A stretch of 64,000 nt of DNA from Clostridia bacterium (GCA_012720075.1 JAAXZE010000068.1:274-64273); one strand, 5' to 3'; positions 1 to 64,000 are shown, numbered from the stretch's first letter. Notes: generated from the sequence alone by a model not told the origin. Numbers and translations are program-made.

Positions 1-1
1 A

Positions 2-112
2 ATCGCAAATTATTTAAAATTACCAGTTGAAGAAATTTTTTTTACGATTACTGTAAACCATGGTGAACAAATACGAACTGCATATACCGAAAAAACCGAA
101 AAGACGGCTTAA
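2..112 (+). CDS. C-terminal fragment of an XRE/Cro-like HTH protein (5' end outside window)
   Basis: Frame is open from the window edge to TAA 110-112 (IANYLKLPVEEIFFTITVNHGEQ...). The ...VEEIF ending is typical of XRE HTH domains. Weak call. Confidence 0.3.
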   Translation: MANYLKLPVEEIFFTITVNHGEQIRTAYTEKTEKTA

Positions 113-124
113 GGGGGTAATACC

Positions 125-448
125 ATGAACCAATCCGAACTTGCCGCACTAAAAGAACAAATAAAAGCGGAGCTTTTGCAGGAAATGAGTAAAGTGCCTA
201 GGCGACAACTACCTAAACCCTGGGATGAAGTAAAAGAATCCTTTTTGCCACGGATAGCCAAAAACAATCCTTATGTCCAGTATCAACTTACAACTGCTAT
301 CTCAACTATAATCCGGTATTCTCTCGGAATTAAAAATGTATCAATGCTCTGCTACTCCCAGGTGGAGCAGGCCAAGGAAATTGCTAGCAAAATACTGGAT
401 GTTGTTGATGCCGCTAACGGCACCGGTTCAACCGGTACTGATGGGTAG
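125..448 (+). CDS. hypothetical phage early protein (ends ...NGTGSTGTDG)
   Basis: 107-aa ORF with RBS aagggggt 6 nt upstream of the ATG. No recognisable family. Confidence 0.6.
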   Translation: MNQSELAALKEQIKAELLQEMSKVPRRQLPKPWDEVKESFLPRIAKNNPYVQYQLTTAISTIIRYSLGIKNVSMLCYSQVEQAKEIASKILDVVDAANGTGSTGTDG

Positions 449-455
449 GGGGTGA
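431..455 (+). repeat. gene-junction cassette type 1, copy 1 (accggtactgatgggtagggggtga)
   Basis: Encodes TGTDG-stop followed by an SD. Near-identical to copies at 918, 1285 and 1991. Confidence 0.8.
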
Positions 456-460
456 TATCG

Positions 461-634
461 ATGACTTTGAAGCAACGCATAGCCGACCTTGAAAAGAGGG
501 TGACTGCCCTTGAGGAGCGAGCTCAAGAGCAGCCAGAGAAAACAGTCCAGTCGGACCACATTGCAAGAAATCTTGCAAGTAGCTTAGAAACAGCATTTAT
601 TGAGGCCTGTAAGGCTATCAAAGCCGAAGGATAA
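461..634 (+). CDS. hypothetical coiled-coil protein
   Basis: ATG at 461 lies 6 nt after GGGGGTGA. The ORF track starts at GTG 452. Heptad-like sequence LKQRIADLEKRVTALEERAQE. Confidence 0.55.
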   Translation: MTLKQRIADLEKRVTALEERAQEQPEKTVQSDHIARNLASSLETAFIEACKAIKAEG

Positions 635-637
635 AGA

Positions 638-844
638 CTAAATATCAATGTTATATTTAGCTAGTTCACTCTTGAGGGCTTCATGATATTTCTCCAGTAA
701 TAGACATGAATAATTCATTAATGCTTTATAGACACGCACTTCACTTTCAAAATCGTTTTGGCTTGGATTTTTAGTAACAACTTCAATGAATTTCTTCAAA
801 TTTTCATCAATAGCAGATACCGACATTTTATTAACATCAATCAT
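638..844 (-). CDS. hypothetical protein, opposite-strand insert
   Basis: 68-aa ORF. AGGAGGTGA RBS (reverse complement of 848-858) precedes the ATG. Confidence 0.6.
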   Translation of the reverse strand: MIDVNKMSVSAIDENLKKFIEVVTKNPSQNDFESEVRVYKALMNYSCLLLEKYHEALKSELAKYNIDI

Positions 845-917
845 AAAAGGTCACCTCCTCTCCATGTAAATTTTACCACACTGGAGAGGACAAGACGAGC
901 AGCCCAGCGCCGGCGCA

Positions 918-942
918 ACCGGCACTGAAGGGTAGGAGGTAG
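918..942 (+). repeat. gene-junction cassette type 1, copy 2 (accggcactgaagggtaggaggtag)
   Basis: Terminates a start-less frame 870-935 (...PSAGATGTEG-stop) directly after the minus-strand insert. Confidence 0.75.
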
Positions 943-957
943 AAAGGAGGGAGAATA

Positions 958-1149
958 TTGGATAAAAAGTTAGAACTTATTCACACAGAAGAAAAGTTTT
1001 CTTTAAAAATAGGTGGCAATGAAATACCGAATGTCAAAGGATATTCCATTACCGCCAGGGCACAAAGTAATGAGGTAGATCTAGAACTAGAAATCTCAAT
1101 TCCTATCGATGAAATTGTTATTGAATCCTGCAGACCTAAATTACAGTAG
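958..1149 (+). CDS. hypothetical protein (TTG start)
   Basis: 63-aa ORF. AAAGGAGGG lies 7 nt upstream of TTG 958. Confidence 0.5.
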   Translation: MDKKLELIHTEEKFSLKIGGNEIPNVKGYSITARAQSNEVDLELEISIPIDEIVIESCRPKLQ

Positions 1150-1284
1150 TCCCAGCAGAATATATAATTTCCTCTTGTGTATAGCCTTCAAGCTGGATTT
1201 CATTCACATAAATATAGGTACTGTTATGATTAAGTTTCAATTAAATCAACTCCTTTTATATGAAACGTTAACGAAGATACGGCC

Positions 1285-1312
1285 ACCGGTACTGATGGGT
1301 AAGGGGAGGTGA
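1285..1312 (+). repeat. gene-junction cassette type 1, copy 3 (accggtactgatgggtaaggggaggtga)
   Basis: Terminates a start-less frame 1264-1302 (NVNEDTATGTDG-stop). Supplies the SD for the ATG at 1318. Confidence 0.75.
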
Positions 1313-1317
1313 TAAAG

Positions 1318-1515
1318 ATGGAGGAAATTTTAAAAGAGATACTGGCAGAGCTGAAAAAATTAAATGAATATGTGGATATTAGAAAAACTCAAGTGGTCTT
1401 AAATACACAAGTTGACCTAAACCGCAAAAGCTCTGCCAGTAAAGAGGAAAATAAGAAGCCTATTTCTTTTCAAGAAGTTTTGAAAGCTTATCGTCAATAC
1501 TTGCAAGAATGGTGA
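1318..1515 (+). CDS. hypothetical protein
   Basis: ATG 1318 follows GGGGAGGTGA. The ORF track starts at GTG 1309. Its 3' end overlaps the convergent gene 1460..1642. Confidence 0.5.
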   Translation: MEEILKEILAELKKLNEYVDIRKTQVVLNTQVDLNRKSSASKEENKKPISFQEVLKAYRQYLQEW

Positions 1516-1642
1516 TTATTTGCTTTTGATATGGTTCACAGAAAAGATGCAGACTATATTTTCCGGTGCGTTCCTTTTCACATTTCCCATAAATAGCATA
1601 TTTAGCACATATTTCATAGTTATCACATTTTTCAGTAGACAC
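1460..1642 (-). CDS. small Cys-rich protein (GTG start)
   Basis: 60 aa, MSTEKCDNYEICAKYAIYGKCEKE...FCEP. AGGGAGGT RBS lies 8 nt upstream. Confidence 0.5.
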   Translation of the reverse strand: MSTEKCDNYEICAKYAIYGKCEKERTGKYSLHLFCEPYQKQIITILASIDDKLSKLLEKK

Positions 1643-1710
1643 GAATTTTTACCTCCCTTCACGACAATGTTTAAACACCTGCTAATTTCGACAAAGGGGA
1701 GGTAAATCCT
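1643..1710 (-). promoter_or_regulatory. conserved leader upstream of minus-strand gene, copy 1 (SD plus upstream anti-SD)
   Basis: The 26-mer atttcgacaaaggggaggtaaatcct (1685-1710) recurs at 2511-2536 with 1 mismatch. ACCTCCCCTT is complementary to the gene's AAGGGAGGT SD. Confidence 0.5.
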
Positions 1711-1792
1711 GTCAAAACGGGAGAAAGGTAACCAGCACAGACAAAGATAAAGAACTGCCTAGGACGGGCACGGAGTAAAGGGGGATCATCCT

Positions 1793-2008
1793 ATGCCCAG
1801 ACTAATGCGTTTTCGCTACAACCGAAAAGCTGCCGAAGATGCCTGCCGCAAAGGCTTGCCTTTGCCGGCACCGGAGAGCGTAGAGGACTTGGGTGTCGCG
1901 GAATACGATGAGGGAGCTTTGATGCAGGTGGCAAGGATTTTCTATCAGAGGATGAAAGCTAGTGAAAAACAAGGTACTCCTAGTGAAGCAACTGGAACTG
2001 AGGGATAG
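1793..2008 (+). CDS. hypothetical protein (ends ...SEATGTEG)
   Basis: 71-aa ORF with RBS aaaggggga upstream. Confidence 0.6.
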   Translation: MPRLMRFRYNRKAAEDACRKGLPLPAPESVEDLGVAEYDEGALMQVARIFYQRMKASEKQGTPSEATGTEG

Positions 2009-2017
2009 GGGGTGAGG
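1991..2017 (+). repeat. gene-junction cassette type 1, copy 4 (actggaactgagggatagggggtgagg)
   Basis: Encodes TGTEG-stop plus the SD for the ATG at 2020. Confidence 0.75.
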
Positions 2018-2019
2018 AA

Positions 2020-2205
2020 ATGAAAGAGTTGGAAGAGATGAATTTTAGCGATTCATTTAAAAGTTTAATAAGAGAAAGAAGGCTTGATGATATATGCAAT
2101 AGTATTTGCCAAGTTTTAAAAGAAAATGAACTCACATATCAACAAGCCATAGAGATTTTTGAATACTTGAAAGTCAAACTCAAATATGTTGCAAAAATCA
2201 CTTAA
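2020..2205 (+). CDS. hypothetical protein
   Basis: 61-aa ORF. GGGGGTGAGG lies 3-4 nt upstream of the ATG. Confidence 0.55.
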   Translation: MKELEEMNFSDSFKSLIRERRLDDICNSICQVLKENELTYQQAIEIFEYLKVKLKYVAKIT

Positions 2206-2467
2206 GGCCATGTTCTTTGAAAATTGACCATTCTTTTACAGAAAGTTTAAAACCAGTTTCTTCTGCAAGTAAAGAATGGTTTTCAACTGTTTCTTCAGGA
2301 ACTTCATATAGGTTAGTCATGCCAACTTTGAGTTTTTCAAATAGATCCTGTGGGAACGGTTGTTTACAATTCGGACATTCGAGTTTTTGGTGTTCCTTTA
2401 TATATGAACCGAGTAATTCAAATGAACAATGACAAATATTGCACTTTATACAGACTTTAAATTCCAA
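2198..2467 (-). CDS. zinc-ribbon-like small protein
   Basis: CIKCNICHC...ECPNCKQ gives two CxxC pairs. TTG 2467 lies 8 nt after GGGAGG. The track start, GTG 2476, abuts the SD. Confidence 0.55.
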   Translation of the reverse strand: MEFKVCIKCNICHCSFELLGSYIKEHQKLECPNCKQPFPQDLFEKLKVGMTNLYEVPEETVENHSLLAEETGFKLSVKEWSIFKEHGLK

Positions 2468-2536
2468 ATTGGCCACCTCCCTTCATGAAATAGTAGCTTC
2501 GATACCTGATATTTCTACAAAGGGGAGGTAAATCCT
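2468..2536 (-). promoter_or_regulatory. conserved leader upstream of minus-strand gene, copy 2
   Basis: Same architecture as 1643-1710: SD, a ~35-nt semi-conserved spacer, then the 26-mer containing the anti-SD. Confidence 0.5.
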
Positions 2537-2849
2537 ACCATAGCGGAATAGGAGTTAAGGAAATGTAAAAGAAAAAAGCAATATTTCCTTGCACGGAAGA
2601 AAAGATAAAAATAAATGCTGAATGTTCAAACTAAAACTTTAGGCAAGACCCCGACACTAAGGCCGGGGCAAAGGAGAGGGGTGGACAAGCTGGTTAGATT
2701 TTTGCGATGGTTCCAGGCATTTCTCCAGGAGAGGAAACGGAAAAAACGTTGGGGGATCCTGTTGAGGAGTGGAAGAGGGATCCGATAGAAGGTATTTGGC
2801 GTCCGATATTATCTTATCTTTATTTTAGAGTAAAAGGGGGTGAATGAGA

Positions 2850-3398
2850 ATGTATAGGGGTGCAAGAGAAGCAGCAGGATTGAGCAGAGATGAGGCAGCT
2901 TTTAGGCTCTTTCTTGGCACAAGGACGCTTGCTTATTATGAGGCCGGGAAACGAACTCCAGGACCAGATGTAGTAATGAAAATGGCTCATGTTTATAATC
3001 GGCCAGATTTGACGGTCAGATACTGCAGGATGTCATGCCCGATTGGACAAGCATACAGCTACGAAATGCTGAACAACATTGATATGAGTTTGCCGGCGGT
3101 AATTTTGAAGCTAATAAGTGAGTTAAGAGAGGCAATGGACGCAGCTAGTGTGCTATTGGAGCTGATAGTAAACAAACGGAGTAAAGATGATTTTACATCG
3201 GAAGAATGGGAAAGGTTCTTGGACACTGTACACGAGTTTATTGACGTGGAACACAATGTAGAAATTTTGAAACTTGCATTAGAGACTCTCACAGAAGATG
3301 CTTTGATACCAAAATTAGTTGCCAGACACAATCAGAAATGTAGAGAAAGAGGGTATATAAAAAAAGAAAAAGCCCCTGCATTAGCAGTGGCTAGGTAA
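2850..3398 (+). CDS. XRE-family HTH transcriptional regulator with C-terminal helical domain
   Basis: AREAAGLSRDEAAFRLFLGTRTLAYYEAGKRTPGPDVVMKMAHVY is a classic HTH_3 pattern. ATG 2850 is better spaced from GGGGGTG than ATG 2844. Confidence 0.75.
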   Translation: MYRGAREAAGLSRDEAAFRLFLGTRTLAYYEAGKRTPGPDVVMKMAHVYNRPDLTVRYCRMSCPIGQAYSYEMLNNIDMSLPAVILKLISELREAMDAASVLLELIVNKRSKDDFTSEEWERFLDTVHEFIDVEHNVEILKLALETLTEDALIPKLVARHNQKCRERGYIKKEKAPALAVAR

Positions 3399-3472
3399 AA
3401 AATATATTTCGCTACTTCAATTATAACTAATTCGAAAGCCTTACACAAGAGTAAAAAGAAAGGGGAATGGCC

Positions 3473-3580
3473 ATGAAAGTTCAGATGCCAGCCAAACGGA
3501 AAATAATAGCCTTTTTCGTGGGTAAAAATAGAGAATTCAAACGTTATCTGAAACAGATGACTTTTCGGAATCTTCATTAA
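3473..3580 (+). CDS. possible 35-aa basic peptide
   Basis: MKVQMPAKRKIIAFFVGKNREFKRYLKQMTFRNLH, with aaaggggaa RBS. Below the ORF-track cut-off. Confidence 0.25.
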   Translation: MKVQMPAKRKIIAFFVGKNREFKRYLKQMTFRNLH

Positions 3581-3606
3581 TTCATTAAAGAGGGAGTATA
3601 AGATCC

Positions 3607-3867
3607 ATGAAAAATCACTTGTTTAATGTTGATGATCCGGCAGGAACGTGTATGCAGCATGGTGGCATGGGCGATTGTACCAAGTGGCCAGACTTGTTTC
3701 CTAGTCCATGCTGCTGGCTTTCTTGCAGTGAGCTTTGCGGGGCGGCGTGCTACCGTCCATTCGTTGGGCACGGCCAAAACTGCCCGGATTATGGAGGTGA
3801 GCGAAATGACGGCACAGGTATTAGTGAGCACTCTCGATATGGAGAGAAGCGAGTGGTTGGAATATAG
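3607..3867 (+). CDS. possible Cys-rich 86-aa protein
   Basis: RBS agagggag upstream. Lies in a GC-rich patch that is open in three frames and overlaps the yqaJ start. Uncertain. Confidence 0.25.
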   Translation: MKNHLFNVDDPAGTCMQHGGMGDCTKWPDLFPSPCCWLSCSELCGAACYRPFVGHGQNCPDYGGERNDGTGISEHSRYGEKRVVGI

Positions 3868-4735
3868 AAAACGCGGCATCGGTGGCAGTGATGCTGCCGC
3901 TATTGCCGGTCTTTCTCCATGGAAATCACCCATAGCTGTATGGCTAGAGAAGACCAGTCAAGTTGAACCGGAAGAGCCAGGAGAAGCGGCTTACTGGGGG
4001 AAGGTGCTGGAGGATATTGTGGCGCAGGAGTTCGCCAAGCGGACCGGTTTCAAAGTCCGCCGGCGGAATGCGATTCTTCAACACCATGAGTATCCGTGGA
4101 TGATAGCCAACGTGGATAGGCTAGTAGTTGGCGATAACGCTGGCTTAGAATGCAAGACTACCAGTGCATTCAACGCTAAAGAATGGGAACAAGACGAAGT
4201 ACCGGCGCAGTATTTAGTTCAAGTCCAGCACTATATGGCAGTTACCGGTTACTCTGCTTGGTGGCTTGCGGTCCTAATCGGTGGCAATACATTTATCTAT
4301 AAGAAAATTGAACGGGATAATGAACTTATCCAGCAACTTATCGAGATTGAAAAAGACTTCTGGGAAAATCATGTTCTAGCCGGTGTTCCGCCGGAAATGG
4401 ACGGTTCCACGGCATCTACTGAACTCTTGCAACGTATGTATCCAGAAGGAAAACCAGCCGCAATAGATCTCCCTAGTGACGCAGGTGAATTGATAGAAAC
4501 CCTGGATTTTTTGAATGAGGAACTAAAAGCACTCGAAGAACGAAAAGCAGAATGTGAGAACCGGTTGAAAGCAATGTTGGGCGAGAATGAGGCAGGCCGG
4601 TTCGGTGAACGACTTGTTACATGGAAGAATATTGTGAGTAATCGATTTGACAGCAAAACTTTCGCTAAAGATTATCCAGAGCTATATGAGAAATACTTGA
4701 AAACATCTAAATACCGGAAATTTGCAGTGAAATAG
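3806..4735 (+). CDS. YqaJ-like viral recombinase-domain exonuclease
   Basis: RSEWLEYRKRGIGGSDAAAIAGLSPWKSP...LECKT is the YqaJ/lambda-Exo-type pattern. ATG 3806 follows GGAGGTGA. The track's 3626 start looks like an over-extension. Confidence 0.85.
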   Translation: MTAQVLVSTLDMERSEWLEYRKRGIGGSDAAAIAGLSPWKSPIAVWLEKTSQVEPEEPGEAAYWGKVLEDIVAQEFAKRTGFKVRRRNAILQHHEYPWMIANVDRLVVGDNAGLECKTTSAFNAKEWEQDEVPAQYLVQVQHYMAVTGYSAWWLAVLIGGNTFIYKKIERDNELIQQLIEIEKDFWENHVLAGVPPEMDGSTASTELLQRMYPEGKPAAIDLPSDAGELIETLDFLNEELKALEERKAECENRLKAMLGENEAGRFGERLVTWKNIVSNRFDSKTFAKDYPELYEKYLKTSKYRKFAVK

Positions 4736-4746
4736 GAGGGATGAAA

Positions 4747-5547
4747 ATGGCAACTAATGAAAGCCTGAAAAACCAATTGGCTCAGCGGAAAAACGGGGGT
4801 GTATCCCCGATAAGTGGGATAAAAGCGCTACTGAATTCGGATTCAGTCAAGAAGCGTTTTGAGGAAATTTTAGAAAAGCGCGCGCCACAATATATGTCAT
4901 CCATTATTAACCTCGTTAACTCGGATACCAACCTCCAAAAGTGTGACCCGATGTCTGTTATCTCGGCTGCGATGGTAGCCGCGACGTTAGATCTGCCGGT
5001 AGACAAAAACTTAGGCTATGCATGGGTTGTGCCTTACGGAAACAAGGCACAGTTCCAGCTTGGTTATAAAGGGTACGTACAGTTAGCCCTCAGAACAGGT
5101 AAGTATCGTTCTATCAACGCAATACCGATCAGGGAAGGCGAGCTGGTGAAGTGGAACCCACTCACGGAAGAATTGGAAGTTGACTTTGAACAGCGTAAAT
5201 CTGACGCAATCATCGGTTATGCTGGATACTTTGAGTTGGTGAATGGGTTCCGCAAAACCGTGTACTGGTCAAAAGAGGAAATTGAGGCCCATAGGAAGCG
5301 GTTTTCTAAGTCTGATTTTGGATGGAAGAACGATTATGATGCAATGGCCTTGAAAACGGTTATTCGGAACATGCTGAGTAAATGGGGCATTCTCTCAATC
5401 GAGATGCAAGAGGCGTATGTAAAAGACATTGAACAAGACGAAGTTCAAGAAAAGCCAAATGATGAGCAATACATTGATGCTGAATATGTTTTCGAGGATG
5501 AGGACGAAGAAAAAGATACTGAACCAGTACAACAGACACTAGTTTAA
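4747..5547 (+). CDS. recT: RecT-family single-strand annealing protein
   Basis: LGYAWVVPYGNKAQFQLGYKGYVQLALRTGKY is RecT-like. Sits directly after the YqaJ-type exonuclease. Confidence 0.9.
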   Translation: MATNESLKNQLAQRKNGGVSPISGIKALLNSDSVKKRFEEILEKRAPQYMSSIINLVNSDTNLQKCDPMSVISAAMVAATLDLPVDKNLGYAWVVPYGNKAQFQLGYKGYVQLALRTGKYRSINAIPIREGELVKWNPLTEELEVDFEQRKSDAIIGYAGYFELVNGFRKTVYWSKEEIEAHRKRFSKSDFGWKNDYDAMALKTVIRNMLSKWGILSIEMQEAYVKDIEQDEVQEKPNDEQYIDAEYVFEDEDEEKDTEPVQQTLV

Positions 5548-5666
5548 TTTTGGTTTCCCCGCCCCGGCAATGTATGATGTCCCCGGCGCTGGGGTGGGGG
5601 GATTATTGTAAAAGGGGTTTAGAAATATGGATAACAATTCAGCGAGGAGTATAGGGAGGGAGTATT

Positions 5667-6662
5667 GTGAGACGGAGAATGCTTAGTCCGGAATTTTTTA
5701 CAGATGCAGACATAATCGCAAACTTCGATGCCTTTGGGCGGCTATTTTATCAGGGTTTGTGGTGTATTGCAGAAGACAGCGGATGCTTTGAGATCAATCC
5801 ACTAGGGCTTAAAATGAAGATCTTTCCCGGAGATAATATTCCACTAGAACAGCTGCAGCAATACATAGAAAAGCTAATCGAATTAAACAAAGTAGTCCCC
5901 TATGAAGCTAATGGTCGCCAATATGGTTGGCTCAAGAACTTCCACAAACATCAAAGACTGGACAAGCCGTCTCCGCCAACCGTTCCTTTGCCGCCCTGGG
6001 TGAAATTCCACGGCGAAGAAGAGTTCGGGAACCAGCGACACAAATGGTACTACGAGATAATAGAACCCGTCGGGGATAATTCGGGGACATGTCGGGGAAA
6101 TGTCGTGGACGAGACCACGCCAGAAGTAAATAGAAGAGAAGAGAAAAGAAGTGAAGGGGAAAGGAATAGAAAAGATAGTCCGAACCCTCCGGGTCCGGAC
6201 GCTTCGCAGGAGCCCCAGGTGTCTCTTGATAACAACAAGAATGAGCCTAAATACACAGAAGATAGCCCACCTTACCGAGCAGCAATATATCTGCGTAATC
6301 GAATACTTGAAAATAACCCACGGGCCAGAGTACCAAACGATGACCCAGGAGACCCTCTTTTGCAAAAATGGGCCCAAGAAATGGACAGGCTTGGCCGGAT
6401 TGGTCCGCCTGGAGGAACCCGGGGTTACAGTTGGCAGGAAATCCGGGATCTGATTGACTTTTCCCAAGATGATGAGTTTTGGCGTGCAAATATCCTTTCA
6501 GCCGGGAAACTACGGGAGAAGTGTGTCCAATTGGAGAACCAAATGCGACGATGTTCTTCCAAAACTAGGGGAGATCCGACCATCCCAACCATGTCCAAGA
6601 ACGTGGCCAATGCTCTTCGCTTGGTTGAAAAATATAATCAGGAAGAGGGTGGTTATCTATGA
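5667..6662 (+). CDS. putative phage replication initiator / replisome organizer
   Basis: Call is by position, upstream of the G39P-like loader. N-terminal domain is followed by a charged low-complexity linker. Family not firmly recognised. Confidence 0.4.
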   Translation: MRRRMLSPEFFTDADIIANFDAFGRLFYQGLWCIAEDSGCFEINPLGLKMKIFPGDNIPLEQLQQYIEKLIELNKVVPYEANGRQYGWLKNFHKHQRLDKPSPPTVPLPPWVKFHGEEEFGNQRHKWYYEIIEPVGDNSGTCRGNVVDETTPEVNRREEKRSEGERNRKDSPNPPGPDASQEPQVSLDNNKNEPKYTEDSPPYRAAIYLRNRILENNPRARVPNDDPGDPLLQKWAQEMDRLGRIGPPGGTRGYSWQEIRDLIDFSQDDEFWRANILSAGKLREKCVQLENQMRRCSSKTRGDPTIPTMSKNVANALRLVEKYNQEEGGYL

Positions 6663-7186
6663 CCAAGGGTGAAGTAGCTAAACTTTTGGCAGTGCTAGCT
6701 GCTGCTTATCCAAAGTTTGAAGTGGACGATGTAAAAGTCCAGGTTTGGCACGAGATGCTTGGAGACCTGGGTTATGATGTTGCAAATATAGCAATAAAAA
6801 AACTAATCATGCAAAACACATTTCCACCGGCAATAGCTGAAGTGCGGAAAGCGGCCATTGAAATATCTTCTCCGAGGGGTTTAACGGCGGCTGAAGCATG
6901 GGGGGAAGTAGTTAAGGCTATCAGGAACTACGGCTATTACCGTGGAGAAGAGGCTTTAGCCAGCTTGTCACCAACTACCGCCCAGATAGTTCGTTATATA
7001 GGCTGGCGAGAGATTTGCTGGAATGAAGAACCGGAAATTTTACGTGCACATTTCCTGCGGATGTACGACCAGATTATTGCTAGGGAACAAGAAAAGCAAC
7101 TTTTACCTCCGGCAATGCAGGCTGAGATTAAAAAACTTGCAGATAAATTTGACCTTCGTATGATAGAAGGGGGCAAAGCCGGATGA
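6659..7186 (+). CDS. G39P-like helicase loader/inhibitor family protein
   Basis: VAKLLAVLAAAYPKFEVDD..VQVWHEMLGDLGYDVANIAIKKLI resembles the SPP1 G39P N-terminal domain. ATGA overlap with the upstream gene. Confidence 0.6.
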   Translation: MTKGEVAKLLAVLAAAYPKFEVDDVKVQVWHEMLGDLGYDVANIAIKKLIMQNTFPPAIAEVRKAAIEISSPRGLTAAEAWGEVVKAIRNYGYYRGEEALASLSPTTAQIVRYIGWREICWNEEPEILRAHFLRMYDQIIAREQEKQLLPPAMQAEIKKLADKFDLRMIEGGKAG

Positions 7187-7404
7187 TAAACAAGCGATAC
7201 CATGTCAGTAGCATATTTAGTTTGGCGGTCGAAGGCAGGGATAATCTGGAGGCCAAAGAAACTGCAGCAAGGATACTTCGATGCAGTGGGATAGATGGAA
7301 GTGTAGTTGAAGTCTGTGAGGTGAACAAAGTTGAACAAACTGATACACAAAATCACTATCCCGGGACGTCCGGTCCCAAAAGGCAGGCCACGGCTAGGAG
7401 CTAG
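7183..7404 (+). CDS. hypothetical small protein
   Basis: ATGA-coupled to the previous gene. Overlaps the rusA start by ~74 nt. Confidence 0.35.
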   Translation: MINKRYHVSSIFSLAVEGRDNLEAKETAARILRCSGIDGSVVEVCEVNKVEQTDTQNHYPGTSGPKRQATARS

Positions 7405-7699
7405 AGGGAGAAAAGCTTATGTATACACACCGCCACAAACTGTAGAGTATGAAAGAATGGTCGGATTGGTAGCGAAGGCTACCGGATGTAAGCCAACATA
7501 CGGCCCGGTGTTTGTAGCTCTTGATATATACACCCGCCGTAAAATGGACCTGGATAATGTAGCCAAAAGCATACTTGATGGGCTTAACGGCATCGCATAT
7601 GTGGACGATGATCAGGTGGTGGAGCTCCTGGTTCGGAAACACATGGTTAAAAATACGACCGAGGAACGGGTGGAAATCGAGATAAGAGAAGCTGGATAA
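7331..7699 (+). CDS. rusA: RusA-family Holliday junction resolvase
   Basis: ITIPGRPVPKGRPR...DLDNVAKSILDGLNGIAYVDDDQVVEL matches RusA. TTG start lies 7 nt after GAGGTGA. Confidence 0.85.
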   Translation: MNKLIHKITIPGRPVPKGRPRLGARGRKAYVYTPPQTVEYERMVGLVAKATGCKPTYGPVFVALDIYTRRKMDLDNVAKSILDGLNGIAYVDDDQVVELLVRKHMVKNTTEERVEIEIREAG

Positions 7700-7714
7700 A
7701 AAAGAGGTGGTTCC

Positions 7715-8128
7715 ATGAAAAAGTGGACCGATGAAATGATTATACGGGAGATTAAAAGATTGTCAAAAAACGGATATGCTCCTAATCCTAAGGAGTGTTC
7801 AAGTTTGTACTATGTCACGCAATATAAACGAAAAGGATGGTATTATTATTGCAACCTTGCAGGAGTTAAACCCAGGAATAAACCACGAAAGAAAACAAAA
7901 TACACTTCTAATTCAAAATTAAAACGGCCCAGCAACCCATACATAAAAAGGCTTGCCTATCTTTTAGGCATAGCCAGAAAATATGGCCACACAGATGGAG
8001 ATACGATTATGCGGTGCATTTATTTGGTTCATACGGGTGCTTTAGATAATCTTTTCAACATGGGGGAGGTAAAACATGAAGTTGGCAGGGATGAGTGGAA
8101 AAAGGAAAGCGAGGGCGAAAAAAAATGA
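7715..8128 (+). CDS. hypothetical protein (N-terminus resembles a homing-endonuclease-associated repeat)
   Basis: WTDEMIIREIKRLSKNGYAPNPKE...AGVKP pattern. Ends KKESEGEKK. Confidence 0.5.
   Translation: MKKWTDEMIIREIKRLSKNGYAPNPKECSSLYYVTQYKRKGWYYYCNLAGVKPRNKPRKKTKYTSNSKLKRPSNPYIKRLAYLLGIARKYGHTDGDTIMRCIYLVHTGALDNLFNMGEVKHEVGRDEWKKESEGEKK
8104..8128 (+). repeat. gene-junction cassette type 2, copy 1 (ggaaagcgagggcgaaaaaaaatga)
   Basis: ESEGE-encoding purine-rich SD block ending in an ATGA start/stop overlap. Confidence 0.7.
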
Positions 8129-8325
8129 AGCCTGATGGCGTGTCGGATGATATTTTCAATGACTTAGTAAATGCACTTGATAAAGCAATAATGCTGATAT
8201 ATGACATGTCAATAAGGAAAGTAGCATTTCCAGGCGACATGATACGCAGATGGGAGAATCTTGTTAAATATGCAAGGGCAAAGGAAAGTGAGGTCGAGCA
8301 GGATGAAGCAAATAACCAAGTATAA
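8125..8325 (+). CDS. hypothetical protein
   Basis: ATG 8125 overlaps the upstream TGA. The track start, GTG 8095, lies inside the junction cassette. Confidence 0.45.
   Translation: MKPDGVSDDIFNDLVNALDKAIMLIYDMSIRKVAFPGDMIRRWENLVKYARAKESEVEQDEANNQV
8283..8306 (+). repeat. gene-junction cassette type 2, copy 2 (ggaaagtgaggtcgagcaggatga)
   Basis: A diverged copy located immediately before ATG 8303. Confidence 0.6.
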
Positions 8326-8584
8326 ATGCGACTTCTGCAAGAGGTCATATATGAGCAAATATAAAGCAAGAGAACACGAAAATAAATGTTTCTTTAATCC
8401 TGCTGTTAAGTCCTGTGTTACATGCAGGCATGAAGATATAAAGTCAACTTTTGACGAAGAAGGAAATTGCATTGATGTTATAAGATGGTGTTTTGCAATG
8501 GAGCGTGTAATATTCTGCAAAGGTTATCCTATAAAGCATTGCACAGGTTGGCATGGGAAGGAAAGCGAGGGTGAGGAAGGATGA
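8303..8584 (+). CDS. zinc-finger protein
   Basis: YKCDFCKRSYMSKYKAREHENKC is C2H2-like, with additional Cys pairs. Ends GKESEGEEG. Confidence 0.55.
   Translation: MKQITKYKCDFCKRSYMSKYKAREHENKCFFNPAVKSCVTCRHEDIKSTFDEEGNCIDVIRWCFAMERVIFCKGYPIKHCTGWHGKESEGEEG
8560..8584 (+). repeat. gene-junction cassette type 2, copy 3 (ggaaagcgagggtgaggaaggatga)
   Basis: Same block, ending in an ATGA overlap at 8581-8584. Confidence 0.7.
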
Positions 8585-8838
8585 CACCACAAGAAATAAT
8601 CCAATGTTGTGAACGACAACTAATGCTAGGCAATCCTAACGTAGGCTTTTTGTTACCTGGAAAGTGGGGAAAACGGAACACAAGACGATTGTGGCCTGGT
8701 GGTCCAGAAGGCGAAATTGTATCAGAAATCTCAGGTAGAGGGATATATGTAATGTTTGACGCTAAAGAGGTCATGGAGGCAACAAAAAGGAAGATGAAAA
8801 AATTTGGAATGCTAGAAAGCGAGGGGAAAGAAGGATGA
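8581..8838 (+). CDS. hypothetical protein
   Basis: 85-aa ORF, ATGA-coupled. Ends LESEGKEG. Confidence 0.55.
   Translation: MTPQEIIQCCERQLMLGNPNVGFLLPGKWGKRNTRRLWPGGPEGEIVSEISGRGIYVMFDAKEVMEATKRKMKKFGMLESEGKEG
8814..8838 (+). repeat. gene-junction cassette type 2, copy 4 (agaaagcgaggggaaagaaggatga)
   Basis: The ATG at 8835 opens only a 6-codon stub (MTCKIT-stop). This is a junction with no downstream gene. Confidence 0.65.
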
Positions 8839-8913
8839 CCTGCAAAATTACTTGAAATTCTAAAAAATCATTTTCTATCATCTGCGTGATTCAGATATTT
8901 CCCTTTACAAGAC

Positions 8914-9111
8914 TTGGATTTAACCTTTACCGAAAAAGAAGTTGAAGATACTCAAGAACTTTGGAAAGCAGGAATACATATTGCGGATATGGCAAGGCAA
9001 TTAAAAAGGGAAACGGAAGAAGTGTTTATCCTGCTTTTGGATTTGGCAATGAAAAGAAAAATAAGGGAAAGAGAGAACGGAATTTTCGGTATAGACTATG
9101 AAACAGCATAA
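8914..9111 (+). CDS. putative small HTH DNA-binding protein (TTG start)
   Basis: ELWKAGIHIADMARQLKRETEEVFILL is HTH-like. Weak call. Confidence 0.4.
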   Translation: MDLTFTEKEVEDTQELWKAGIHIADMARQLKRETEEVFILLLDLAMKRKIRERENGIFGIDYETA

Positions 9112-9192
9112 AAAGCACAAAAAAATAGCCCTCTCGGGGCTGTGGTAATGATATCCAAGTACAATATACCATATCCGGGAGGGGTGGACAAT

Positions 9193-9663
9193 ATGAAATT
9201 GAAAAGAGCCGCTTATCGACATATAGAGGCGGAAATATATTCATACTATGATACATTGCGTGCTATAGAAGAATTAAGACGGGATATCATCTTAGCCGGC
9301 GGTATGCATGATGCATATGGTGCCGTGGTAGGCGATAGATACGCCGGCACCAGCATAGTCGAGCGCCGGGCTACAAAGCTGGCGGATAGTGTTTTGCTCC
9401 GGGAGATGGAACGCATTACAAAGACCATCCAGGACACTTTTGCCCAGGCAAAAGAGGAATGCCGACGAGTGGTATGGGTGAAGTACGGCTTGGCAATTGG
9501 CTGGGAACCACCGGCGGAGCTTGCAGCGCGGATGGAGGGGCGAAACCGGTTCGATATGTCGCCGGATGATATGGCGGAGGTGCTGGCGGTAGACAGGGCG
9601 ACGTTTCATAGGTATAGGAGCGGGTTTGTGTATGGGGTAGCAGAAAGGTTAGGATGGTATTGA
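9193..9663 (+). CDS. RinA-family phage late transcriptional activator
   Basis: RHIEAEIYSYYDTLRAIEELRRDII...ERRATKL...MERITKTIQ...VDRATFHRYRSGFVYGVAERLG follows the RinA pattern. ATG 9193 follows GGGAGGGGTGG. Confidence 0.7.
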   Translation: MKLKRAAYRHIEAEIYSYYDTLRAIEELRRDIILAGGMHDAYGAVVGDRYAGTSIVERRATKLADSVLLREMERITKTIQDTFAQAKEECRRVVWVKYGLAIGWEPPAELAARMEGRNRFDMSPDDMAEVLAVDRATFHRYRSGFVYGVAERLGWY

Positions 9664-9795
9664 AAGGTGGTGTTAATGTTGCAACCCATACTGAAATATC
9701 GGGCTTGAGGATTTAGGTGTGGTATTGACCAAAAACAGTTAAATTGAAAGTTTTTTATAAAAATTGTGGTTTTTATACGAGAGGAGCAGATACAG

Positions 9796-10167
9796 ATGAG
9801 AGAAATTAAGTTTAGAGGCAAGCGGTTAGATAATGGCGAATGGGTGTATGGGTTCTTAATCCAATATGAAAATGGTTGGTTTATATGTAACTTCATTGGC
9901 GATGCCTATCAATATGAAGTCGACCCATCTACCGTAGGACAGTTTACAGGCTTAAAAGATAAAAATGGGAAAGAGATTTATGAGGGAGATGTTGTCAGAA
10001 TAGATGATTTAGGTATTGGCATAGTTGATTACGAAGAGGGAAGGTTTGCTATGCGCCGAAGAGAAGAACGTTTTTGCTGGCCTGTATATTGTCGTATCGA
10101 CCATTCACCATTTGTGCCAGAGGTCATTGGCAACATCTATGAAAACCCAGAAATATTGAAGGAGTGA
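9796..10167 (+). CDS. YopX-family protein
   Basis: MREIKFRGKRLDNGEWVYG...GQFTGLKDKNGKEIYEGDVV...IGNIYENPE is the canonical YopX pattern. Confidence 0.8.
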   Translation: MREIKFRGKRLDNGEWVYGFLIQYENGWFICNFIGDAYQYEVDPSTVGQFTGLKDKNGKEIYEGDVVRIDDLGIGIVDYEEGRFAMRRREERFCWPVYCRIDHSPFVPEVIGNIYENPEILKE

Positions 10168-10287
10168 AATTATGAATAATAAATGGATTCCAATGCGTGG
10201 AGGAGGCCAGAGGGCATGATCAGAAATGTATCTGCAAGTATGGCGATGAAAACCGTTTGGAGTAGCTTACCCGTAAAATAAAACTAA

Positions 10288-10303
10288 TGCGACTTTTCTG
10301 CGA
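10288..10303 (+). repeat. 16-mer TGCGACTTTTCTGCGA, copy 1
   Basis: Identical to 11374-11389. Internal TGCGA direct repeat at 11-bp spacing. Preceded by a TACCC + A-rich tract. Lies 33 nt upstream of ATG 10336. Confidence 0.8.
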
Positions 10304-10335
10304 TAACTTTCAGGGTGGTTAGGAGGTTAAAAAGG

Positions 10336-10608
10336 ATGGCTGAAACGATGGCTCCTCAGCGGATAAAAAGGATAATGCAATATACGCCAGAGCAATTCTG
10401 TAAAGCAAATAAAGAGCAGGACATTAGGCGTATGTATCTGCGGGAAATACAGGAACATATCGATGCTACAGATGAAACACTTACCGAAATATCCAAAAAT
10501 CCACTACCAGAAGAATTAAGGCACTTTGAGAATGAATTTTTGCACGAACGTGAAATATTGGTCCACTGGGTTGATGTTTTAAAGAAGGAGGTTGAAAGGG
10601 ATGAGTGA
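10336..10608 (+). CDS. hypothetical protein
   Basis: ATG 10336 follows TAGGAGGT. No family recognised. Confidence 0.5.
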   Translation: MAETMAPQRIKRIMQYTPEQFCKANKEQDIRRMYLREIQEHIDATDETLTEISKNPLPEELRHFENEFLHEREILVHWVDVLKKEVERDE

Positions 10609-11149
10609 GGAAGTTAAAAGAAATTGCAACACATGTAAATTTGGGATGTTTGAGAGATGCGATACGCTAAAGAATAACGAGCAATATCAAAAAATTAAAG
10701 ACAACGGATTGTTTGACACTGGCAAATGGGAGTTCAAAAAAAATTTTATCTGTGACAATTATAAAAGCGTATATATTGAATACCCTATCGAAGTTTCAAA
10801 GATTAATCAAGATACTAATATGTCTGGCTTCATGGATGATGAAATAGGTAGATTTGTTAGAGTAAGACCATGTGCCAAGGAATATCAGAATAAAACATAT
10901 TTAGGCTTGTATCTTGGTGAATTGCCAGTAGGGCTTCAAATATCACATAATTCAGAAACAAAAGAGTTGAATGTAAGATTTAATATTAACCCTGCAATAT
11001 TCGTGTTTGATTTAAAGAAAATCATATACGGCTGCGAAAGTTGGTGGGGATTTATCGAAAGCGAAGATGAATTAAGAACAATTACAGATATTGACATTGA
11101 AAATGTTTGGTATGTAAAAGCGTTAGAGGCTTTGAGTCAGGAGAAATAA
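10601..11149 (+). CDS. hypothetical protein with N-terminal Cys cluster
   Basis: ATG 10601 lies 9 nt after GAAGGAGG. CNTCKFGMFERC motif. Confidence 0.55.
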   Translation: MSEEVKRNCNTCKFGMFERCDTLKNNEQYQKIKDNGLFDTGKWEFKKNFICDNYKSVYIEYPIEVSKINQDTNMSGFMDDEIGRFVRVRPCAKEYQNKTYLGLYLGELPVGLQISHNSETKELNVRFNINPAIFVFDLKKIIYGCESWWGFIESEDELRTITDIDIENVWYVKALEALSQEK

Positions 11150-11373
11150 AGCGAGATAAACATACTATGATTACTTGAAATCCATTAAAATCAACCCTTA
11201 TCGTGTATGGTTTTAGGGTAATAGAAAAGTTTTCTTTAGGCACAAATTGTAATAAGGATTATGAGTATGAGGGTTTCGGTGTGGACATAACCACATTATT
11301 GAAAATTATGGATAAGGGAAAATTTTAAAAATTTTTCCCTTAAATCCACACTGAATGTTAAATACCCAAAAAT

Positions 11374-11389
11374 TGCGACTTTTCTGCGA
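11374..11389 (+). repeat. 16-mer TGCGACTTTTCTGCGA, copy 2
   Basis: Identical to copy 1. Followed by TATAAT (11412-11417) and a hairpin terminator. Confidence 0.8.
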
Positions 11390-11428
11390 CTACTTTTAAA
11401 AGGAAATAGTTTATAATATATACTGAGG

Positions 11429-11456
11429 AGCCGTCCGGGAGGGCGGCTTTTGGTTT
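11429..11456 (+). terminator. intrinsic terminator, plus strand
   Basis: agccgtcc-ggga-gggcggct stem-loop followed by ttttggttt. Confidence 0.65.
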
Positions 11457-11483
11457 AGAAAAAGCCTGTACATTCGTACAGGC
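11457..11483 (-). terminator. intrinsic terminator, minus strand (ends the moron operon)
   Basis: gcctgtac-attc-gtacaggc stem, with a T-run on the minus strand (aaaaa 11459-11463). Confidence 0.65.
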
Positions 11484-11503
11484 CAAGAGGGATTTTGTGT
11501 CAA

Positions 11504-11635
11504 TTAACTAAATTCTGTGTTATTACATCTGGGGCACGGTGGTAAAGTATCGGTGTCATCATCTAACACAACAGTCTGACCGCACTTTGTACAAGTATAA
11601 ACTCCTGCTCCTGGTTTTTCACCTGTAGTTGGCAT
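11504..11635 (-). CDS. 43-aa zinc-ribbon protein
   Basis: Hand translation gives MPTTGEKPGAGVYTCTKCGQTVVLDDDTDTLPPCPRCNNTEFS. AAGGAGGTGA RBS. Two CxxC pairs. Below the ORF-track cut-off. Confidence 0.5.
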   Translation of the reverse strand: MPTTGEKPGAGVYTCTKCGQTVVLDDDTDTLPPCPRCNNTEFS

Positions 11636-11679
11636 AGATTTCACCTCCTTGTTAGCGTTGTTATAAAGTTAAAATCTAG

Positions 11680-11916
11680 TTAATATTTGGTGTCTTTTGG
11701 CGGACAGGGATCATTTCCGTAGCTGTCTTTATCTCTAATTCGCCCTTTTCTATCGTGGATTACTACTTCAGAACTTTGGTTTTTGGCGATGTCTTTGGCA
11801 ATGTTTATAGCCTCAGCTTGCGTAGGGGTGCGGGCTGTGGCTTTTTTGTTCCCTGCTCCTTTGACTTGCCAGCCGCCATCTGGATGCGGGGTAACGTGTT
11901 GGTTCTTTCCAGCCAT
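11680..11916 (-). CDS. DUF2188-like small protein
   Basis: MAGKNQHVTPHPDGGWQVKGAGNKKATARTPTQAEAINIAKDIAKNQSSEVVIHDRKGRIRDKDSYGNDPCPPKD. AGGAGGTGA RBS precedes ATG 11916. The 158-aa track ORF looks like an over-extension. Confidence 0.6.
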   Translation of the reverse strand: MAGKNQHVTPHPDGGWQVKGAGNKKATARTPTQAEAINIAKDIAKNQSSEVVIHDRKGRIRDKDSYGNDPCPPKDTKY

Positions 11917-11983
11917 GTTAATCACCTCCTTTCTATGACAAAATTCTCCAATAAGTAGCAAATACCTTTTTGGAGGTGGTATA

Positions 11984-12163
11984 ATGTGCAAAGTCCTTTT
12001 ATTATACCAGTGGGAAGTATTTGAATTTCCGTGGGGTACGGCAGTAAGGGAACAGCGAACAAATACCTGGATAAAGCTATTCCTTAAACCGGATGGGCAA
12101 GAAATAGATTTGTCTGGCAGGAAAGTAGAATTGCATGAGAATGGGATTGAGTTCATTATATAA
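11984..12163 (+). CDS. possible 59-aa protein
   Basis: Hand translation gives MCKVLLLYQWEVFEFPWGTAVREQRTNTWIKLFLKPDGQEIDLSGRKVELHENGIEFII. GGAGGTGG lies 5 nt upstream. The same bases also read as an extended -10 (TGGTATAAT). Confidence 0.3.
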   Translation: MCKVLLLYQWEVFEFPWGTAVREQRTNTWIKLFLKPDGQEIDLSGRKVELHENGIEFII

Positions 12164-12241
12164 TGTGGGACTCAAGTTCATTTTTGTGCAGGAAGTTGCC
12201 TTCTTTTGCCGAATTTTGGTGGTGAAAGGAGGTGAGTTTAG

Positions 12242-12721
12242 ATGAGTGAAAAACAAAAGAAACCAATTTATAAACGCTGGTGGTTTATCGCAATAGTAAT
12301 AGTTTTTCTAATAGGACTAATAGGTGGTGGTGGCGAAGATGAAGCAGGCCAAGATAATACAATTACAGAAGGGAAAACAGAGGAACCAGTTGAAGAAAAG
12401 AAAACAGATAATATCCCACGTGAGTACAGGAATGCCTTAAGAGCTGCACAGAACTATGTAGACATTATGCCCTTTTCTAAAAAAGGATTATTCAACCAAT
12501 TAACTTCTGAATATGGAGACCACTATCCAGAAGATGCCGCTCGATATGCAATTGAGAATGTAAAAGTAGATTGGCGTGAAGAGGCATTAGAGGCGGCTAT
12601 TAACTATCTAAAAATTATGCCTATGTCAGACAAGGAATTATTTGACCAGTTAACATCTGAATATGGGGAACAGTTTACTGAGGAAGAAGCACGGTATGCT
12701 ATTGAGAATTTACCAGATTAA
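12242..12721 (+). CDS. Ltp-like membrane-anchored superinfection-exclusion-type protein
   Basis: N-terminal TM helix (WWFIAIVIVFLIGLIGGGG) plus two tandem Ltp-type repeats (A..Y...MPFSKKGLFNQLTSEYGDHYPEDAARYAIEN / ...MPMSDKELFDQLTSEYGEQFTEEEARYAIEN). Confidence 0.7.
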   Translation: MSEKQKKPIYKRWWFIAIVIVFLIGLIGGGGEDEAGQDNTITEGKTEEPVEEKKTDNIPREYRNALRAAQNYVDIMPFSKKGLFNQLTSEYGDHYPEDAARYAIENVKVDWREEALEAAINYLKIMPMSDKELFDQLTSEYGEQFTEEEARYAIENLPD

Positions 12722-12746
12722 AAAGAGCCTTTGGGCTCTTTTTCTT
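12722..12746 (+). terminator. intrinsic terminator after the ltp-like gene
   Basis: gagcc-tttg-ggctc hairpin followed by tttttctttt. Confidence 0.6.
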
Positions 12747-12840
12747 TTGCGGGTCCTTCTGGAGATTTTTAAGGATTGCGGGTCTGGCGACGCCCGAAAT
12801 TCGTTTAGGCATAAAAAAATTTTTTTGAGGTTTTCTTTCC
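12747..12840 (+). other. candidate cos / terminase recognition region
   Basis: TTGCGGGTC occurs twice (12747, 12776). There is a local GC-rich block ggtctggcgacgcccg and an A7T7 tract (12823-12837). The region lies immediately upstream of the Nu1-like terS. Confidence 0.35.
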
Positions 12841-12862
12841 GAAATGCAGGCGGTGAAAAATA

Positions 12863-13462
12863 ATGGCAATAAATGCAAAAAAAGATATTTCTGATTTAAT
12901 AGTTAATACTGATGTTATGGCTGACCTGCTTGGTTTCACACGTCAGCGTGTGAACCAACTGGATAAAGAAGGGGTTTTAGTAAAAGCTGCTCCTGGTCGT
13001 TGGCCTTTGGCTGACAACATAAAAAAATATTTAGAATTTGTAAAGTATGGCCAAAGAACTAGTGAAGAAGAAGAGGCAGAAATACAGTATTGGGAAGAAA
13101 AAGCGTTACATGAGAAAGCTAAAAGAGAAACGGCAGAATTGAAACTTGCCAAGATGCAAAATCAACTTCATGATGCAAGGGACGTGGAGTTAGCTCTTAC
13201 TAATATGGTAGTTACTTTCAGAAATAAAGTTTTATCTATTCCTCAGAAACTTGCCCCAAAAATTATCGGTTTGGATAACTTGGCGGAAATTACCGAGGCC
13301 ATAAATGAAGAATTATATGAGGCGCTGACTGAGCTAAGTGAATATGACCCGGCCATGTTTGCTGGAGGTGAGGAAATCATTGAAATTGAAGAGGAAGACG
13401 ATCAGGTTATTTCAGAGGATAATCAAGAAGGTTGCACCTCCACCGAAACTGACAGTAAGTGA
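12863..13462 (+). CDS. terminase small subunit (Nu1-like HTH)
   Basis: MADLLGFTRQRVNQLDKEGVL is HTH-like, with a coiled-coil acidic C-terminus. Lies directly before the GpA-type TerL. Confidence 0.7.
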   Translation: MAINAKKDISDLIVNTDVMADLLGFTRQRVNQLDKEGVLVKAAPGRWPLADNIKKYLEFVKYGQRTSEEEEAEIQYWEEKALHEKAKRETAELKLAKMQNQLHDARDVELALTNMVVTFRNKVLSIPQKLAPKIIGLDNLAEITEAINEELYEALTELSEYDPAMFAGGEEIIEIEEEDDQVISEDNQEGCTSTETDSK

Positions 13463-15251
13463 ATGGGCTGATAGGTACCGAAAACTATCCCCCGAAAATG
13501 CCGCTGAACCGGGGCAGTGGCGAACAGATAGGGCTCCGTATCAGCGTGAAATAATGGATTGTGTTACAGACCCCAGAATTGAAAAAGTTGTAATTATGTC
13601 CAGCTCACAAATTGGAAAATCAGAAATAATAAATAATATAATTGGCTACTTTATCGACATAGATCCAGGACCCTTATTACTGGTACAACCAACTATAGAA
13701 ATTGCCCAGGATTATTCCAAAAGACGGATAACTCCAATGATTAAAGATACTGAGGTTTTGGCTGAAAAAGTAGCCGATTCTAAAACCCGTGATTTGAACA
13801 ACACTATACTTATGAAAGTATTTCCCGGAGGTTTTTTGGCTATGGCCGGTGCAAATAGCCCAGCCGGATTAGCCAGCAGACCTATCCGGGTTCTTTTATG
13901 TGATGAAGTAGACAGATATCCTGATAGTGCTGGCAGTGAAGGAGACCCAATAGGATTAGCGGAAAAAAGAACAACAACTTTTTATAACAGGAAGAAAATA
14001 TTTGTAAGTACACCAACTATTAAGGGTATTTCCAGGATTGAGGCAGAGTATGAACTTGGGACACAAGAAAAATGGTGTGTTAAGTGCCCTGGTTGTGGAA
14101 ACTATCATTTTATTGAATTGCGAGATATTCAATTTGATTATGAAAAAATAGAGTCAAATCGAAAAATAACCTATTTGGTTCATGATGTTAAATGGAAGTG
14201 CCCTAGCTGTTTAGAAAAATTCGATGAACATACCATTAAGCGGCAGCCAGCTAAATGGATCGCTGATAATCCAGAGGCTATAAATAATGGAATTAGAAGC
14301 TTTCGTTTAAACTCCTTTGTTTCCCCTTGGTATGATTGGAAACGTATAATACAAGAATTTTTGGATACAAAAAACGATCCTGAAAGGTTTAAAGTTTTTG
14401 TTAATACAGTTTTAGGTGAAACTTGGGAAGAAAGAGGAGAAATAGAGGATGAAAACATTCTTCTGGAAAGACGTGAAAAGTATGATGCAGACTTGCCGGA
14501 AGGTGTTTTAGTTCTTACATGTGCAGTAGATACCCAGGATGACCGTTTAGAATATGAAGTGGTTGGATGGGGCCAATATGAAGAATCCTGGGGCATTGAA
14601 AAGGGAATTATTTGGGGAAAACCTAATGATGATTCTACATGGCAGCAACTTGACGATAAATTATCCCAAGTGTGGAGATTTGCGGATGGAACTGGCTTAA
14701 CAGTATCTTGTACTTTTATTGACAGTGGTGGTCACTTCACAGAAGAAGTGTATCTCTATACCAAGGAAAGGCTACAGAACAAGGTTTTTCCCATAAAAGG
14801 TCAGGGTGGTTCTGGCATACCGTTACTTTACAAAATATCCAGAAACAATAAGTACAGGCTCCCGCTAATTTTAATAGGTGTCGATGCAGGAAAAACCAGC
14901 GTAATGCAAAGGCTAAAAATAAAAGAACCTGGGCCTAAGTATTGCCACTTCCCGGAAAACGAAGAAAAAGGTTATGACCAAATGTACTTTAAAGGGTTGA
15001 TTTCAGAAAAACAAGTGATTAGGAAAAGCAAAGGGCAACCTGTTACTGTTTGGGAAAGTATTGCTCCTGATAAAAGAAATGAACCCTTAGATTTACGTGT
15101 ATATAACTTAGCGGCTTTACATTTATTAAAGCCTAATTTTGATGCCTTAGAAAAAAAGCTAAGAGAAACACCTATGGAAAGCGCAAACATTCCTAAAAAA
15201 GTAGTATCCAAAAAGTCAAAAAGAAGAGTAATATCAAAAGGTATTTATTGA
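13338..15251 (+). CDS. terminase large subunit, GpA family
   Basis: TVSEWADRYRKLSPENAAEPGQWRTDRAPYQREIMD and LLCDEVDRYP are lambda gpA-like. The exact start is uncertain because it overlaps terS. Confidence 0.9.
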   Translation: MNMTRPCLLEVRKSLKLKRKTIRLFQRIIKKVAPPPKLTVSEWADRYRKLSPENAAEPGQWRTDRAPYQREIMDCVTDPRIEKVVIMSSSQIGKSEIINNIIGYFIDIDPGPLLLVQPTIEIAQDYSKRRITPMIKDTEVLAEKVADSKTRDLNNTILMKVFPGGFLAMAGANSPAGLASRPIRVLLCDEVDRYPDSAGSEGDPIGLAEKRTTTFYNRKKIFVSTPTIKGISRIEAEYELGTQEKWCVKCPGCGNYHFIELRDIQFDYEKIESNRKITYLVHDVKWKCPSCLEKFDEHTIKRQPAKWIADNPEAINNGIRSFRLNSFVSPWYDWKRIIQEFLDTKNDPERFKVFVNTVLGETWEERGEIEDENILLERREKYDADLPEGVLVLTCAVDTQDDRLEYEVVGWGQYEESWGIEKGIIWGKPNDDSTWQQLDDKLSQVWRFADGTGLTVSCTFIDSGGHFTEEVYLYTKERLQNKVFPIKGQGGSGIPLLYKISRNNKYRLPLILIGVDAGKTSVMQRLKIKEPGPKYCHFPENEEKGYDQMYFKGLISEKQVIRKSKGQPVTVWESIAPDKRNEPLDLRVYNLAALHLLKPNFDALEKKLRETPMESANIPKKVVSKKSKRRVISKGIY

Positions 15252-15260
15252 AAATGAAAG

Positions 15261-15509
15261 TTGGTGATTATATTGTCTGCGTGGACTTTAGAAACTGCAA
15301 AAAAGCATTTAGAAGCTTGGCTCAAAGCTGAATTAGCCGTATCCACCGGCCAATCATACAAGATCGGTAGCAGGCAACTTACAAGAGCGGATTTAGCTGA
15401 GATAAGGAAACAAATAATGTTCTGGCAGAAAGAAGTGGCCAAGTTAGAGGCCAAAGCTAGGGGTAAAGGTCCAAGAAGAGTGATAAGAGTAGTTCCGAGG
15501 GATTTATAG
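15261..15509 (+). CDS. gpW-like head-tail joining protein
   Basis: LETAKKHLEAWLKAELAVSTGQSYKIGSRQLTRADLAEIRKQIMFWQKEV. Sits between TerL and the portal. The start may be TTG 15273. Confidence 0.55.
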   Translation: MVIILSAWTLETAKKHLEAWLKAELAVSTGQSYKIGSRQLTRADLAEIRKQIMFWQKEVAKLEAKARGKGPRRVIRVVPRDL

Positions 15510-15523
15510 GTGGTGAATACTAA

Positions 15524-17041
15524 ATGAATTTTATAGATAAAGCAATATCATATTTTTCCCCTGAAGCTGGATTGAAAAGATTGTCTGCAAGAAAAAGACT
15601 TGAAATATTAAACACCGGATATAGTTATCATGGAGCCAGTAGAACAAAAAAATCTTTAGCTGGTTGGATAAGCAGAGGTGGGTCAACGAAAGAGGATATT
15701 GATGACAACCTGGATATTTTGCGGCAACGTTCTAGGGATTTATATATGGGCACACCAATTGCCACAGGTGCCTTAAAAACTACTCGGACTAATGTAGTGG
15801 GTAGCGGCTTAAAACTTAATGCCCAGATTGATTATGAGTTTTTAGGTATGACGGAGGATGAAGCTGATGCCTGGGAAACCAAAGTGGAAAGAGAGTTTGC
15901 TCTTTGGGCTGATTCTGTACATTGTGATGCGCAAAGAATGAATAATTTTTATAAGTTACAACAATTAGCTTTTTTAGCCTGGCTTATGAGTGGGGAATGT
16001 TTTGTATTATTGCCACTAATAAAAAGGCCCAATATGCCTTACGACTTACGGATATATATTATAGAAGCAGACAGAGTATGTACACCAGCGAATAAATTAA
16101 ATTCAGACAAAATTATTAACGGTGTTGAAGTGGGTAAATACGGTGAGGTAATAGCCTATTATATTGCTCAAAAACACCCATTAGCGGTAAACATTGGCCA
16201 GCAAGAATGGGTAAGAGTACCTGTTTTTGGGAATACAACCGGTAGACCTAATATTCTTCATCTTATGGAAGCGGAAAGGCCAGAACAAAGAAGGGGTGTT
16301 CCAATATTAGCTCCGGTTATAGAATCTTTAAAACAGCTTGGACGGTATACTGAGGCTGAATTAATGGCTGCTGTGGTTTCCGGGATGTATACCGTCTTTA
16401 TAAAAACAGAAACAACGACTACAGAAATGCCTTTTGATAATGTGATACCAGATGAACAGAGAGTAGACGATATAGACGACAATAGTTATGAGCTGGGCAA
16501 TGGCGCAATTATTGCACTAGGAGAAAATGAAGATATTAAAGAGGCTAATCCGGGCAGGCCAAACAGTGCTTTTGATGGTTTTGTGACTGCAGTTTGCCGT
16601 CAGATCGGCGCTGCTCTTGAGATTCCATATGAGCTTTTAGTTAAGCACTTTACCGCCTCCTATTCCGCCAGTCGTGCGGCACTCTTGGAAGCCTGGAAAA
16701 GGTTTAGAATGAGAAGAACATGGTTAGCCACCGATTTTTGCCAACCAATATATGAAGAATGGCTTTCTGAAGCCGTGGCCAAGGGTAGAATTTATGCCCC
16801 TGGTTTTTTTTCTGACCCAATGGTGAAAAAAGCTTATTGTGGCGCTGAATGGAACGGGCCTTCTCAAGGGCAGATTGATCCGTTAAAAGAAGTTGAAGCT
16901 GCGGCCAGAAGAGTAGCAGAAGGCTTTAGTACTAGGACTAGGGAAACTCAAGAACTTACTGGTGGAGATTACTTTAAAAACTTAAGTTTAAGAGTAAGGG
17001 AGGAGAGATTACGGAGAGAAGGGGGATTAGTTTCTAACTAA
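15524..17041 (+). CDS. portal protein, lambda (gpB) family
   Basis: 505 aa, in the expected position, with lambda-type portal sequence character. Confidence 0.85.
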   Translation: MNFIDKAISYFSPEAGLKRLSARKRLEILNTGYSYHGASRTKKSLAGWISRGGSTKEDIDDNLDILRQRSRDLYMGTPIATGALKTTRTNVVGSGLKLNAQIDYEFLGMTEDEADAWETKVEREFALWADSVHCDAQRMNNFYKLQQLAFLAWLMSGECFVLLPLIKRPNMPYDLRIYIIEADRVCTPANKLNSDKIINGVEVGKYGEVIAYYIAQKHPLAVNIGQQEWVRVPVFGNTTGRPNILHLMEAERPEQRRGVPILAPVIESLKQLGRYTEAELMAAVVSGMYTVFIKTETTTTEMPFDNVIPDEQRVDDIDDNSYELGNGAIIALGENEDIKEANPGRPNSAFDGFVTAVCRQIGAALEIPYELLVKHFTASYSASRAALLEAWKRFRMRRTWLATDFCQPIYEEWLSEAVAKGRIYAPGFFSDPMVKKAYCGAEWNGPSQGQIDPLKEVEAAARRVAEGFSTRTRETQELTGGDYFKNLSLRVREERLRREGGLVSN

Positions 17042-17069
17042 ATTTTAGAAAACAAGGGGGTGAAAATGA

Positions 17070-18092
17070 GTGAGGAAGATACATATAAAAGGGGTAATTA
17101 TCTCTAATGACGTTCAATGGATATATGAGCTATTCGATATCGAATGCACTTCACCTAATATGGTAAATGCGCAATTAGAAGAAGCGAATGGTGAAGACAT
17201 AGAAGTAATTATCAACTCAGGTGGTGGCGAAGTCTATGCTGGCTCTGAAATATATACTGCTTTAAAAGATTATCCAGGAAAAGTTACAGTAAAAATAGTT
17301 GGAATAGCCGCAAGTGCAGCCAGCATAATTGCAATGGCCGGTGATAAAGTGCTAATATCACCTACTGCCCAGATAATGATTCACACTGCTTCTAATGTAT
17401 CTAAAGGAGATTATAGAGTTCATCAATCTTCATCGGATTTCCTAAGAAATTGGGATAAGTCTATTGCTAATGCTTATATGCTCAAGACTGGGATGACCCA
17501 AGAGGAATTACTTGAACTAATGGATAAGGAAACATGGCTTACCGCCCAACAAGCTTTAGAGAAAGGGTTTGTTGATGAAATAATGTTTGAGGATAGCAAT
17601 CAACCTAAATTAGTAGCAAGTGCAGGTTATTTTGAAATGATTCCTCAGAAGGTTATCGACAAAATAAAAAATGAGATTAAAAAGGGCGCTTTACAAAATA
17701 TGATCGAAATTAATAAAAAGGGGGAAAGGATTATGGATTTAGAACAATTAATAAATGAATACCCGGATCTTTATGAACAAGTCAAAAATGAGGGTATAAA
17801 AGAGGAAAGAGAAAGGATAAAAGCTATTGAAGAAATTGCCATGCCTGGTAATGAAGACATCATCAATAAGGCAAAATTTGAAACAGGAATTACTGCTGAA
17901 GAAGTTGCTGTAGAGATTCTTAAGGCAGAAAAACAAAGGGCTGTGAATTTTTTAAAGAAAAGAGAAGAAGATGCTAAAGATCTGAGTAATATTGAACCTG
18001 GTTCTGCACCTCAAGATGATAAGGAAACACAGAATAAAAAGGTCGCTGAAAATATTGCGGCCGCAATTAATAAAAGGAGGGGGATTAAATAA
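17070..18092 (+). CDS. head maturation protease (ClpP/S14-like) with C-terminal scaffold-like domain
   Basis: INSGGGEVYAGSEIYTAL...GIAASAASIIAMAGD...MIHTAS is protease-like. The C-terminus is a charged coiled coil. Confidence 0.85.
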   Translation: MRKIHIKGVIISNDVQWIYELFDIECTSPNMVNAQLEEANGEDIEVIINSGGGEVYAGSEIYTALKDYPGKVTVKIVGIAASAASIIAMAGDKVLISPTAQIMIHTASNVSKGDYRVHQSSSDFLRNWDKSIANAYMLKTGMTQEELLELMDKETWLTAQQALEKGFVDEIMFEDSNQPKLVASAGYFEMIPQKVIDKIKNEIKKGALQNMIEINKKGERIMDLEQLINEYPDLYEQVKNEGIKEERERIKAIEEIAMPGNEDIINKAKFETGITAEEVAVEILKAEKQRAVNFLKKREEDAKDLSNIEPGSAPQDDKETQNKKVAENIAAAINKRRGIK

Positions 18093-18475
18093 TGGTTGAA
18101 AAACTTAATAGCACAATAGGGGGATACACCCCGGATAATCTTATTGCTGGGCATGAAGTACCACTATTAGTCAAAGGTATTACTTTGGCTAAAAATCAGG
18201 GTGTTGTTGCCAGAGGAACTGTTTTAGGTATCGTTAAGGACAGTGGTTTGGCTAAGCCTGTCGATAGCACTAAAACCGATGGTAGTGAAGTACCTTATTG
18301 CATTTTAACTGACACAATTGATACCGATGGCGAGGAAGACGTAAAAGCAACCGCCTATGTGTCAGGATTATTTAACAGCAAGGCTCTTATTTTTGGAGGG
18401 GACGATACAATAGAGCAGCATGAAAATAAACTACGTGAATTAGGAATTTTTCTTAGAGAAAATATTGAATATTAA
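18092..18475 (+). CDS. head decoration protein (gpD-like)
   Basis: 127 aa, between the protease and the gpE-type capsid. ...ATAYVSGLFNSKALIFGGDD. Confidence 0.6.
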   Translation: MVEKLNSTIGGYTPDNLIAGHEVPLLVKGITLAKNQGVVARGTVLGIVKDSGLAKPVDSTKTDGSEVPYCILTDTIDTDGEEDVKATAYVSGLFNSKALIFGGDDTIEQHENKLRELGIFLRENIEY

Positions 18476-18491
18476 GAAGGGGGAAAGATAA

Positions 18492-19517
18492 ATGGGTTTT
18501 GATATTTATAGCACCAGAACCATGATGCAGGCAATCAATTTAATGATGCCTGTTCATACTTTTTTAAGAGATACTTTTTTCCCGATTGTAGAAACAAAAG
18601 TAACTGAATATGTGGATGTGGACTTTAAAAAAGGTAAAAGAAAGATGGCTCCTTTTGTAGCTCCACGTATTGGCGGAATTGTAATGGATAGGCAAGGCTT
18701 TAAAACCGAAACTTATAAACCACCTAAGATTGCTCCGGAAAGAATGATTACTGTTGATGATATAGTTAAGAGAGGAATGGGAGAAGGCATTTACAGCTCT
18801 AAAACTCCGGAAGAAAGAGCTATGGAGTTATTGGCAGCCGATATAGTAGAACTTGATGACTATATCATTCGTAGGGAAGAATGGATGTGCCGGGAAGTCC
18901 TTTTAAATGGTAAGCTGGTGATGTCCGGTGAAGGATTTGAACAAGTTGTTGATTATGGTTTTACAAACAAAGAAACTTTAGCAACGGGAGCTAAATGGAC
19001 AGCTACTGATACTTCAGATCCGCTGGCCGATTTAAAACGGTGGAGAAAGCTTGTCATCCAGAAAACTGGTAAGGCACCAAATATTTGCGTTATGGCTTCT
19101 GATGTGGTTGATGTGTTTACAAACCATCCTAAAGTAAAAGAAAAACTGGACGTTCTAAGACTCAATATTGGGATTCTGGAACCTTCGGTGAAGAATGAAG
19201 CTATCACCTATATTGGCCGATTAGCAGAAGTAGGGCTGGAAATCTATAGTTATGATGAGTGGTTCCTCGACGATGATGATACAGAAAAACCAATGATTCC
19301 GGAAGGGCATGTGATCTTGGCTCCAAAAGGTGCAAACAAACGAATTTATGGTGCTGTTACTCAAGTAGAAGACGGCCAGTTTGTAACTATTGAGGGAACT
19401 AGAATTCCAAAATCTTGGGTTGATGAAAATAATGATATCAGAAAATTACGATTGGCCTCTCGTCCCCTGCCTATTCCGGAAGATGTGGATGGTTGGTATG
19501 TAGCAATTGTTAAGTAG
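18492..19517 (+). CDS. major capsid protein, gpE family
   Basis: 341 aa. The MGFDIYSTRTMMQAINLMMPVHTFLRDTFF N-terminus is typical of the lambda E family. Confidence 0.85.
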   Translation: MGFDIYSTRTMMQAINLMMPVHTFLRDTFFPIVETKVTEYVDVDFKKGKRKMAPFVAPRIGGIVMDRQGFKTETYKPPKIAPERMITVDDIVKRGMGEGIYSSKTPEERAMELLAADIVELDDYIIRREEWMCREVLLNGKLVMSGEGFEQVVDYGFTNKETLATGAKWTATDTSDPLADLKRWRKLVIQKTGKAPNICVMASDVVDVFTNHPKVKEKLDVLRLNIGILEPSVKNEAITYIGRLAEVGLEIYSYDEWFLDDDDTEKPMIPEGHVILAPKGANKRIYGAVTQVEDGQFVTIEGTRIPKSWVDENNDIRKLRLASRPLPIPEDVDGWYVAIVK

Positions 19518-19528
19518 GAGGGATAACT

Positions 19529-19720
19529 GTGGCGGTAATCGCAAATTGGAAAATATCTACTAGGGATAAAGAGGGTAATTTAAAGACATATTTTGCAGGG
19601 GACTTGGTAGAAGAACTTAGTAACCAGGAGGAAATGCAGCTTTTAAAGCAAGGTGCGGCAACAAAAATATTAGTAGGGGATAATAAGAAAAACAAAAATC
19701 AGAAAAAAGATGGTGAATAA
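19529..19720 (+). CDS. hypothetical head-associated protein
   Basis: GTG start after AGGAGGG. 63 aa. Confidence 0.45.
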   Translation: MAVIANWKISTRDKEGNLKTYFAGDLVEELSNQEEMQLLKQGAATKILVGDNKKNKNQKKDGE

Positions 19721-19722
19721 TC

Positions 19723-20046
19723 ATGCCTAGTTTGCGTGATTATTTTTTTTCTGATTTAAGTGTTTTTCTGAATTTAGAAGAGTTTGCCGAAATTCACAAT
19801 ATAAATGGTGTAGATGTTCCTGCTATAGTAGATAGCGATACTTATAAAATTCTTAGTAATAACAAATCGGAAAGATTTGATGGAATTTATTCCGGTGAGG
19901 TCGCAATCTTTGTTAAAGCTTGCGACCTGCCGCATCGTCCTGTTTTTGGCGAACATTTGAGATTAGATGATAAGCTTTATCTTGTTAAAGAATGTAATGA
20001 AAACATGGGAATTTTAGAAATTATTTTAGGGGCAAATGAATCATGA
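19723..20046 (+). CDS. putative head-tail connector protein (by position)
   Basis: 107-aa ORF, tightly packed with its neighbours. Confidence 0.45.
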   Translation: MPSLRDYFFSDLSVFLNLEEFAEIHNINGVDVPAIVDSDTYKILSNNKSERFDGIYSGEVAIFVKACDLPHRPVFGEHLRLDDKLYLVKECNENMGILEIILGANES

Positions 20047-20609
20047 TTACAATTGATGCCGAACAAATAAAAAGGGCAGAATTGTTGTTAAAAAATATTC
20101 CAGGTGGAATAGATAAGTCTATTGTTAGAGCTATAAACAGGTCGGTAGAAAGTGCACAGACTGCGGCTGTTAAAAAGGTTAAGGATAGATATTATATTAA
20201 GGCCGGTGATGTAAGAAAAACAATTAAGATTAAAAAAGCAAATTATAGTGATCGAATAGCTATTATTCGTGCCACTGGTTCGCCGGTTGCTTTATCAAAA
20301 TTTAGTGTTACTCCTTCTAAGCCGCCTAAAAAAAGAAGAAAAACTCCTGTTAAAGTAAGGGTTTTAAAAGGTGAAAGCCCAAAATCTCTTACTCATGCTT
20401 TTGTAACTAGGCTGAGTTCGGGACATATTGGAGTTTTTGAACGTGTCGGAAAAGCAAGGTATCCAATTAAACAGTTTTACGGTCCTTCTGTTCCGCAAAT
20501 GTTGGGGCATGATTCTGTAGTTAAATATGTGGAAGAACGTGCTAAAGAGCAACTAATAAAGCGATTTGACCATGAAATAGAACGTCTGCTGAGAGGTGCA
20601 GGCAAATGA
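20043..20609 (+). CDS. tail completion protein, gpZ-like (tentative)
   Basis: 188 aa. Position and size match lambda gpZ-type proteins. ATGA coupling to the upstream gene. Confidence 0.45.
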   Translation: MITIDAEQIKRAELLLKNIPGGIDKSIVRAINRSVESAQTAAVKKVKDRYYIKAGDVRKTIKIKKANYSDRIAIIRATGSPVALSKFSVTPSKPPKKRRKTPVKVRVLKGESPKSLTHAFVTRLSSGHIGVFERVGKARYPIKQFYGPSVPQMLGHDSVVKYVEERAKEQLIKRFDHEIERLLRGAGK

Positions 20610-21061
20610 CAGCTATTTTTTTGCTTGATGAATTGAAAGACTTTATTGAAAATGTTGTAAAAAACTATCTTTTAGAAACGAATAAAAAAGATCTAAAAAA
20701 GTCACCGCAGGTTGTTACCGGATATCTTCCGGCAAAAAAGACAACACCTGATCCGGATTATCCTTTTGTGATTGTTCGTTTGGTCAAAGGTGAAGATACT
20801 CAGGAAGGGGCTACCTTGACTGTCAAAATTATTGTAGGAACTTATTCAGAGGATGCCCAAGAAGGTTGGCGTGATGTGGCCAATATTATTCAACGTATTT
20901 GGCAGGAATTATTTAAAAAGAGAGTAGTGGCCAAAAAGTTCCGTCTTGAATATCCTATGAATTTTGAAATGCCGGAAGAACAACCTTATCCAGAATGGAT
21001 AGGTATTATGACAACAACTTGGACGCTTCCCCATCCGATAGAGGAGGTATTTTATGAGTAA
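20606..21061 (+). CDS. putative tail terminator/completion protein (by position)
   Basis: 151-aa ORF, translationally coupled. Confidence 0.45.
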   Translation: MTAIFLLDELKDFIENVVKNYLLETNKKDLKKSPQVVTGYLPAKKTTPDPDYPFVIVRLVKGEDTQEGATLTVKIIVGTYSEDAQEGWRDVANIIQRIWQELFKKRVVAKKFRLEYPMNFEMPEEQPYPEWIGIMTTTWTLPHPIEEVFYE

Positions 21062-21344
21062 GATTAAAAAGACCATAAATAAAATTGCTCCTGTTGATAA
21101 GCAGGAGCAATTAATTTATTGTGGGCCAAATATCCCGGGTGGAATCTTACAAAAATATACCGTTTATGTAAACGGTACACCCAGATATTTGAGTGATTTA
21201 TTAATTAAATGTCCAGCAATTAAGAGTTTAATTGTACCTATAGAACAATTTAGTCAAACAGAACAAGCGATAAAACAAAAAGGTACACCTCAAAATATGT
21301 TTTACAATCAAATTCTTGAGTATTTTAAGAAAGGCGGTGTGTAA
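21054..21344 (+). CDS. hypothetical structural protein
   Basis: 96-aa ORF before the sheath gene. Confidence 0.45.
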   Translation: MSKIKKTINKIAPVDKQEQLIYCGPNIPGGILQKYTVYVNGTPRYLSDLLIKCPAIKSLIVPIEQFSQTEQAIKQKGTPQNMFYNQILEYFKKGGV

Positions 21345-21347
21345 TAT

Positions 21348-22799
21348 ATGGCATATAAACATGGAGTTTATGTTTCTGAAGTACCGACTTCAGTTGTTCC
21401 GCCGGTACATGTTAGCGCTGGTTTACCTGTAGTATTTGGGACAGCACCAATTAACTTAGCCACCAATCCTGCGCCTGTGAATAAGCCTGTGCTTTGTTAT
21501 TCTTTTAAAGAAGCCGTTGAACAACTGGGTTATAACAGCGACTGGAAGAACTATACTCTTTGTGAGTTTATGAAGTCGCATTTTGTTTTATATGCAGTGG
21601 GACCGGTAGTTTTTGTTAATGTTTTAGATCCGGAAAAACATAAAGCAAGCGTCTCTCAGGAAGAAATTACTCTGGATAACCAAGACAAAGCTATTTTGGC
21701 AAAACAGGGAGTTATTTTATCAACAATAAAAGTGGAATCTTCTGATGGTTCAACAACCTATAATTTAGATACTGATTATGCTACGGCCTTTGATGATGAT
21801 GGCAATGTAGTTGTTACCAGACTTTCAGGTGGAAGTATTACAGAAGGGGCTACTTTAAAAGTTAGTTATGATTATTTAGATCCTAGTTTGGTAACTTCAG
21901 AGGATATTATCGGGGGTATTGATAGTGCTACCGGTACCTATAAAGGTCTGGAACTTTTAAACCAAGTTTTCCCATTATATCGGTTAGTGCCCGGAATGGT
22001 GTTGGCACCGGGTTGGTCTCAGGATCCAACAGTAGCGGCGGTTATGGTTGCTAAGGCAAGTAACATAAATAGTCATTTTAAGTGCATTGCTTTAACTGAT
22101 GTACCAACAGATACAGTAAAGGATTATACGGAAGTTCCTGCCTGGAAGAATGATAATAACTATGTATCTACTAATCAGATTGATTGTTGGCCAAAGGTTA
22201 AGCTGGGTGAAGAAATTTATCATTTGTCTACACAATTAGCAGGGTTAATTTGTGCTACAGATGCCCAGAATGATGATATTCCTTATGCCAGTCCTTCCAA
22301 TAAGAATTTACAGGCTGATAGTGCTGTGTTGGCTGACGGTACTGAAGTTAGTCTTGGCCCTGATCAAGCAGCTTACTTAAATGGAGAAGGGGTTATAACT
22401 GCCCTAAACTTTGTAGGTGGTTGGAAAGCTTGGGGTAATCGTACCGGTGCTTATCCTGCGGCAACTGACCCTAAAGATGTGTTTTTACCCATTAGAAGAA
22501 TGTTTAACTGGATTGGCAATACTTTAATCTTAACTTATTGGGCAAAAGTAGATTATCCTATAAAAAGACGTAATATTGAGGCAATAGTAGATAGTGCAAA
22601 TATTTGGCTAAATGGTTTAGCGGCAAGGGAATTTATCCTTGGTGGGCGTGTAGAGTTTTTAGCAGAAGAAAATCCAGATAATGATTTAATGGATGGAATT
22701 GTTCGTTTTCATGTTTATGTAACTCCGCCTTCGCCGGCCAGAGAAATTGACTTTACTCTTGAATATGATGTCAGATACCTTGAAGGATTATTCGGATAG
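21348..22799 (+). CDS. contractile tail sheath protein
   Basis: The MAYKHGVYVSEVPTSVVPPV N-terminus is characteristic of sheath proteins. 483 aa. Confidence 0.85.
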   Translation: MAYKHGVYVSEVPTSVVPPVHVSAGLPVVFGTAPINLATNPAPVNKPVLCYSFKEAVEQLGYNSDWKNYTLCEFMKSHFVLYAVGPVVFVNVLDPEKHKASVSQEEITLDNQDKAILAKQGVILSTIKVESSDGSTTYNLDTDYATAFDDDGNVVVTRLSGGSITEGATLKVSYDYLDPSLVTSEDIIGGIDSATGTYKGLELLNQVFPLYRLVPGMVLAPGWSQDPTVAAVMVAKASNINSHFKCIALTDVPTDTVKDYTEVPAWKNDNNYVSTNQIDCWPKVKLGEEIYHLSTQLAGLICATDAQNDDIPYASPSNKNLQADSAVLADGTEVSLGPDQAAYLNGEGVITALNFVGGWKAWGNRTGAYPAATDPKDVFLPIRRMFNWIGNTLILTYWAKVDYPIKRRNIEAIVDSANIWLNGLAAREFILGGRVEFLAEENPDNDLMDGIVRFHVYVTPPSPAREIDFTLEYDVRYLEGLFG

Positions 22800-22813
22800 A
22801 GGGAGGGATATAG

Positions 22814-23338
22814 ATGAGTAACCAGGTACCGGAAAAGCTTATAAATTTCAGGGTTTATGAAGACGGTAACGATTTGTTGGGCATAGCTGATGTGGAATTG
22901 CCCAGTATAGAGGCAATGACGGAAACCGTTAAAGGTGCCGGCATTGCCGGTGAAGTGGATAGCCCTGTATTAGGACACTTCGGAAGCATGACGCTTACTT
23001 TAAATTGGCGAACAATCATTAAATCGACTGTACATTTAGCACAGCAAAGAGCTCACAACTTAGATTTAAGAGGAGCTATACAAACCTATAATTCTGGAAC
23101 AGGCGAGTATAAGGTAACACCTTTAAAAGTCAGTGTGAGGTGTATACCTAAAACTACAGATTTGGGTAAGCTTGATGTTGGTACCACATCTGATGCATCC
23201 AACGAATTTGAAGTTACCTATATAAAAGTATTTTTGGACGGAGTCCCTGTAATTGAAATTGATAAATTCAATTATATTTGCGTAATAAATGGTGTAGATT
23301 ACTTAAAACAGGTAAGACAGGCTTTAGGTTTAAGTTAA
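22814..23338 (+). CDS. tail tube protein
   Basis: 174 aa immediately after the sheath. EKLINFRVYEDGNDLLGIADVELPSIE. Confidence 0.8.
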   Translation: MSNQVPEKLINFRVYEDGNDLLGIADVELPSIEAMTETVKGAGIAGEVDSPVLGHFGSMTLTLNWRTIIKSTVHLAQQRAHNLDLRGAIQTYNSGTGEYKVTPLKVSVRCIPKTTDLGKLDVGTTSDASNEFEVTYIKVFLDGVPVIEIDKFNYICVINGVDYLKQVRQALGLS

Positions 23339-23342
23339 TAAA

Positions 23343-23365
23343 AATAGGGCCCTTTGTGGGCCCTA
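23343..23365. terminator. bidirectional hairpin between the tube gene and the antisense moron
   Basis: atagggccc-tttgt-gggccctat perfect 9-bp stem. Confidence 0.6.
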
Positions 23366-23367
23366 TG

Positions 23368-23649
23368 TTATTCATTACCAAAGAATTTGCTTCCTATCCA
23401 TAGTCCTGCCAGAAAGGAAAGCAATGAAGGTTGTTTTTGATTAAAATTTATATTTTTAACATCACTTAATCCTAAAAGTGGACCGCATTTAATGATGAAG
23501 ATATACAATCCGATTAGGAAGCCGATCCAATAACCTACAGTACCAAGTATTAGCTCACCAAAAAAACCAGTAAGCATCCCAAAAATTGATCCAAAAGCTA
23601 TGACTAAAGTCCAGAGGAACAGTTTTATTAACCATTCAAAAACAACCAT
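23368..23649 (-). CDS. small multi-pass membrane protein (antisense moron inside the tail module)
   Basis: 93 aa, almost entirely hydrophobic segments (3-4 predicted TM). AAGGAGGAG RBS. Confidence 0.6.
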   Translation of the reverse strand: MVVFEWLIKLFLWTLVIAFGSIFGMLTGFFGELILGTVGYWIGFLIGLYIFIIKCGPLLGLSDVKNINFNQKQPSLLSFLAGLWIGSKFFGNE

Positions 23650-23696
23650 TTTAACTCCTCCTTTAACAAAATTATATCATTAAAGAGGTGTGAAGT

Positions 23697-23981
23697 ATGC
23701 AAAAAATTGTTTTCAGAAAACCTTTTACTTTTGAGGGTAAAGAATATAAGGAATTAACTTTAGATTTAGATTCATTAACCGGTAAAGACATAATATCTGC
23801 CTCAACTGAAGCACGATTGTTAGAGCAAGGAAATTTTTCTCCTGTATTGGAACTTTCAAAGGCATTTCAGGCTGTTATTGCTGCAAAAGCAGCTAAAGTT
23901 CCTGTAGAAATGCTTTTAAGTTTGCCGGCAAAGGAGTTTAGCAATATCACATTATTGGTAGAAAATTTTTTGTTCGAATAA
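23697..23981 (+). CDS. tail assembly chaperone (gpE/XkdN-like), 0-frame product
   Basis: 94 aa, between the tube and the tape measure. Confidence 0.65.
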   Translation: MQKIVFRKPFTFEGKEYKELTLDLDSLTGKDIISASTEARLLEQGNFSPVLELSKAFQAVIAAKAAKVPVEMLLSLPAKEFSNITLLVENFLFE

Positions 23982-24163
23982 GTCCTAGAAAAGGTAAACT
24001 AATTGAGCATGTTATGGAGATTGCTTTAAAGATGTCTATTGAAAGTTATACTCCTGTTCCATATTGGCTTTCTAGACCATTAATTGAATTAACTAATTGG
24101 ATAAAGGTATTACTAAACCTTCAAAAGAAGGTGATTAAATGGCCAGAAAAATGCATGAAATAG
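23697..24163 (+). CDS. tail assembly chaperone, -1 frameshift-extended product
   Basis: After slippage the hand translation reads VRISPRKGKLIEHVMEIALKMSIESYTPVPYWLSRPLIELTNWIKVLLNLQKKVIKWPEKCMK. Overlaps the tape-measure start. Confidence 0.5.
23966..23972 (+). promoter_or_regulatory. -1 programmed frameshift slippery heptamer T TTT TTG
   Basis: In phase with the 0-frame (codons TTT TTG), 2 codons before the stop. The -1 frame is open to TAG 24161-24163. Confidence 0.55.
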
Positions 24164-26301
24164 CTTTTGAATTAGCAGGCAAAATAAACTCCTCTTTCAA
24201 AAACACTTTTATGTCTGCTAATAATAAACTTATTAATCTTAACCGGGAAATATCAAATATTAAGGTTACTATGAAAAGCCTAGAACAGGCCCAGAAGGCA
24301 GGTATCATCAGTAACAAATCATATGCTGCATCATATGATGTTTTAATAAAAAAATTAGAAAAAGCTGAAAAAGCTCAACAGAGATTAGCTAGAGCTACTC
24401 AACTTCATGAAAGAACAACAGCTTTTAGGCAAAATATGCGTGGAAGAATGGTAGGTGCAATAGAAACAGCAGTGGCGATAGGAGCGCCTGTTCGAGCTGC
24501 CATACTTTTTGAATCTGCAATGGCTGATGTTAGAAAAGTAGTTGATTTTGATACCCCGGAACAATTTAAGGAAATGGAAAAAGATGTAATCAATCTTGCT
24601 AAGCGCATCCCAATGGCGGCAGATGAATTGGCCCAAATAGTAGCAGCCGGAGGACAAGCCGGTATAGCACGAGAAGATTTGACTAAGTTCGCTGAAGCTG
24701 CTGCACAGATGGGAGTGGCCTTTGATATTTCCGCGGATGAAGCCGGTCAAATGATGGCTGAGTGGCGTTCTGCTTTTAAGATGAATCAAGATGAGGTTAA
24801 TGTGTTAGCGGACCAGATTAACTATCTAGGTAATACAACTGCTGCTTCAGCTCCCAAAATATCAGATGTTGTGCGTAGAATAGGTCCTCTTGGCGAAGTG
24901 GGTGGTGCAGCGGCTGCCCAGATTGCGGCTTTAGGTGCTACCATGGTAGGTGCAGGCGTTGCGGAAGAGGTGGCAGCAACCGGTATTAAAAATATGATAC
25001 TGGCAATGGTTGCAGGCGAATCGGCAACAAAAAGGCAGAAGGAAGCATTTAAACAACTTGGTTTCAATGCCAAAGATATGGCGGTTATGATGCAGGAGGA
25101 TGCCCAAGGTGCTATTATGGCCGTGTTTCAAGCACTGCAGAAATTGCCTCAAGAAAAGCAGGCATCAGTTTTACAAAATTTATTCGGCAAAGAAAGCATC
25201 GGTGCTATCGCTCCATTATTAACCAATTTAGATGCGTTACAAGAGAATTTTGAAAAAGTTGCTGATGCTACTCAATACGCTGGGAGTATGCAGAAAGAAT
25301 TTGAAGCAAGATCAAATACTACTGAAAATCATTTACAGTTATTGAGAAATAATGCTAATGCTTTAGCAATTACTTTAGGGAATATTTTGTTGCCTGGAAT
25401 TGTAGAACTGACCGGGATACTTAGAAAAAGTGCAGATAGGGTACAAGCTTTCGCTGAAAAACATCCTGCTTTGGCCAAAGTATTAGTTATTGGGACGGCA
25501 TCTGTTTTAGGCATGAGCGTCGCTTTAACTGGTTTAATGTATATTGCTGGAATAATAGCTACACCTTTTACGGGTTTATATTCTTTAATAGTTAGGTTAA
25601 CAACAGCGCAAAATGCAAATACAATAGCTACTCAAAGGTTAACATTAGCGCAAAGGGCTAGTATACTCACTACTAATGCTTTATCAAAGGCACAAAGAGT
25701 GTTAAATATTGTTATGCGTGCAAATCATATTGGGCTTATAATAACTGGGATAACTGCACTAATTGGAGTGGGTTATTTATTAATTAAACACTGGGATAAA
25801 GTGAAAGAGTGGCTAGTAGCATTTTTTGATGATCCTAGAAAAGCATTAAGTGATTTAGCAGTAGCAATAAAAGAAAGGCTTTCGGGTCCTCTAAAGTGGT
25901 TAGAAGGGAAAATTACTTGGTTAAAAGATAAAGGTAGTAAGCTTCTTTCTATTTTTACTGGCAAAAATTCAAATGCCAAGGTATCTACAGTTAGTTTGCC
26001 TGGGCATGCCAAAGGTGGTATTTTTACTAAACCTCATATTGCTTGGTTTGCAGAAAATGGACCAGAAGTTGCTATCCCTCTAGATGGTTCATCTAGAGCT
26101 TTATCATTGTGGGCTCAAGCCGGAGAGTTGCTAGGCGTTGGTTCCTATGGAGGCAATATTGTATACTCACCTACGTATAATATCTATGCTGATAAAGAGG
26201 TTGCTAATCAAGTGAAGCAAGTAGCTAAATCAGATAGAGATGATTTTGCAAAACGATTTGGAGCATTTTTACGCCAGGAAAGGCGGTTAGCTTATGACTG
26301 A
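24139..26301 (+). CDS. tail tape measure protein
   Basis: 720 aa, Ala/Gly-rich helical with internal hydrophobic segments, in the canonical position. Confidence 0.9.
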   Translation: MARKMHEIAFELAGKINSSFKNTFMSANNKLINLNREISNIKVTMKSLEQAQKAGIISNKSYAASYDVLIKKLEKAEKAQQRLARATQLHERTTAFRQNMRGRMVGAIETAVAIGAPVRAAILFESAMADVRKVVDFDTPEQFKEMEKDVINLAKRIPMAADELAQIVAAGGQAGIAREDLTKFAEAAAQMGVAFDISADEAGQMMAEWRSAFKMNQDEVNVLADQINYLGNTTAASAPKISDVVRRIGPLGEVGGAAAAQIAALGATMVGAGVAEEVAATGIKNMILAMVAGESATKRQKEAFKQLGFNAKDMAVMMQEDAQGAIMAVFQALQKLPQEKQASVLQNLFGKESIGAIAPLLTNLDALQENFEKVADATQYAGSMQKEFEARSNTTENHLQLLRNNANALAITLGNILLPGIVELTGILRKSADRVQAFAEKHPALAKVLVIGTASVLGMSVALTGLMYIAGIIATPFTGLYSLIVRLTTAQNANTIATQRLTLAQRASILTTNALSKAQRVLNIVMRANHIGLIITGITALIGVGYLLIKHWDKVKEWLVAFFDDPRKALSDLAVAIKERLSGPLKWLEGKITWLKDKGSKLLSIFTGKNSNAKVSTVSLPGHAKGGIFTKPHIAWFAENGPEVAIPLDGSSRALSLWAQAGELLGVGSYGGNIVYSPTYNIYADKEVANQVKQVAKSDRDDFAKRFGAFLRQERRLAYD

Positions 26302-26500
26302 GTATGTTACTATTCAGGGAGATACATGGGACCTAATATCTTTTAAAGTGTTTGGCAATGAAAGATATATGCTAAATTTAATTGAGGCAAACCCTCAATA
26401 TCATAATATTGTAGTGTTCCCTGCTAATATTAAACTTATAATTCCGGAAATACAAATACCTATATCGAATAGACTTCCGCCTTGGAAGCGTGGTGGTTAG
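26294..26500 (+). CDS. LysM-domain tail protein (gpX/XkdP-like)
   Basis: YVTIQGDTWDLISFKVFGNERYMLNLIEANP is a LysM pattern. Confidence 0.75.
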   Translation: MTEYVTIQGDTWDLISFKVFGNERYMLNLIEANPQYHNIVVFPANIKLIIPEIQIPISNRLPPWKRGG

Positions 26501-27497
26501 TTTGTCTTTTGGGCGAAAAGTACAACTTTCTCTTTTATATAATAACCAGGATTATTCCGCTTATTTAGCACCTTATTTAATCAGTTTTTCATATACCGAC
26601 AATTCAAGTGCTAAAGCTGATGATTTGCAAATTACTTTAGAAGATAGAAAAGATTTGTGGAAAAGTGATTGGTTACCGGAAAAAGGCGCAACTTTGATGG
26701 GCACAATTATTGTTTCAGATTGGCATGGAAAAGGCAAACAGGCTCTTCCTTTAGGAACTTTTGAAATAGATGAAATTGAATGTTCAGGGCCACCGGAAGT
26801 AGTAACTATAAAAGCTGTATCTATTCCGGTAGCTTCTTCATTAAGAGGTGAGGCTAAAAATCGAGCTTGGGAACAAACAAAATTATCTGTTATAGCTAAA
26901 GATATTGCTGGTGCAGCCGGGGTAACTTTACTTTATGAAACTGATGATGACCCCAGTTATGACCGTATTGAGCAAACCGAAGAATCTGATTTAGCATTTT
27001 TGCTTAAACTCTGTGAAGATGCAGGGTTATCCTTAAAAGTTACCGGAACGGAGATTGTAATCTTTGATGATAGTAAGTATGAACAAATGGAACCGGTAAT
27101 GACAATAGTAAAGGGTTCATCGGCAATTCTTTCATATGCAATTTCATCTTCCACTAGAGATGTTTATTCGGCAGCTAGAGTAATTTATCAGGATATTTCT
27201 TATACTTTTGAGGCTCCGAATAAACCCGAAGGTAATACTTTGGTTATTAATGAGCGGGTTAGTAGTATTGCTGAAGCGGAAAGATTGGCAAAGAAACGTT
27301 TAAGACAAAAAAATAAAGAAGAAGTTAAAGTAAGTTTAACTTTACTAGGCAATATTGCTTTAGTAGCAGGCGTAACTGTTAACTTAAAAGGTTGGGGCGC
27401 ATTTGATGGTAAATATTTTATTGAACAAGCGACTCATGAAGGAGGAAACGGCTATAGAACTAGTTTGGAATTATATAGAGTGCTGGAGGGGTATTAA
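26490..27497 (+). CDS. late control gene D / XkdQ-like baseplate hub protein
   Basis: 335 aa, positioned after the LysM protein. The start codon is uncertain. Confidence 0.7.
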   Translation: MVVSLSFGRKVQLSLLYNNQDYSAYLAPYLISFSYTDNSSAKADDLQITLEDRKDLWKSDWLPEKGATLMGTIIVSDWHGKGKQALPLGTFEIDEIECSGPPEVVTIKAVSIPVASSLRGEAKNRAWEQTKLSVIAKDIAGAAGVTLLYETDDDPSYDRIEQTEESDLAFLLKLCEDAGLSLKVTGTEIVIFDDSKYEQMEPVMTIVKGSSAILSYAISSSTRDVYSAARVIYQDISYTFEAPNKPEGNTLVINERVSSIAEAERLAKKRLRQKNKEEVKVSLTLLGNIALVAGVTVNLKGWGAFDGKYFIEQATHEGGNGYRTSLELYRVLEGY

Positions 27498-27970
27498 TGG
27501 ATAATATAACAAAGAATTTAATCAGAGTTGGTCGGGTTTCTGCGGTAAATCCGGCAAATGCAACAGTAAGGGTAGATTTTCAAGCTCAAGGTGTTGTTTC
27601 ATATGATCTTCCGGTACTCCAAAGACAGGCATTAAGGAATAAAGACTACTGTTTACCAGATGTAGGTGAATATGTAGTCTGTATTTTTTTGCCCACAGGG
27701 AATGCTGAGGGATTTGTTCTTGGGTCTATTTATAAGGGTGATATTGATCCTCCTGTTAATAATCAGGACAAAAGGGCTTTTATTTTTTCAGATGGGACAA
27801 AAATTGAGTATGATAGAAGTTCGCATACTTTGGTGATTAATGCTGTTGGGCCAATTAATATTGTGGCTAGTGGAGATGTTAATGTGACTGGTGATGTAAT
27901 AGCGGACGGAATTAGTTTAAAAAATCATGTTCACTTAGAAACCGGTGGTATGACTGAAAAGCCACAATAG
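27497..27970 (+). CDS. baseplate assembly protein V-like spike
   Basis: LIRVGRVSAVNPANATVRVDF...LPVLQ is gpV-like. Confidence 0.7.
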   Translation: MDNITKNLIRVGRVSAVNPANATVRVDFQAQGVVSYDLPVLQRQALRNKDYCLPDVGEYVVCIFLPTGNAEGFVLGSIYKGDIDPPVNNQDKRAFIFSDGTKIEYDRSSHTLVINAVGPINIVASGDVNVTGDVIADGISLKNHVHLETGGMTEKPQ

Positions 27971-27983
27971 GGAGTGGTAGTTT

Positions 27984-28388
27984 ATGATCGGTAGCTTTGG
28001 TCCGGTGGTGTTCGAAACATCAACCAAAAGAATTAGGACTTTTGATGATTTTAAGCGTTCTGGAAGTGCACGTTGGGCTACTCATGAATTAATGGGGCGT
28101 AAACCATTAAGGGAATTTTTAGGCCCCGGGTTAGAGCAAATAAGTTTTACAATTCGTCTAGATGTGTCTTTAGGTGTTAATCCTGCTCATGAATTGACAG
28201 TATTGCGCTTAATGAGAGACCAGGGTATGGCGTTTCCGTTAATTTTAGAGGGACGGCCTTTAATAGTTGGGAGTAGCTGGGTCATTGAAAGCATGAACGA
28301 AACCTGGCTTAGGGTAGATAACCGTGGTCGTTTGCTTGCGGTAGAGGTGGAACTTACTTTAAGTGAGTATCCACAGGAGGTGGTTTAA
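27984..28388 (+). CDS. gpU-like tail protein
   Basis: FETS...RTFDDFKRSGSARWATHELMGRKPLREFLGPGLEQISFTIRLD follows the P2 GpU pattern. Confidence 0.65.
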   Translation: MIGSFGPVVFETSTKRIRTFDDFKRSGSARWATHELMGRKPLREFLGPGLEQISFTIRLDVSLGVNPAHELTVLRLMRDQGMAFPLILEGRPLIVGSSWVIESMNETWLRVDNRGRLLAVEVELTLSEYPQEVV

Positions 28389-28699
28389 TGGAGTATGAAG
28401 TATTAGGGATGCCAGGAAAAATTGATTTTGCTCCAAAGAGTAAAGCACTTGAAATATTGCAAAACATAAGAACCATTATTACTACTCCAAAGTATTCAGT
28501 ACCTTTAAACAGAGATTTTGGCCTTAATATGATTTGGTTGGATGAGCCATTACCAGCTGTGCAGGCAAAATTAACGGCAGAAATTATACAAGAAGTGAGT
28601 AAATGGGAACCAAGAGCGCAAGTTACCCAGGTAGACTTTTACCAAGACCCACTAGAAGGAGTTTTGCGTCCGAAGGTGAGGGTGAGAATAGATGACTGA
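28388..28699 (+). CDS. baseplate wedge protein gpW/gp25-like
   Basis: 103 aa. ILQNIRTIITTPKYSVPLNRDFG. Confidence 0.75.
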   Translation: MEYEVLGMPGKIDFAPKSKALEILQNIRTIITTPKYSVPLNRDFGLNMIWLDEPLPAVQAKLTAEIIQEVSKWEPRAQVTQVDFYQDPLEGVLRPKVRVRIDD

Positions 28700-29798
28700 T
28701 TTAATAAAGTTTGTAGATGATGATGTTCAAAAAATAGAATCCAATATAGTTACAACTTATGAAGCTTTAGCCGGTTACACTCTTTATCCTGGGGATCCTA
28801 GGAGGCTATTTTTACAAGCTTTGGCTCAAATAATAGCTCATCAAAGGAGTTTGATTAATTACACTGGTAGGCAAAATCTTTTAAGGTATGCAGAAGAAGA
28901 TTACCTTAAAGTGATAGGAGAAGACCAGGGCGTACCTCAATTCGGACCAAGCCCTGCCAAAACAACTCTAAGGTTTACGATATCAAGAGTTCAGCAAAGT
29001 GTCGTAACAGTTCCTAAAGGTACCAGGGCAACAGCTGACGGAAAAATCTTTTTTGCAACAACAGAAACAGGGGAAATACCTATAGGAGAGTTAAGTGTTG
29101 ATGTGCCAGCAGAATGTACTGTAAGTGGTGAGATAGGTAATGGTTTTCTTCCAGGACAAATAAACAGGATTGTGGACCCATTCCCTTTATTTCAGTCTGT
29201 TATGAATGTTACAGAATCACAAGGTGGAGCGGATTTAGAGGATACAGAAATATATCGGGAAAGAATAAGACAAAGCAATGAAGGCTACTCTACTGCTGGT
29301 CCATATGAAGCCTATAAATATTGGGCAAAAATGGCCTCACCAGCCATTATTGATGTTGAGCCTATGAGTCCTGTCCCTGGAGTTGTTCAGCTTTGGATAT
29401 TAATGAAGAATGGGGAATCTCCAACCCAAGATATTTTAGATGCGGTTTTAGAAGTATGTAGCGACAGAACAAAGAGGCCCTTAACGGATAATGTAATCGT
29501 GTCAGCAAGGGAAGAAGTGAATTATGATATTGAAGTTTTATACTGGATAGACGAAAATGATGCTGCTAGGGCATTAGAAATTCAAAATGCAGTTCACCAG
29601 GCTGTAGCAGATTATGAGCTTTGGCAAAAGTCAAAGTTAGGAAGAGACATAGACCCTTCGGAATTGAATTACAGGATTAAGCAAGTCGGTGCCAAAAGAG
29701 TGCAAATAAATTTGCCGGCTTATACCAAAATTGAATCTCATCAGGTTGCAATTGCGATAAATAAGAATGTTAGTTATCAAGGGTTAGAAGGTGAATAG
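28692..29798 (+). CDS. baseplate J-like protein
   Basis: 368 aa, with the expected size, position and sequence character. Confidence 0.8.
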   Translation: MTDLIKFVDDDVQKIESNIVTTYEALAGYTLYPGDPRRLFLQALAQIIAHQRSLINYTGRQNLLRYAEEDYLKVIGEDQGVPQFGPSPAKTTLRFTISRVQQSVVTVPKGTRATADGKIFFATTETGEIPIGELSVDVPAECTVSGEIGNGFLPGQINRIVDPFPLFQSVMNVTESQGGADLEDTEIYRERIRQSNEGYSTAGPYEAYKYWAKMASPAIIDVEPMSPVPGVVQLWILMKNGESPTQDILDAVLEVCSDRTKRPLTDNVIVSAREEVNYDIEVLYWIDENDAARALEIQNAVHQAVADYELWQKSKLGRDIDPSELNYRIKQVGAKRVQINLPAYTKIESHQVAIAINKNVSYQGLEGE

Positions 29799-30363
29799 GA
29801 TGAAGGATGTTACTCAGATTAAATTTGTTGACCTTTTACCGGAAAGTATTAAACAAGATGAACAGGTAATAGTTGCTGCCAAAGCTCTTGATAACGAATT
29901 ACAAACAATCATAGAGGCAACTAGAAAACTTGCATTTTTAGAAACATTAGATGAGCAACCTGAGGAGATAGTGGATGAACTAGCTTGGCAAAGACATGTA
30001 GATTTTTATAAGCCAGATTTACCTTTAGAACAAAAAAAGGCATTAGTTAAAAATTCAAAAATAATGCACATGCGAAAAGGGACTCCTGCGGCAGTAGAAG
30101 ATTTAATTGCCGCTGTTTTTGGTGAGGGCAAGGTTGTAGAGTGGTTCGAGTATGGAGGAGAACCTTATCATTTTAAAATTGTTACAAATGATTATGCACT
30201 AGCGAATGAAAGAGCTGAGGAATTTATTAAAGCTTTAAATACGGTTAAAAATGCCCGCTCATGGTTGGAAAAGATTGAGGTAACGCAAGTAGAAGAAATG
30301 AATGCTTACTTTGCCGGCATTTTATATTTAGGTGACAAACTGATTATAGAGCAGGTGGTGTGA
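29791..30363 (+). CDS. tail protein I-like (baseplate)
   Basis: LLPESIKQDEQVIVAAKALDNEL...LAWQRHVDFYKPDLPLEQKKALVKNS is P2 gpI-like. Confidence 0.65.
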   Translation: MNRMKDVTQIKFVDLLPESIKQDEQVIVAAKALDNELQTIIEATRKLAFLETLDEQPEEIVDELAWQRHVDFYKPDLPLEQKKALVKNSKIMHMRKGTPAAVEDLIAAVFGEGKVVEWFEYGGEPYHFKIVTNDYALANERAEEFIKALNTVKNARSWLEKIEVTQVEEMNAYFAGILYLGDKLIIEQVV

Positions 30364-30366
30364 TGT

Positions 30367-31740
30367 ATGGGAGCTTTTGGAGGGTTGATACTAACCAATA
30401 AAGGTAGGAATTTACAAGCAAAAGCACAAACCGGAATCCAATTGAATTTTACAAGAATAGGAATAGGTGATGGTTATTTAGGTACATCATCTATTGTAGA
30501 CCTTAATGCTTTAAAACATGAAATAAAATCCTTAGATATTACTAAAATAAAAACACTATCTGATGGTAAAGCCCTTTTAGGAACTATCCTTTCTAACCAG
30601 GATATAATTGAAGGGTTTTATTTTAGGGAAATCGGTGTATTTGCTCAGGATCCAGACTTGGGGGAAATTTTATACTGTTATGGCAATTCCGGTGATAATG
30701 CAGAATATATTCCAGCTGGCGGAGGCCCTGATGTTGTAGAAAAGAGCATTGATATTATAACCATTGTCGGCAATGCTCCTAATGTTACTGCAAAAATAGA
30801 TGAATCTTTAATTTTTATAACACCTGAAGAAGCACAGGAGATGGCAGATCAAGCTGAGTCAAGAGCGAAAGAATATGCAGATCAACAATTAGCAAGTTTT
30901 GAAGTACCAGTTAAATCTGTGAATAATAAAACTGGTGATGTAATCCTAAGTGCAGCAGATGTAGGAGCCGAAACACCTACTGGTGCTCAACAAAAAGCAG
31001 AAGCAGCAGCTGGAGCAGCATTAGCGGCTGCAAAACAATACACAGACCAAGAAGTAGCTGAAATAAGCCAAGCACTTGATGCGCACAAGGCCGCTGCAGC
31101 TCCCCATAGCGGACATGAGACCCCCGCCGGTGCCCAGGCGAAGGCTAATACTGCCGAAGCAAATGCGAAGGCATATACTGACGCACACGAGCAAAAAGCA
31201 GCACCCCATAGTGGGCATGAAACGCCTGCTGGGGCGCAGGCAAAAGCAGATGCCGCACTGAATTCAGCAAAACAATACACAGACCAAGAAGTAGGCGAAG
31301 TTGCTCAAGCACTTACGACACATTTGGCAGATGATAACCCTCATGGATTGGTATTGCCCGCTAATAGCAAAAACAATAATGCGGCAGTAGCAGATTTTCC
31401 TAATGGGATATCTCATATGTACGCTAACCAGGCGGGGCTAGGTTTTCCTGTACAATATGCTCATATAATCACCTTTAGAAACGGGAACACCGGGTATCAA
31501 TTAGCCTGTTCTACTACCGCCAGTTCTGAGATATATATGAGGAGTTCAAGCGGCGGGGTTTTTGGGACTTGGAAACAAATTCCTTCATATGATGACCCTA
31601 GATTTTCGGATAGCAGAAAATGTAACAACACTTTTGATGATGCCGCCACCGCAAGAAACAATCTAGGAGGTCGTAAAATTACCAGTGGCACAGCGGCTCC
31701 TTCTGGTGGTTCTAATGGTGATATTTACTTCCAGAGGTAG
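30367..31740 (+). CDS. tail fiber protein with Ala-rich repeats
   Basis: The N-terminus (MGAFGGLILTNKGRNLQAKAQTG) is typical of phage fibers. Internal 34-aa repeats. Confidence 0.7.
   Translation: MGAFGGLILTNKGRNLQAKAQTGIQLNFTRIGIGDGYLGTSSIVDLNALKHEIKSLDITKIKTLSDGKALLGTILSNQDIIEGFYFREIGVFAQDPDLGEILYCYGNSGDNAEYIPAGGGPDVVEKSIDIITIVGNAPNVTAKIDESLIFITPEEAQEMADQAESRAKEYADQQLASFEVPVKSVNNKTGDVILSAADVGAETPTGAQQKAEAAAGAALAAAKQYTDQEVAEISQALDAHKAAAAPHSGHETPAGAQAKANTAEANAKAYTDAHEQKAAPHSGHETPAGAQAKADAALNSAKQYTDQEVGEVAQALTTHLADDNPHGLVLPANSKNNNAAVADFPNGISHMYANQAGLGFPVQYAHIITFRNGNTGYQLACSTTASSEIYMRSSSGGVFGTWKQIPSYDDPRFSDSRKCNNTFDDAATARNNLGGRKITSGTAAPSGGSNGDIYFQR
31096..31246 (+). repeat. 102-nt-period coding repeat in the fiber gene (AAPHSGHETPAGAQAKA x2)
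   Basis: The 49-nt cores 31096-31144 and 31198-31246 encode identical peptides but differ at ~12 third-codon positions. Confidence 0.8.
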
Positions 31741-31750
31741 GTGGTGATTA

Positions 31751-32830
31751 ATGGGTAAATTATGGGAAAATGTGAATGGAACTTGGACAGAAATAAAACA
31801 GCCTTGGGAAAATGTCAATGGTGTTTGGACTAAAATAAAAGTTGTTTGGGAAAACGTCAATGGCACTTGGATAAAGGTTTGGGAAGAACAGCCCACATTT
31901 AGTTTGACACAAAAAGGTGAATTGGTAGATTTTGATAGATTTACAAATAAAGGTGTAGGGGTAAATGCTGCTATATATCTTGGTGTTAGAGATGGTTATA
32001 TTGTTAGATTAAATTATACTCCATCACTAAGCGGTAAAGGACTTGTCAATATTCATAACAATTACGACATATTTGATGTAGCATATGCCTCTGGACAGTA
32101 TTATAACTTATATGCATCAAGTTATACTGTAATCATTAAAACAGATACAAATTTTGCAGTCCCAACACCTGATAGATGGGATTTTGCTCGTTCAGATGGT
32201 TCAGTGGCTATAGTAAAAGTTGGTCATGGTAGAGTTTATTGGATTAAAGGAACATCTGTAGAATATAAGACACTTGAAAATTTTGGAGGTTCCGGTTATG
32301 CTAGCGTATTAACTTCTTCTGGTGGTAACTTTATAGAAATATATGGTGATTATGTATATACTGGCTATTCTCCATTATATAAAATACATAAAGATGGTTC
32401 TGTGTCTAGTAGCAGAAATCCAACAAGTGGAATTTTTAGAGATTTGAAGATAAACAGTAACGGACATATAATTGCTTGTGCTAGTAATGGTGATGTATAT
32501 TTCCTTAATAATGCTGATTTATCTGTAAGACAAAGAATTACTGGAGAATTTACTGAGTGCCATTGTTGTACTATTGATGGTGATGGATATGGTTATGTTG
32601 TTGGATTAAAAGGTACACAATACATGGTTAAAAAATTTGAGGATACTACCAGAACAGGAAGAAGTAAGGTAGTAGTCGGTTCTTATACAGTGCCGTCTAA
32701 ATTTACAAATCCTTCTGATATAGAACTTAACACTTATAACGCAAATCCAGCAGAAATTGGTATTGTGTGGCGTAATGCTTCTAGCACTACTTATGGGTGT
32801 TTTGAAGTGCTTACTCAAACACAAATTTAA
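31751..32830 (+). CDS. second fiber / putative receptor-binding protein
   Basis: N-terminal triple WENVNGxW repeat followed by a beta-rich C-terminal domain. No family recognised. Confidence 0.5.
   Translation: MGKLWENVNGTWTEIKQPWENVNGVWTKIKVVWENVNGTWIKVWEEQPTFSLTQKGELVDFDRFTNKGVGVNAAIYLGVRDGYIVRLNYTPSLSGKGLVNIHNNYDIFDVAYASGQYYNLYASSYTVIIKTDTNFAVPTPDRWDFARSDGSVAIVKVGHGRVYWIKGTSVEYKTLENFGGSGYASVLTSSGGNFIEIYGDYVYTGYSPLYKIHKDGSVSSSRNPTSGIFRDLKINSNGHIIACASNGDVYFLNNADLSVRQRITGEFTECHCCTIDGDGYGYVVGLKGTQYMVKKFEDTTRTGRSKVVVGSYTVPSKFTNPSDIELNTYNANPAEIGIVWRNASSTTYGCFEVLTQTQI
31763..31888 (+). repeat. 3 x 42-nt tandem coding repeat (WENVNG[TV]W..IK..)
   Basis: W5, W19 and W33 start successive 14-aa units. 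Confidence 0.85.
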
Positions 32831-32848
32831 GATGGGAGGTAGAGTATT

Positions 32849-33142
32849 ATGTACTTGTTAATACTTGAAAAAGTAAGTGAGTGTAAAGCTAGAGTAATAG
32901 GTGTGGTCTATGAATTTAATGAAAATGAAATACCTTCAAATTCTATAATAGTTCCTTATATCCTTGAGGAACCAGAAGAAAAGAAAGGTATTCGCTATGT
33001 CCATTATATAAACCCAAATACAGGGGAACAGTGGTATGAAGAAAAGAAGAGACCTCTAAATCAAGAAGAAATTCAACAAGAGATTAATGAAAAAATTGAC
33101 TTACTTCTTCAAATGCAATTAAGTATGCAAGGAGTGATATAG
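32849..33142 (+). CDS. hypothetical (fiber-associated by position)
   Basis: 97-aa ORF. Confidence 0.45.
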   Translation: MYLLILEKVSECKARVIGVVYEFNENEIPSNSIIVPYILEEPEEKKGIRYVHYINPNTGEQWYEEKKRPLNQEEIQQEINEKIDLLLQMQLSMQGVI

Positions 33143-33143
33143 T

Positions 33144-33272
33144 ATGACAATAGCTGAGATTATTGCAGGTTGGATTAAGAATGGGGTAACTAACTTTAAA
33201 ACTGGTGAGCCCTTTAAATTAGAAGATATAAAAGATGCTACTATAAAAACGCAGGTTGAACAGTTACTCTGA
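33144..33272 (+). CDS. XkdX-like small protein
   Basis: Hand translation gives MTIAEIIAGWIKNGVTNFKTGEPFKLEDIKDATIKTQVEQLL. Typical XkdX size and position before the lysis genes. Confidence 0.5.
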   Translation: MTIAEIIAGWIKNGVTNFKTGEPFKLEDIKDATIKTQVEQLL

Positions 33273-33391
33273 ACAATACTTAGTGCATAAAAGGATAAAA
33301 ATGCGTAACAAGGACGCCAGATAGAAGGGCGTTATTTTTATGCCTAGGTGCCGGTGAATGGTGCCTGGGTAGTTTTATGGAGGTGATTATT

Positions 33392-33613
33392 ATGCCAAGC
33401 CCTGAAATTGCTCAGTACGGTATTGCCGTGTTTGCCGTGGCAGGGTTGATTTATTTAGTGGACAAGTGGTTGAGGCAAAAAGGCGATAATGATTTGACCG
33501 AAGTAGTTCAAAATAACACCAAGGCTTTAGAGAATCTCACTACTATTATTCAAGTAAATCTCACACGTCAAGAAGCTAAGATTGATGAGCTTTTAGAGCG
33601 AGCCAGGCGGTGA
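33392..33613 (+). CDS. BhlA/UviB-like holin-type protein
   Basis: Single N-terminal TM (YGIAVFAVAGLIYLV) plus a coiled-coil tail. ATG 33392 lies 6 nt after GGAGGTGA. Confidence 0.5.
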   Translation: MPSPEIAQYGIAVFAVAGLIYLVDKWLRQKGDNDLTEVVQNNTKALENLTTIIQVNLTRQEAKIDELLERARR

Positions 33614-33617
33614 TGTT

Positions 33618-33845
33618 ATGCAAGGATTTTGGAATGATCCAGACGGATTAACAGTTGTTGATATTCTTGCTATTACTCTCGGATTAGGTAGTTTTTTCTT
33701 GTATTGGAAACGCGGAACTATAGATGCCAATTTTGCGGATATAATTGTAGCTGTAATTTTGGCGGCTGCAGGACAAAAAGTTGGTGAAGGATGGGTAAAA
33801 GCAAAAGGTAAAGGGGGCAATGGTAATAATGGAAGTACAATTTAA
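33618..33845 (+). CDS. putative holin (2 TM)
   Basis: 75 aa with two hydrophobic helices and a Gly/Lys/Asn tail. Lies immediately before the endolysin. Confidence 0.55.
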   Translation: MQGFWNDPDGLTVVDILAITLGLGSFFLYWKRGTIDANFADIIVAVILAAAGQKVGEGWVKAKGKGGNGNNGSTI

Positions 33846-34602
33846 AGAAATGTTACTTAGTACAAGTGCAGGAGGTAGACCTGGTAAAAAGATAACCCCC
33901 AAAGCAGTAGTAGTGCATTGGACGGCTAACACTAATCCCGGTGCCAATGCACTAGCAAACAGGAATTATTTCAATAATTCCGGAGTGGCAGTCAGTGCTC
34001 ATTACATTGTGGATGACAAACAAATCATACAATGTATCCCAGAAAACGAAATGGCTTATCATGTTGGAGCAAAAAGTTATAAAGAAGATGCATTAAAAAA
34101 GTTATCTAGTTATCCAAATGACTGTACTATCGGTATTGAGATGTGTGTAAATAAAGATGGAAACTTCCAGAAAACTTATAAAAACACAGTATTTCTAGTC
34201 GCAAACATTCTTCGACATTATAGTTGGGGAATTAGTAACATTTGGAGACATTATGATATTACCGGCAAAGATTGCCCCAAATTTTTTGTAGATAATGGTA
34301 CAGCCAAGTTATATGGATTTAGTTCTGCCGCTAATGCTTGGGAGCAGTTTAAGGTTGATGTAAAACATGAACTTTTAGGAGGGGATAATGTGTTTATAGA
34401 TATGGTAAATCACTGGGCTAAAAAAGATATTGAAGAAGCAGCCAAACTGGGATTGGTAGGTGGAAAAACAGAAGATATGTTTGTTCCTGATGATAATATA
34501 ACAAGGGCAGAGAGCACGGTTGTTGATTTAAGGTTATATAAGTTATTGATGAGGCATATCGAGGAATTGCAAAAAGAAATTTTAGAATTAAAGAGGAGGT
34601 AA
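33829..34602 (+). CDS. N-acetylmuramoyl-L-alanine amidase endolysin with C-terminal SLH domain
   Basis: VVHWTANTNPGANA...AHYIVDD...AYHVG...NDCTIGIEMC is Amidase_2-like. The C-terminal WAKKDIEEAAKLGLVGGKTEDMFVPDDNITRAE is SLH-like. Confidence 0.85.
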   Translation: MEVQFKEMLLSTSAGGRPGKKITPKAVVVHWTANTNPGANALANRNYFNNSGVAVSAHYIVDDKQIIQCIPENEMAYHVGAKSYKEDALKKLSSYPNDCTIGIEMCVNKDGNFQKTYKNTVFLVANILRHYSWGISNIWRHYDITGKDCPKFFVDNGTAKLYGFSSAANAWEQFKVDVKHELLGGDNVFIDMVNHWAKKDIEEAAKLGLVGGKTEDMFVPDDNITRAESTVVDLRLYKLLMRHIEELQKEILELKRR

Positions 34603-34606
34603 TAGA

Positions 34607-34960
34607 ATGGAGAAAATGATTCTTGACTTACTATATAATATATTAATCTTATTTGCCACAGTAGTAGCTGGTTTTACAGTTGCGTGGATAAAGAAAAAAT
34701 TAGGCGTTGAAGGTATGAAGCGGATTGAAGCTGAGTTAGCCTTAAAACAAGAACTTGCTGCTTTGGCTGTTCGCTTTGTGGAGCAAGTTTATCGAGATTA
34801 TAAGGGCGAGGAGAAGTATAACAAAGCTGCAGAATGGTTGTCTAACCGGGTAGCAGAATTAGGATTAAAAATTACTCCTGATGAAATAAAGGGTCTAATA
34901 GAGGCAGCACTGCGGACATTTAAAGATGAGTTTGGACAGGAATGGGCGAAAAAAACATGA
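34607..34960 (+). CDS. LL-H-family holin-like protein
   Basis: N-terminal TM followed by ...KYNKAAEWLSNRVAELGLKITPDEIKGLIEAAL. Confidence 0.55.
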   Translation: MEKMILDLLYNILILFATVVAGFTVAWIKKKLGVEGMKRIEAELALKQELAALAVRFVEQVYRDYKGEEKYNKAAEWLSNRVAELGLKITPDEIKGLIEAALRTFKDEFGQEWAKKT

Positions 34961-34965
34961 TAGCA

Positions 34966-34994
34966 CCCCGGTTGAGGCCGGGGATTTTTTTGTT
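34966..34994 (+). terminator. intrinsic terminator at the end of the phage late operon
   Basis: ccccgg-ttgagg-ccgggg followed by atttttttgtttt. Confidence 0.75.
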
Positions 34995-35010
34995 TTCTGT
35001 TTGATAAATG

Positions 35011-35046
35011 AAAGCCCGCAATCATAGCGGGTTTTATTTTTTGAGT
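35011..35046 (+). terminator. second hairpin terminator
   Basis: cccgc-aatcata-gcggg followed by ttttatttttt. Confidence 0.6.
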
Positions 35047-35121
35047 ATTTTATGCCGATATTGATTAATATTAATTGTGGATTTAAACTGATACGGTTCA
35101 CCTCCACCAATATAAATATAT

Positions 35122-35196
35122 GGCGACATAGCCAAGTGGTAAGGCGAAGGACCGCAAGTCCTTGATCCCCTTGTTCGACTCAGGGTGTCGCCTCCA
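35122..35196 (+). tRNA. tRNA-Cys (anticodon GCA) with encoded CCA
   Basis: Hand fold: acceptor GGCGACA/TGTCGCC; D arm GCC-AAGTGGTAA-GGC; anticodon arm AAGGA-CCGCAAG-TCCTT; T arm CCTTG-TTCGACT-CAGGG. Position 33 is C rather than U. Confidence 0.8.
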
Positions 35197-35262
35197 AAAT
35201 TAGAGCCCAAGTTTGCTTTTTGAGCAGGCTTGGGCTCTTAAATTTACATCTTTTTCCTGATT
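35182..35262 (+). repeat. direct repeat A (tRNA-Cys 3' end + downstream terminator)
   Basis: About 75-80% identical by eye to 38513-38593. The first 20 nt, AGGGTGTCGCCTCCAAAATT, match 19/20. Confidence 0.8.
35202..35245 (+). terminator. hairpin terminator after tRNA-Cys
   Basis: agagcccaag...cttgggctct stem with a weak T-tract. Confidence 0.55.
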
Positions 35263-35344
35263 ATATGGGACGACTATAGTGCTTTCTTTGTCCAAAATGT
35301 ATTGTAATCCAAGATACTTCATTATTAAAAATAATATTAAGATA

Positions 35345-35373
35345 TTGACAAACCATAATTTGCCTCGTACAAT
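35345..35373 (+). promoter_or_regulatory. sigma-A-type promoter for the pfl leader
   Basis: TTGACA-N17-TACAAT. Confidence 0.55.
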
Positions 35374-35394
35374 ATAAGCAAATAATTGAAGAAA

Positions 35395-35472
35395 TCAGTT
35401 ACATGACTGGCGGGTTAGTGTGGAGCACCACAAAGGATTGTAACTGTTATTGAAAGCCGACCGCCTGGGCGA
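35395..35472 (+). promoter_or_regulatory. ZTP (pfl-motif) riboswitch aptamer
   Basis: GACTGGCGGGTTAGTGTGGAGCACCACAAAGGA ... CCGACCGCCTGGGCG matches the conserved pfl-motif cores (ACUGGCG, GGUGGA/ACCAC, CCGCCUGGGC). Confidence 0.75.
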
Positions 35473-35520
35473 TAACACAGTTTTATCTGTGCTATGTCCG
35501 GGTGGTTATTTTTTTACTTA
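35461..35520 (+). terminator. riboswitch expression platform (terminator)
   Basis: CCGCCTGG (pseudoknot strand) can pair with CCGGGTGG (35498-35505), followed by TTATTTTTTT. Confidence 0.6.
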
Positions 35521-35535
35521 AGGGGTGTATTAAGT

Positions 35536-37767
35536 ATGAGGAAAGAATGGCACGGTTTTAAAGGAGAAAAATGGCAAAAGGAAATTGATGTGAGGGATTT
35601 TATCATAAACAATTATTCACCTTACGCCGGCGATGACTCTTTCCTTTGCAGGGAAACAGAAAGAACAAAAAAGCTGTGGGAAAAATGCTTGGAACTCTTT
35701 AAGCAGGAAAGGGCTAAAGGAGGGGTCATTAGTATTGATACCTCCCGTGTTGCGGGCATTACTTCCCATGGACCTGGCTATATTTGCAAAGAGCTGGAAG
35801 TTATTGTGGGTTTACAAACCGAAAAACCCCTGGAACGGGCTGTTAACCCCTTCGGTGGGCTAAGAATGGCCAGGGAAGCCTGTAAGGCATATGGTTATTC
35901 CTTTGATGAACAGTTGGAGAAGATTTTTACCGATTATAGAAAAACTCATAATGACGGAGTTTTTGACGCCTATACCAGTGAAATGCGGATGGCCAGAAGT
36001 CTGGGTATTATTACCGGATTACCCGATGCCTATGGAAGAGGAAGGGTTATCGGCGATTATAGGAGAGTAGCTCTTTATGGTGTGGATAGACTCATCGCCG
36101 AAAAAGAGAATGATTTGCAGCGGATGTCTAAAGTAAGTATGAATTTTGAAACCATTCAGCTGAGAGAAGAAATCAGTGAACAAATAAAAGCATTACAGCT
36201 TTTAAAAGATATGGCCCTTCAATACGGTTTTGATATCAGCAACCCGGCTGCCAATGCCAGGGAGGCGTTTCAATGGGTATACTTTGCCTACCTTGCCGCT
36301 ATCAAAGAACAAAACGGAGCAGCCATGTCCCTGGGGCGTGTCAGCACTTTTCTTGATATTTATATCAACAGAGATATGGAAGCAGGTGTTTTATCAGAAA
36401 TCGAAGCCCAGGAACTGGTTGACCAGTTTGTTATAAAGCTTAGAATGGCACGGCAGTTAAGAACCCCTGATTATGACAAGTTATTTGCCGGGGATCCAAT
36501 GTGGATTACTGAAGCCATTGGCGGCATGGGGCTTGATGGCCGTACTTTGGTAACCAAGAACTCATTCAGATTTCTCCAGACTCTAATTAATCTCGGTCCT
36601 TCACCGGAACCGAATCTGACCGTATTATGGTCTACCCAATTACCGGAGAATTTTAAGAACTTTTGTTCAGCAATCTCCATTAAAACCAGCTCTATCCAAT
36701 ATGAAAATGACGATCTAATGCGCGGCCTGTATGGGGATGACTACGGTATTGCTTGCTGTGTATCTGCTATGAAGCTGGTAAAACAAATGCAATTTTTCGG
36801 GGCTCGGGCCAATCTGCCCAAATTATTATTGCTGGCTGTTAATGGAGGCAGGGATGAAATAACCGGTAAACAATTGGCACCTGTTGTTCCGATCTTGAAT
36901 GATGAGGTTTTAGACTATGAAAAGGTTATGAGCAATTTAGCCGTTCTCCAGGATTGGCTGTGCGGTTTGTATGTAAATACTATGAACATTATTCATTACA
37001 TGCACGATAAGTATGCCTATGAAAAAATTCAAATGGCTCTCCATGATAGCTCTGTCGAAAGGCTGATGGCCTTTGGTATAGCCGGTTTGTCGGTCATTGT
37101 CGATTCCTTAAGCGCCATTAAGTACGCCAAAGTTTACCCGGTTAGAAATGATGAGGGCATTACGGTGGACTTTAAAATTGAAGGTGATTTTCCTAAATTC
37201 GGTAATGATGACGACAGGGTTGACAATATTGCTGTTGAACTGGTCAAGAGTTTTAGCAAAAACCTGGAAAAGTACCCGACTTACCGTGGAGCTAAGCATA
37301 CACTCTCCATATTAACCATAACCTCTAACGTAATGTATGGCAAAAAAACCGGTGCGACACCGGACGGCAGAAAACATGGTGAGCCCTTTGCCCCAGGAGC
37401 TAATCCCATGCATGGCAGGGATACCAACGGCGCCCTTGCCAGTCTGAACTCGGTGGCAAAACTTCCTTATGATGCCTGCCTTGACGGGATAAGCAATACC
37501 TTTTCCATAGTACCGAGAGCTCTGGGGAAAAATTATGATGAAAGAAGAAATAACTTAATGAATATTCTTGACGGATACTTTGGTCAGGGCGCCCATCATT
37601 TAAACGTTAACGTTCTTGACCGGGAAACCTTGATAAAAGCCATGGATGAGCCGGAAAACTATCCTCAGTTAACTGTCAGGGTATCCGGGTATGCGGTGCA
37701 TTTTACTAAACTAAGCCGCGCCCACCAGCAGGAAATCATCCAGCGAACCTTCTTTGAAAAATTTTAA
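35536..37767 (+). CDS. pflB: pyruvate formate-lyase (glycyl radical enzyme)
   Basis: GIACCVSAM active-site Cys pair and RVSGYAVHF glycyl-radical motif. ATG 35536 follows AAGGGGTG. The track start at 35494 lies inside the terminator. Confidence 0.95.
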
Positions 37768-37782
37768 TCCGGAGGGAAACTT

Positions 37783-38514
37783 ATGACGGGCAGAATTCAT
37801 TCCATTGAGAGCTGCGGTACCTTGGACGGTCCGGGATTGCGCTGTGTTGTTTTCTTTCAGGGCTGTCCCCTCAGATGTCGCTATTGTCATAACCCGGATA
37901 CTTGGGATTTTAACGGTGGGCTGGAAGTGACCTCCTCGGAAATAGTTAAAAAAATTATCCGCTTCAAACCCTATTTTAAGCAGAATGGCGGTGTAACCTT
38001 ATCCGGGGGGGAACCCTTATTGCAGCCGGAATTTGCAGCCGAAATTTTACGGGAATGCAAAAGAAACGGAATTCACACAGCGGTGGATACTTCCGGCTGG
38101 GTTAGTACCGCGGCCCTGGAACATACACTGCCCTATACCGATTTGCTGCTTTTAGATGTAAAAGGGCTGGATAACAAAATGTATCAGTGGCTCACCGGCA
38201 AAGAAGAGGATATGTTTTTTTCTGCCCTTACAACCATAAAAAAATACAAAACTCCCCTCTGGCTTAGATATGTAATTTTGCCAGGCATTAACGATACTCC
38301 TGAGTATATTGGTAAACTAAAGATTTTAGCTTCTTCTTTGGGTAGTATGGTTCAGAAAATAGAACTATTGCCTTATCACCCCCTGGGAGAACACAAGTGG
38401 AAAAAATTAGGGTATGAATATACGCTGAGTCAGATAAATCCACCTAAGGACAGTGACATTGACCTTTTGTACCAAAAACTCCGCAAAAACAGTCCTGTTA
38501 TAAATTTTTCTTAG
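37783..38514 (+). CDS. pflA: pyruvate formate-lyase activating enzyme (radical SAM)
   Basis: GCPLRCRYCHNPDTW CxxxCxxC motif. TLSGGEPLLQ. Confidence 0.95.
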   Translation: MTGRIHSIESCGTLDGPGLRCVVFFQGCPLRCRYCHNPDTWDFNGGLEVTSSEIVKKIIRFKPYFKQNGGVTLSGGEPLLQPEFAAEILRECKRNGIHTAVDTSGWVSTAALEHTLPYTDLLLLDVKGLDNKMYQWLTGKEEDMFFSALTTIKKYKTPLWLRYVILPGINDTPEYIGKLKILASSLGSMVQKIELLPYHPLGEHKWKKLGYEYTLSQINPPKDSDIDLLYQKLRKNSPVINFS

Positions 38515-38593
38515 GGTTTCGCCTCCAAAATTTAAACCCAGGTTTGCTTAAAAGCAAGCTTGGGCTTTTTTATTTACATATCTTTTCCCGAAG
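38513..38593 (+). repeat. direct repeat B (diverged copy of the tRNA-Cys 3' end + terminator)
   Basis: AGGGTTTCGCCTCCAAAATT plus the hairpin aacccaggtttgctt/aagcaagcttgggctt plus atttacat..cttttcc, parallel to repeat A. Doubles as the pflA terminator. Confidence 0.8.
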
Positions 38594-38640
38594 GGAAATA
38601 TAATTAAACTATTAACGAAAGTCAGTTTGCAGGGGGATTT

Positions 38641-39318
38641 ATGAAAGAAGTCGGCAGCCCTTTAAAAATATTGACTTATAATATCCATAGCGGCAAAAAT
38701 ATCTGGATGCAGCCTACCCTTGACGCCATCATTGATTATCTCCAAAGTACACAAGGGGATGTCGTCTGTCTCCAAGAAATCAATGAAAATGAAAAAAGAG
38801 GATTCCAGGTTAGTAAAATAAAAAATAGTTTACAAAAAGATTGTATCTTTGCCCCTAATGTCTCCATTGGCAAAGGTCATTACGGATTGGCTGTTTTTAC
38901 GTCCCTTCCAATACTAGAGTACCATCATATTCTTCTGCCCAGCGCCAAGGAGCAAAGGGGTTTATTGCATACCGTACTTCAAGTGGAAAAACAGGAATTG
39001 CATGTTCTCAATACCCATTTAGGTTTAAGTAAAGCTGAACGGGCAAGGCAACTGGAATTTATCGACGCTTATATTTCCAAATTAAAGGCAAACATCATTC
39101 TTGCAGGGGATTTTAATACTACCAAACCGGAATTAGGGAGCTTGCCGTTATTGGATGTGGGGGAAATTGCGGGGAAAGCCCATATTCCCACTTTTATACC
39201 AAATCCTAAAAGAATAGATTTGGTTTTTATTTCACCAACCGTAAGGGTAGTTAATTATCAGGTTTCCGATGTCAAGCTGTCGGACCATTATCCTATTGAG
39301 GTAAGTGTGCTGATTTAA
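38641..39318 (+). CDS. endonuclease/exonuclease/phosphatase (EEP) family protein
   Basis: LKILTYNIHSG...VVCLQE...LNTHL...GDFN...SDHYPI are EEP catalytic motifs. Confidence 0.8.
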   Translation: MKEVGSPLKILTYNIHSGKNIWMQPTLDAIIDYLQSTQGDVVCLQEINENEKRGFQVSKIKNSLQKDCIFAPNVSIGKGHYGLAVFTSLPILEYHHILLPSAKEQRGLLHTVLQVEKQELHVLNTHLGLSKAERARQLEFIDAYISKLKANIILAGDFNTTKPELGSLPLLDVGEIAGKAHIPTFIPNPKRIDLVFISPTVRVVNYQVSDVKLSDHYPIEVSVLI

Positions 39319-39353
39319 GAGACTTAATAAATAATATTAACAGATCGGGGGGA

Positions 39354-39830
39354 TTGATCTTCGATATTTTGTCTCACGGATTATGGGGAGGAATAATTTT
39401 CAGAAAGGGCAGTCCTTATTGGCTGGCTTTCGCTTTCGGAGTTTTACCCGATGCACTGGCTTTCGGTCCCCTGGTAGTTTTAAGGATGACGGCAGGAGAA
39501 CTGGTTATGGGCAGGCCGGGATTAAATACAATTCCCCCTTGGGTTTATACTGTATATAACTGGACCCATAGCCTGGTTATCGCTGCAGTGGCTATAATTA
39601 TCCTGTGGCAAATAAATCGAAAGCCGGCTATAGCTGCCGGTGCCTGGGTCTTACATATCCTTATGGATATTCCTGTCCATACTCAAGATTATTTCCCGAC
39701 CTCTTTTCTATATCCCCTGAGCCCTTTTACTTTTAACGGTATAAGTTCTATTAAGTTATGGGCGGTCAATTGGCTTTTATTGATACTTGCTTACATTTTC
39801 TTTCATTTCAGAAAAAGCTCACTAAGATAA
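39354..39830 (+). CDS. integral membrane protein (4-5 TM), possible membrane-bound hydrolase family
   Basis: Hydrophobic 158-aa ORF with conserved His residues (SHGLWGG, THS, HILMDIPVH). TTG start is uncertain. Confidence 0.55.
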   Translation: MIFDILSHGLWGGIIFRKGSPYWLAFAFGVLPDALAFGPLVVLRMTAGELVMGRPGLNTIPPWVYTVYNWTHSLVIAAVAIIILWQINRKPAIAAGAWVLHILMDIPVHTQDYFPTSFLYPLSPFTFNGISSIKLWAVNWLLLILAYIFFHFRKSSLR

Positions 39831-39936
39831 ACAATAAAGGAAATTAAAACTATTTTTAAAATTAATTGAAGGAAATTGACCATAGATAAGGAATAGCTAC
39901 AAAAAAAGATAACAATCTAAACAAAAAGGGGGAGTA

Positions 39937-40887
39937 ATGATGGAGGGGGAAAAAATCAAAAAAATATGCAATCTGGGTACAGGCACTATGGGTTCGGGTA
40001 TAACCTTGGCTTTTGCTTTAGGCGGTCACCAGGTTTATATGTATGGAAGGTCGGAGACAAGCCTTAAGGGCGGATTTGAGCGGATAAGGAATATGGTTGA
40101 TGGTTTAGTGGAAAACGGTTTGATTTCGGAAACTGACGTTCCGCAGATTATAGAGCGAATACATGGGGTAACAAATATTGAAAAAGCAGCGGAAGATGCA
40201 GATTTTGTAATCGAAGCCATAACCGAAGATCTTGCTTTAAAACAAGAGATTTTCGCCAAGGTGGAGAAAGTTTGTCCTGTTGACACAATTCTTGCTTCCA
40301 GTACCTCGGGACTGTCCCCCACTGATATAGCCCGGCTTTTAGCGCATAAAGACCGTTTTGTAGTAGCCCATTTCTGGAATCCGCCCCATCTCATACCACT
40401 GGTTGAGGTTGTTCCGGGGAAGGAAACTTCGCCGAAAACTGTTGATTTTACGGAAAAAATACTGACTGAAATAGGAAAGAAACCTGTTGTTTTGCACCGT
40501 GAAGTATTAGGTTTTATAGGAAACCGTATCCAGCTGGCCATGCTCCGGGAAGCTTTATATCTTTTGGAAGCGGGTATTGCCTCCAAAGAAGCCATTGATA
40601 CCACAGTAAAATATACTCTAGGCCGCCGTTTAGCAATTACAGGTCCTTTGGAAAGCGCCGATTTAGGCGGTTTGGATGTATTTTGCAATATCGCCGGCTA
40701 TCTTTTTACCGACCTTTGCAATAGTAAAGAAGTACCGGCCATATTAAAAGATGCCGTTAAAAAAGAAAATCTTGGTGCCAAAACCAGGACCGGGCTTTAC
40801 CGGTGGACGGAAGAATCCCTGGCAAACATCAAAAAAACCCGGGAAAAACACTTGGCGGAGTGGTTAGTTAAGGATAGAATGGGATGA
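39937..40887 (+). CDS. 3-hydroxyacyl-CoA dehydrogenase family protein
   Basis: GTGTMGSGI Rossmann motif. ...HFWNPPHLIPLVEVV...GFIGNR. Confidence 0.85.
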   Translation: MMEGEKIKKICNLGTGTMGSGITLAFALGGHQVYMYGRSETSLKGGFERIRNMVDGLVENGLISETDVPQIIERIHGVTNIEKAAEDADFVIEAITEDLALKQEIFAKVEKVCPVDTILASSTSGLSPTDIARLLAHKDRFVVAHFWNPPHLIPLVEVVPGKETSPKTVDFTEKILTEIGKKPVVLHREVLGFIGNRIQLAMLREALYLLEAGIASKEAIDTTVKYTLGRRLAITGPLESADLGGLDVFCNIAGYLFTDLCNSKEVPAILKDAVKKENLGAKTRTGLYRWTEESLANIKKTREKHLAEWLVKDRMG

Positions 40888-40963
40888 ACAAAAAGGGATT
40901 TTCGACCATAGGCCGAAATAACTTGTAATTTAGATAGAAATAAAGAAAGGAGCATAGTTTTTG

Positions 40964-41647
40964 ATGACATCCGAAGAAGTACAATCCCTATCCCCTTTAT
41001 ATGATACGAAAAAGGAATGTATCTATTGCCATAAAACCTTTACAACCAAGAAAGTAAGAAGTAAATTTATTAGAATTAGTAAAAGGGATAGCGATTTCTG
41101 CAATCATTATGAAGGGGTTAACCCCTATTATTATGAGGTTTTTGTTTGCACCCATTGCAATTTTGCCTTTACGGAAAAATTTCAGCCTTTAAAAGTTGCT
41201 AATAAAGCTGTTATTAAAGAACGGTATATTGATAATGCGTCAATAACTAACCTGAATGGCGAAAGAGGTTTCGCCGAAGCCGTCAAGTCTTTCAAATTGG
41301 CCATTCTTTGTGCAACTTTGGCTGGAGAAAGTCATTATTTATTGGCAGGTTTATGTCTGAAACTGGCCTGGTTATATAGGTTTGAAGGTAATAAGGTTGA
41401 AGAAAACCGGTTTTTAAAAAGCGCGCTGGAAAACTATATAAAGACCTATGAACTGGAAAATGGGACCGGCTATAACAAAGCATCATTATTGTATATTATC
41501 GGAGAAATTGAATACAGGCTGGGCGGTTATGAGCGGGCCCAAAAATGGTTCAGTATTCTGCTCAGTGATAAAACATTGGATCCTAAAATAGTTAATATTG
41601 CCAAGGATAGATGGCAGGAAATCCGATATGAAAGACAGCAAAAATAA
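40964..41647 (+). CDS. DUF2225-like zinc-ribbon/TPR-like protein
   Basis: ECIYCHKTFTTKKVRSKF...VFVCTHCNFAF, followed by a helical C-terminal domain. Confidence 0.65.
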   Translation: MTSEEVQSLSPLYDTKKECIYCHKTFTTKKVRSKFIRISKRDSDFCNHYEGVNPYYYEVFVCTHCNFAFTEKFQPLKVANKAVIKERYIDNASITNLNGERGFAEAVKSFKLAILCATLAGESHYLLAGLCLKLAWLYRFEGNKVEENRFLKSALENYIKTYELENGTGYNKASLLYIIGEIEYRLGGYERAQKWFSILLSDKTLDPKIVNIAKDRWQEIRYERQQK

Positions 41648-41695
41648 AAAGATAATGGACCGGTTTTATTGGTCTATTATCTTTTTATTTTTTTA

Positions 41696-42415
41696 TTATT
41701 CACCTAAATCTACATTGTGATACACTTGCCGTACATCATCTAAATCTTCCAGAGCATCGATCAGTTTTTCAAATTGGGCTTGGGCATCGGGGGAAAGAGT
41801 AACTTCATTTTGAGCCAGCATAGTAATTTCGTTTACGGAAAAATTAGTTATGCCTGCTTTATTAAAAGCATTCTGTAGAGCATGAAACCGGTCCGGGGCT
41901 GCGTAAACGATAATGGTGTCATCTTCTTCTAAAATATCACGGACATCCACATCGGCTTCCATTAATATTTCCAGAATTTCATCGGCTGTTTTTCCCTCAA
42001 TGCCGATTACTGCCGTTTCCTCGAACATATAAGAAACAGAACCGGCAACTCCCATACTACCGCCGTTTTTGGTAAAAGCAGCTCGGACATCGGATGCAGT
42101 GCGGTTTACGTTGTTGGTCAAAGCATCGACTATAATCATTGAGCCATTAGGACCAAAGCCCTCGTATCTAAGGGCATTATAGTTTTCATCCGATGAACCT
42201 TTAGCCTTTTCAATGGCCCGGTCAATGATTACTTTGGGCACATTGTAGGTCTTGGCTCTTTCCAGCACGAATTTTAAAGCCTGATTGGAATCAGGATCGG
42301 GAACACCCTGTTTGGCTGCTACATAAACCTCACGGCCAAATTTGGCATAGATACGGCTGATATTTGTATCCTTTGATGCTTTTTTATCTTTGATATTATT
42401 CCATTTACGACCCAT
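41696..42415 (-). CDS. yebC: YebC/PmpR-family transcriptional regulator
   Basis: [16 protein letters not shown]...IYAKFGREV...YEGFGPNG is the canonical pattern. Confidence 0.9.
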
Positions 42416-42660
42416 GGTGTCACTCACTTTCAAGTAAAATTTACGTTATCCATTGAAAAAAAGTTACTTCTTGATTATAGCTAATTTACTTAATTTATGA
42501 CAAGTATTTCATTTTACTTAATTTTGGGTTCTCTCAATTCTATTGATAACAGTTGTTTAATAGTGCTATCATAATCGATATGGGAGTTTTTTAAAAAATG
42601 CCGGATTTTTTGAAAAAGTAATAATGGTAGTAAATATAGTAGTATATGGAGGATAATTAA

Positions 42661-42891
42661 ATGAACGGGAAGAAAGAATTAAAGCTCTTTGAGCCCTATG
42701 AAGTAGGCGATTTGGTAGTGTTTTTAACCGGTGAAGACAGCGCCAATGTAATTGACGCTGATTGCCGGTGGGAACTGCAAACCACAACAACCGGTTGTAA
42801 TTGTTGCACTTATCGTTTTAGGTCCCGGTTGGATAAAGATTTTAAATGTCGTCATATGAAGGCTTTATTAGAAGTATTAAAAGCTTATTAA
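42661..42891 (+). CDS. stand-alone SWIM zinc-finger protein
   Basis: GCNCCTYRFRSRLDKDFKCRHMKAL gives the CxC...CxH pattern. Confidence 0.6.
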   Translation: MNGKKELKLFEPYEVGDLVVFLTGEDSANVIDADCRWELQTTTTGCNCCTYRFRSRLDKDFKCRHMKALLEVLKAY

Positions 42892-42913
42892 ACCTGATTA
42901 GAGGTGGCTTGGC

Positions 42914-44131
42914 TTGCTGGTAGTCGGCTTAATACTCACATTTACCTTAATACTATGGCTGGTAAAAAAGGCGGTGCCTATTGGGCTAGCCATTATTTGC
43001 GGCGGAATGGTCTTAGCTTTATTTGCCGGGTTTGATCCCCTTAAAATAATTAAGATAATTTTAATTACTTTTACTCAAAAGGGAACAATTTACTTAATCC
43101 TAACCGTAATCTTGATAAATATTTTAAGTACTATGATGAAAGATTACGGGATCATGGATTTGATGGTGGAATATTTGGAAAAGACTTTTAAAAGCATAAA
43201 AGCTCTTTTGTTCATTATTCCTTCTTTATTGGCAACATTTACTGCCACAGGTTCCGCTATTATAGCTGCACCCATCATTGACAGTTTAGGCGACCGGGTG
43301 GGAATTACCCCTGCCAGAAAAGCGGCTATAAATCTTTATGTTCGGCATGCCTGGTACTTTATTCTGCCTATTGCAGTTAATCTAGTAAATGCTTCTTTTA
43401 TCGGCAATATCCCTATTAGGACTTTGGTTAAAGCCCAATTCCCGGTATCCGTTATCTGTCTGGCTACCTCTTATTTGGTTTTTATCCGTCCTATAAAGGA
43501 ATCATCAGTTCCTAAAAAAGAAAATAAGGATAATGAAAAACAGGAAGAAAAGGTAGTTTTAAAAGCTTTATTTTATACTTCCCCTATTATTTTAAGTATT
43601 ATGCTGGTTTTGTGGATGCCTACCTATATAGCTCTATTTTTGGCTTGCATTCTTACCTTTTTTATTCGGAAAAAAAATAGCTCTTTTAGCAAAATAATTT
43701 TTAACAAAAAATATATACCCTTGGTTCTGGCTGCAGCAGGAGTTATGATATTTAAAAATATCATAGAAAATATCCCCCAACTGAAACTGTTGTTAGAACA
43801 GATTCTAAGTTTGGGCATCTCTTTGGAAATAATTGTTATTTTAATGACTAGCATTGCCAGTTATGTGGCAGCTAATTTGACGGTGGTAATAGGGCTGATG
43901 TATCCTTTGATTTTGCCCCTTGTTGCCCCTGAACAGGTGGTTCCTATTGCTGCTTTAATTTATACCATAGGATATGCAACATACTTTATTTCTCCCATCC
44001 ATCTTTGCCAGGCTTTGACCAATGAGTATTTTGGCGTGTCTATGAAGGATTTATATAAAGAGTACAAAATAGCCGTTCCGGTTATGTATGTTGCCGGTTT
44101 GGCCAATTACCTGTTTTTGAGAGGGATGTAA
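42914..44131 (+). CDS. DUF401-like polytopic membrane protein
   Basis: 405 aa, ~10-12 TM. The family call is tentative. Confidence 0.55.
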   Translation: MLVVGLILTFTLILWLVKKAVPIGLAIICGGMVLALFAGFDPLKIIKIILITFTQKGTIYLILTVILINILSTMMKDYGIMDLMVEYLEKTFKSIKALLFIIPSLLATFTATGSAIIAAPIIDSLGDRVGITPARKAAINLYVRHAWYFILPIAVNLVNASFIGNIPIRTLVKAQFPVSVICLATSYLVFIRPIKESSVPKKENKDNEKQEEKVVLKALFYTSPIILSIMLVLWMPTYIALFLACILTFFIRKKNSSFSKIIFNKKYIPLVLAAAGVMIFKNIIENIPQLKLLLEQILSLGISLEIIVILMTSIASYVAANLTVVIGLMYPLILPLVAPEQVVPIAALIYTIGYATYFISPIHLCQALTNEYFGVSMKDLYKEYKIAVPVMYVAGLANYLFLRGM

Positions 44132-45090
44132 TGATGGAAGTGAAAATAAAGACCATAAATCAACTGGAAGTAGGAGAAGTTTTTCAGGGTTTTTTTATTG
44201 TTAAATCAGCCGAAGCTAAATTTGCTGCCAATAACAGTAAATATTTGGATTTAATTTTGGGGGACAAAACCGGGGAAATAAATGCTAAAATTTGGGACTG
44301 TACCGAAGAACATGAAAGTATTTGTTGTATCAATGCAGTGATAAAAATCCAGGCGGAAGTCAGTCAATGGAAAGAACGGCTACAGTTAACCATTCGAAGG
44401 GTAAGGCCCCTTACCGAAAAGGATGGGATAAAAATGGAGGACTTGATAAAAGCTGCTCCCTATAGTCCCCAAAGCATGTATGAGGAAATACAGCAATACA
44501 TAGCTAAAATAAAAGACCGGGAAATTCAAAAGCTGGTCGGTACAATTATTGAAGGGCAGAAAGAAAAATTATTGTACTTCCCGGCAGCCCAAAAAAATCA
44601 CCATGCCATAAAATCGGGATTAATTTATCATATATTAAATATGCTGAAAACAGGGGAAAAAATCTGCCAGGTTTATACATTTTTAAATACCGATTTGCTT
44701 TATGCCGGGATATTGCTTCATGACATAGCCAAGGTCGAGGAACTGGATGCCAATGAGTTGGGAATAGTATCCGATTATACAAAAGAGGGACAGCTTTTGG
44801 GCCATATTATTCAAGGAATAAAATTAATTGACTTTACGGCCGAAAAACTTGGGATAAAGAGGGAAAAATCTTTGCTTCTTCAACATATGGTCCTTGCTCA
44901 TCACAGTGAACCGGAATTTGGCAGTCCCAAAAGGCCTATGTTTCCGGAAGCGGAAGTGCTGCATGTTTTGGATTTGCTGGATGCAAACCTGTATACCATG
45001 AAGGATGTTTTAGAAAATGTAGAAGAAGAAAAATTTTCGGAAAAAATCTGGTCCTTAAATAGTCGAAAAATATATAAACATTCACTTTAA
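44131..45090 (+). CDS. YhaM-like 3'-5' exoribonuclease (OB-fold + HD domain)
   Basis: N-terminal OB pattern (FQGFFIVKSAEAKFAANNSKYLDLILGDKTGEINAKIWD) and the HD motif LLHDIAK...HH. ATGA overlap with the upstream gene. Confidence 0.75.
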   Translation: MMEVKIKTINQLEVGEVFQGFFIVKSAEAKFAANNSKYLDLILGDKTGEINAKIWDCTEEHESICCINAVIKIQAEVSQWKERLQLTIRRVRPLTEKDGIKMEDLIKAAPYSPQSMYEEIQQYIAKIKDREIQKLVGTIIEGQKEKLLYFPAAQKNHHAIKSGLIYHILNMLKTGEKICQVYTFLNTDLLYAGILLHDIAKVEELDANELGIVSDYTKEGQLLGHIIQGIKLIDFTAEKLGIKREKSLLLQHMVLAHHSEPEFGSPKRPMFPEAEVLHVLDLLDANLYTMKDVLENVEEEKFSEKIWSLNSRKIYKHSL

Positions 45091-45094
45091 AGAT

Positions 45095-45123
45095 ATCGCC
45101 TCTTAATTGGCGATTTTTTTTAT
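45095..45123 (+). terminator. intrinsic terminator
   Basis: atcgcc-tcttaatt-ggcgat followed by a T9 run. Confidence 0.8.
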
Positions 45124-45195
45124 TCTTTAGAAAACTGTAGAAAAAATAAGTCTTTATTGGACCTAAAAAAGCATAAAAAATATTTATGCAATATA

Positions 45196-45224
45196 TTGAC
45201 ATTATATTTTATTCTTGTTAAAAT
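45196..45224 (+). promoter_or_regulatory. near-consensus sigma-A promoter with extended -10
   Basis: TTGACA-N17-TAAAAT, preceded by TGn. Confidence 0.6.
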
Positions 45225-45230
45225 CTTAAA

Positions 45231-45323
45231 GAAGCAAGCAAAATATTTCACAAATTAAAGCAAAATCTGTAACTCCATCAACCACCCATGAAAGAGGCCA
45301 GGCTATCAGCCTGGCCTTTTTTT
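45231..45323 (+). ncRNA. candidate ~90-nt small RNA (orphan promoter-terminator unit)
   Basis: No plausible ORF or RBS. Ends in a 10-bp GC-rich hairpin aggccaggct-atc-agcctggcct followed by T7. Confidence 0.35.
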
Positions 45324-45508
45324 AATACATGGGGAATGAAAGTCCATTAAGTAATCTATTACTTCCTTGGCATTGCTTTTAAAAATTAATCAAGGTTGAT
45401 TAACCATATTGGCAAATATTATAATACAATGGAAAGAATATAAAAAGGACCTGAGGATTATAGGCTAAAATTTAGAATTTCGAAAAATAATAAATGGGGG
45501 AATGGAAA

Positions 45509-45880
45509 ATGAATTTTAAATTTGCCCATAATAATTTTAATGTTTTAGATCTGGAAAAAAGTATTAAGTTTTATGAGGAAGCCCTTAATCTGAAAGAAGT
45601 AAAAAGGATGGAAGCTAGTGACGGAAGCTTTATTTTAGTTTATTTAGGTGATGGTACAACTTCCCATACTTTGGAATTAACCTGGTTGAGGGATCGAACG
45701 GAAAAGTATGATTTAGGAGAAAATGAGTTCCATTTGGCTTTAGTTACCGATGACTATGAAGCCGCTTATGAACACCACAAAAAGATGGGCTGCATTTGTT
45801 ACGAGAATAAAGATATGGGCATATATTTTATTTCCGATCCCGATGGTTATTGGATCGAAATATTGCCTGACAAAAAATAA
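45509..45880 (+). CDS. gloA: lactoylglutathione lyase / glyoxalase I family
   Basis: FAHNNFNVLDLEKSIKFYEEALNL...HTLELTW...FHLAL...DPDGYWIEI. Confidence 0.8.
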   Translation: MNFKFAHNNFNVLDLEKSIKFYEEALNLKEVKRMEASDGSFILVYLGDGTTSHTLELTWLRDRTEKYDLGENEFHLALVTDDYEAAYEHHKKMGCICYENKDMGIYFISDPDGYWIEILPDKK

Positions 45881-45989
45881 CCAGTTATTAAAAACCTGTG
45901 TAAAAGATATTGGTACATTAGCTTCGGCGACTCTTTAGAGTCGCCGAAATTATGGTCCAGCCAAAATTACGTCTACGGGAGGTTAAAGC

Positions 45990-46856
45990 ATGAACAGACT
46001 GGTCGGAAGCGGCTGTGAGATAATTGTTCCCCTGGGGGAACGAAAACCGCTGCAAGAAATAGAACGCAGTATTATCACTAGATACAGATATCCCATTTGG
46101 ACCCAGTTTGTTAAAGCTGTAAAAGAGTATCGGCTTATCAGCGAGGGCGATAAGGTTGCCGTGGCCGTATCCGGCGGCAAGGACAGCCTCCTTATGGCAA
46201 AACTCTTCCAAGAATTAAAACGGCACGGAAAGGTAGAATTTGAATTGGAGTTTATTGCAATGGATCCCGGCTACCATAGCTCGGTAAAGGACCTCCTGAT
46301 TAGTAACTGTGAATACTTGAATATCCCTATAACCATCTTTGAATCTCAGATTTTTGCAGTGGCTGATAACATTGCCAGTGACTATCCCTGTTATTTATGC
46401 GCTAAAATGCGCCGAGGGGCATTATATGCCAAAGCCCGGGAACTAGGGTGCAATAAACTGGCTTTAGGGCACCATTTTAATGATGTTATTGAAACAACCC
46501 TTCTAAATGTGCTGTGTTCCGGTAATTTCCGAACCATGCTGCCCAAGCTGAAATCCACTAATTTTAAAGGGTTAGAGTTAATTAGGCCCATGTACCTGAT
46601 CCGGGAAGACAGTATTGAAAAATTTATCCGGGAAAGCGGTATCAGTCCCATGAATTGCGCCTGTATGGTAGCAGCCCAAAAAACCGGTAATAAACGCTAT
46701 GAAATAAAAAAGCTGATTAAAGAATTGAGTCAAGATTTTCAGGAAGTAGAAAAATCCATTTTCCGGGCCGCTCAAAATGTGCATCTGGATTGCATTTTGG
46801 GCTGGAAAAAAGACGGGAAAATGCATTCTTTTTTAGATCACTATGATGAAGAATAG
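45990..46856 (+). CDS. TtcA-family PP-loop ATPase (tRNA thiolation type)
   Basis: VAVAVSGGKDSLLMAKL PP-loop motif. CYLCAKMRRG. LALGHHFND. Confidence 0.8.
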   Translation: MNRLVGSGCEIIVPLGERKPLQEIERSIITRYRYPIWTQFVKAVKEYRLISEGDKVAVAVSGGKDSLLMAKLFQELKRHGKVEFELEFIAMDPGYHSSVKDLLISNCEYLNIPITIFESQIFAVADNIASDYPCYLCAKMRRGALYAKARELGCNKLALGHHFNDVIETTLLNVLCSGNFRTMLPKLKSTNFKGLELIRPMYLIREDSIEKFIRESGISPMNCACMVAAQKTGNKRYEIKKLIKELSQDFQEVEKSIFRAAQNVHLDCILGWKKDGKMHSFLDHYDEE

Positions 46857-46941
46857 CTTTTGTGAATATTAACATAAATTGAGGATATCGAATAAATTAT
46901 AGTGATTTAAAAATTTTTTGCCGGTTAAGGGGGTATTAGAC

Positions 46942-47262
46942 ATGGAAAAAACAGAAGTAAAAAAGCCGGTTAAGGTATGGCCCAGGGACTTTGTCAGTTT
47001 TAAAGAGGTTTCCGCAACGCAGGAAAGTTTGGCTGAGGTAAATGCCGAGCCCGATTTGCCAGAGGAAAACCCAGTGGATGTAAAAGACGAAGAAATTGAG
47101 AATGATATCCAAAAAGAACAAATTGAGGAGAATAATGCCGAAAAAGAACAACTTGAGGCAAATAGCGAAAAAGAGGAAATGAATTACGGTAAGAAAAGAG
47201 AAACCATTATCAGGGTAAATCCCATTCATGTCGAGGCCAGAGTTATAGATATAAAAAAATAA
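46942..47262 (+). CDS. acidic hypothetical protein
   Basis: ATG 46942 follows AAGGGGG. Glu-rich repeats (EQIEENNAEKEQLEANSEKEE). Confidence 0.45.
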   Translation: MEKTEVKKPVKVWPRDFVSFKEVSATQESLAEVNAEPDLPEENPVDVKDEEIENDIQKEQIEENNAEKEQLEANSEKEEMNYGKKRETIIRVNPIHVEARVIDIKK

Positions 47263-47430
47263 TGTGAACCTTAAGGCTCTACTCCAAATAACGGCGGTAG
47301 AGCCTTAAGTCTTAAAAAACCTTTGAAATATAAAGACAAAAAATTTTGGACATCAATTTGGAACCTTAACAAAAGTCTAAAAATATAGTAAAGTTTAAGA
47401 ATAATAAAAATAACAAAGGAAGGGCTCATT

Positions 47431-47619
47431 ATGGAAGAACTTTATATTTTAAGATGTACAAGATGCAAAAGCATTCATGGGGAAGTGCCGATAACCCATA
47501 TTGATACGGACGGTAATTTATATTGTATAAAATGTGCCGCATATATGCAAAAAGTAGGGGGATATGATTTGCTGCCCTTTAATGTTAATCAGTTTATTGG
47601 TGAACTGGAAAGGATTTAA
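47431..47619 (+). CDS. small zinc-ribbon protein
   Basis: RCTRCKS...LYCIKCA gives two CxxC pairs. AAAGGAAGGG RBS. Confidence 0.5.
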   Translation: MEELYILRCTRCKSIHGEVPITHIDTDGNLYCIKCAAYMQKVGGYDLLPFNVNQFIGELERI

Positions 47620-47677
47620 CAAATGTATTTATTTTTGTAAATTTTTGATTTATAATTGACATAAAATGAATATTTAA

Positions 47678-47776
47678 CAATTACTAGGGGAGCGAAATGC
47701 TGAGAAGGCCTTGTACTGTTAAAAGGCCTGACCCTTTGAACCTGTTTGGGTAATACCAGCGTAGGAAAGTAATTGT
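47678..47776 (+). promoter_or_regulatory. TPP (THI-box) riboswitch
   Basis: CTAGGGGAGC...GCTGAGA...CTGACCCTTTGAACCTG...GGTAATACCAGCGTAGGAA. P1 pairs caattac with gtaattg. Confidence 0.9.
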
Positions 47777-47791
47777 ATCTTTTTTTAAAGA

Positions 47792-47826
47792 AAAGGGTGC
47801 CAATTACTTGCACCCTTTTGTTTTTA
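47792..47826 (+). terminator. TPP riboswitch terminator
   Basis: aaagggtgc-caattactt-gcacccttt followed by tgttttt. The loop repeats the P1 5' strand caattac. Confidence 0.8.
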
Positions 47827-47893
47827 TCCCAACGAGTTTACTATTGTTCTACGGAAAACTTTCTGTAGTTAATTGTCGGAAGGGAGGATATTT

Positions 47894-48682
47894 ATGAAAA
47901 ATGTATTAACTATTGCCGGCTCAGATTCCTGCGGAGGCGCGGGAATTCAGGCCGATCTCAAAACCTTTAGCGCTTTGGGAACATATGGCATGAGTGTAAT
48001 AACGGCTATTACCGCCCAAAATACCATGGGGGTATTCAATGTCCGGGAAATGGATTCGGAAATTATCCGGGACCAGATTAACTGCTTATTTGATGATATT
48101 GAAATTCATGCCATAAAAATCGGTATGGTATCCAGCATTGAAATTATTGAAACCATTGGGAGCTGTCTCAGGAAGCACGCTTATAAAAAAATAGTGCTGG
48201 ACCCGGTGATGGTTTCCAAAAGCGGATGCAACCTCTTACAGCCGGAGGCTAAGAACAAGCTAATCGAAGTTTTGTTTCCCCTGGCCTTGGTAGTGACGCC
48301 CAATTTGCCTGAAGCCGAGGTAATCCTTGAAAGGAAAATAGAAAACATAGATGATATGAAGGAGGCGGCAATCCAAATTCACAAGCTGGGACCCCAAAAT
48401 GTTGTTGTTAAAGGCGGTCATTTGGCTGATGGCGCTACCGATGTTTTCTACGATGGACAAGATTTTACCTTTCTGGAAGGGAAAAAAATTAATACTAAAA
48501 ACACTCATGGCACCGGATGTACCTTTTCTTCCGCTATTGCAGCTTATATTGCTCAAGACTATCCGGTAGTAGAAGCTGTTAAGGCGGCTAAGAAATATAT
48601 CCAGGGAGCCATTGAAAATTCTTTCCCGTTAGGTCATGGGGTCGGTCCTACCAATCACTTCTTTAATTTCAAGTTTAAGTAG
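47894..48682 (+). CDS. thiD: hydroxymethylpyrimidine/phosphomethylpyrimidine kinase
   Basis: VLTIAGSDSCGGAGIQADLKTF...DPVMVSKSG...THGTGCTFSSAIAA. Confidence 0.9.
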   Translation: MKNVLTIAGSDSCGGAGIQADLKTFSALGTYGMSVITAITAQNTMGVFNVREMDSEIIRDQINCLFDDIEIHAIKIGMVSSIEIIETIGSCLRKHAYKKIVLDPVMVSKSGCNLLQPEAKNKLIEVLFPLALVVTPNLPEAEVILERKIENIDDMKEAAIQIHKLGPQNVVVKGGHLADGATDVFYDGQDFTFLEGKKINTKNTHGTGCTFSSAIAAYIAQDYPVVEAVKAAKKYIQGAIENSFPLGHGVGPTNHFFNFKFK

Positions 48683-48745
48683 TCGAAATGTTGAAAAAGC
48701 ATAAAAGTCACATTAAAAGATGTGCCCGATGAAAGTTAATTTTGG

Positions 48746-48812
48746 GGATGCATCTGCTCCTTAGCAAAAAGGTTGATGCATCCGATGGATGACAATTTTA
48801 TCTGATGCATCC
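48746..48812 (+). repeat. three spaced GATGCATC palindromes in the thiD-thiM spacer
   Basis: Copies at 48747-48754, 48775-48782 and 48804-48811 (28-29 bp spacing). GGATGCATC (copy 1) is the exact complement of GATGCATCC (copies 2 and 3). Confidence 0.8.
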
Positions 48813-48977
48813 TTTAAGCTTACTCAGGTGCAGTTGGGTCAGGGAAATTCCATGCATGGGATACAACCCAATAAGTCGCCAAAATGCTAATTAGGTTTCG
48901 CTTCGCTAACACTTAAACACCAACACACTTAAGCACTATGTTATTAAGCCAACATTCATTAATTAGGAGGTTAGTAA

Positions 48978-49781
48978 ATGTTAAATAAAGTAGCCGAAAC
49001 AATTAAAAATGTGCGGGAGCAAACTCCCTTAGTACAAGCAATTACCAATTATGTAACTATTAATGATTGCGCCAATATCCTGCTAAGCTTTGGAGCCTCG
49101 CCTGCCATGTGCGAATCTAAAGCCGAGGTTGAGGAATTCGTAAACCTGATTTCCGCTCTTTATATTAATGTCGGAACTTTTACCGAGGAGCAGGAAGAGG
49201 CTGCCTTTCTTGCAGCCGCAAAAGCCGCCCGGCTTGGCAAACCTGTAATTCTTGACCCTGTAGCCTGCGGTGCCATCAGCAGGAAAGCTAAGTTTACCAA
49301 TGAACTTTTAGCCAGGGGTCAGGTAACCGTTCTTAAAGGCAATATTGGGGAAATTAAATCTTTGGCGGGTTTTCAGGGAAAGGTTCGGGGCGTAGATTCC
49401 CTTGCCGATGGCAAGGATGCCGTTGAAGCCTGCCGGTACCTGGCCCAGAAACATAATATCGTTGTAGCTGCCACCGGTCCTGTGGATGTTGTATCAGACG
49501 GCATCAGAACATGCTTAATAGAAAACGGGACTTCCATGTTGACTTTAATTACCGGTGCAGGCTGCATGGTAGGGGCTTTGGTTGCCGCTACCGCCGCAGT
49601 AAACAATGATAGATTCGTTTCGAGCGTTGCAGGGATATTAGCCATGGGATTGGCCGGTGAAATGGCAGCCAAATCTTTGGACGGTGTATTACCAGGTACT
49701 TTCCGAGTGAAATTGTTTGATTATATCCATAATCTTACTACTGAGGATGTTCTGAAAGAAGGGAATATAAAATGTTTGTAG
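48978..49781 (+). CDS. thiM: hydroxyethylthiazole kinase
   Basis: PLVQAITNYVTINDCANILLSFGASPAM...VLKGN...TGAGCMVGAL. Confidence 0.9.
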   Translation: MLNKVAETIKNVREQTPLVQAITNYVTINDCANILLSFGASPAMCESKAEVEEFVNLISALYINVGTFTEEQEEAAFLAAAKAARLGKPVILDPVACGAISRKAKFTNELLARGQVTVLKGNIGEIKSLAGFQGKVRGVDSLADGKDAVEACRYLAQKHNIVVAATGPVDVVSDGIRTCLIENGTSMLTLITGAGCMVGALVAATAAVNNDRFVSSVAGILAMGLAGEMAAKSLDGVLPGTFRVKLFDYIHNLTTEDVLKEGNIKCL

Positions 49782-50395
49782 ACTATAGCCTGTATTTGGT
49801 TACCGACAGGGCAATATTAAAAGGGGAAGATATTTTTTCTGCAGTAGAGAAAGCCCTTAAAGGAGGGGTTACCCTGGTGCAGTTGAGAGAAAAGGAAGTT
49901 TCCAGCCGTGATTTTTATAATATTGCCCTTAAAATGAAGGAGTTGGTTAACTCCTATAATGTTCCTTTAATCATCAATGATCGCCTGGATATTGCCTTTG
50001 CTGTCGATGCCGATGGGTTACACATAGGTCAGGAGGATTTGCCTTTAACCGTTGCCAGGCGGTTATTAGGTCCTTCCAAAATACTGGGTTACTCGGTATC
50101 CAACGTGGATGAGGCTGTTTTTGGTGAGAAAAACGGTGCTGATTATCTGGGGGCAGGTCCCGTTTATCCCACCGGGAGCAAAAGTGATGCCGGAGAACCT
50201 ATAGGTATCGAAGGTTTAATAAAGATTAAAGAACGGGTCTCCATCCCCGTTGTCGGCATAGGGGGTATTGGCGTTGACAATATCAGCGAGGTTAAAAGAA
50301 GCGGGATAGACGGGGTATCTTTAATCTCAGCCATACTGGGCAGTGGGGATATCGAAGGCACTTCGAGAATCTTAATAACCAAATGGAGAGAATGA
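49772..50395 (+). CDS. thiE: thiamine-phosphate synthase
   Basis: LYLVTDR...VQLREK...INDRLDIA...GLHIGQEDL...GAGPVYPT. Confidence 0.9.
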   Translation: MFVDYSLYLVTDRAILKGEDIFSAVEKALKGGVTLVQLREKEVSSRDFYNIALKMKELVNSYNVPLIINDRLDIAFAVDADGLHIGQEDLPLTVARRLLGPSKILGYSVSNVDEAVFGEKNGADYLGAGPVYPTGSKSDAGEPIGIEGLIKIKERVSIPVVGIGGIGVDNISEVKRSGIDGVSLISAILGSGDIEGTSRILITKWRE

Positions 50396-51033
50396 TGGAT
50401 AAAAAAATTGTGTTTATAGATTTTGACGGAACCATAACCAAGGTTGATACCTGCCAGGCCATGGTCGAAAAATTTGCCAGGGACGGATGGCAGAAGATAA
50501 ATGAACTATGGGAAGAGAAAAAGCTGTCTACCCGGGATTGCGCCAATCTCACTTTCCGGCTTTTTGACGCTACCCTGGAAGATATTGAAAAACTTGCTGA
50601 GACCATGGAGATTGATGAATACTTCCCGGAGTTTGTAGCCCAATGCCGGCAGAATAATTATCCAATCTACATTTTAAGCGATGGTTATGACTTTATTATT
50701 GAAAAAATCCTGGCAAAGTTTAATCTTCAAATTCCCTATTATGCCAACAAACTAATTTATGACGGGTGTTTTCAAATTGAGTGCCCCCACCATAATGAAG
50801 ATTGCAGATTATGCGGGACTTGTAAGTCCGGTCTTATGAACAGGCTGCGCAGTAATGGCGAAAAGACCGTTTATATAGGCGATGGGTCTTCCGATACTTG
50901 CCCTGCCTCCAAAGCCGACATCGTCTTTGCCAAAGGCTCGCTATACAAGTATTGTCAGGCTAATGACATTAAAGCCACCTATTTTAACAATTTTGGGGAT
51001 ATCCTGGAAAGCGGCGTGTTTAAAGAGAAGTGA
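50383..51033 (+). CDS. HAD-superfamily phosphatase, MtnX-like
   Basis: FIDFDGTIT motif I, YIGDGSSD motif, and the Cys cluster CPHHNEDCRLCGTCK. Confidence 0.7.
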   Translation: MERMMDKKIVFIDFDGTITKVDTCQAMVEKFARDGWQKINELWEEKKLSTRDCANLTFRLFDATLEDIEKLAETMEIDEYFPEFVAQCRQNNYPIYILSDGYDFIIEKILAKFNLQIPYYANKLIYDGCFQIECPHHNEDCRLCGTCKSGLMNRLRSNGEKTVYIGDGSSDTCPASKADIVFAKGSLYKYCQANDIKATYFNNFGDILESGVFKEK

Positions 51034-51335
51034 CTGGCGACTTGCATTTTGGGATAGTTTTTTTGGTTTTATGCCCAGTGCCCTGTACTCTGTGATTTAT
51101 GTTCAGTGTTCAGTCAGGACATAGGTAACAAAAATGGTTCTGGTGATATCTAGCGAAGCGGAAGCTAGTCAACGAAGCTGACGTAATCTTTAATCTTCCT
51201 TTTCCGTCTTTTCCAACTGAAAATTGATGTCACGGTGACACGATGGCACGTTAATATTAACCTTAACCTAACGCAGCGAAACCTTAACCTTGTTTTGCCG
51301 TAGAAACTGTAGCCACTGTTAATACTGTAGCTACC

Positions 51336-51380
51336 AAAAAGGAACTGTTGCAAATCTAGTTTCGCAACAGTTCCTTTTTT
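51336..51380. terminator. bidirectional terminator between the thi operon and the vanY-like gene
   Basis: A5-ggaactgttgc-loop-gcaacagttcc-T8. Confidence 0.8.
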
Positions 51381-52223
51381 TTATTGATTAAGGTATTCCT
51401 CCAAAGTCAAATTGTTCATTTTAATTTCAGTAGCAGCCTCCATACCGACATAACGAATATGCCAAGGCTCATACTGATAACCTGTTATTTGCACTTTATC
51501 CCGGGGATATCTGATGATAAAGCCAAATAAATGGGCGTTTTCGTTTAGCCATTTCCCTTCCGGTGTTTCAGCAAAGCTGTTGGATAAAGTGTAATTGACC
51601 GAGGCGGAACTCACATCCATAGCCAGTCCTGTTTGGTGTTCGCTTTGACCGGGCAGGGCACTGAAAGTGTTGGCTTGTGTAAAACCATGTTTTTTTACAT
51701 TTCCTAGAAAAATAGACTTTTGTCTTTCATATGACCTATAACCGGATACGGCCAGGATTTCATGGCCTTCTTCCCGAGCCTTGGCAATAAGGGCTTCTAA
51801 GGCTTGAGCCGCATCTTTTCTAAGGTATTTTTTTTGGTCTTCCCCTTGAAAAGAAAAGGGTACGTTGGGAATGACCAAATCTTCGGGCACATATGTAGGT
51901 AATAAATTATTTTCTTTGTTTACTAAAACCAATAAATCATTAGGGTTGTCCACGATTTTTTTGTCATCGGATTCAATTAATTGGAGGACTTCTTCATAGC
52001 TTAAATCCTTAACAACCGGCTCCCGTAAAGGCAGTTTTTCCTCAACTACTTCCGGCGGGTTATTTTCAGCAGCGCTATCTTCTTCCTTCTTACTTTCATC
52101 TTCCTGGTTTATGTTGTTAGCTTGGGAAGGGCTGGCGGAACTTAAAACTTCTTTCTCTCCTGATGCGAAAACGGTGAAAATAATTGCTAGGAATAATATT
52201 AAGCCAATAAATATTTTTTTCAC
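51381..52223 (-). CDS. D-alanyl-D-alanine carboxypeptidase (VanY/M15B family), membrane-anchored or secreted
   Basis: N-terminal signal/TM. SGYRSYERQ...SEHQTGLAMD...EPWHIRYVG. Confidence 0.85.
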   Translation of the reverse strand: MKKIFIGLILFLAIIFTVFASGEKEVLSSASPSQANNINQEDESKKEEDSAAENNPPEVVEEKLPLREPVVKDLSYEEVLQLIESDDKKIVDNPNDLLVLVNKENNLLPTYVPEDLVIPNVPFSFQGEDQKKYLRKDAAQALEALIAKAREEGHEILAVSGYRSYERQKSIFLGNVKKHGFTQANTFSALPGQSEHQTGLAMDVSSASVNYTLSNSFAETPEGKWLNENAHLFGFIIRYPRDKVQITGYQYEPWHIRYVGMEAATEIKMNNLTLEEYLNQ

Positions 52224-52397
52224 TACTTTTATGCTCCTTTATATTCGTCATTTTTTGATTTAGTTCGATAAATAGTAGCATAATTCCTTTTATAAAAAAA
52301 GAAAAAAATTATTTAGAAGACGCAGAAAATACTAACAAATTAGTGTATAATGAATACAAAGAACAACGGGGAGAAATTCCAACGATGGGGGGATTGT

Positions 52398-52646
52398 ATG
52401 CTTACTAAAGAAGACTATCGGAGAGTATTAGAAATTTCCCATGAACTTAGCGGAATATTAAAAAGGAGCAGGCTGGATGCCATTGAGTTGCATATTAAGG
52501 ATGGAATGACAGATATCCCCAATGAAGAAAAGTTTATACTGCACGGCAAGAATTATCAGCGGGTAACGGGCTGGGCCAAGGATAATAACGGTCAGGAAGA
52601 GGATTATGAAGAGTTTTTAAATAAAGGGAAACATGTGTTCAGCTAA
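52398..52646 (+). CDS. hypothetical protein
   Basis: ATG 52398 lies 5 nt after GGGGGGA. 82 aa. Confidence 0.45.
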   Translation: MLTKEDYRRVLEISHELSGILKRSRLDAIELHIKDGMTDIPNEEKFILHGKNYQRVTGWAKDNNGQEEDYEEFLNKGKHVFS

Positions 52647-52873
52647 AATTTGGTTTTAAACTATAAAGTGCACCAAAATTTAAGGTGCACTTTCTTTCTT
52701 TCCGAGCCATCGAACTGAAATTGGTCTTTATCCTGTCTTTTTCCAGAAAGAAGATTAATTTTATTTCATCATTATTTTCATTAAAAAATAAAAATTTTTT
52801 TCAAACCATTTTTATAAATTGTGATATTATTAAAGATGTTTGGACAAAAGCTAAAAGAGGTGCGGCAGGGGAA

Positions 52874-54229
52874 ATGAAAAAAATTTATTTTTTCAGTATG
52901 TATTTTCTATTTGTTTTAGTTCTTACTAACGAATTTTTTGCAATTAACACCAAGGTATTTATTTTTTTGAGTTCTTTAGGCATGGTAGCTTTTTTAGCCT
53001 CATCTCTTTATAAAAACAAAGGTTTTCAGTTGTATGTATCATTGATTTCCCTTGCCGTAGGGCATTTTCTTTTATATAAATATCATTTGGGCTTTGATGT
53101 TTGGTATGAGAGTTTAATGAAGGGGCTGGGCATGCCCGTTCTTTTTGTAGTTATACCCCTTATTTCTTTTCCCATAAAATACGGTGACTATTTAGGAGCC
53201 ATTGAAAGTTTTGTCAAAACAAAGTCGAAGAAACCCGGTTTCTTATTTTCCTTTTTGGCTGTAACCCATTTGGTTTTAAGTATTGCTTTAGATATTGGTT
53301 CAATTCCAGTTTTGCAAAATATCCTTAAGCAAGTGAAATTCCCCAAGAAGTTTTTGGCCTTATTATATGCTGCCGGTTATTCATCTTTTATAGCTTTTTC
53401 CCCTTACAACCCTTTGGTAATTATGGTTTTATTATTTTCCAGTGTAACTTATTCTGAGTATTTTTTTACCGGTTTAGCCATGGTGGCTTTGATTATTTTG
53501 GTAACTACTGTTTTAGTTAAAGCTGATAAAAAGTTATTAGAGGAATTTCAAACTAATTTAAGTTTTTCCGGCCAAAACAATAGGAGCCACAAAAAGGCAT
53601 ATGAACTTTTAGTCAATATTTTCTTTTTAATAGGTTTAGCTTCCATATGCGGGAAAATCTTGCCTCTTTCCAATGTCCTCTACACCATCACCATAATTAT
53701 TGTTGTTTATTCAATGGTCTGGGGGCTTTTGTTAAAGGTTTTGGATAAATATAAAAGTGAGTTCAGGGGTTATAGTGAAAATTTCCTGAGTTTTAAGGGC
53801 TTTCTTCCTTTTTTAATTTCAGCCAATTTCCTAGGTTCGATTGTGTCCTTTACTCCGATAAAAGAAAGTATTGAGGATATGGTTTTAATATTAAATCATT
53901 TGCCGACTTATTTTGTTATTCTATTTTTTATTGTGTTAACAATGCTTTTGTCGGCCATAGGCGTGCACATGATGATCACCGTGACGACCTATGCTATGAC
54001 CATTACACCGGGACTTATCGGTTTGTCAAACACTGCCTTTGCGGTAACTTTATTAACCTGTTGGTTTATGGCTATGTTGATTTCGCCCTTTGTCCCTTAT
54101 AATATGGTTGTGGCGGAAACCATAGACGAAAAACCTTTAAATATTGTTTTAAAATACAATCTGAAGTTTTGTTTGGTTATGTTAGTGTTTGCTCCTCTGC
54201 TTATCCTGGGGCTGAACTATTTATCTTAA
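52874..54229 (+). CDS. polytopic permease of unrecognised family, paralog 1
   Basis: 451 aa, ~12 TM. ATG 52874 follows GGCAGGGGAA. The track start at 52685 is an over-extension. Confidence 0.7.
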   Translation: MKKIYFFSMYFLFVLVLTNEFFAINTKVFIFLSSLGMVAFLASSLYKNKGFQLYVSLISLAVGHFLLYKYHLGFDVWYESLMKGLGMPVLFVVIPLISFPIKYGDYLGAIESFVKTKSKKPGFLFSFLAVTHLVLSIALDIGSIPVLQNILKQVKFPKKFLALLYAAGYSSFIAFSPYNPLVIMVLLFSSVTYSEYFFTGLAMVALIILVTTVLVKADKKLLEEFQTNLSFSGQNNRSHKKAYELLVNIFFLIGLASICGKILPLSNVLYTITIIIVVYSMVWGLLLKVLDKYKSEFRGYSENFLSFKGFLPFLISANFLGSIVSFTPIKESIEDMVLILNHLPTYFVILFFIVLTMLLSAIGVHMMITVTTYAMTITPGLIGLSNTAFAVTLLTCWFMAMLISPFVPYNMVVAETIDEKPLNIVLKYNLKFCLVMLVFAPLLILGLNYLS

Positions 54230-54333
54230 AATTTAGGTAAAATCACATAACAAAGGTTAGAGCAGGACCCATGGAACTGTGTAAATGCAGAAAAGCTAAG
54301 ACTAGAGAAGGAATTGGTACCTGTTTTTAAAAG

Positions 54334-54390
54334 GAGTGCCTCTCAGATATTAGACAGCAAGCTAATATTTAAGAGGCACTCTTCTTGTTT
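54334..54390 (+). terminator. long hairpin between the two paralogs
   Basis: gagtgcctct...agaggcactc 10-bp stem followed by ttcttgtttt. Confidence 0.45.
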
Positions 54391-54534
54391 TCCTGCCCCC
54401 GGGCTGAATCCCATCTGTTTAGCCCTGGCTCAATTTTTAAGAAAAATTAATTTCTTTTGTTAAACATTTTCAGAAAGTTGTGATATGATGAAAGATAGTT
54501 TGGATAACAGCTTAATAAGAGGAGCAGCAAGGGA

Positions 54535-55890
54535 ATGAAAAGGTTATATTTTTTTAGCATGTATTTTTTATTTATTTTAGTCCTTATTAACGAGTTTTTC
54601 GGGATAAACGCCAAGGTTTTTATTTTCTTGAGTTCTTTAGGTATGATAGCTTTTTTAATCTCGGCCCTTTATAAAAACAAAGGTTTTCAGTTGTATGTAT
54701 CATTGATTTCCCTTGCCGTGGGACATTTTCTTTTATATAAGTATCATTTAGGTTTTGATGTTTGGTATGAAAGTTTAATGAAGGGACTGGGTATGCCCAT
54801 TCTTTTTGTGGTTATACCCCTTATTTCTTTTCCCATTAAATACGGGAACTATTTGGGGGCTATAGAAAGTTTTGTTAAAGCTAAGTCGGAAAAACCCGGA
54901 TTTTTATTTTCTTTTTTGGCTGTAACCCATCTGGTTTTGAGTATTGCTTTAGATATTGGCTCAATTCCCGTTATGAAAAATATTCTTAAAGAGATAAATT
55001 TCCCCCAAAAGTTTTTGGCCTTATTATATGCTGCCGGCTTTTCTTCTTATGTTGCTTTTTCGCCTTACGACCCTTTGGTAATTATGGTTTTGCTATTTTC
55101 CGGCCTAACTTATTCCGATTATTTTTTTACCGGTTTAGCCATGGTTGCTTTGATTGTTCTGGTAGCTACGGTTTTAGTTAAAACCGATAAGAAGTTATTA
55201 GAAGAATTTCAGGGTAATTTAGGCCAAACGGGCCGAATCAATGGAAGTTACAAAAAGGTATATGAACTTTTGGCCCATATTTTTATTTTAATTGGTTTAG
55301 CTTCCATAGGCGGGAAAATCTTAACTCTTTCCAATATCCTCTACACTATCGCCATTATAATCATTGTTTATTCCTTGGTCTGGGGGTTTTTGCTAAAGGC
55401 TTTGGATAAGTATAAAAGCGAGTTCAGGGGTTATAGTGAAAATTTCCTGAGTTTTAAGGGTTTTCTTCCTTTTTTAATTTCGGCTAATTTTTTAGGTTCC
55501 ATTGTATCCTTTACCCCGTTAAAAGAAAGTATTGAGGATATGGTTTTAATATTAAACCATTTGCCAACATATTTTATTATTCTAATCTTTATAGTGGTAA
55601 CAATGCTTTTATCGGCTATCGGCGTTCACATGATGATCACCGTGACAGCCTATGCAATGACCATTACACCGGGACTTATCGGTTTATCAAAGGCTAGTTT
55701 TGCCTTAACTTTGTTAACCTGTTGGTTTATGGCTATGCTGATTTCGCCTTTTGTTCCTTATAATGTGATTGTGGGGGAAACCATAGATGAAAAACCATTA
55801 AATATTGTTTTAAAATACAATATGAAGTTTTGTTTAGTGATGATAGTGTTTGCTCCTCTGCTTATCCTGGGGCTGAACAGTCTATTTTAG
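54535..55890 (+). CDS. polytopic permease of unrecognised family, paralog 2
   Basis: 451 aa, collinear with paralog 1. Long identical stretches, e.g. KNKGFQLYVSLISLAVGHFLLYKYHLGFDVWYESLMKGLGMP. Confidence 0.75.
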   Translation: MKRLYFFSMYFLFILVLINEFFGINAKVFIFLSSLGMIAFLISALYKNKGFQLYVSLISLAVGHFLLYKYHLGFDVWYESLMKGLGMPILFVVIPLISFPIKYGNYLGAIESFVKAKSEKPGFLFSFLAVTHLVLSIALDIGSIPVMKNILKEINFPQKFLALLYAAGFSSYVAFSPYDPLVIMVLLFSGLTYSDYFFTGLAMVALIVLVATVLVKTDKKLLEEFQGNLGQTGRINGSYKKVYELLAHIFILIGLASIGGKILTLSNILYTIAIIIIVYSLVWGFLLKALDKYKSEFRGYSENFLSFKGFLPFLISANFLGSIVSFTPLKESIEDMVLILNHLPTYFIILIFIVVTMLLSAIGVHMMITVTAYAMTITPGLIGLSKASFALTLLTCWFMAMLISPFVPYNVIVGETIDEKPLNIVLKYNMKFCLVMIVFAPLLILGLNSLF

Positions 55891-55900
55891 CTTTTGGGTA

Positions 55901-55937
55901 AATCCTGCTTAACAAAGGTTAGGGCAGGATTTTTTTA
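55901..55937 (+). terminator. intrinsic terminator
   Basis: aatcctgc...gcaggatt stem followed by a T7 run. Confidence 0.7.
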
Positions 55938-55985
55938 TCTGTTGGAGAATGAGTGAAATACATCAAATAAATGGAGGTATTGTAA

Positions 55986-56648
55986 ATGTTTACAAATGAA
56001 AAAGAAATGTTTGATATGATGCGGCAAAAATTATATTCGGCGGTAATTAGTGATATTTTGGATGATTTAGGCTATCGGAACCAGGTTATGGAGGAGAACA
56101 TCAGGCCAATTCATGAGGATTTTGTGATAGTCGGAAAGGCTAAGACCTGTTTAGCTGTTGATGTTTATAAGGAATACACCAATCCTTATGATATAGAGAT
56201 TAAAGCTATTGACAGCTTAAAAGAAAATGAAGTGTTTGTAGCTTCTACCAATAAGTCACCACGGATTTCCCTTTGGGGAGAACTTTTATCTACCGCTTCC
56301 AAAGCCAGAGGAGCCGTTGGGGCTATCATCGACGGCTTAATTCGGGATGTTAAAAAAATCATTGCCATGGATTTTCCTGTATTTTGTGCCGGTTTTAAGC
56401 CTTTGGATTCTAAAGGCAGGGGCTATGTCATAGATTATGATTGTCCAATTCTTTGTGGTGGTGTTATGGTTTATCCGGGTGATATTATTTTTGCTGACTA
56501 TGACGGGGTAGTGGTGATACCCAGCCAAATAGCCGGTGAAGTGATCGAAAAAGCTTTAGAAAAAGTGAATAAAGAAAATTCAATAAAAAAGGAATTGGAG
56601 GAAGGTAAACTTCTGGCCGATATTTATAAAAAATATGGTGTGCTTTGA
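55986..56648 (+). CDS. RraA-like / HMG-aldolase-family protein
   Basis: SAVISDILDDLGY...WGELLSTASKARGAVGAIIDGLIRD...DYDGVVVIP. Confidence 0.75.
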   Translation: MFTNEKEMFDMMRQKLYSAVISDILDDLGYRNQVMEENIRPIHEDFVIVGKAKTCLAVDVYKEYTNPYDIEIKAIDSLKENEVFVASTNKSPRISLWGELLSTASKARGAVGAIIDGLIRDVKKIIAMDFPVFCAGFKPLDSKGRGYVIDYDCPILCGGVMVYPGDIIFADYDGVVVIPSQIAGEVIEKALEKVNKENSIKKELEEGKLLADIYKKYGVL

Positions 56649-56650
56649 AC

Positions 56651-56679
56651 TTTACAAACTCCTCCTGGGCAGTTATAAT
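56651..56679 (+). promoter_or_regulatory. sigma-A-type promoter of the metal ATPase operon
   Basis: TTTACA-N17-TATAAT. Confidence 0.5.
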
Positions 56680-56684
56680 TTAAT

Positions 56685-56706
56685 TGAACAAATGAATAAC
56701 TGTTCA
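56685..56706 (+). promoter_or_regulatory. candidate ArsR/SmtB-family operator
   Basis: Inverted repeat TGAACA-N10-TGTTCA immediately downstream of the -10. Confidence 0.45.
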
Positions 56707-56731
56707 TATATTGTTTGTGGAGGAGTTTGCG

Positions 56732-58840
56732 ATGGAGATAAAATTATTTTTAAAAGGTCTAGGTTGCGCCAATTGTGCCAAAAAAGTGGAGGAGCAAACC
56801 CAAAAGTTAGAAGGCATAGAAATGGCAGCCGTTAATTTTGCTACCGGCATCATGAGTATTGAACTGAGCCAGCAGGCTAACCGCAATTTTCGCAATATAC
56901 TAAAAGAAATCGAAAAAATTATTAAAACTATTGAACCCCAAGTAGAGGTAATAGTTGTCCAAGAAAATACGGAAGAGCCGGAAGATGAAGAAATTTTTGC
57001 AAAAAAGCATATTTTTAAACTTGGAATAGGCATAATATTTTTTGTTGCGGCAATATTTTACAAAGGTAATTTGTCCTTGGAATTGGCGTTGTTTTTAATA
57101 AGTTATTTTTTAATCGGCGGGGAAGTTTTGGCTCGAGCTATTAACAATATTAGGCGGGGCCAAATTTTTGACGAGAATTTTCTAATGAGTATTGCTACCA
57201 TAGGCGCTTTTATTGTTGGCGAATATCCTGAAGGTGTAGCGGTTATGCTGTTTTATCAGATAGGGGAGACTTTTCAGGATATGGCTGTTAATAAATCCCG
57301 CAGGTCTATCAAAGCCTTGCTGGACATTAAACCCGATTATGCCAATTTACTGGAAAACGGAATAGAAAGAAAAGTTGACCCGGAAAATGTCAGCATAGGT
57401 GATATAATTATTATTAAACCCGGTGAGAGGGTGCCCCTGGACGGCATAATTGTGGAAGGAACCACTATGGTCGATACCGCAGCTCTAACCGGGGAGTCTG
57501 TACCCAGGAAAATTGAAGTTGGTGAAGAACTATTAAGCGGCTCCATTAACCTTACCGGATTGGTTAAAGTCGAGGTGACCAAAAGGTTTGGCGAATCAAC
57601 AGTCAATAGAATTATTCAATTGGTGCAAAATGCCGGAAGCAGGAAAGCGCCGACGGAAAATTTTATAACCAAATTTGCAAGAATTTACACTCCGGTTGTC
57701 GTATTCCTGGCAGTGGCACTGGCGGTAATTCCGCCCTTAATTTTGGAAGGAGCCTTTTTTTCCCAATGGTTTTATCGGGCTTTGATATTTTTGGTAATCT
57801 CTTGCCCCTGTGCCTTAGTGATATCTATTCCTCTAAGTTTTTTCGGGGGAATAGGCGGTGCTTCCAGAAACGGAATTTTAGTAAAGGGTGGGAACTTCCT
57901 AGAAGCTCTGAAGGATGTTTCGACGGTAGTCTTTGATAAAACCGGGACATTAACAAAAGGGGTTTTTAAGGTTACAGAAGTAAAACCCAGCCCTGGCTTC
58001 AGCCAGGAAAAATTATTGGAATATGCTGCTTTAGCCGAAGCTTATTCCAATCATCCAATTGCAAAATCCATTTCCCAGGCTTATGGCAAAGAGATAGATA
58101 AAGCATTGATAAAAACCTATGAAGAGATGGCAGGATTGGGAGTAAAGGTTATTTGCCAAGGTCATGAAATACTGGCCGGTAATAACAAGCTGTTAAAAAT
58201 TAGGGGTTTGGCTTCCCAATATGAACAAGAAGCGGAGACCGTGGTGCATATAATTGTGGATGGAGTTTATGCCGGCAGTATCCTAATCTCTGATGAAATC
58301 AAAAAAGATGCCGTGGATACTATAAAAAAACTACGGGAAATGGGCATCGAAAAGATTGTGATGTTAACCGGAGATAATGGCCAAGTGGCGAAAAAGGTGG
58401 CCGGTGTTTTAGGAGTGGATCGGTTTTTTGCGGAATTATTGCCCGAAAATAAAATAGAGAAGTTAGAAGCTTTAATTAAAGAAAAAAATCGGGATGAAAA
58501 GCTGGTTTTTGTCGGTGATGGTATCAACGATGCCCCTGTTTTGGCCAGGGCTGATATCGGCATTGCAATGGGAGGATTGGGTTCTGATGCGGCCATTGAA
58601 GCGGCAGATGTTGTTTTAATGACCGATGAGCCGGGTAAACTGGTCACAGCCATTAAAATTGCCAAAAGAACTAATGCTATCGTCCGGCAAAACATTATTT
58701 TTTCTTTAGGTGTAAAGTTCTTGGTGCTGATTTTGGGTGCTTTAGGATTAGCAAGTATGTGGGCTGCAGTTTTTGCCGACGTTGGAGTTGCACTTTTGGC
58801 GGTTTTAAATGCCATGCGGGTAATGCAGGCTAAGGTTTAA
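56732..58840 (+). CDS. cadA: heavy-metal (Cd/Zn/Co-type) P1B-type ATPase
   Basis: HMA domain GLGCANCAKKVE. CPC motif SCPCALVIS. DKTGTLT. GDGINDAP. ATG 56732 follows GGAGGAG. Confidence 0.85.
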   Translation: MEIKLFLKGLGCANCAKKVEEQTQKLEGIEMAAVNFATGIMSIELSQQANRNFRNILKEIEKIIKTIEPQVEVIVVQENTEEPEDEEIFAKKHIFKLGIGIIFFVAAIFYKGNLSLELALFLISYFLIGGEVLARAINNIRRGQIFDENFLMSIATIGAFIVGEYPEGVAVMLFYQIGETFQDMAVNKSRRSIKALLDIKPDYANLLENGIERKVDPENVSIGDIIIIKPGERVPLDGIIVEGTTMVDTAALTGESVPRKIEVGEELLSGSINLTGLVKVEVTKRFGESTVNRIIQLVQNAGSRKAPTENFITKFARIYTPVVVFLAVALAVIPPLILEGAFFSQWFYRALIFLVISCPCALVISIPLSFFGGIGGASRNGILVKGGNFLEALKDVSTVVFDKTGTLTKGVFKVTEVKPSPGFSQEKLLEYAALAEAYSNHPIAKSISQAYGKEIDKALIKTYEEMAGLGVKVICQGHEILAGNNKLLKIRGLASQYEQEAETVVHIIVDGVYAGSILISDEIKKDAVDTIKKLREMGIEKIVMLTGDNGQVAKKVAGVLGVDRFFAELLPENKIEKLEALIKEKNRDEKLVFVGDGINDAPVLARADIGIAMGGLGSDAAIEAADVVLMTDEPGKLVTAIKIAKRTNAIVRQNIIFSLGVKFLVLILGALGLASMWAAVFADVGVALLAVLNAMRVMQAKV

Positions 58841-58880
58841 TATATTTTCCGGAAGGAAATTCTTATAAAGGGTGATAGTA

Positions 58881-59237
58881 GTGAGCAAAGAATTGGTATG
58901 CGAAGAAAATTGCGCTCATGTAGATGCGGTTAATGAGGTTAAAGAGACCATGCTGGAGAGCACTGAAATTCTGAGCCTTTCAGCCATATTTAAAGCCTTC
59001 GGTGATCCCACCAGACTGAAAATATTGCATTGTCTCCAACAAAGGGAGATGTGTGTTTGCTGTTTGTCTTGTGCTTTAGACATGTCTCAATCAGCCGTTT
59101 CCCACCAGCTTAGGGTTTTACGAAATCTGAGACTGGTTAAGCATAGAAAAGAAGGCAAAAATGTTTATTATTCTTTAGATGATGAGCATATCTTCCGAAT
59201 CTTAGAACAGGGTCTGGAACATATTAAGCACATATGA
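58881..59237 (+). CDS. cadC: ArsR/SmtB-family metalloregulator (CadC-like)
   Basis: FKAFGDPTRLKILHCL...EMCVCCLSCALDMSQSAVSHQLRVLR. N-terminal Cys pair VCEENC. Confidence 0.75.
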   Translation: MSKELVCEENCAHVDAVNEVKETMLESTEILSLSAIFKAFGDPTRLKILHCLQQREMCVCCLSCALDMSQSAVSHQLRVLRNLRLVKHRKEGKNVYYSLDDEHIFRILEQGLEHIKHI

Positions 59238-59287
59238 TTTTTGACCGGTAAATTCATAAATTAATAGCTAATCGGTAAGTGGAAATT

Positions 59288-59323
59288 AAGCCGCCTTTAC
59301 TGCAATAGAGGGCGGCTTTTTTT
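59288..59323 (+). terminator. intrinsic terminator
   Basis: aagccgcc...ggcggctt stem followed by a T-run. Confidence 0.75.
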
Positions 59324-59460
59324 ATCAGGGCTAAAGTATCAGGTAGTTGGTGTTTTATGAAAGCAAAAATTGGCACTTTTTGTAATTTTTATCGAGAAAG
59401 TGGTTTTAAAAAGCGCCAAAAGCGGTATATATTTATAATAAAAAAAGAAGGGGGGTAACT

Positions 59461-59916
59461 ATGCTACACAACCTGATTAGGGCTCCCAATACTCTGTGGA
59501 ACAAGCATAAAGGGCTTTTTGTTTTGACAGGATTAAGTTTAATGCTTCTAATAGCCTTTTTAGGCAGCCTGGGAGTAAATGCTTATACCAAAGAAGCGGA
59601 TTTTTGTGCTTCCTGCCATATTATGGACGATGTTTATCGGGAATGGCAGCATTCGGCCCACCGCCAATTCACCAACTGCAATGATTGTCATACTGACCAG
59701 ACTAATTATGTCCTGAAAACCTGGTCCAAGGCAACGGCAGGTACTGGGCACTTGTATCACAATATTTTCGGTGACCCCAATGCCATGCTTAAACTGAAAA
59801 ATACTGCTACGGTCCAGGAAAATTGTTTGCGATGTCATGGAGATTTGGTAGAGGGTAATTTTTTAATGGATGATGAATGTTTCAGGTGTCATCGGACAAC
59901 ACCACATGGCCAATGA
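59461..59916 (+). CDS. nrfH: NrfH tetraheme cytochrome c (membrane quinol dehydrogenase)
   Basis: N-terminal TM plus four CxxCH motifs (CASCH, CNDCH, CLRCH, CFRCH). Confidence 0.9.
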   Translation: MLHNLIRAPNTLWNKHKGLFVLTGLSLMLLIAFLGSLGVNAYTKEADFCASCHIMDDVYREWQHSAHRQFTNCNDCHTDQTNYVLKTWSKATAGTGHLYHNIFGDPNAMLKLKNTATVQENCLRCHGDLVEGNFLMDDECFRCHRTTPHGQ

Positions 59917-59941
59917 GAAAAGAGGAAAGGGGGATAATAAA

Positions 59942-61306
59942 TTGGAAATCAACAGAAAATTAGGAAAAATATACAAAATTGGCCTTGCGTTATTATTAAT
60001 TGGCTTGCTATTAACCGCTTGTTCCCGCAATGTTAATCAGCCGGTGACGGCTTTAAAATGGGATATCTCCGACGGAGAACTGGACCCTAAGGTTTGGGGA
60101 AAATATTTTCCCCATCAGTATACTTCCTATCAAAAAAACCTGGAAGTGCTTGATGAGGATAAAGCTAATTATGGTTCTTCGGAACGTTCCAGCCATATTG
60201 CCAGTTACCCGTGGAAACAAAACATTTGGGCCGGTTATGGGTTTTCTATAGATTATAACGAGGATCGGGGCCATGTCTGGTCAGTTATCGATCTTAAAAA
60301 TACGCAGAGGGTTAATGACCAAACGGTGGGTTCGTGTTTAACCTGCAAATCACCCAATGTACCGATTCTATATGAAAAATTGGGTGACGACTACTATGCC
60401 ACACCTTTAAAGGAACATTTAAAAGATCCCAACAGCATGATCCCTATTAGTTGCGCCAACTGCCATGACAATAAGACCATGGAACTGAAAATAGTTCAGC
60501 CTCCTTTAAGGGATGCTCTTAAAAAACTTGGCAAAGATCCAGATAAATTAAGCCACCAGGAGAAAAGGACTCTGGTGTGTGCCCAATGTCATGTGGAGTA
60601 CTATTTTGATAAGGAAAATAAAAACAGAGTTACCTTCCCTTGGACCAAAGGATTTGAACCCGCTGATATCGAGGAATATTATGATGAGATTGCCTTTGCC
60701 GATTGGCAGCATGCCAAGACCGGGCAGGGAATGCTTAAAACCCAACATCCCGAATACGAGATGTATAACGACTCTGCCCATTTCACTGCCGGTGTATCCT
60801 GTGCCGATTGTCATATGCCCTATATGAAAGCCGGCAATGAAAAATATTCTTCCCACTGGTGGACCAGCCCGTTAAAGACGGCGGAACAGTCCTGCGGCAC
60901 CTGTCATAAAGACGGTCCCGAGGCTAGAAGAGAAAGGGTCAAATATATTCAAGATAAAGTCAGTGAGCAGCTCCATAAGGCCGGTCAACTTGCAGAAGAG
61001 TTAATTCTTTCCATTGAAGCGGCCCAGAAAATTGTCGGCGTTGACAGCGATAAGTTAAATGAGGCTAAGGCTCTAAGCCGTCGGGCTGTTTGGTACTGGG
61101 ATTTTGTTTCGGCGGAAAACTCTATGGGCTTTCATAACCCGGAAAAAGCCCTGCATAGCTTGGCCGATTCCATCGACTATTCCCGCCAGGGGATAGCCTT
61201 GGTTAAGGAAGCCGTGGCCCAAGCCGGGGGCTCCATAACCATCCAACCGGCCAAGACTGAAGATGCTAACCCAACCCGGGAAATAACGGAAAAACCGGAT
61301 ATCTAA
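59942..61306 (+). CDS. nrfA: NrfA pentaheme cytochrome c nitrite reductase
   Basis: CLTCK (CxxCK active-site heme) plus CANCH, CAQCH, CADCH and CGTCH. TTG 59942 lies 8 nt after GGAAAGGGGG (alternative start ATG 59906). Confidence 0.9.
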   Translation: MEINRKLGKIYKIGLALLLIGLLLTACSRNVNQPVTALKWDISDGELDPKVWGKYFPHQYTSYQKNLEVLDEDKANYGSSERSSHIASYPWKQNIWAGYGFSIDYNEDRGHVWSVIDLKNTQRVNDQTVGSCLTCKSPNVPILYEKLGDDYYATPLKEHLKDPNSMIPISCANCHDNKTMELKIVQPPLRDALKKLGKDPDKLSHQEKRTLVCAQCHVEYYFDKENKNRVTFPWTKGFEPADIEEYYDEIAFADWQHAKTGQGMLKTQHPEYEMYNDSAHFTAGVSCADCHMPYMKAGNEKYSSHWWTSPLKTAEQSCGTCHKDGPEARRERVKYIQDKVSEQLHKAGQLAEELILSIEAAQKIVGVDSDKLNEAKALSRRAVWYWDFVSAENSMGFHNPEKALHSLADSIDYSRQGIALVKEAVAQAGGSITIQPAKTEDANPTREITEKPDI

Positions 61307-61350
61307 AAATACCGCTATAGAAGGGGTTAAACAGTATTTTTTGAATGATC

Positions 61351-61385
61351 GGCATGGCCATTATTTTGTGGCCATGCCCTTTCTA
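61351..61385 (+). terminator. hairpin terminator after nrfA
   Basis: ggcatggcc...ggccatgcc stem with a weak T-tract. Confidence 0.5.
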
Positions 61386-61458
61386 ATGCTTTTAAGCTTT
61401 GGTTTTTATTATAAATAATAAATTTTTAAATGCTTAAGGCGGGAGGAAACTATCCATA

Positions 61459-63120
61459 TTGGTTGAATTAGCAATTATATACAGAAAAATAACCTGGAAT
61501 TCCATATATGCCGAGGTGTTTTATTTGAAAATTTTGTTTAGCCTTTACTTGATTCTGGCGGTTATATTAACTCAGTTTTTAGCGGCCTATTGCTTTTCAA
61601 AGGGAAGAAATAGCTACCGAAGGACTTTTTCTGCCTTGGTTTTATGTATCAGTGTATATTTGATTGGTTATATAATGATCATCAATAGCAGCAATTTACA
61701 AGAAATGATTTTTTGGAATCAATTCCAATATCTGGGATTGCCCTTCGTTTCCGTACTATGGCTTCTGGTGGCTCTCTTACATACTAAAACCATTAATAAA
61801 GTACGAAGCCGGACGGTCATTTTACTTTTTATTGTCCCTGTAATTACTTTTTTTATTCGAATTACCAATTCTTGGCACCATCTTTTCTATAAAGATTGGG
61901 AAATAAGGCAGTTCTTTGGATATTATGATTTATATATGGAGAGAGGTATTTGGTACTATGTTCATATCTCATTTGTTATTCTGTTTTTGCTTCTGACTAT
62001 GATCATTTATTTTTTAGCATACCTAAAGCATAAGGACCGATATACCAAATTCCACTTTTTAATTTTCTCCTTTGCTTCTTTACTGCCTCTGGCAGGGGTA
62101 CTGCTGTTAATTTTAAATTCCCGGGAGCGAAGCATAGACTATGCGGCTTTAATAATGCCTATTTCCCTATTTATTATTAGTTTTGGCATTTTTAAATATG
62201 ATTTTTTGGAAATGAGGACTTTGGCTCGGGAGACAATCTTTGAGAATAACTTGGTTGGTATGATAATATTGGGACCGGGCTATAGAATAATAGATTACAA
62301 CAACGCTGCCAAAAAGTTTTTTAGAAAACTAAATATTTCATTGGATAATTCCACCATTGATCATATTCTTAAGGAAGAACCGGAATTATTGGAAACTTTC
62401 AAAAGTGAGACAACCAAGGATATTTCTATAGTAATCGATGGGGAAGAGCGTTTTTTTGAGATCGATGCAGTTGCCTTGGGAGATATCCAGGTCGGAAGTA
62501 CGAAAATGCTTAAAACCATCCGTGATGTCACCGATGAAAAAAAGGTTCAGAAAAGATTGGAAGTTTTAGCGACCATCGATTCTCTAAGCGGTCTCTATAA
62601 TCGGGCAGAATTTATGAATTTGGCTCAAAGGGCGTTTGTTTCTGCCAAAAAACAAAATGGAGAACTAGCATTGTTAATGATGGACTTAGATCAATTTAAA
62701 AAAATCAATGATACTTTTGGACATGCCGCCGGAGATGAAGTGATCCGTGAAATGGGACGCATAATAATGAACGGTTTCCGAAAAACCGATGTTGCCGGTC
62801 GTGTAGGCGGAGAAGAATTTGCTGTGGTTTTAAAGAATACTTCGTTAAAAGAAGCGCACAAGAAAGCGGAAAAGATTCGGAAAACTGTGGCGGGGAAAAA
62901 GGTGGTTTATGACGGGCAGGAGATTAGTTTTACAATTAGCATTGGAGTGGCGGCAATCTGTGGAGATACCGATAACATTAAGGGCATTGAAGATATCTTA
63001 AAGAAGGCTGATGAGGCTCTGTACATGGCAAAAGCCAAAGGGAGAAATCGTGTTGTAAGTTTTGGGTCCGTAAAGGAAGAGAAAACAGTTCCAACCCAGT
63101 TAGGTCAAAATACCAATTAG
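61459..63120 (+). CDS. membrane-anchored PAS-like/GGDEF diguanylate cyclase
   Basis: ~7 TM N-terminal domain. The C-terminal DSLSGLYNR...DLDQFKKINDTFGHAAGD...RVGGEEFAV is a GGEEF active site. The start may be TTG 61525. Confidence 0.85.
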   Translation: MVELAIIYRKITWNSIYAEVFYLKILFSLYLILAVILTQFLAAYCFSKGRNSYRRTFSALVLCISVYLIGYIMIINSSNLQEMIFWNQFQYLGLPFVSVLWLLVALLHTKTINKVRSRTVILLFIVPVITFFIRITNSWHHLFYKDWEIRQFFGYYDLYMERGIWYYVHISFVILFLLLTMIIYFLAYLKHKDRYTKFHFLIFSFASLLPLAGVLLLILNSRERSIDYAALIMPISLFIISFGIFKYDFLEMRTLARETIFENNLVGMIILGPGYRIIDYNNAAKKFFRKLNISLDNSTIDHILKEEPELLETFKSETTKDISIVIDGEERFFEIDAVALGDIQVGSTKMLKTIRDVTDEKKVQKRLEVLATIDSLSGLYNRAEFMNLAQRAFVSAKKQNGELALLMMDLDQFKKINDTFGHAAGDEVIREMGRIIMNGFRKTDVAGRVGGEEFAVVLKNTSLKEAHKKAEKIRKTVAGKKVVYDGQEISFTISIGVAAICGDTDNIKGIEDILKKADEALYMAKAKGRNRVVSFGSVKEEKTVPTQLGQNTN

Positions 63121-63297
63121 CTGTAGTCTTTACTCTTTATTATTTTTAATTTCCAGCGTAAAATTCATTTAAGAGTTTTGCTTATTTTGTTTAATTGTTA
63201 AGGAACTGAAAAAATAAGTTTCTTTTCTAAGGAGGAGTCGGAAGAAACCTATAGAATATTTTTAATAAATAGAATTTATTAAATATTTGGGGGAATT

Positions 63298-64000
63298 ATG
63301 GATACTAATCCTGTGGACCTTAACCTTTACACAAAAAAAGTAGAGGTAAATAATCTTCGTCCCGGCGATATCCTGGCCCATGATATCTATTTGAGAAACG
63401 GCCTCTTGGTAATAAAAGGCGGCACAGAATTAACGGAAAAACAGATAATGAAGCTGCAAAAGTTGAGAAGCATGGTAGTTACCCTGGATTTAACCAAGGT
63501 TTATATGAAAGCTACCGCTGCCTGCCGAGTCTTGATGCTTAAAGCTGCCAAAGGACAGACCGTAGAAAGGGAAGAAGTTTTTGAAGTGGTTGATCCTTTT
63601 ATCAAAGAGGCTAACCGGGAAAAAAATGCCGCTCGCTTACTCTTGCAGCTGCAATCCCAGGATGAGTATACTTTTCAGCATACGGTGAATATCGGCATTA
63701 TTGCCCGGTTTATTGGCCGATGGCTGGGCTATGGTCCAACGGAATTGGATGAAATTACTCTGGCTGGGACCTTGCATGATATAGGAAAATCCCAGATACC
63801 CTTAAGGATTCTAAATAAACCCGCCAGTTTAACGGATTATGAATATGAAGTTATCAAAAAACATACTCGGCGGGGTTATGAAATCCTAAAAGTATCGGGC
63901 GGGTATTCGGAAGGCGTAATGCTGGCCGTTTTACAACATCATGAGCGGATTGACGGCAGGGGATACCCCTTGGGATTAAAGGGTAAGCAAATCCATCCTT
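63298..64000 (+). CDS. HD-GYP-domain c-di-GMP phosphodiesterase-type protein (3' end outside window)
   Basis: Hand translation gives ...HTVNIGIIA...LAGTLHDIGK...HHERIDGRGYP. Absent from the ORF track because there is no stop codon inside the window. Confidence 0.8.
   Translation, partial: MDTNPVDLNLYTKKVEVNNLRPGDILAHDIYLRNGLLVIKGGTELTEKQIMKLQKLRSMVVTLDLTKVYMKATAACRVLMLKAAKGQTVEREEVFEVVDPFIKEANREKNAARLLLQLQSQDEYTFQHTVNIGIIARFIGRWLGYGPTELDEITLAGTLHDIGKSQIPLRILNKPASLTDYEYEVIKKHTRRGYEILKVSGGYSEGVMLAVLQHHERIDGRGYPLGLKGKQIHP

Follow-up and report, generated by a model that had tools for sequence, protein, structure and literature searches.

Introduction

Genomic islands that occupy tRNA and tmRNA genes are reportedly the subject of work by Reiter (1989) and Williams (2002). 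Islands in such genes (tDNA islands) use one of two canonical crossover sub-locations, the anticodon loop or the T-loop/T-stem; in the Islander collection the T-stem crossover class accounts for 1836 of 3919 islands, and 3760 of the 3919 have the displaced 3' fragment in direct orientation (PMC4383910). The most enriched tDNA target is ssrA, the tmRNA gene (PMC4383910). A decayed relative of such elements is the CIME, an ICE or IME that keeps attL and attR and is without integration and transfer genes (PMC5704250).

The stretch analysed here, hereafter the window, is 64,000 nt of a Clostridia bacterium (GCA_012720075.1 JAAXZE010000068.1:274-64273), and all coordinates are positions within it. 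An earlier sequence-only reading had described pflBA and its ZTP riboswitch as bracketed by a diverged direct repeat of the tRNA-Cys 3' end plus terminator, and had proposed site-specific integration at the tRNA gene. All of the features it named (tRNA-Cys, ZTP riboswitch, pflB, pflA and both repeats) were found (Table 1). The locus, which we call the pfl islet, shares with Islander-type tDNA islands (PMC4383910) an intact, regenerated tRNA gene bounding one side, a direct-orientation 3' tDNA fragment bounding the other, an empty site in a relative, and horizontally acquired cargo; the fragment also appears to start in the T-loop/T-stem region. Unlike those islands, it has no integrase, is only 3.3 kb long, consists of a single operon of host-like composition, and has a repeat that runs 64 nt past the tRNA and is 79% identical between copies. 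Because it contains no integrase gene, it would fail the Islander integrase filter. With CIMEs (PMC5704250) it has in common att-like direct repeats at the 3' end of the target gene, a content of cargo only with no recombinase or transfer genes, and a block that moved between lineages, which fits mobilisation in trans or accretion; it differs from them in that it has neither remnants of a parent element nor an identified cognate ICE, IME or integrase of tRNA-Cys specificity, and its att sites are putative. We consider that the 82-bp repeat is probably the insertion footprint of a small mobile pflBA block in the 3' end of tRNA-Cys, a decayed, CIME-like islet.

Table 1. Coordinates of the pfl islet and neighbouring features in the window.
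Feature	Position	Strand	Evidence
Siphovirus-type prophage (context, not part of the islet)	1..35097	+	Pfam HTH, YqaJ, RecT, G39P, TerL gpA, lambda-type portal, tape-measure
tmRNA 3'-end remnant, 12 nt, TCACCTCCACCA, at the prophage right junction (putative attR-type)	35098..35109	+	exact 12-mer, unique in window
tRNA-Cys(GCA), intact	35122..35196	+	ARAGORN; Rfam tRNA 53.8 bits with alignment; acceptor stem intact
Repeat A (putative attL-type)	35179..35260	+	local alignment with B; fold -29 kcal/mol, z = -6.1
Sigma-70-type promoter of the pfl operon	35345..35373	+	TTGACA-17-TACAAT; promoter scan 11/12 matches; 89% identical to L041
ZMP/ZTP riboswitch aptamer	35393..35477	+	Rfam RF01750, 59.5 bits, full length 1-86
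Expression platform, terminator hairpin + U7	35459..35516	+	fold -34.3 kcal/mol, z = -3.8, then UUUUUUU
pflB, pyruvate formate-lyase, 743 aa	35536..37767	+	Pfam PFL-like, Gly_radical; longest ORF from 35494
pflA, PFL-activating radical-SAM enzyme	37783..38514	+	Pfam Radical_SAM, Fer4_12
Repeat B (putative attR-type)	38510..38591	+	alignment; scored as canonical terminator; hairpin 38537-38564
EEP-family gene	38641..39318	+	Pfam Exo_endo_phos
Unknown gene, 158 aa	39354..39830	+	

Results

A tRNA-derived direct repeat flanks pflBA

Formal local alignment placed repeat A at 35179-35260 and repeat B at 38510-38591, slightly wider than the bounds first proposed (35182-35262 and 38513-38593); the repeat itself stood. 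The two copies are collinear, with 66 of 83 columns identical (79.5%, within the 75-80% of the by-eye estimate) and two indels, and their alignment scores 77, against a mean of 21.3 (sd 2.5, maximum 33) for 300 shuffles. The finer points of the sequence-only reading also held up: A contains the last 15 nt of tRNA-Cys (AGGGTGTCGCCTCCA), the first 20 nt of the copies match at 19 positions, and B begins within the TAG stop codon of pflA.

Repeat A is made up of the last two nucleotides of the T-loop, the 3' strands of the T-stem and acceptor stem, CCA, a hairpin at 35202-35238 and a 22-nt tail, thereby reaching 64 nt beyond the tRNA and across its terminator; the 3' end of tRNA-Cys comes from this copy. 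In B, positions 38510-38527 match tRNA positions 58-75 at 16 of 18 nucleotides on the same strand, and the match stays collinear for 64 nt more. While A is intact, the tRNA-derived part of B carries two changes, a G to T that would disrupt pair 6-67 and a C to T that creates a stop (CTCAGGG in the tRNA, CTTAGGG in B), so that the pflA TAG sits in tRNA-derived sequence. The similarity of A and B starts at the last two T-loop nucleotides, which would suit the T-stem class of crossover, but with pflA coding DNA preceding B the crossover can be placed only approximately. Both copies fold into hairpins, of -29 kcal/mol in A and -18.7 kcal/mol in B. The changes between the two hairpins had been called partly compensatory, and they comprise a single pair with full compensation and two G-U changes confined to one side; among seven copies from several genomes, compensatory double changes occur in 4 of 14 hairpin pairs.

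The repeat is found at tRNA-Cys and pflA

A profile built from the copies (nhmmer) matched nothing in the 64-kb window but A and B. Across some 0.6 Mb of further loci its matches lay directly downstream of tRNA-Cys, or of pflA at this locus, together with weak extra matches at L034 1762-1804 (E = 0.0012) and L041 5011-5057 (E = 0.04-0.2). The significant matches correspond either to terminators of native tRNA-Cys genes or to that of pflA at this locus, and dispersal of the hairpin to unrelated loci, which the sequence-only reading had named as an outcome that would count against it, was not borne out. The tRNA-Cys and hairpin unit is kept at native loci in L034, L046 and L045/L047, where the hairpins are 60-77% identical.

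The weak matches to other hairpins would be accommodated if the repeat were unrelated to the arrival of pflBA, either as a dispersed REP-like or terminator family or as an in-situ tandem duplication that was later entered by chance. We regard such an origin as highly improbable. The profile hits elsewhere are at tRNA-Cys and pflA positions; the 18 nt of tRNA sequence in B, 16 of them identical, are unexpected of a terminator family; and the L041 5011-5057 hairpin shows no significant likeness to either copy (it scores 23-25, where shuffles reach up to 28-31), for which reason it was also rejected as a left-hand repeat in L041. A tandem duplication would in addition need the coincidence of an insertion exactly between the copies that ended at the pflA stop.

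A relative carries an empty site

Two relatives are informative, L034 and L041, both metagenomic contigs. In L034, the nearest relative found, a tmRNA (137 bits), tRNA-Cys, the hairpin, EEP (74% amino acid identity) and unk150 are contiguous without pflBA, the empty-site arrangement that the sequence-only reading had proposed looking for. The flank downstream of B (38592-38640) is 78% identical to L034 and collinear with it up to the EEP start codon, whereas the flank downstream of A is unrelated (43%). Because only the flank of B continues collinear with the L034 arrangement, repeat B is the displaced original tRNA-Cys 3' end and original terminator, now ending pflBA. EEP and the 158-aa gene are the original downstream neighbour of tRNA-Cys, a module missing from L041; a short AT-rich direct repeat around EEP-unk158, in the window and in L034, was not significant. 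Past CCA, the three sequences (repeat A, repeat B and the L034 ortholog) lie at much the same distance from one another (74-77% identity), so A is not demonstrably foreign.

On a shared non-coding segment the window is 68% identical to L034 and 47% identical to L041, making the pfl-less L034 the closer relative. GTDB species representatives collected by EEP alignment (30 loci) shared no synteny beyond EEP and are thus uninformative on the insertion site; the genomic contexts of the EEP homologs P0003 and P0006 were likewise unrelated.

The cassette is an autonomous riboswitch-regulated operon

The inserted unit spans approximately 35322-38514 and holds a promoter, a ZTP riboswitch, pflB and pflA. 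The aptamer scores above the RF01750 gathering threshold of 39 bits and leads into a terminator platform whose 5' arm overlaps the aptamer 3' strand, as expected of an ON switch, with PFL and its activase downstream. ZTP and ZMP signal a shortage of 10-formyl-THF. The cassette is an autonomous operon in which ZTP/ZMP is predicted to block the leader terminator, switching on formate production by PFL. Its full-length aptamer, terminator-type platform and directly following pflB-pflA are those of the ZTP (pfl-motif) riboswitch-pflBA operons of Clostridia (RF01750), an arrangement shared by D. ferrireducens and L041; compared with other ZTP-pflBA operons that of the window is ordinary, and stands out only by lying within a tRNA-derived repeat. 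The GC, GC3 and codon usage of the cassette, a comparison suggested by the sequence-only reading, are host-like (GC3 z 1.0-1.2; Karlin distance inside the host range), and a foreign origin argued from these measures was rejected for lack of signal.

The cassette has moved between lineages

L041, the more distant relative, has the cassette at the same locus, upstream of the syntenic HCDH, DUF2225 and YebC and in the order pflA, hairpin, HCDH. The high-identity block common to the window and L041 starts at about 35322-35338, some 10-20 nt upstream of the promoter. Feature by feature, the cassette is 81-93% identical over the stretch that starts shortly before the -35 box and ends with the pflA stop; past the stop, the hairpin keeps 73% identity, and the tRNA-derived part and the tail 35-45%. 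Cassette pS between window and L041 is 0.347 (95% CI 0.305-0.383), as against 0.671 (0.634-0.703) for six flanking genes, and pS between the window and the empty-site L034 is 0.479 (0.410-0.551). Codon bias does not explain the gap, since ENC values are similar (51-52 versus 46-55). A cassette pS that is half that of the flanks, and below that of the window versus L034, indicates horizontal movement.

The affinities of pflB point the same way. It is 93% identical to L041, 88% to Desulforamulus ferrireducens and 67-70% to generic Firmicutes. For YebC there was no match above 85% except the source MAG's own protein and no Desulforamulus among the best 120 matches, and the best named matches of EEP (60-61%) include no Desulforamulus. 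As these neighbours lack the affinity, that of pflB counts as horizontal evidence, and on sequence comparison the cassette has a horizontal history. YebC served as a contrast to pflB only; it was dropped as a taxonomic or relative-finding probe because it is too conserved (80-85% to many Bacilli and Clostridia). In Desulforamulus-like genomes pflBA occurs in three different contexts, and none of them includes a tRNA, a fragment of tRNA-Cys or a hairpin like that of B. The left junction in L041, a contig without tRNA-Cys, differs from that of the window, so the two share no complete element; L041 alone has a serine-recombinase fragment, which lies outside the block common to both. How many transfers there were, and in which direction, is inferred.

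An older history would have tRNA-Cys, A, pflBA and B ancestral to all three lineages, with L034 losing pflBA by recombination between A and B, and with the low cassette dS resulting from later allelic replacement between lineages. On the tree ((window, L034), L041), a single loss and two gains are equally parsimonious. Moreover, at the handful of sites that distinguish A from B, the L034 hairpin equals A in its 5' arm and B in its 3' arm. The copy in L041, B', has decayed further than B, so the insertion in that lineage may be old. The outgroups (L046, L045 and L041 B'), however, show that L034 keeps the ancestral states and that A and B have private changes; no A/B chimera is needed for L034, and that origin was rejected. 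The cassette pS of 0.35, below the 0.48 of window versus L034, still requires at least one horizontal event after the window/L034 split, and the history as a whole takes three events (old gain, loss, replacement) against one or two. We think ancestral presence unlikely.

Probable integration at tRNA-Cys

There is no integrase, as the sequence-only reading had stated, nor any integrase remnant, in or beside the 3.3-kb block; pflB and pflA are the only ORFs that separate the two repeats, and just 85 nt between A and the promoter are unassigned. Pfam searches found no recombinase domain in flanking genes up to 44 kb. Among viral contigs, plasmids and phages we found neither a donor element (only generic pflB homology of 58-67%) nor an element with tRNA-Cys specificity; three viral-contig matches to the tRNA-Cys 3' 17-mer were rejected as chance, lying inside GC-rich coding DNA. 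The repeat is, further, longer and more diverged (79%) than a typical att core. Of the proposed site-specific integration, the insertion footprint was upheld by the empty site, the unique repeat and the cassette pS, while the recombinase is a part that we infer, no integrase being present.

Because the repeat covers the terminator as well, continuing for 64 nt after the tRNA ends, and because no integrase is present, homologous recombination is a live alternative and the main one. DNA carrying pflBA with a copy of the tRNA-Cys 3' end and terminator could have integrated by RecA without any site-specific recombinase, leaving the same footprint, either by a Campbell-type route (from circular or linear DNA) or by allelic transfer from a relative already carrying the insertion. 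The length of the repeat (82 bp), its coverage of the terminator as well as the tRNA, and the exchange of the cassette between lineages at the same locus all suit this route, and conservation of the tRNA-Cys and hairpin unit at the native loci of L034, L046 and L045/L047 makes homology available across lineages. Identity between window and L041 nevertheless falls exactly at the pflA stop, the extreme left edge of the repeat, which is easier to reconcile with one fixed crossover point than with crossovers spread over 82 bp, and this edge coincides with the T-loop/T-stem sub-location of tDNA integrases. An 82-bp repeat at less than 80% identity is also a poor RecA substrate, and the origin of the first duplication would be left unexplained. 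We therefore judge homologous recombination rather unlikely as the route of arrival.

Under the preferred reading, an insertion into the 3' end of tRNA-Cys, the ancestral order would have been tmRNA, tRNA-Cys, terminator hairpin and EEP. Incoming DNA would have recombined at or near the tRNA-Cys T-loop, bringing its own tRNA 3' end and terminator (repeat A), which would now complete and terminate tRNA-Cys. Repeat B, consisting of the old 3' end and terminator together with the EEP leader, would have been displaced 3.3 kb downstream, where the tRNA-derived part would have decayed and the hairpin been re-used as the pflBA terminator. The most likely enzyme would be a tRNA-targeting tyrosine integrase, either one encoded by a larger element since reduced to its cargo or one supplied in trans.

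The neighbouring prophage and tRNA-Cys

The sequence-only reading had placed the end of the prophage about 80 nt upstream of the tRNA and called this tRNA locus an apparent hotspot. The junction is instead the tmRNA remnant, 12 nt to the left of tRNA-Cys and in the position orthologous to the intact tmRNA of relatives, which in L034 and L046 ends ...CCCCTCACCTCCACCA, 12-14 nt ahead of the orthologous tRNA-Cys. A same-species contig (L001) begins at window position 35099, one base within the remnant. The left end of the prophage (integrase, intact tmRNA) would lie outside the window; near the right end, Pfam places Amidase_2+SLH and a holin at 33820-34960. The prophage thus appears to have integrated in the adjacent tmRNA gene and not in tRNA-Cys, and the apparent hotspot amounts to two adjacent tDNA targets with one event each. 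Like prophages in the ssrA 3' end (PMC4383910), the 35-kb prophage ends at a displaced 12-nt tmRNA 3' fragment, and the prophage and the pfl islet represent two events, at different targets.

The anticodon loop of tRNA-Cys, CCGCAAG, is unusual (C33); a literature search on C33 tRNA-Cys returned nothing specific.

Discussion

The tRNA-Cys 3' end with its terminator might be more than the scar of a single insertion, namely a portable attachment or homology handle by which minimal, riboswitch-regulated cassettes, reaching from promoter to stop codon and without their own recombinase, move between genera, although we hold this to be quite unlikely. If it were true, movement would be by trans-acting integrases or plain homologous recombination, and modules (pflBA, then EEP-unk158) would have accumulated one after another behind tRNA-Cys, with a decaying copy of the handle marking the border of each, in the likeness of a tDNA-anchored cassette array.

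The pfl islet is an ordinary, known kind of genomic islet, here cut down to its cargo, and it challenges no current model. As a minimal case, it has a self-regulating metabolic operon placed at a tRNA gene without harm to either: the new DNA gives the tRNA its 3' end and terminator, and the displaced terminator ends the new operon. Stripped-down islets of this sort would be missed by the integrase filter of island finders. For the anaerobic Firmicutes, it means that pflBA and its ZTP riboswitch travel as a unit.

A repeated tRNA-Cys 3' end brackets pflBA

Every feature named in the sequence-only reading (tRNA-Cys, ZTP riboswitch, pflB, pflA and repeat) was found, and formal local alignment confirmed that pflBA is bracketed by a repeated tRNA-Cys 3' end. 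The left and right copies, A and B, were identical at 66 of 83 columns with two indels, scoring 77 as against 21.3 ± 2.5 in shuffled sequence (shuffle maximum 33). Copy A comprises, in order, the last two T-loop bases, the T-stem and acceptor 3' strands, CCA, a hairpin (17 bp, -29 kcal/mol) and a 22-nt tail. Copy B starts within the final pflA codons and is collinear with A over its full length; its hairpin (-18.7 kcal/mol, followed by a T-run) was scored as a canonical terminator. The pflA stop lies within tRNA-derived sequence, where tRNA CTCAGGG reads CTTAGGG in B (CAG to TAG), and PflA ends in …VINFS, compared with …VISA in the Desulforamulus ortholog; former tRNA sequence may encode the final part of the ORF.

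The operon is the sole content of the block, with 85 nt between A and the promoter. Its leader terminator hairpin overlaps the ZTP aptamer 3' strand. In this riboswitch class bound ligand blocks termination and turns on the downstream genes, here pflBA, a source of formate for 10-formyl-THF synthesis.

Coordinates of features in the window and in related loci
Locus	Feature	Position	Remarks
Window	Prophage	1-35109	at least 35 kb
Window	tmRNA remnant	35098-35109	TCACCTCCACCA
Window	tRNA-Cys(GCA)	35122-35196	
Window	Repeat A	35179-35260	
Window	Predicted strong promoter	35345-35373	TTGACA-17-TACAAT, 5' of aptamer
Window	ZMP/ZTP aptamer	35393-35477	full length, 59.5 bits
Window	Leader terminator hairpin	35459-35507	then U7; fold -34.3 kcal/mol
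Window	pflB	35536-37767	real start 35536; ribosome-binding site AAGGGG upstream
Window	pflA	37783-38514	stop region 38506-38514
Window	Repeat B	38510-38591	
Window	EEP-unk158	38641-39830	
Window	TPP riboswitch	47676-47784	76.5 bits; upstream of ORF 47873-48682; unrelated to islet
L034	tRNA-Cys	277-351	
L034	Third hairpin copy	1762-1804	profile E = 0.0012
L045	tRNA-Cys	3898-3972	
L046	tRNA-Cys	139-213 (-)	
L041	Serine-recombinase fragment	4138-4752 (-)	
L043	ZTP-pflBA locus	14967-20802	D. ferrireducens, CP019698.1

An empty site in the nearest relative

The source, an uncultured Clostridia MAG, has few relatives. The nearest recovered, the 1868-bp metagenomic contig L034, encodes an EEP-family protein (EEP, 74% identical) and unk150 (78% identical to unk158, which follows EEP in the window). 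As the proposed integration had anticipated, L034 presents an empty site, running tmRNA (Rfam 137 bits), 12-nt spacer, tRNA-Cys, hairpin and EEP start codon with pflBA absent. The 49 nt 3' of B (38592-38640) are 78% identical to L034 and collinear with it to the EEP ATG, the flank 3' of A is unrelated to L034 (43%), and in B a G to T change would disrupt acceptor pair 6-67. B is therefore the original 3' end, with its terminator and EEP leader, now displaced, and A is the replacement that completes tRNA-Cys; the displaced terminator in B is predicted to end the pflBA operon.

The repeat is a native tRNA-terminator unit

A tRNA-Cys scan of metagenomes gave two more lineages, arranged tmRNA, tRNA-Cys, hairpin (L046) and tRNA-Pro, tRNA-Cys, hairpin (L045/L047), each with a homologous hairpin immediately 3' of tRNA-Cys. 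Compensatory double changes occurred in 4 of 14 stem pairs among the seven copies compared. The tRNA-Cys 3' end and terminator thus form a conserved native unit of the clade, which accounts for the repeat's reaching past the tRNA. Copies A, B and that of L034 are about equidistant (74-77% after CCA); outgroup comparison placed private changes in both A and B, with L034 keeping ancestral states. A dispersed terminator family, raised earlier as a possible refutation, was not what we found: in the 64-kb window a profile from four copies matched A and B alone (E about 1e-14), and its matches in the other loci retrieved were confined to native tRNA-Cys terminators and the terminator of pflA here, besides a weak L034 match. 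The latter lies 3' of unk150, and EEP-unk150 in L034 is itself bracketed by related hairpins.

Position 33 of tRNA is nearly universally U. The anticodon loop here, CCGCAAG, has C33 and a potential C32-G38 pair, and is common to all four lineages, always with the same hairpin 3' of the tRNA. In Brevibacillus (L027, L029, L030, L021, L028), distant EEP homologs adjoin tRNA clusters on the opposite strand, including tRNA-Cys in L027, L029 and L030, which is probably incidental.

The cassette has moved horizontally

The closest pflB (93% aa) was on L041/L042, where HCDH, DUF2225, YebC and DUF401 follow pflBA, syntenic with the window from 39937; L041 is without EEP-unk158, and tRNA-Cys is absent from its contig. 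Window and L041 are 89% identical in both promoter and riboswitch, 81% in the leader, 90% in pflB and 88% in pflA, falling exactly at the pflA stop to 35% in the tRNA-derived part of B, with 73% in its hairpin, 45% in its tail and 44% upstream of the block (35261-35337). Presence in L041 and absence from L034 could also reflect an ancient insertion that L034 later lost, at roughly one chance in five. Between window and L041, pS was 0.347 (95% CI 0.305-0.383) for the cassette and 0.671 (0.634-0.703) for six syntenic flanking genes; between window and L034 it was 0.479 (0.410-0.551). Codon bias is not the cause, since ENC values are alike (51-52 vs 46-55), and the pfl-less L034 is closer to the window than L041 is, because one shared non-coding segment is 68% and 47% identical, respectively. 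The cassette thus coalesces after the window lineage split from L034, requiring at least one horizontal event, and is best described as a discrete, horizontally moving block.

Its pflB is 88% identical to that of D. ferrireducens vs 67-70% for generic Firmicutes, an affinity not seen for EEP or YebC. Among Desulforamulus-like genomes riboswitch-pflBA has three different contexts, none with a tRNA, tRNA-Cys fragment or B-like hairpin; the unit appears to relocate frequently. In L043 two DDE transposase genes and an HNH gene are found within a few kb of it. Comparison of GC and codon usage with the flanks, proposed earlier, gave no foreign signal (GC3 z 1.0-1.2). EEP-unk158, in the window and L034, may represent an earlier module at this same tRNA-Cys; in the window, no direct repeat around it reached significance.

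A neighbouring prophage, probably in tmRNA

A genuine prophage occupies the left 35 kb (RecT/YqaJ, G39P, TerL, portal, tape measure, amidase, holin). It had been taken to mark tRNA-Cys as a hotspot, but its target is probably tmRNA: the last 12 nt of tmRNA remain, 12 nt upstream of tRNA-Cys, and L034 and L046 have complete tmRNA at the corresponding position. The same-species contig L001 begins at 35099, one base into this remnant. The prophage would lie in the tmRNA 3' end, with its integrase end and intact tmRNA beyond the window; its GC3 (0.30) is below that of host genes (0.40). The locus would thus hold two adjacent tDNA targets, one insertion each.

Origin of the insertion

Islands in tRNA genes typically show a regenerated tRNA, a displaced direct 3' fragment and a T-loop/T-stem boundary (PMC4383910, PMC9897764). 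The pflBA islet shares the first two, together with the empty site in a relative that completes this geometry, and its repeat begins where the third would place the boundary; it lacks an integrase. We lean towards a site-specific origin, because the repeat edge appears to coincide with a canonical crossover sub-location and window-L041 identity collapses at the repeat's left edge, as a fixed crossover point predicts. The main rival, at roughly one chance in four, is homologous recombination via the conserved unit of tRNA and terminator. Integration at a tRNA gene, as originally proposed, is largely right, with a putative recombinase.

In L041, 530 bp upstream of the cassette and beside a phage or ICE gene (DUF4314), a large serine recombinase survives as a C-terminal fragment (phrog_95 positions 377-579 of 651; Zn_ribbon_recom). 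There a mobile element in decay ends against the cassette, but this does not account for the tRNA 3'-end duplication.

Among named categories the islet comes closest to a CIME, an element that keeps flanking att sites after losing its genes for recombination and transfer (PMC5704250), since the block holds only the operon and no integrase. The pflBA islet is a new case of an already known kind of feature.
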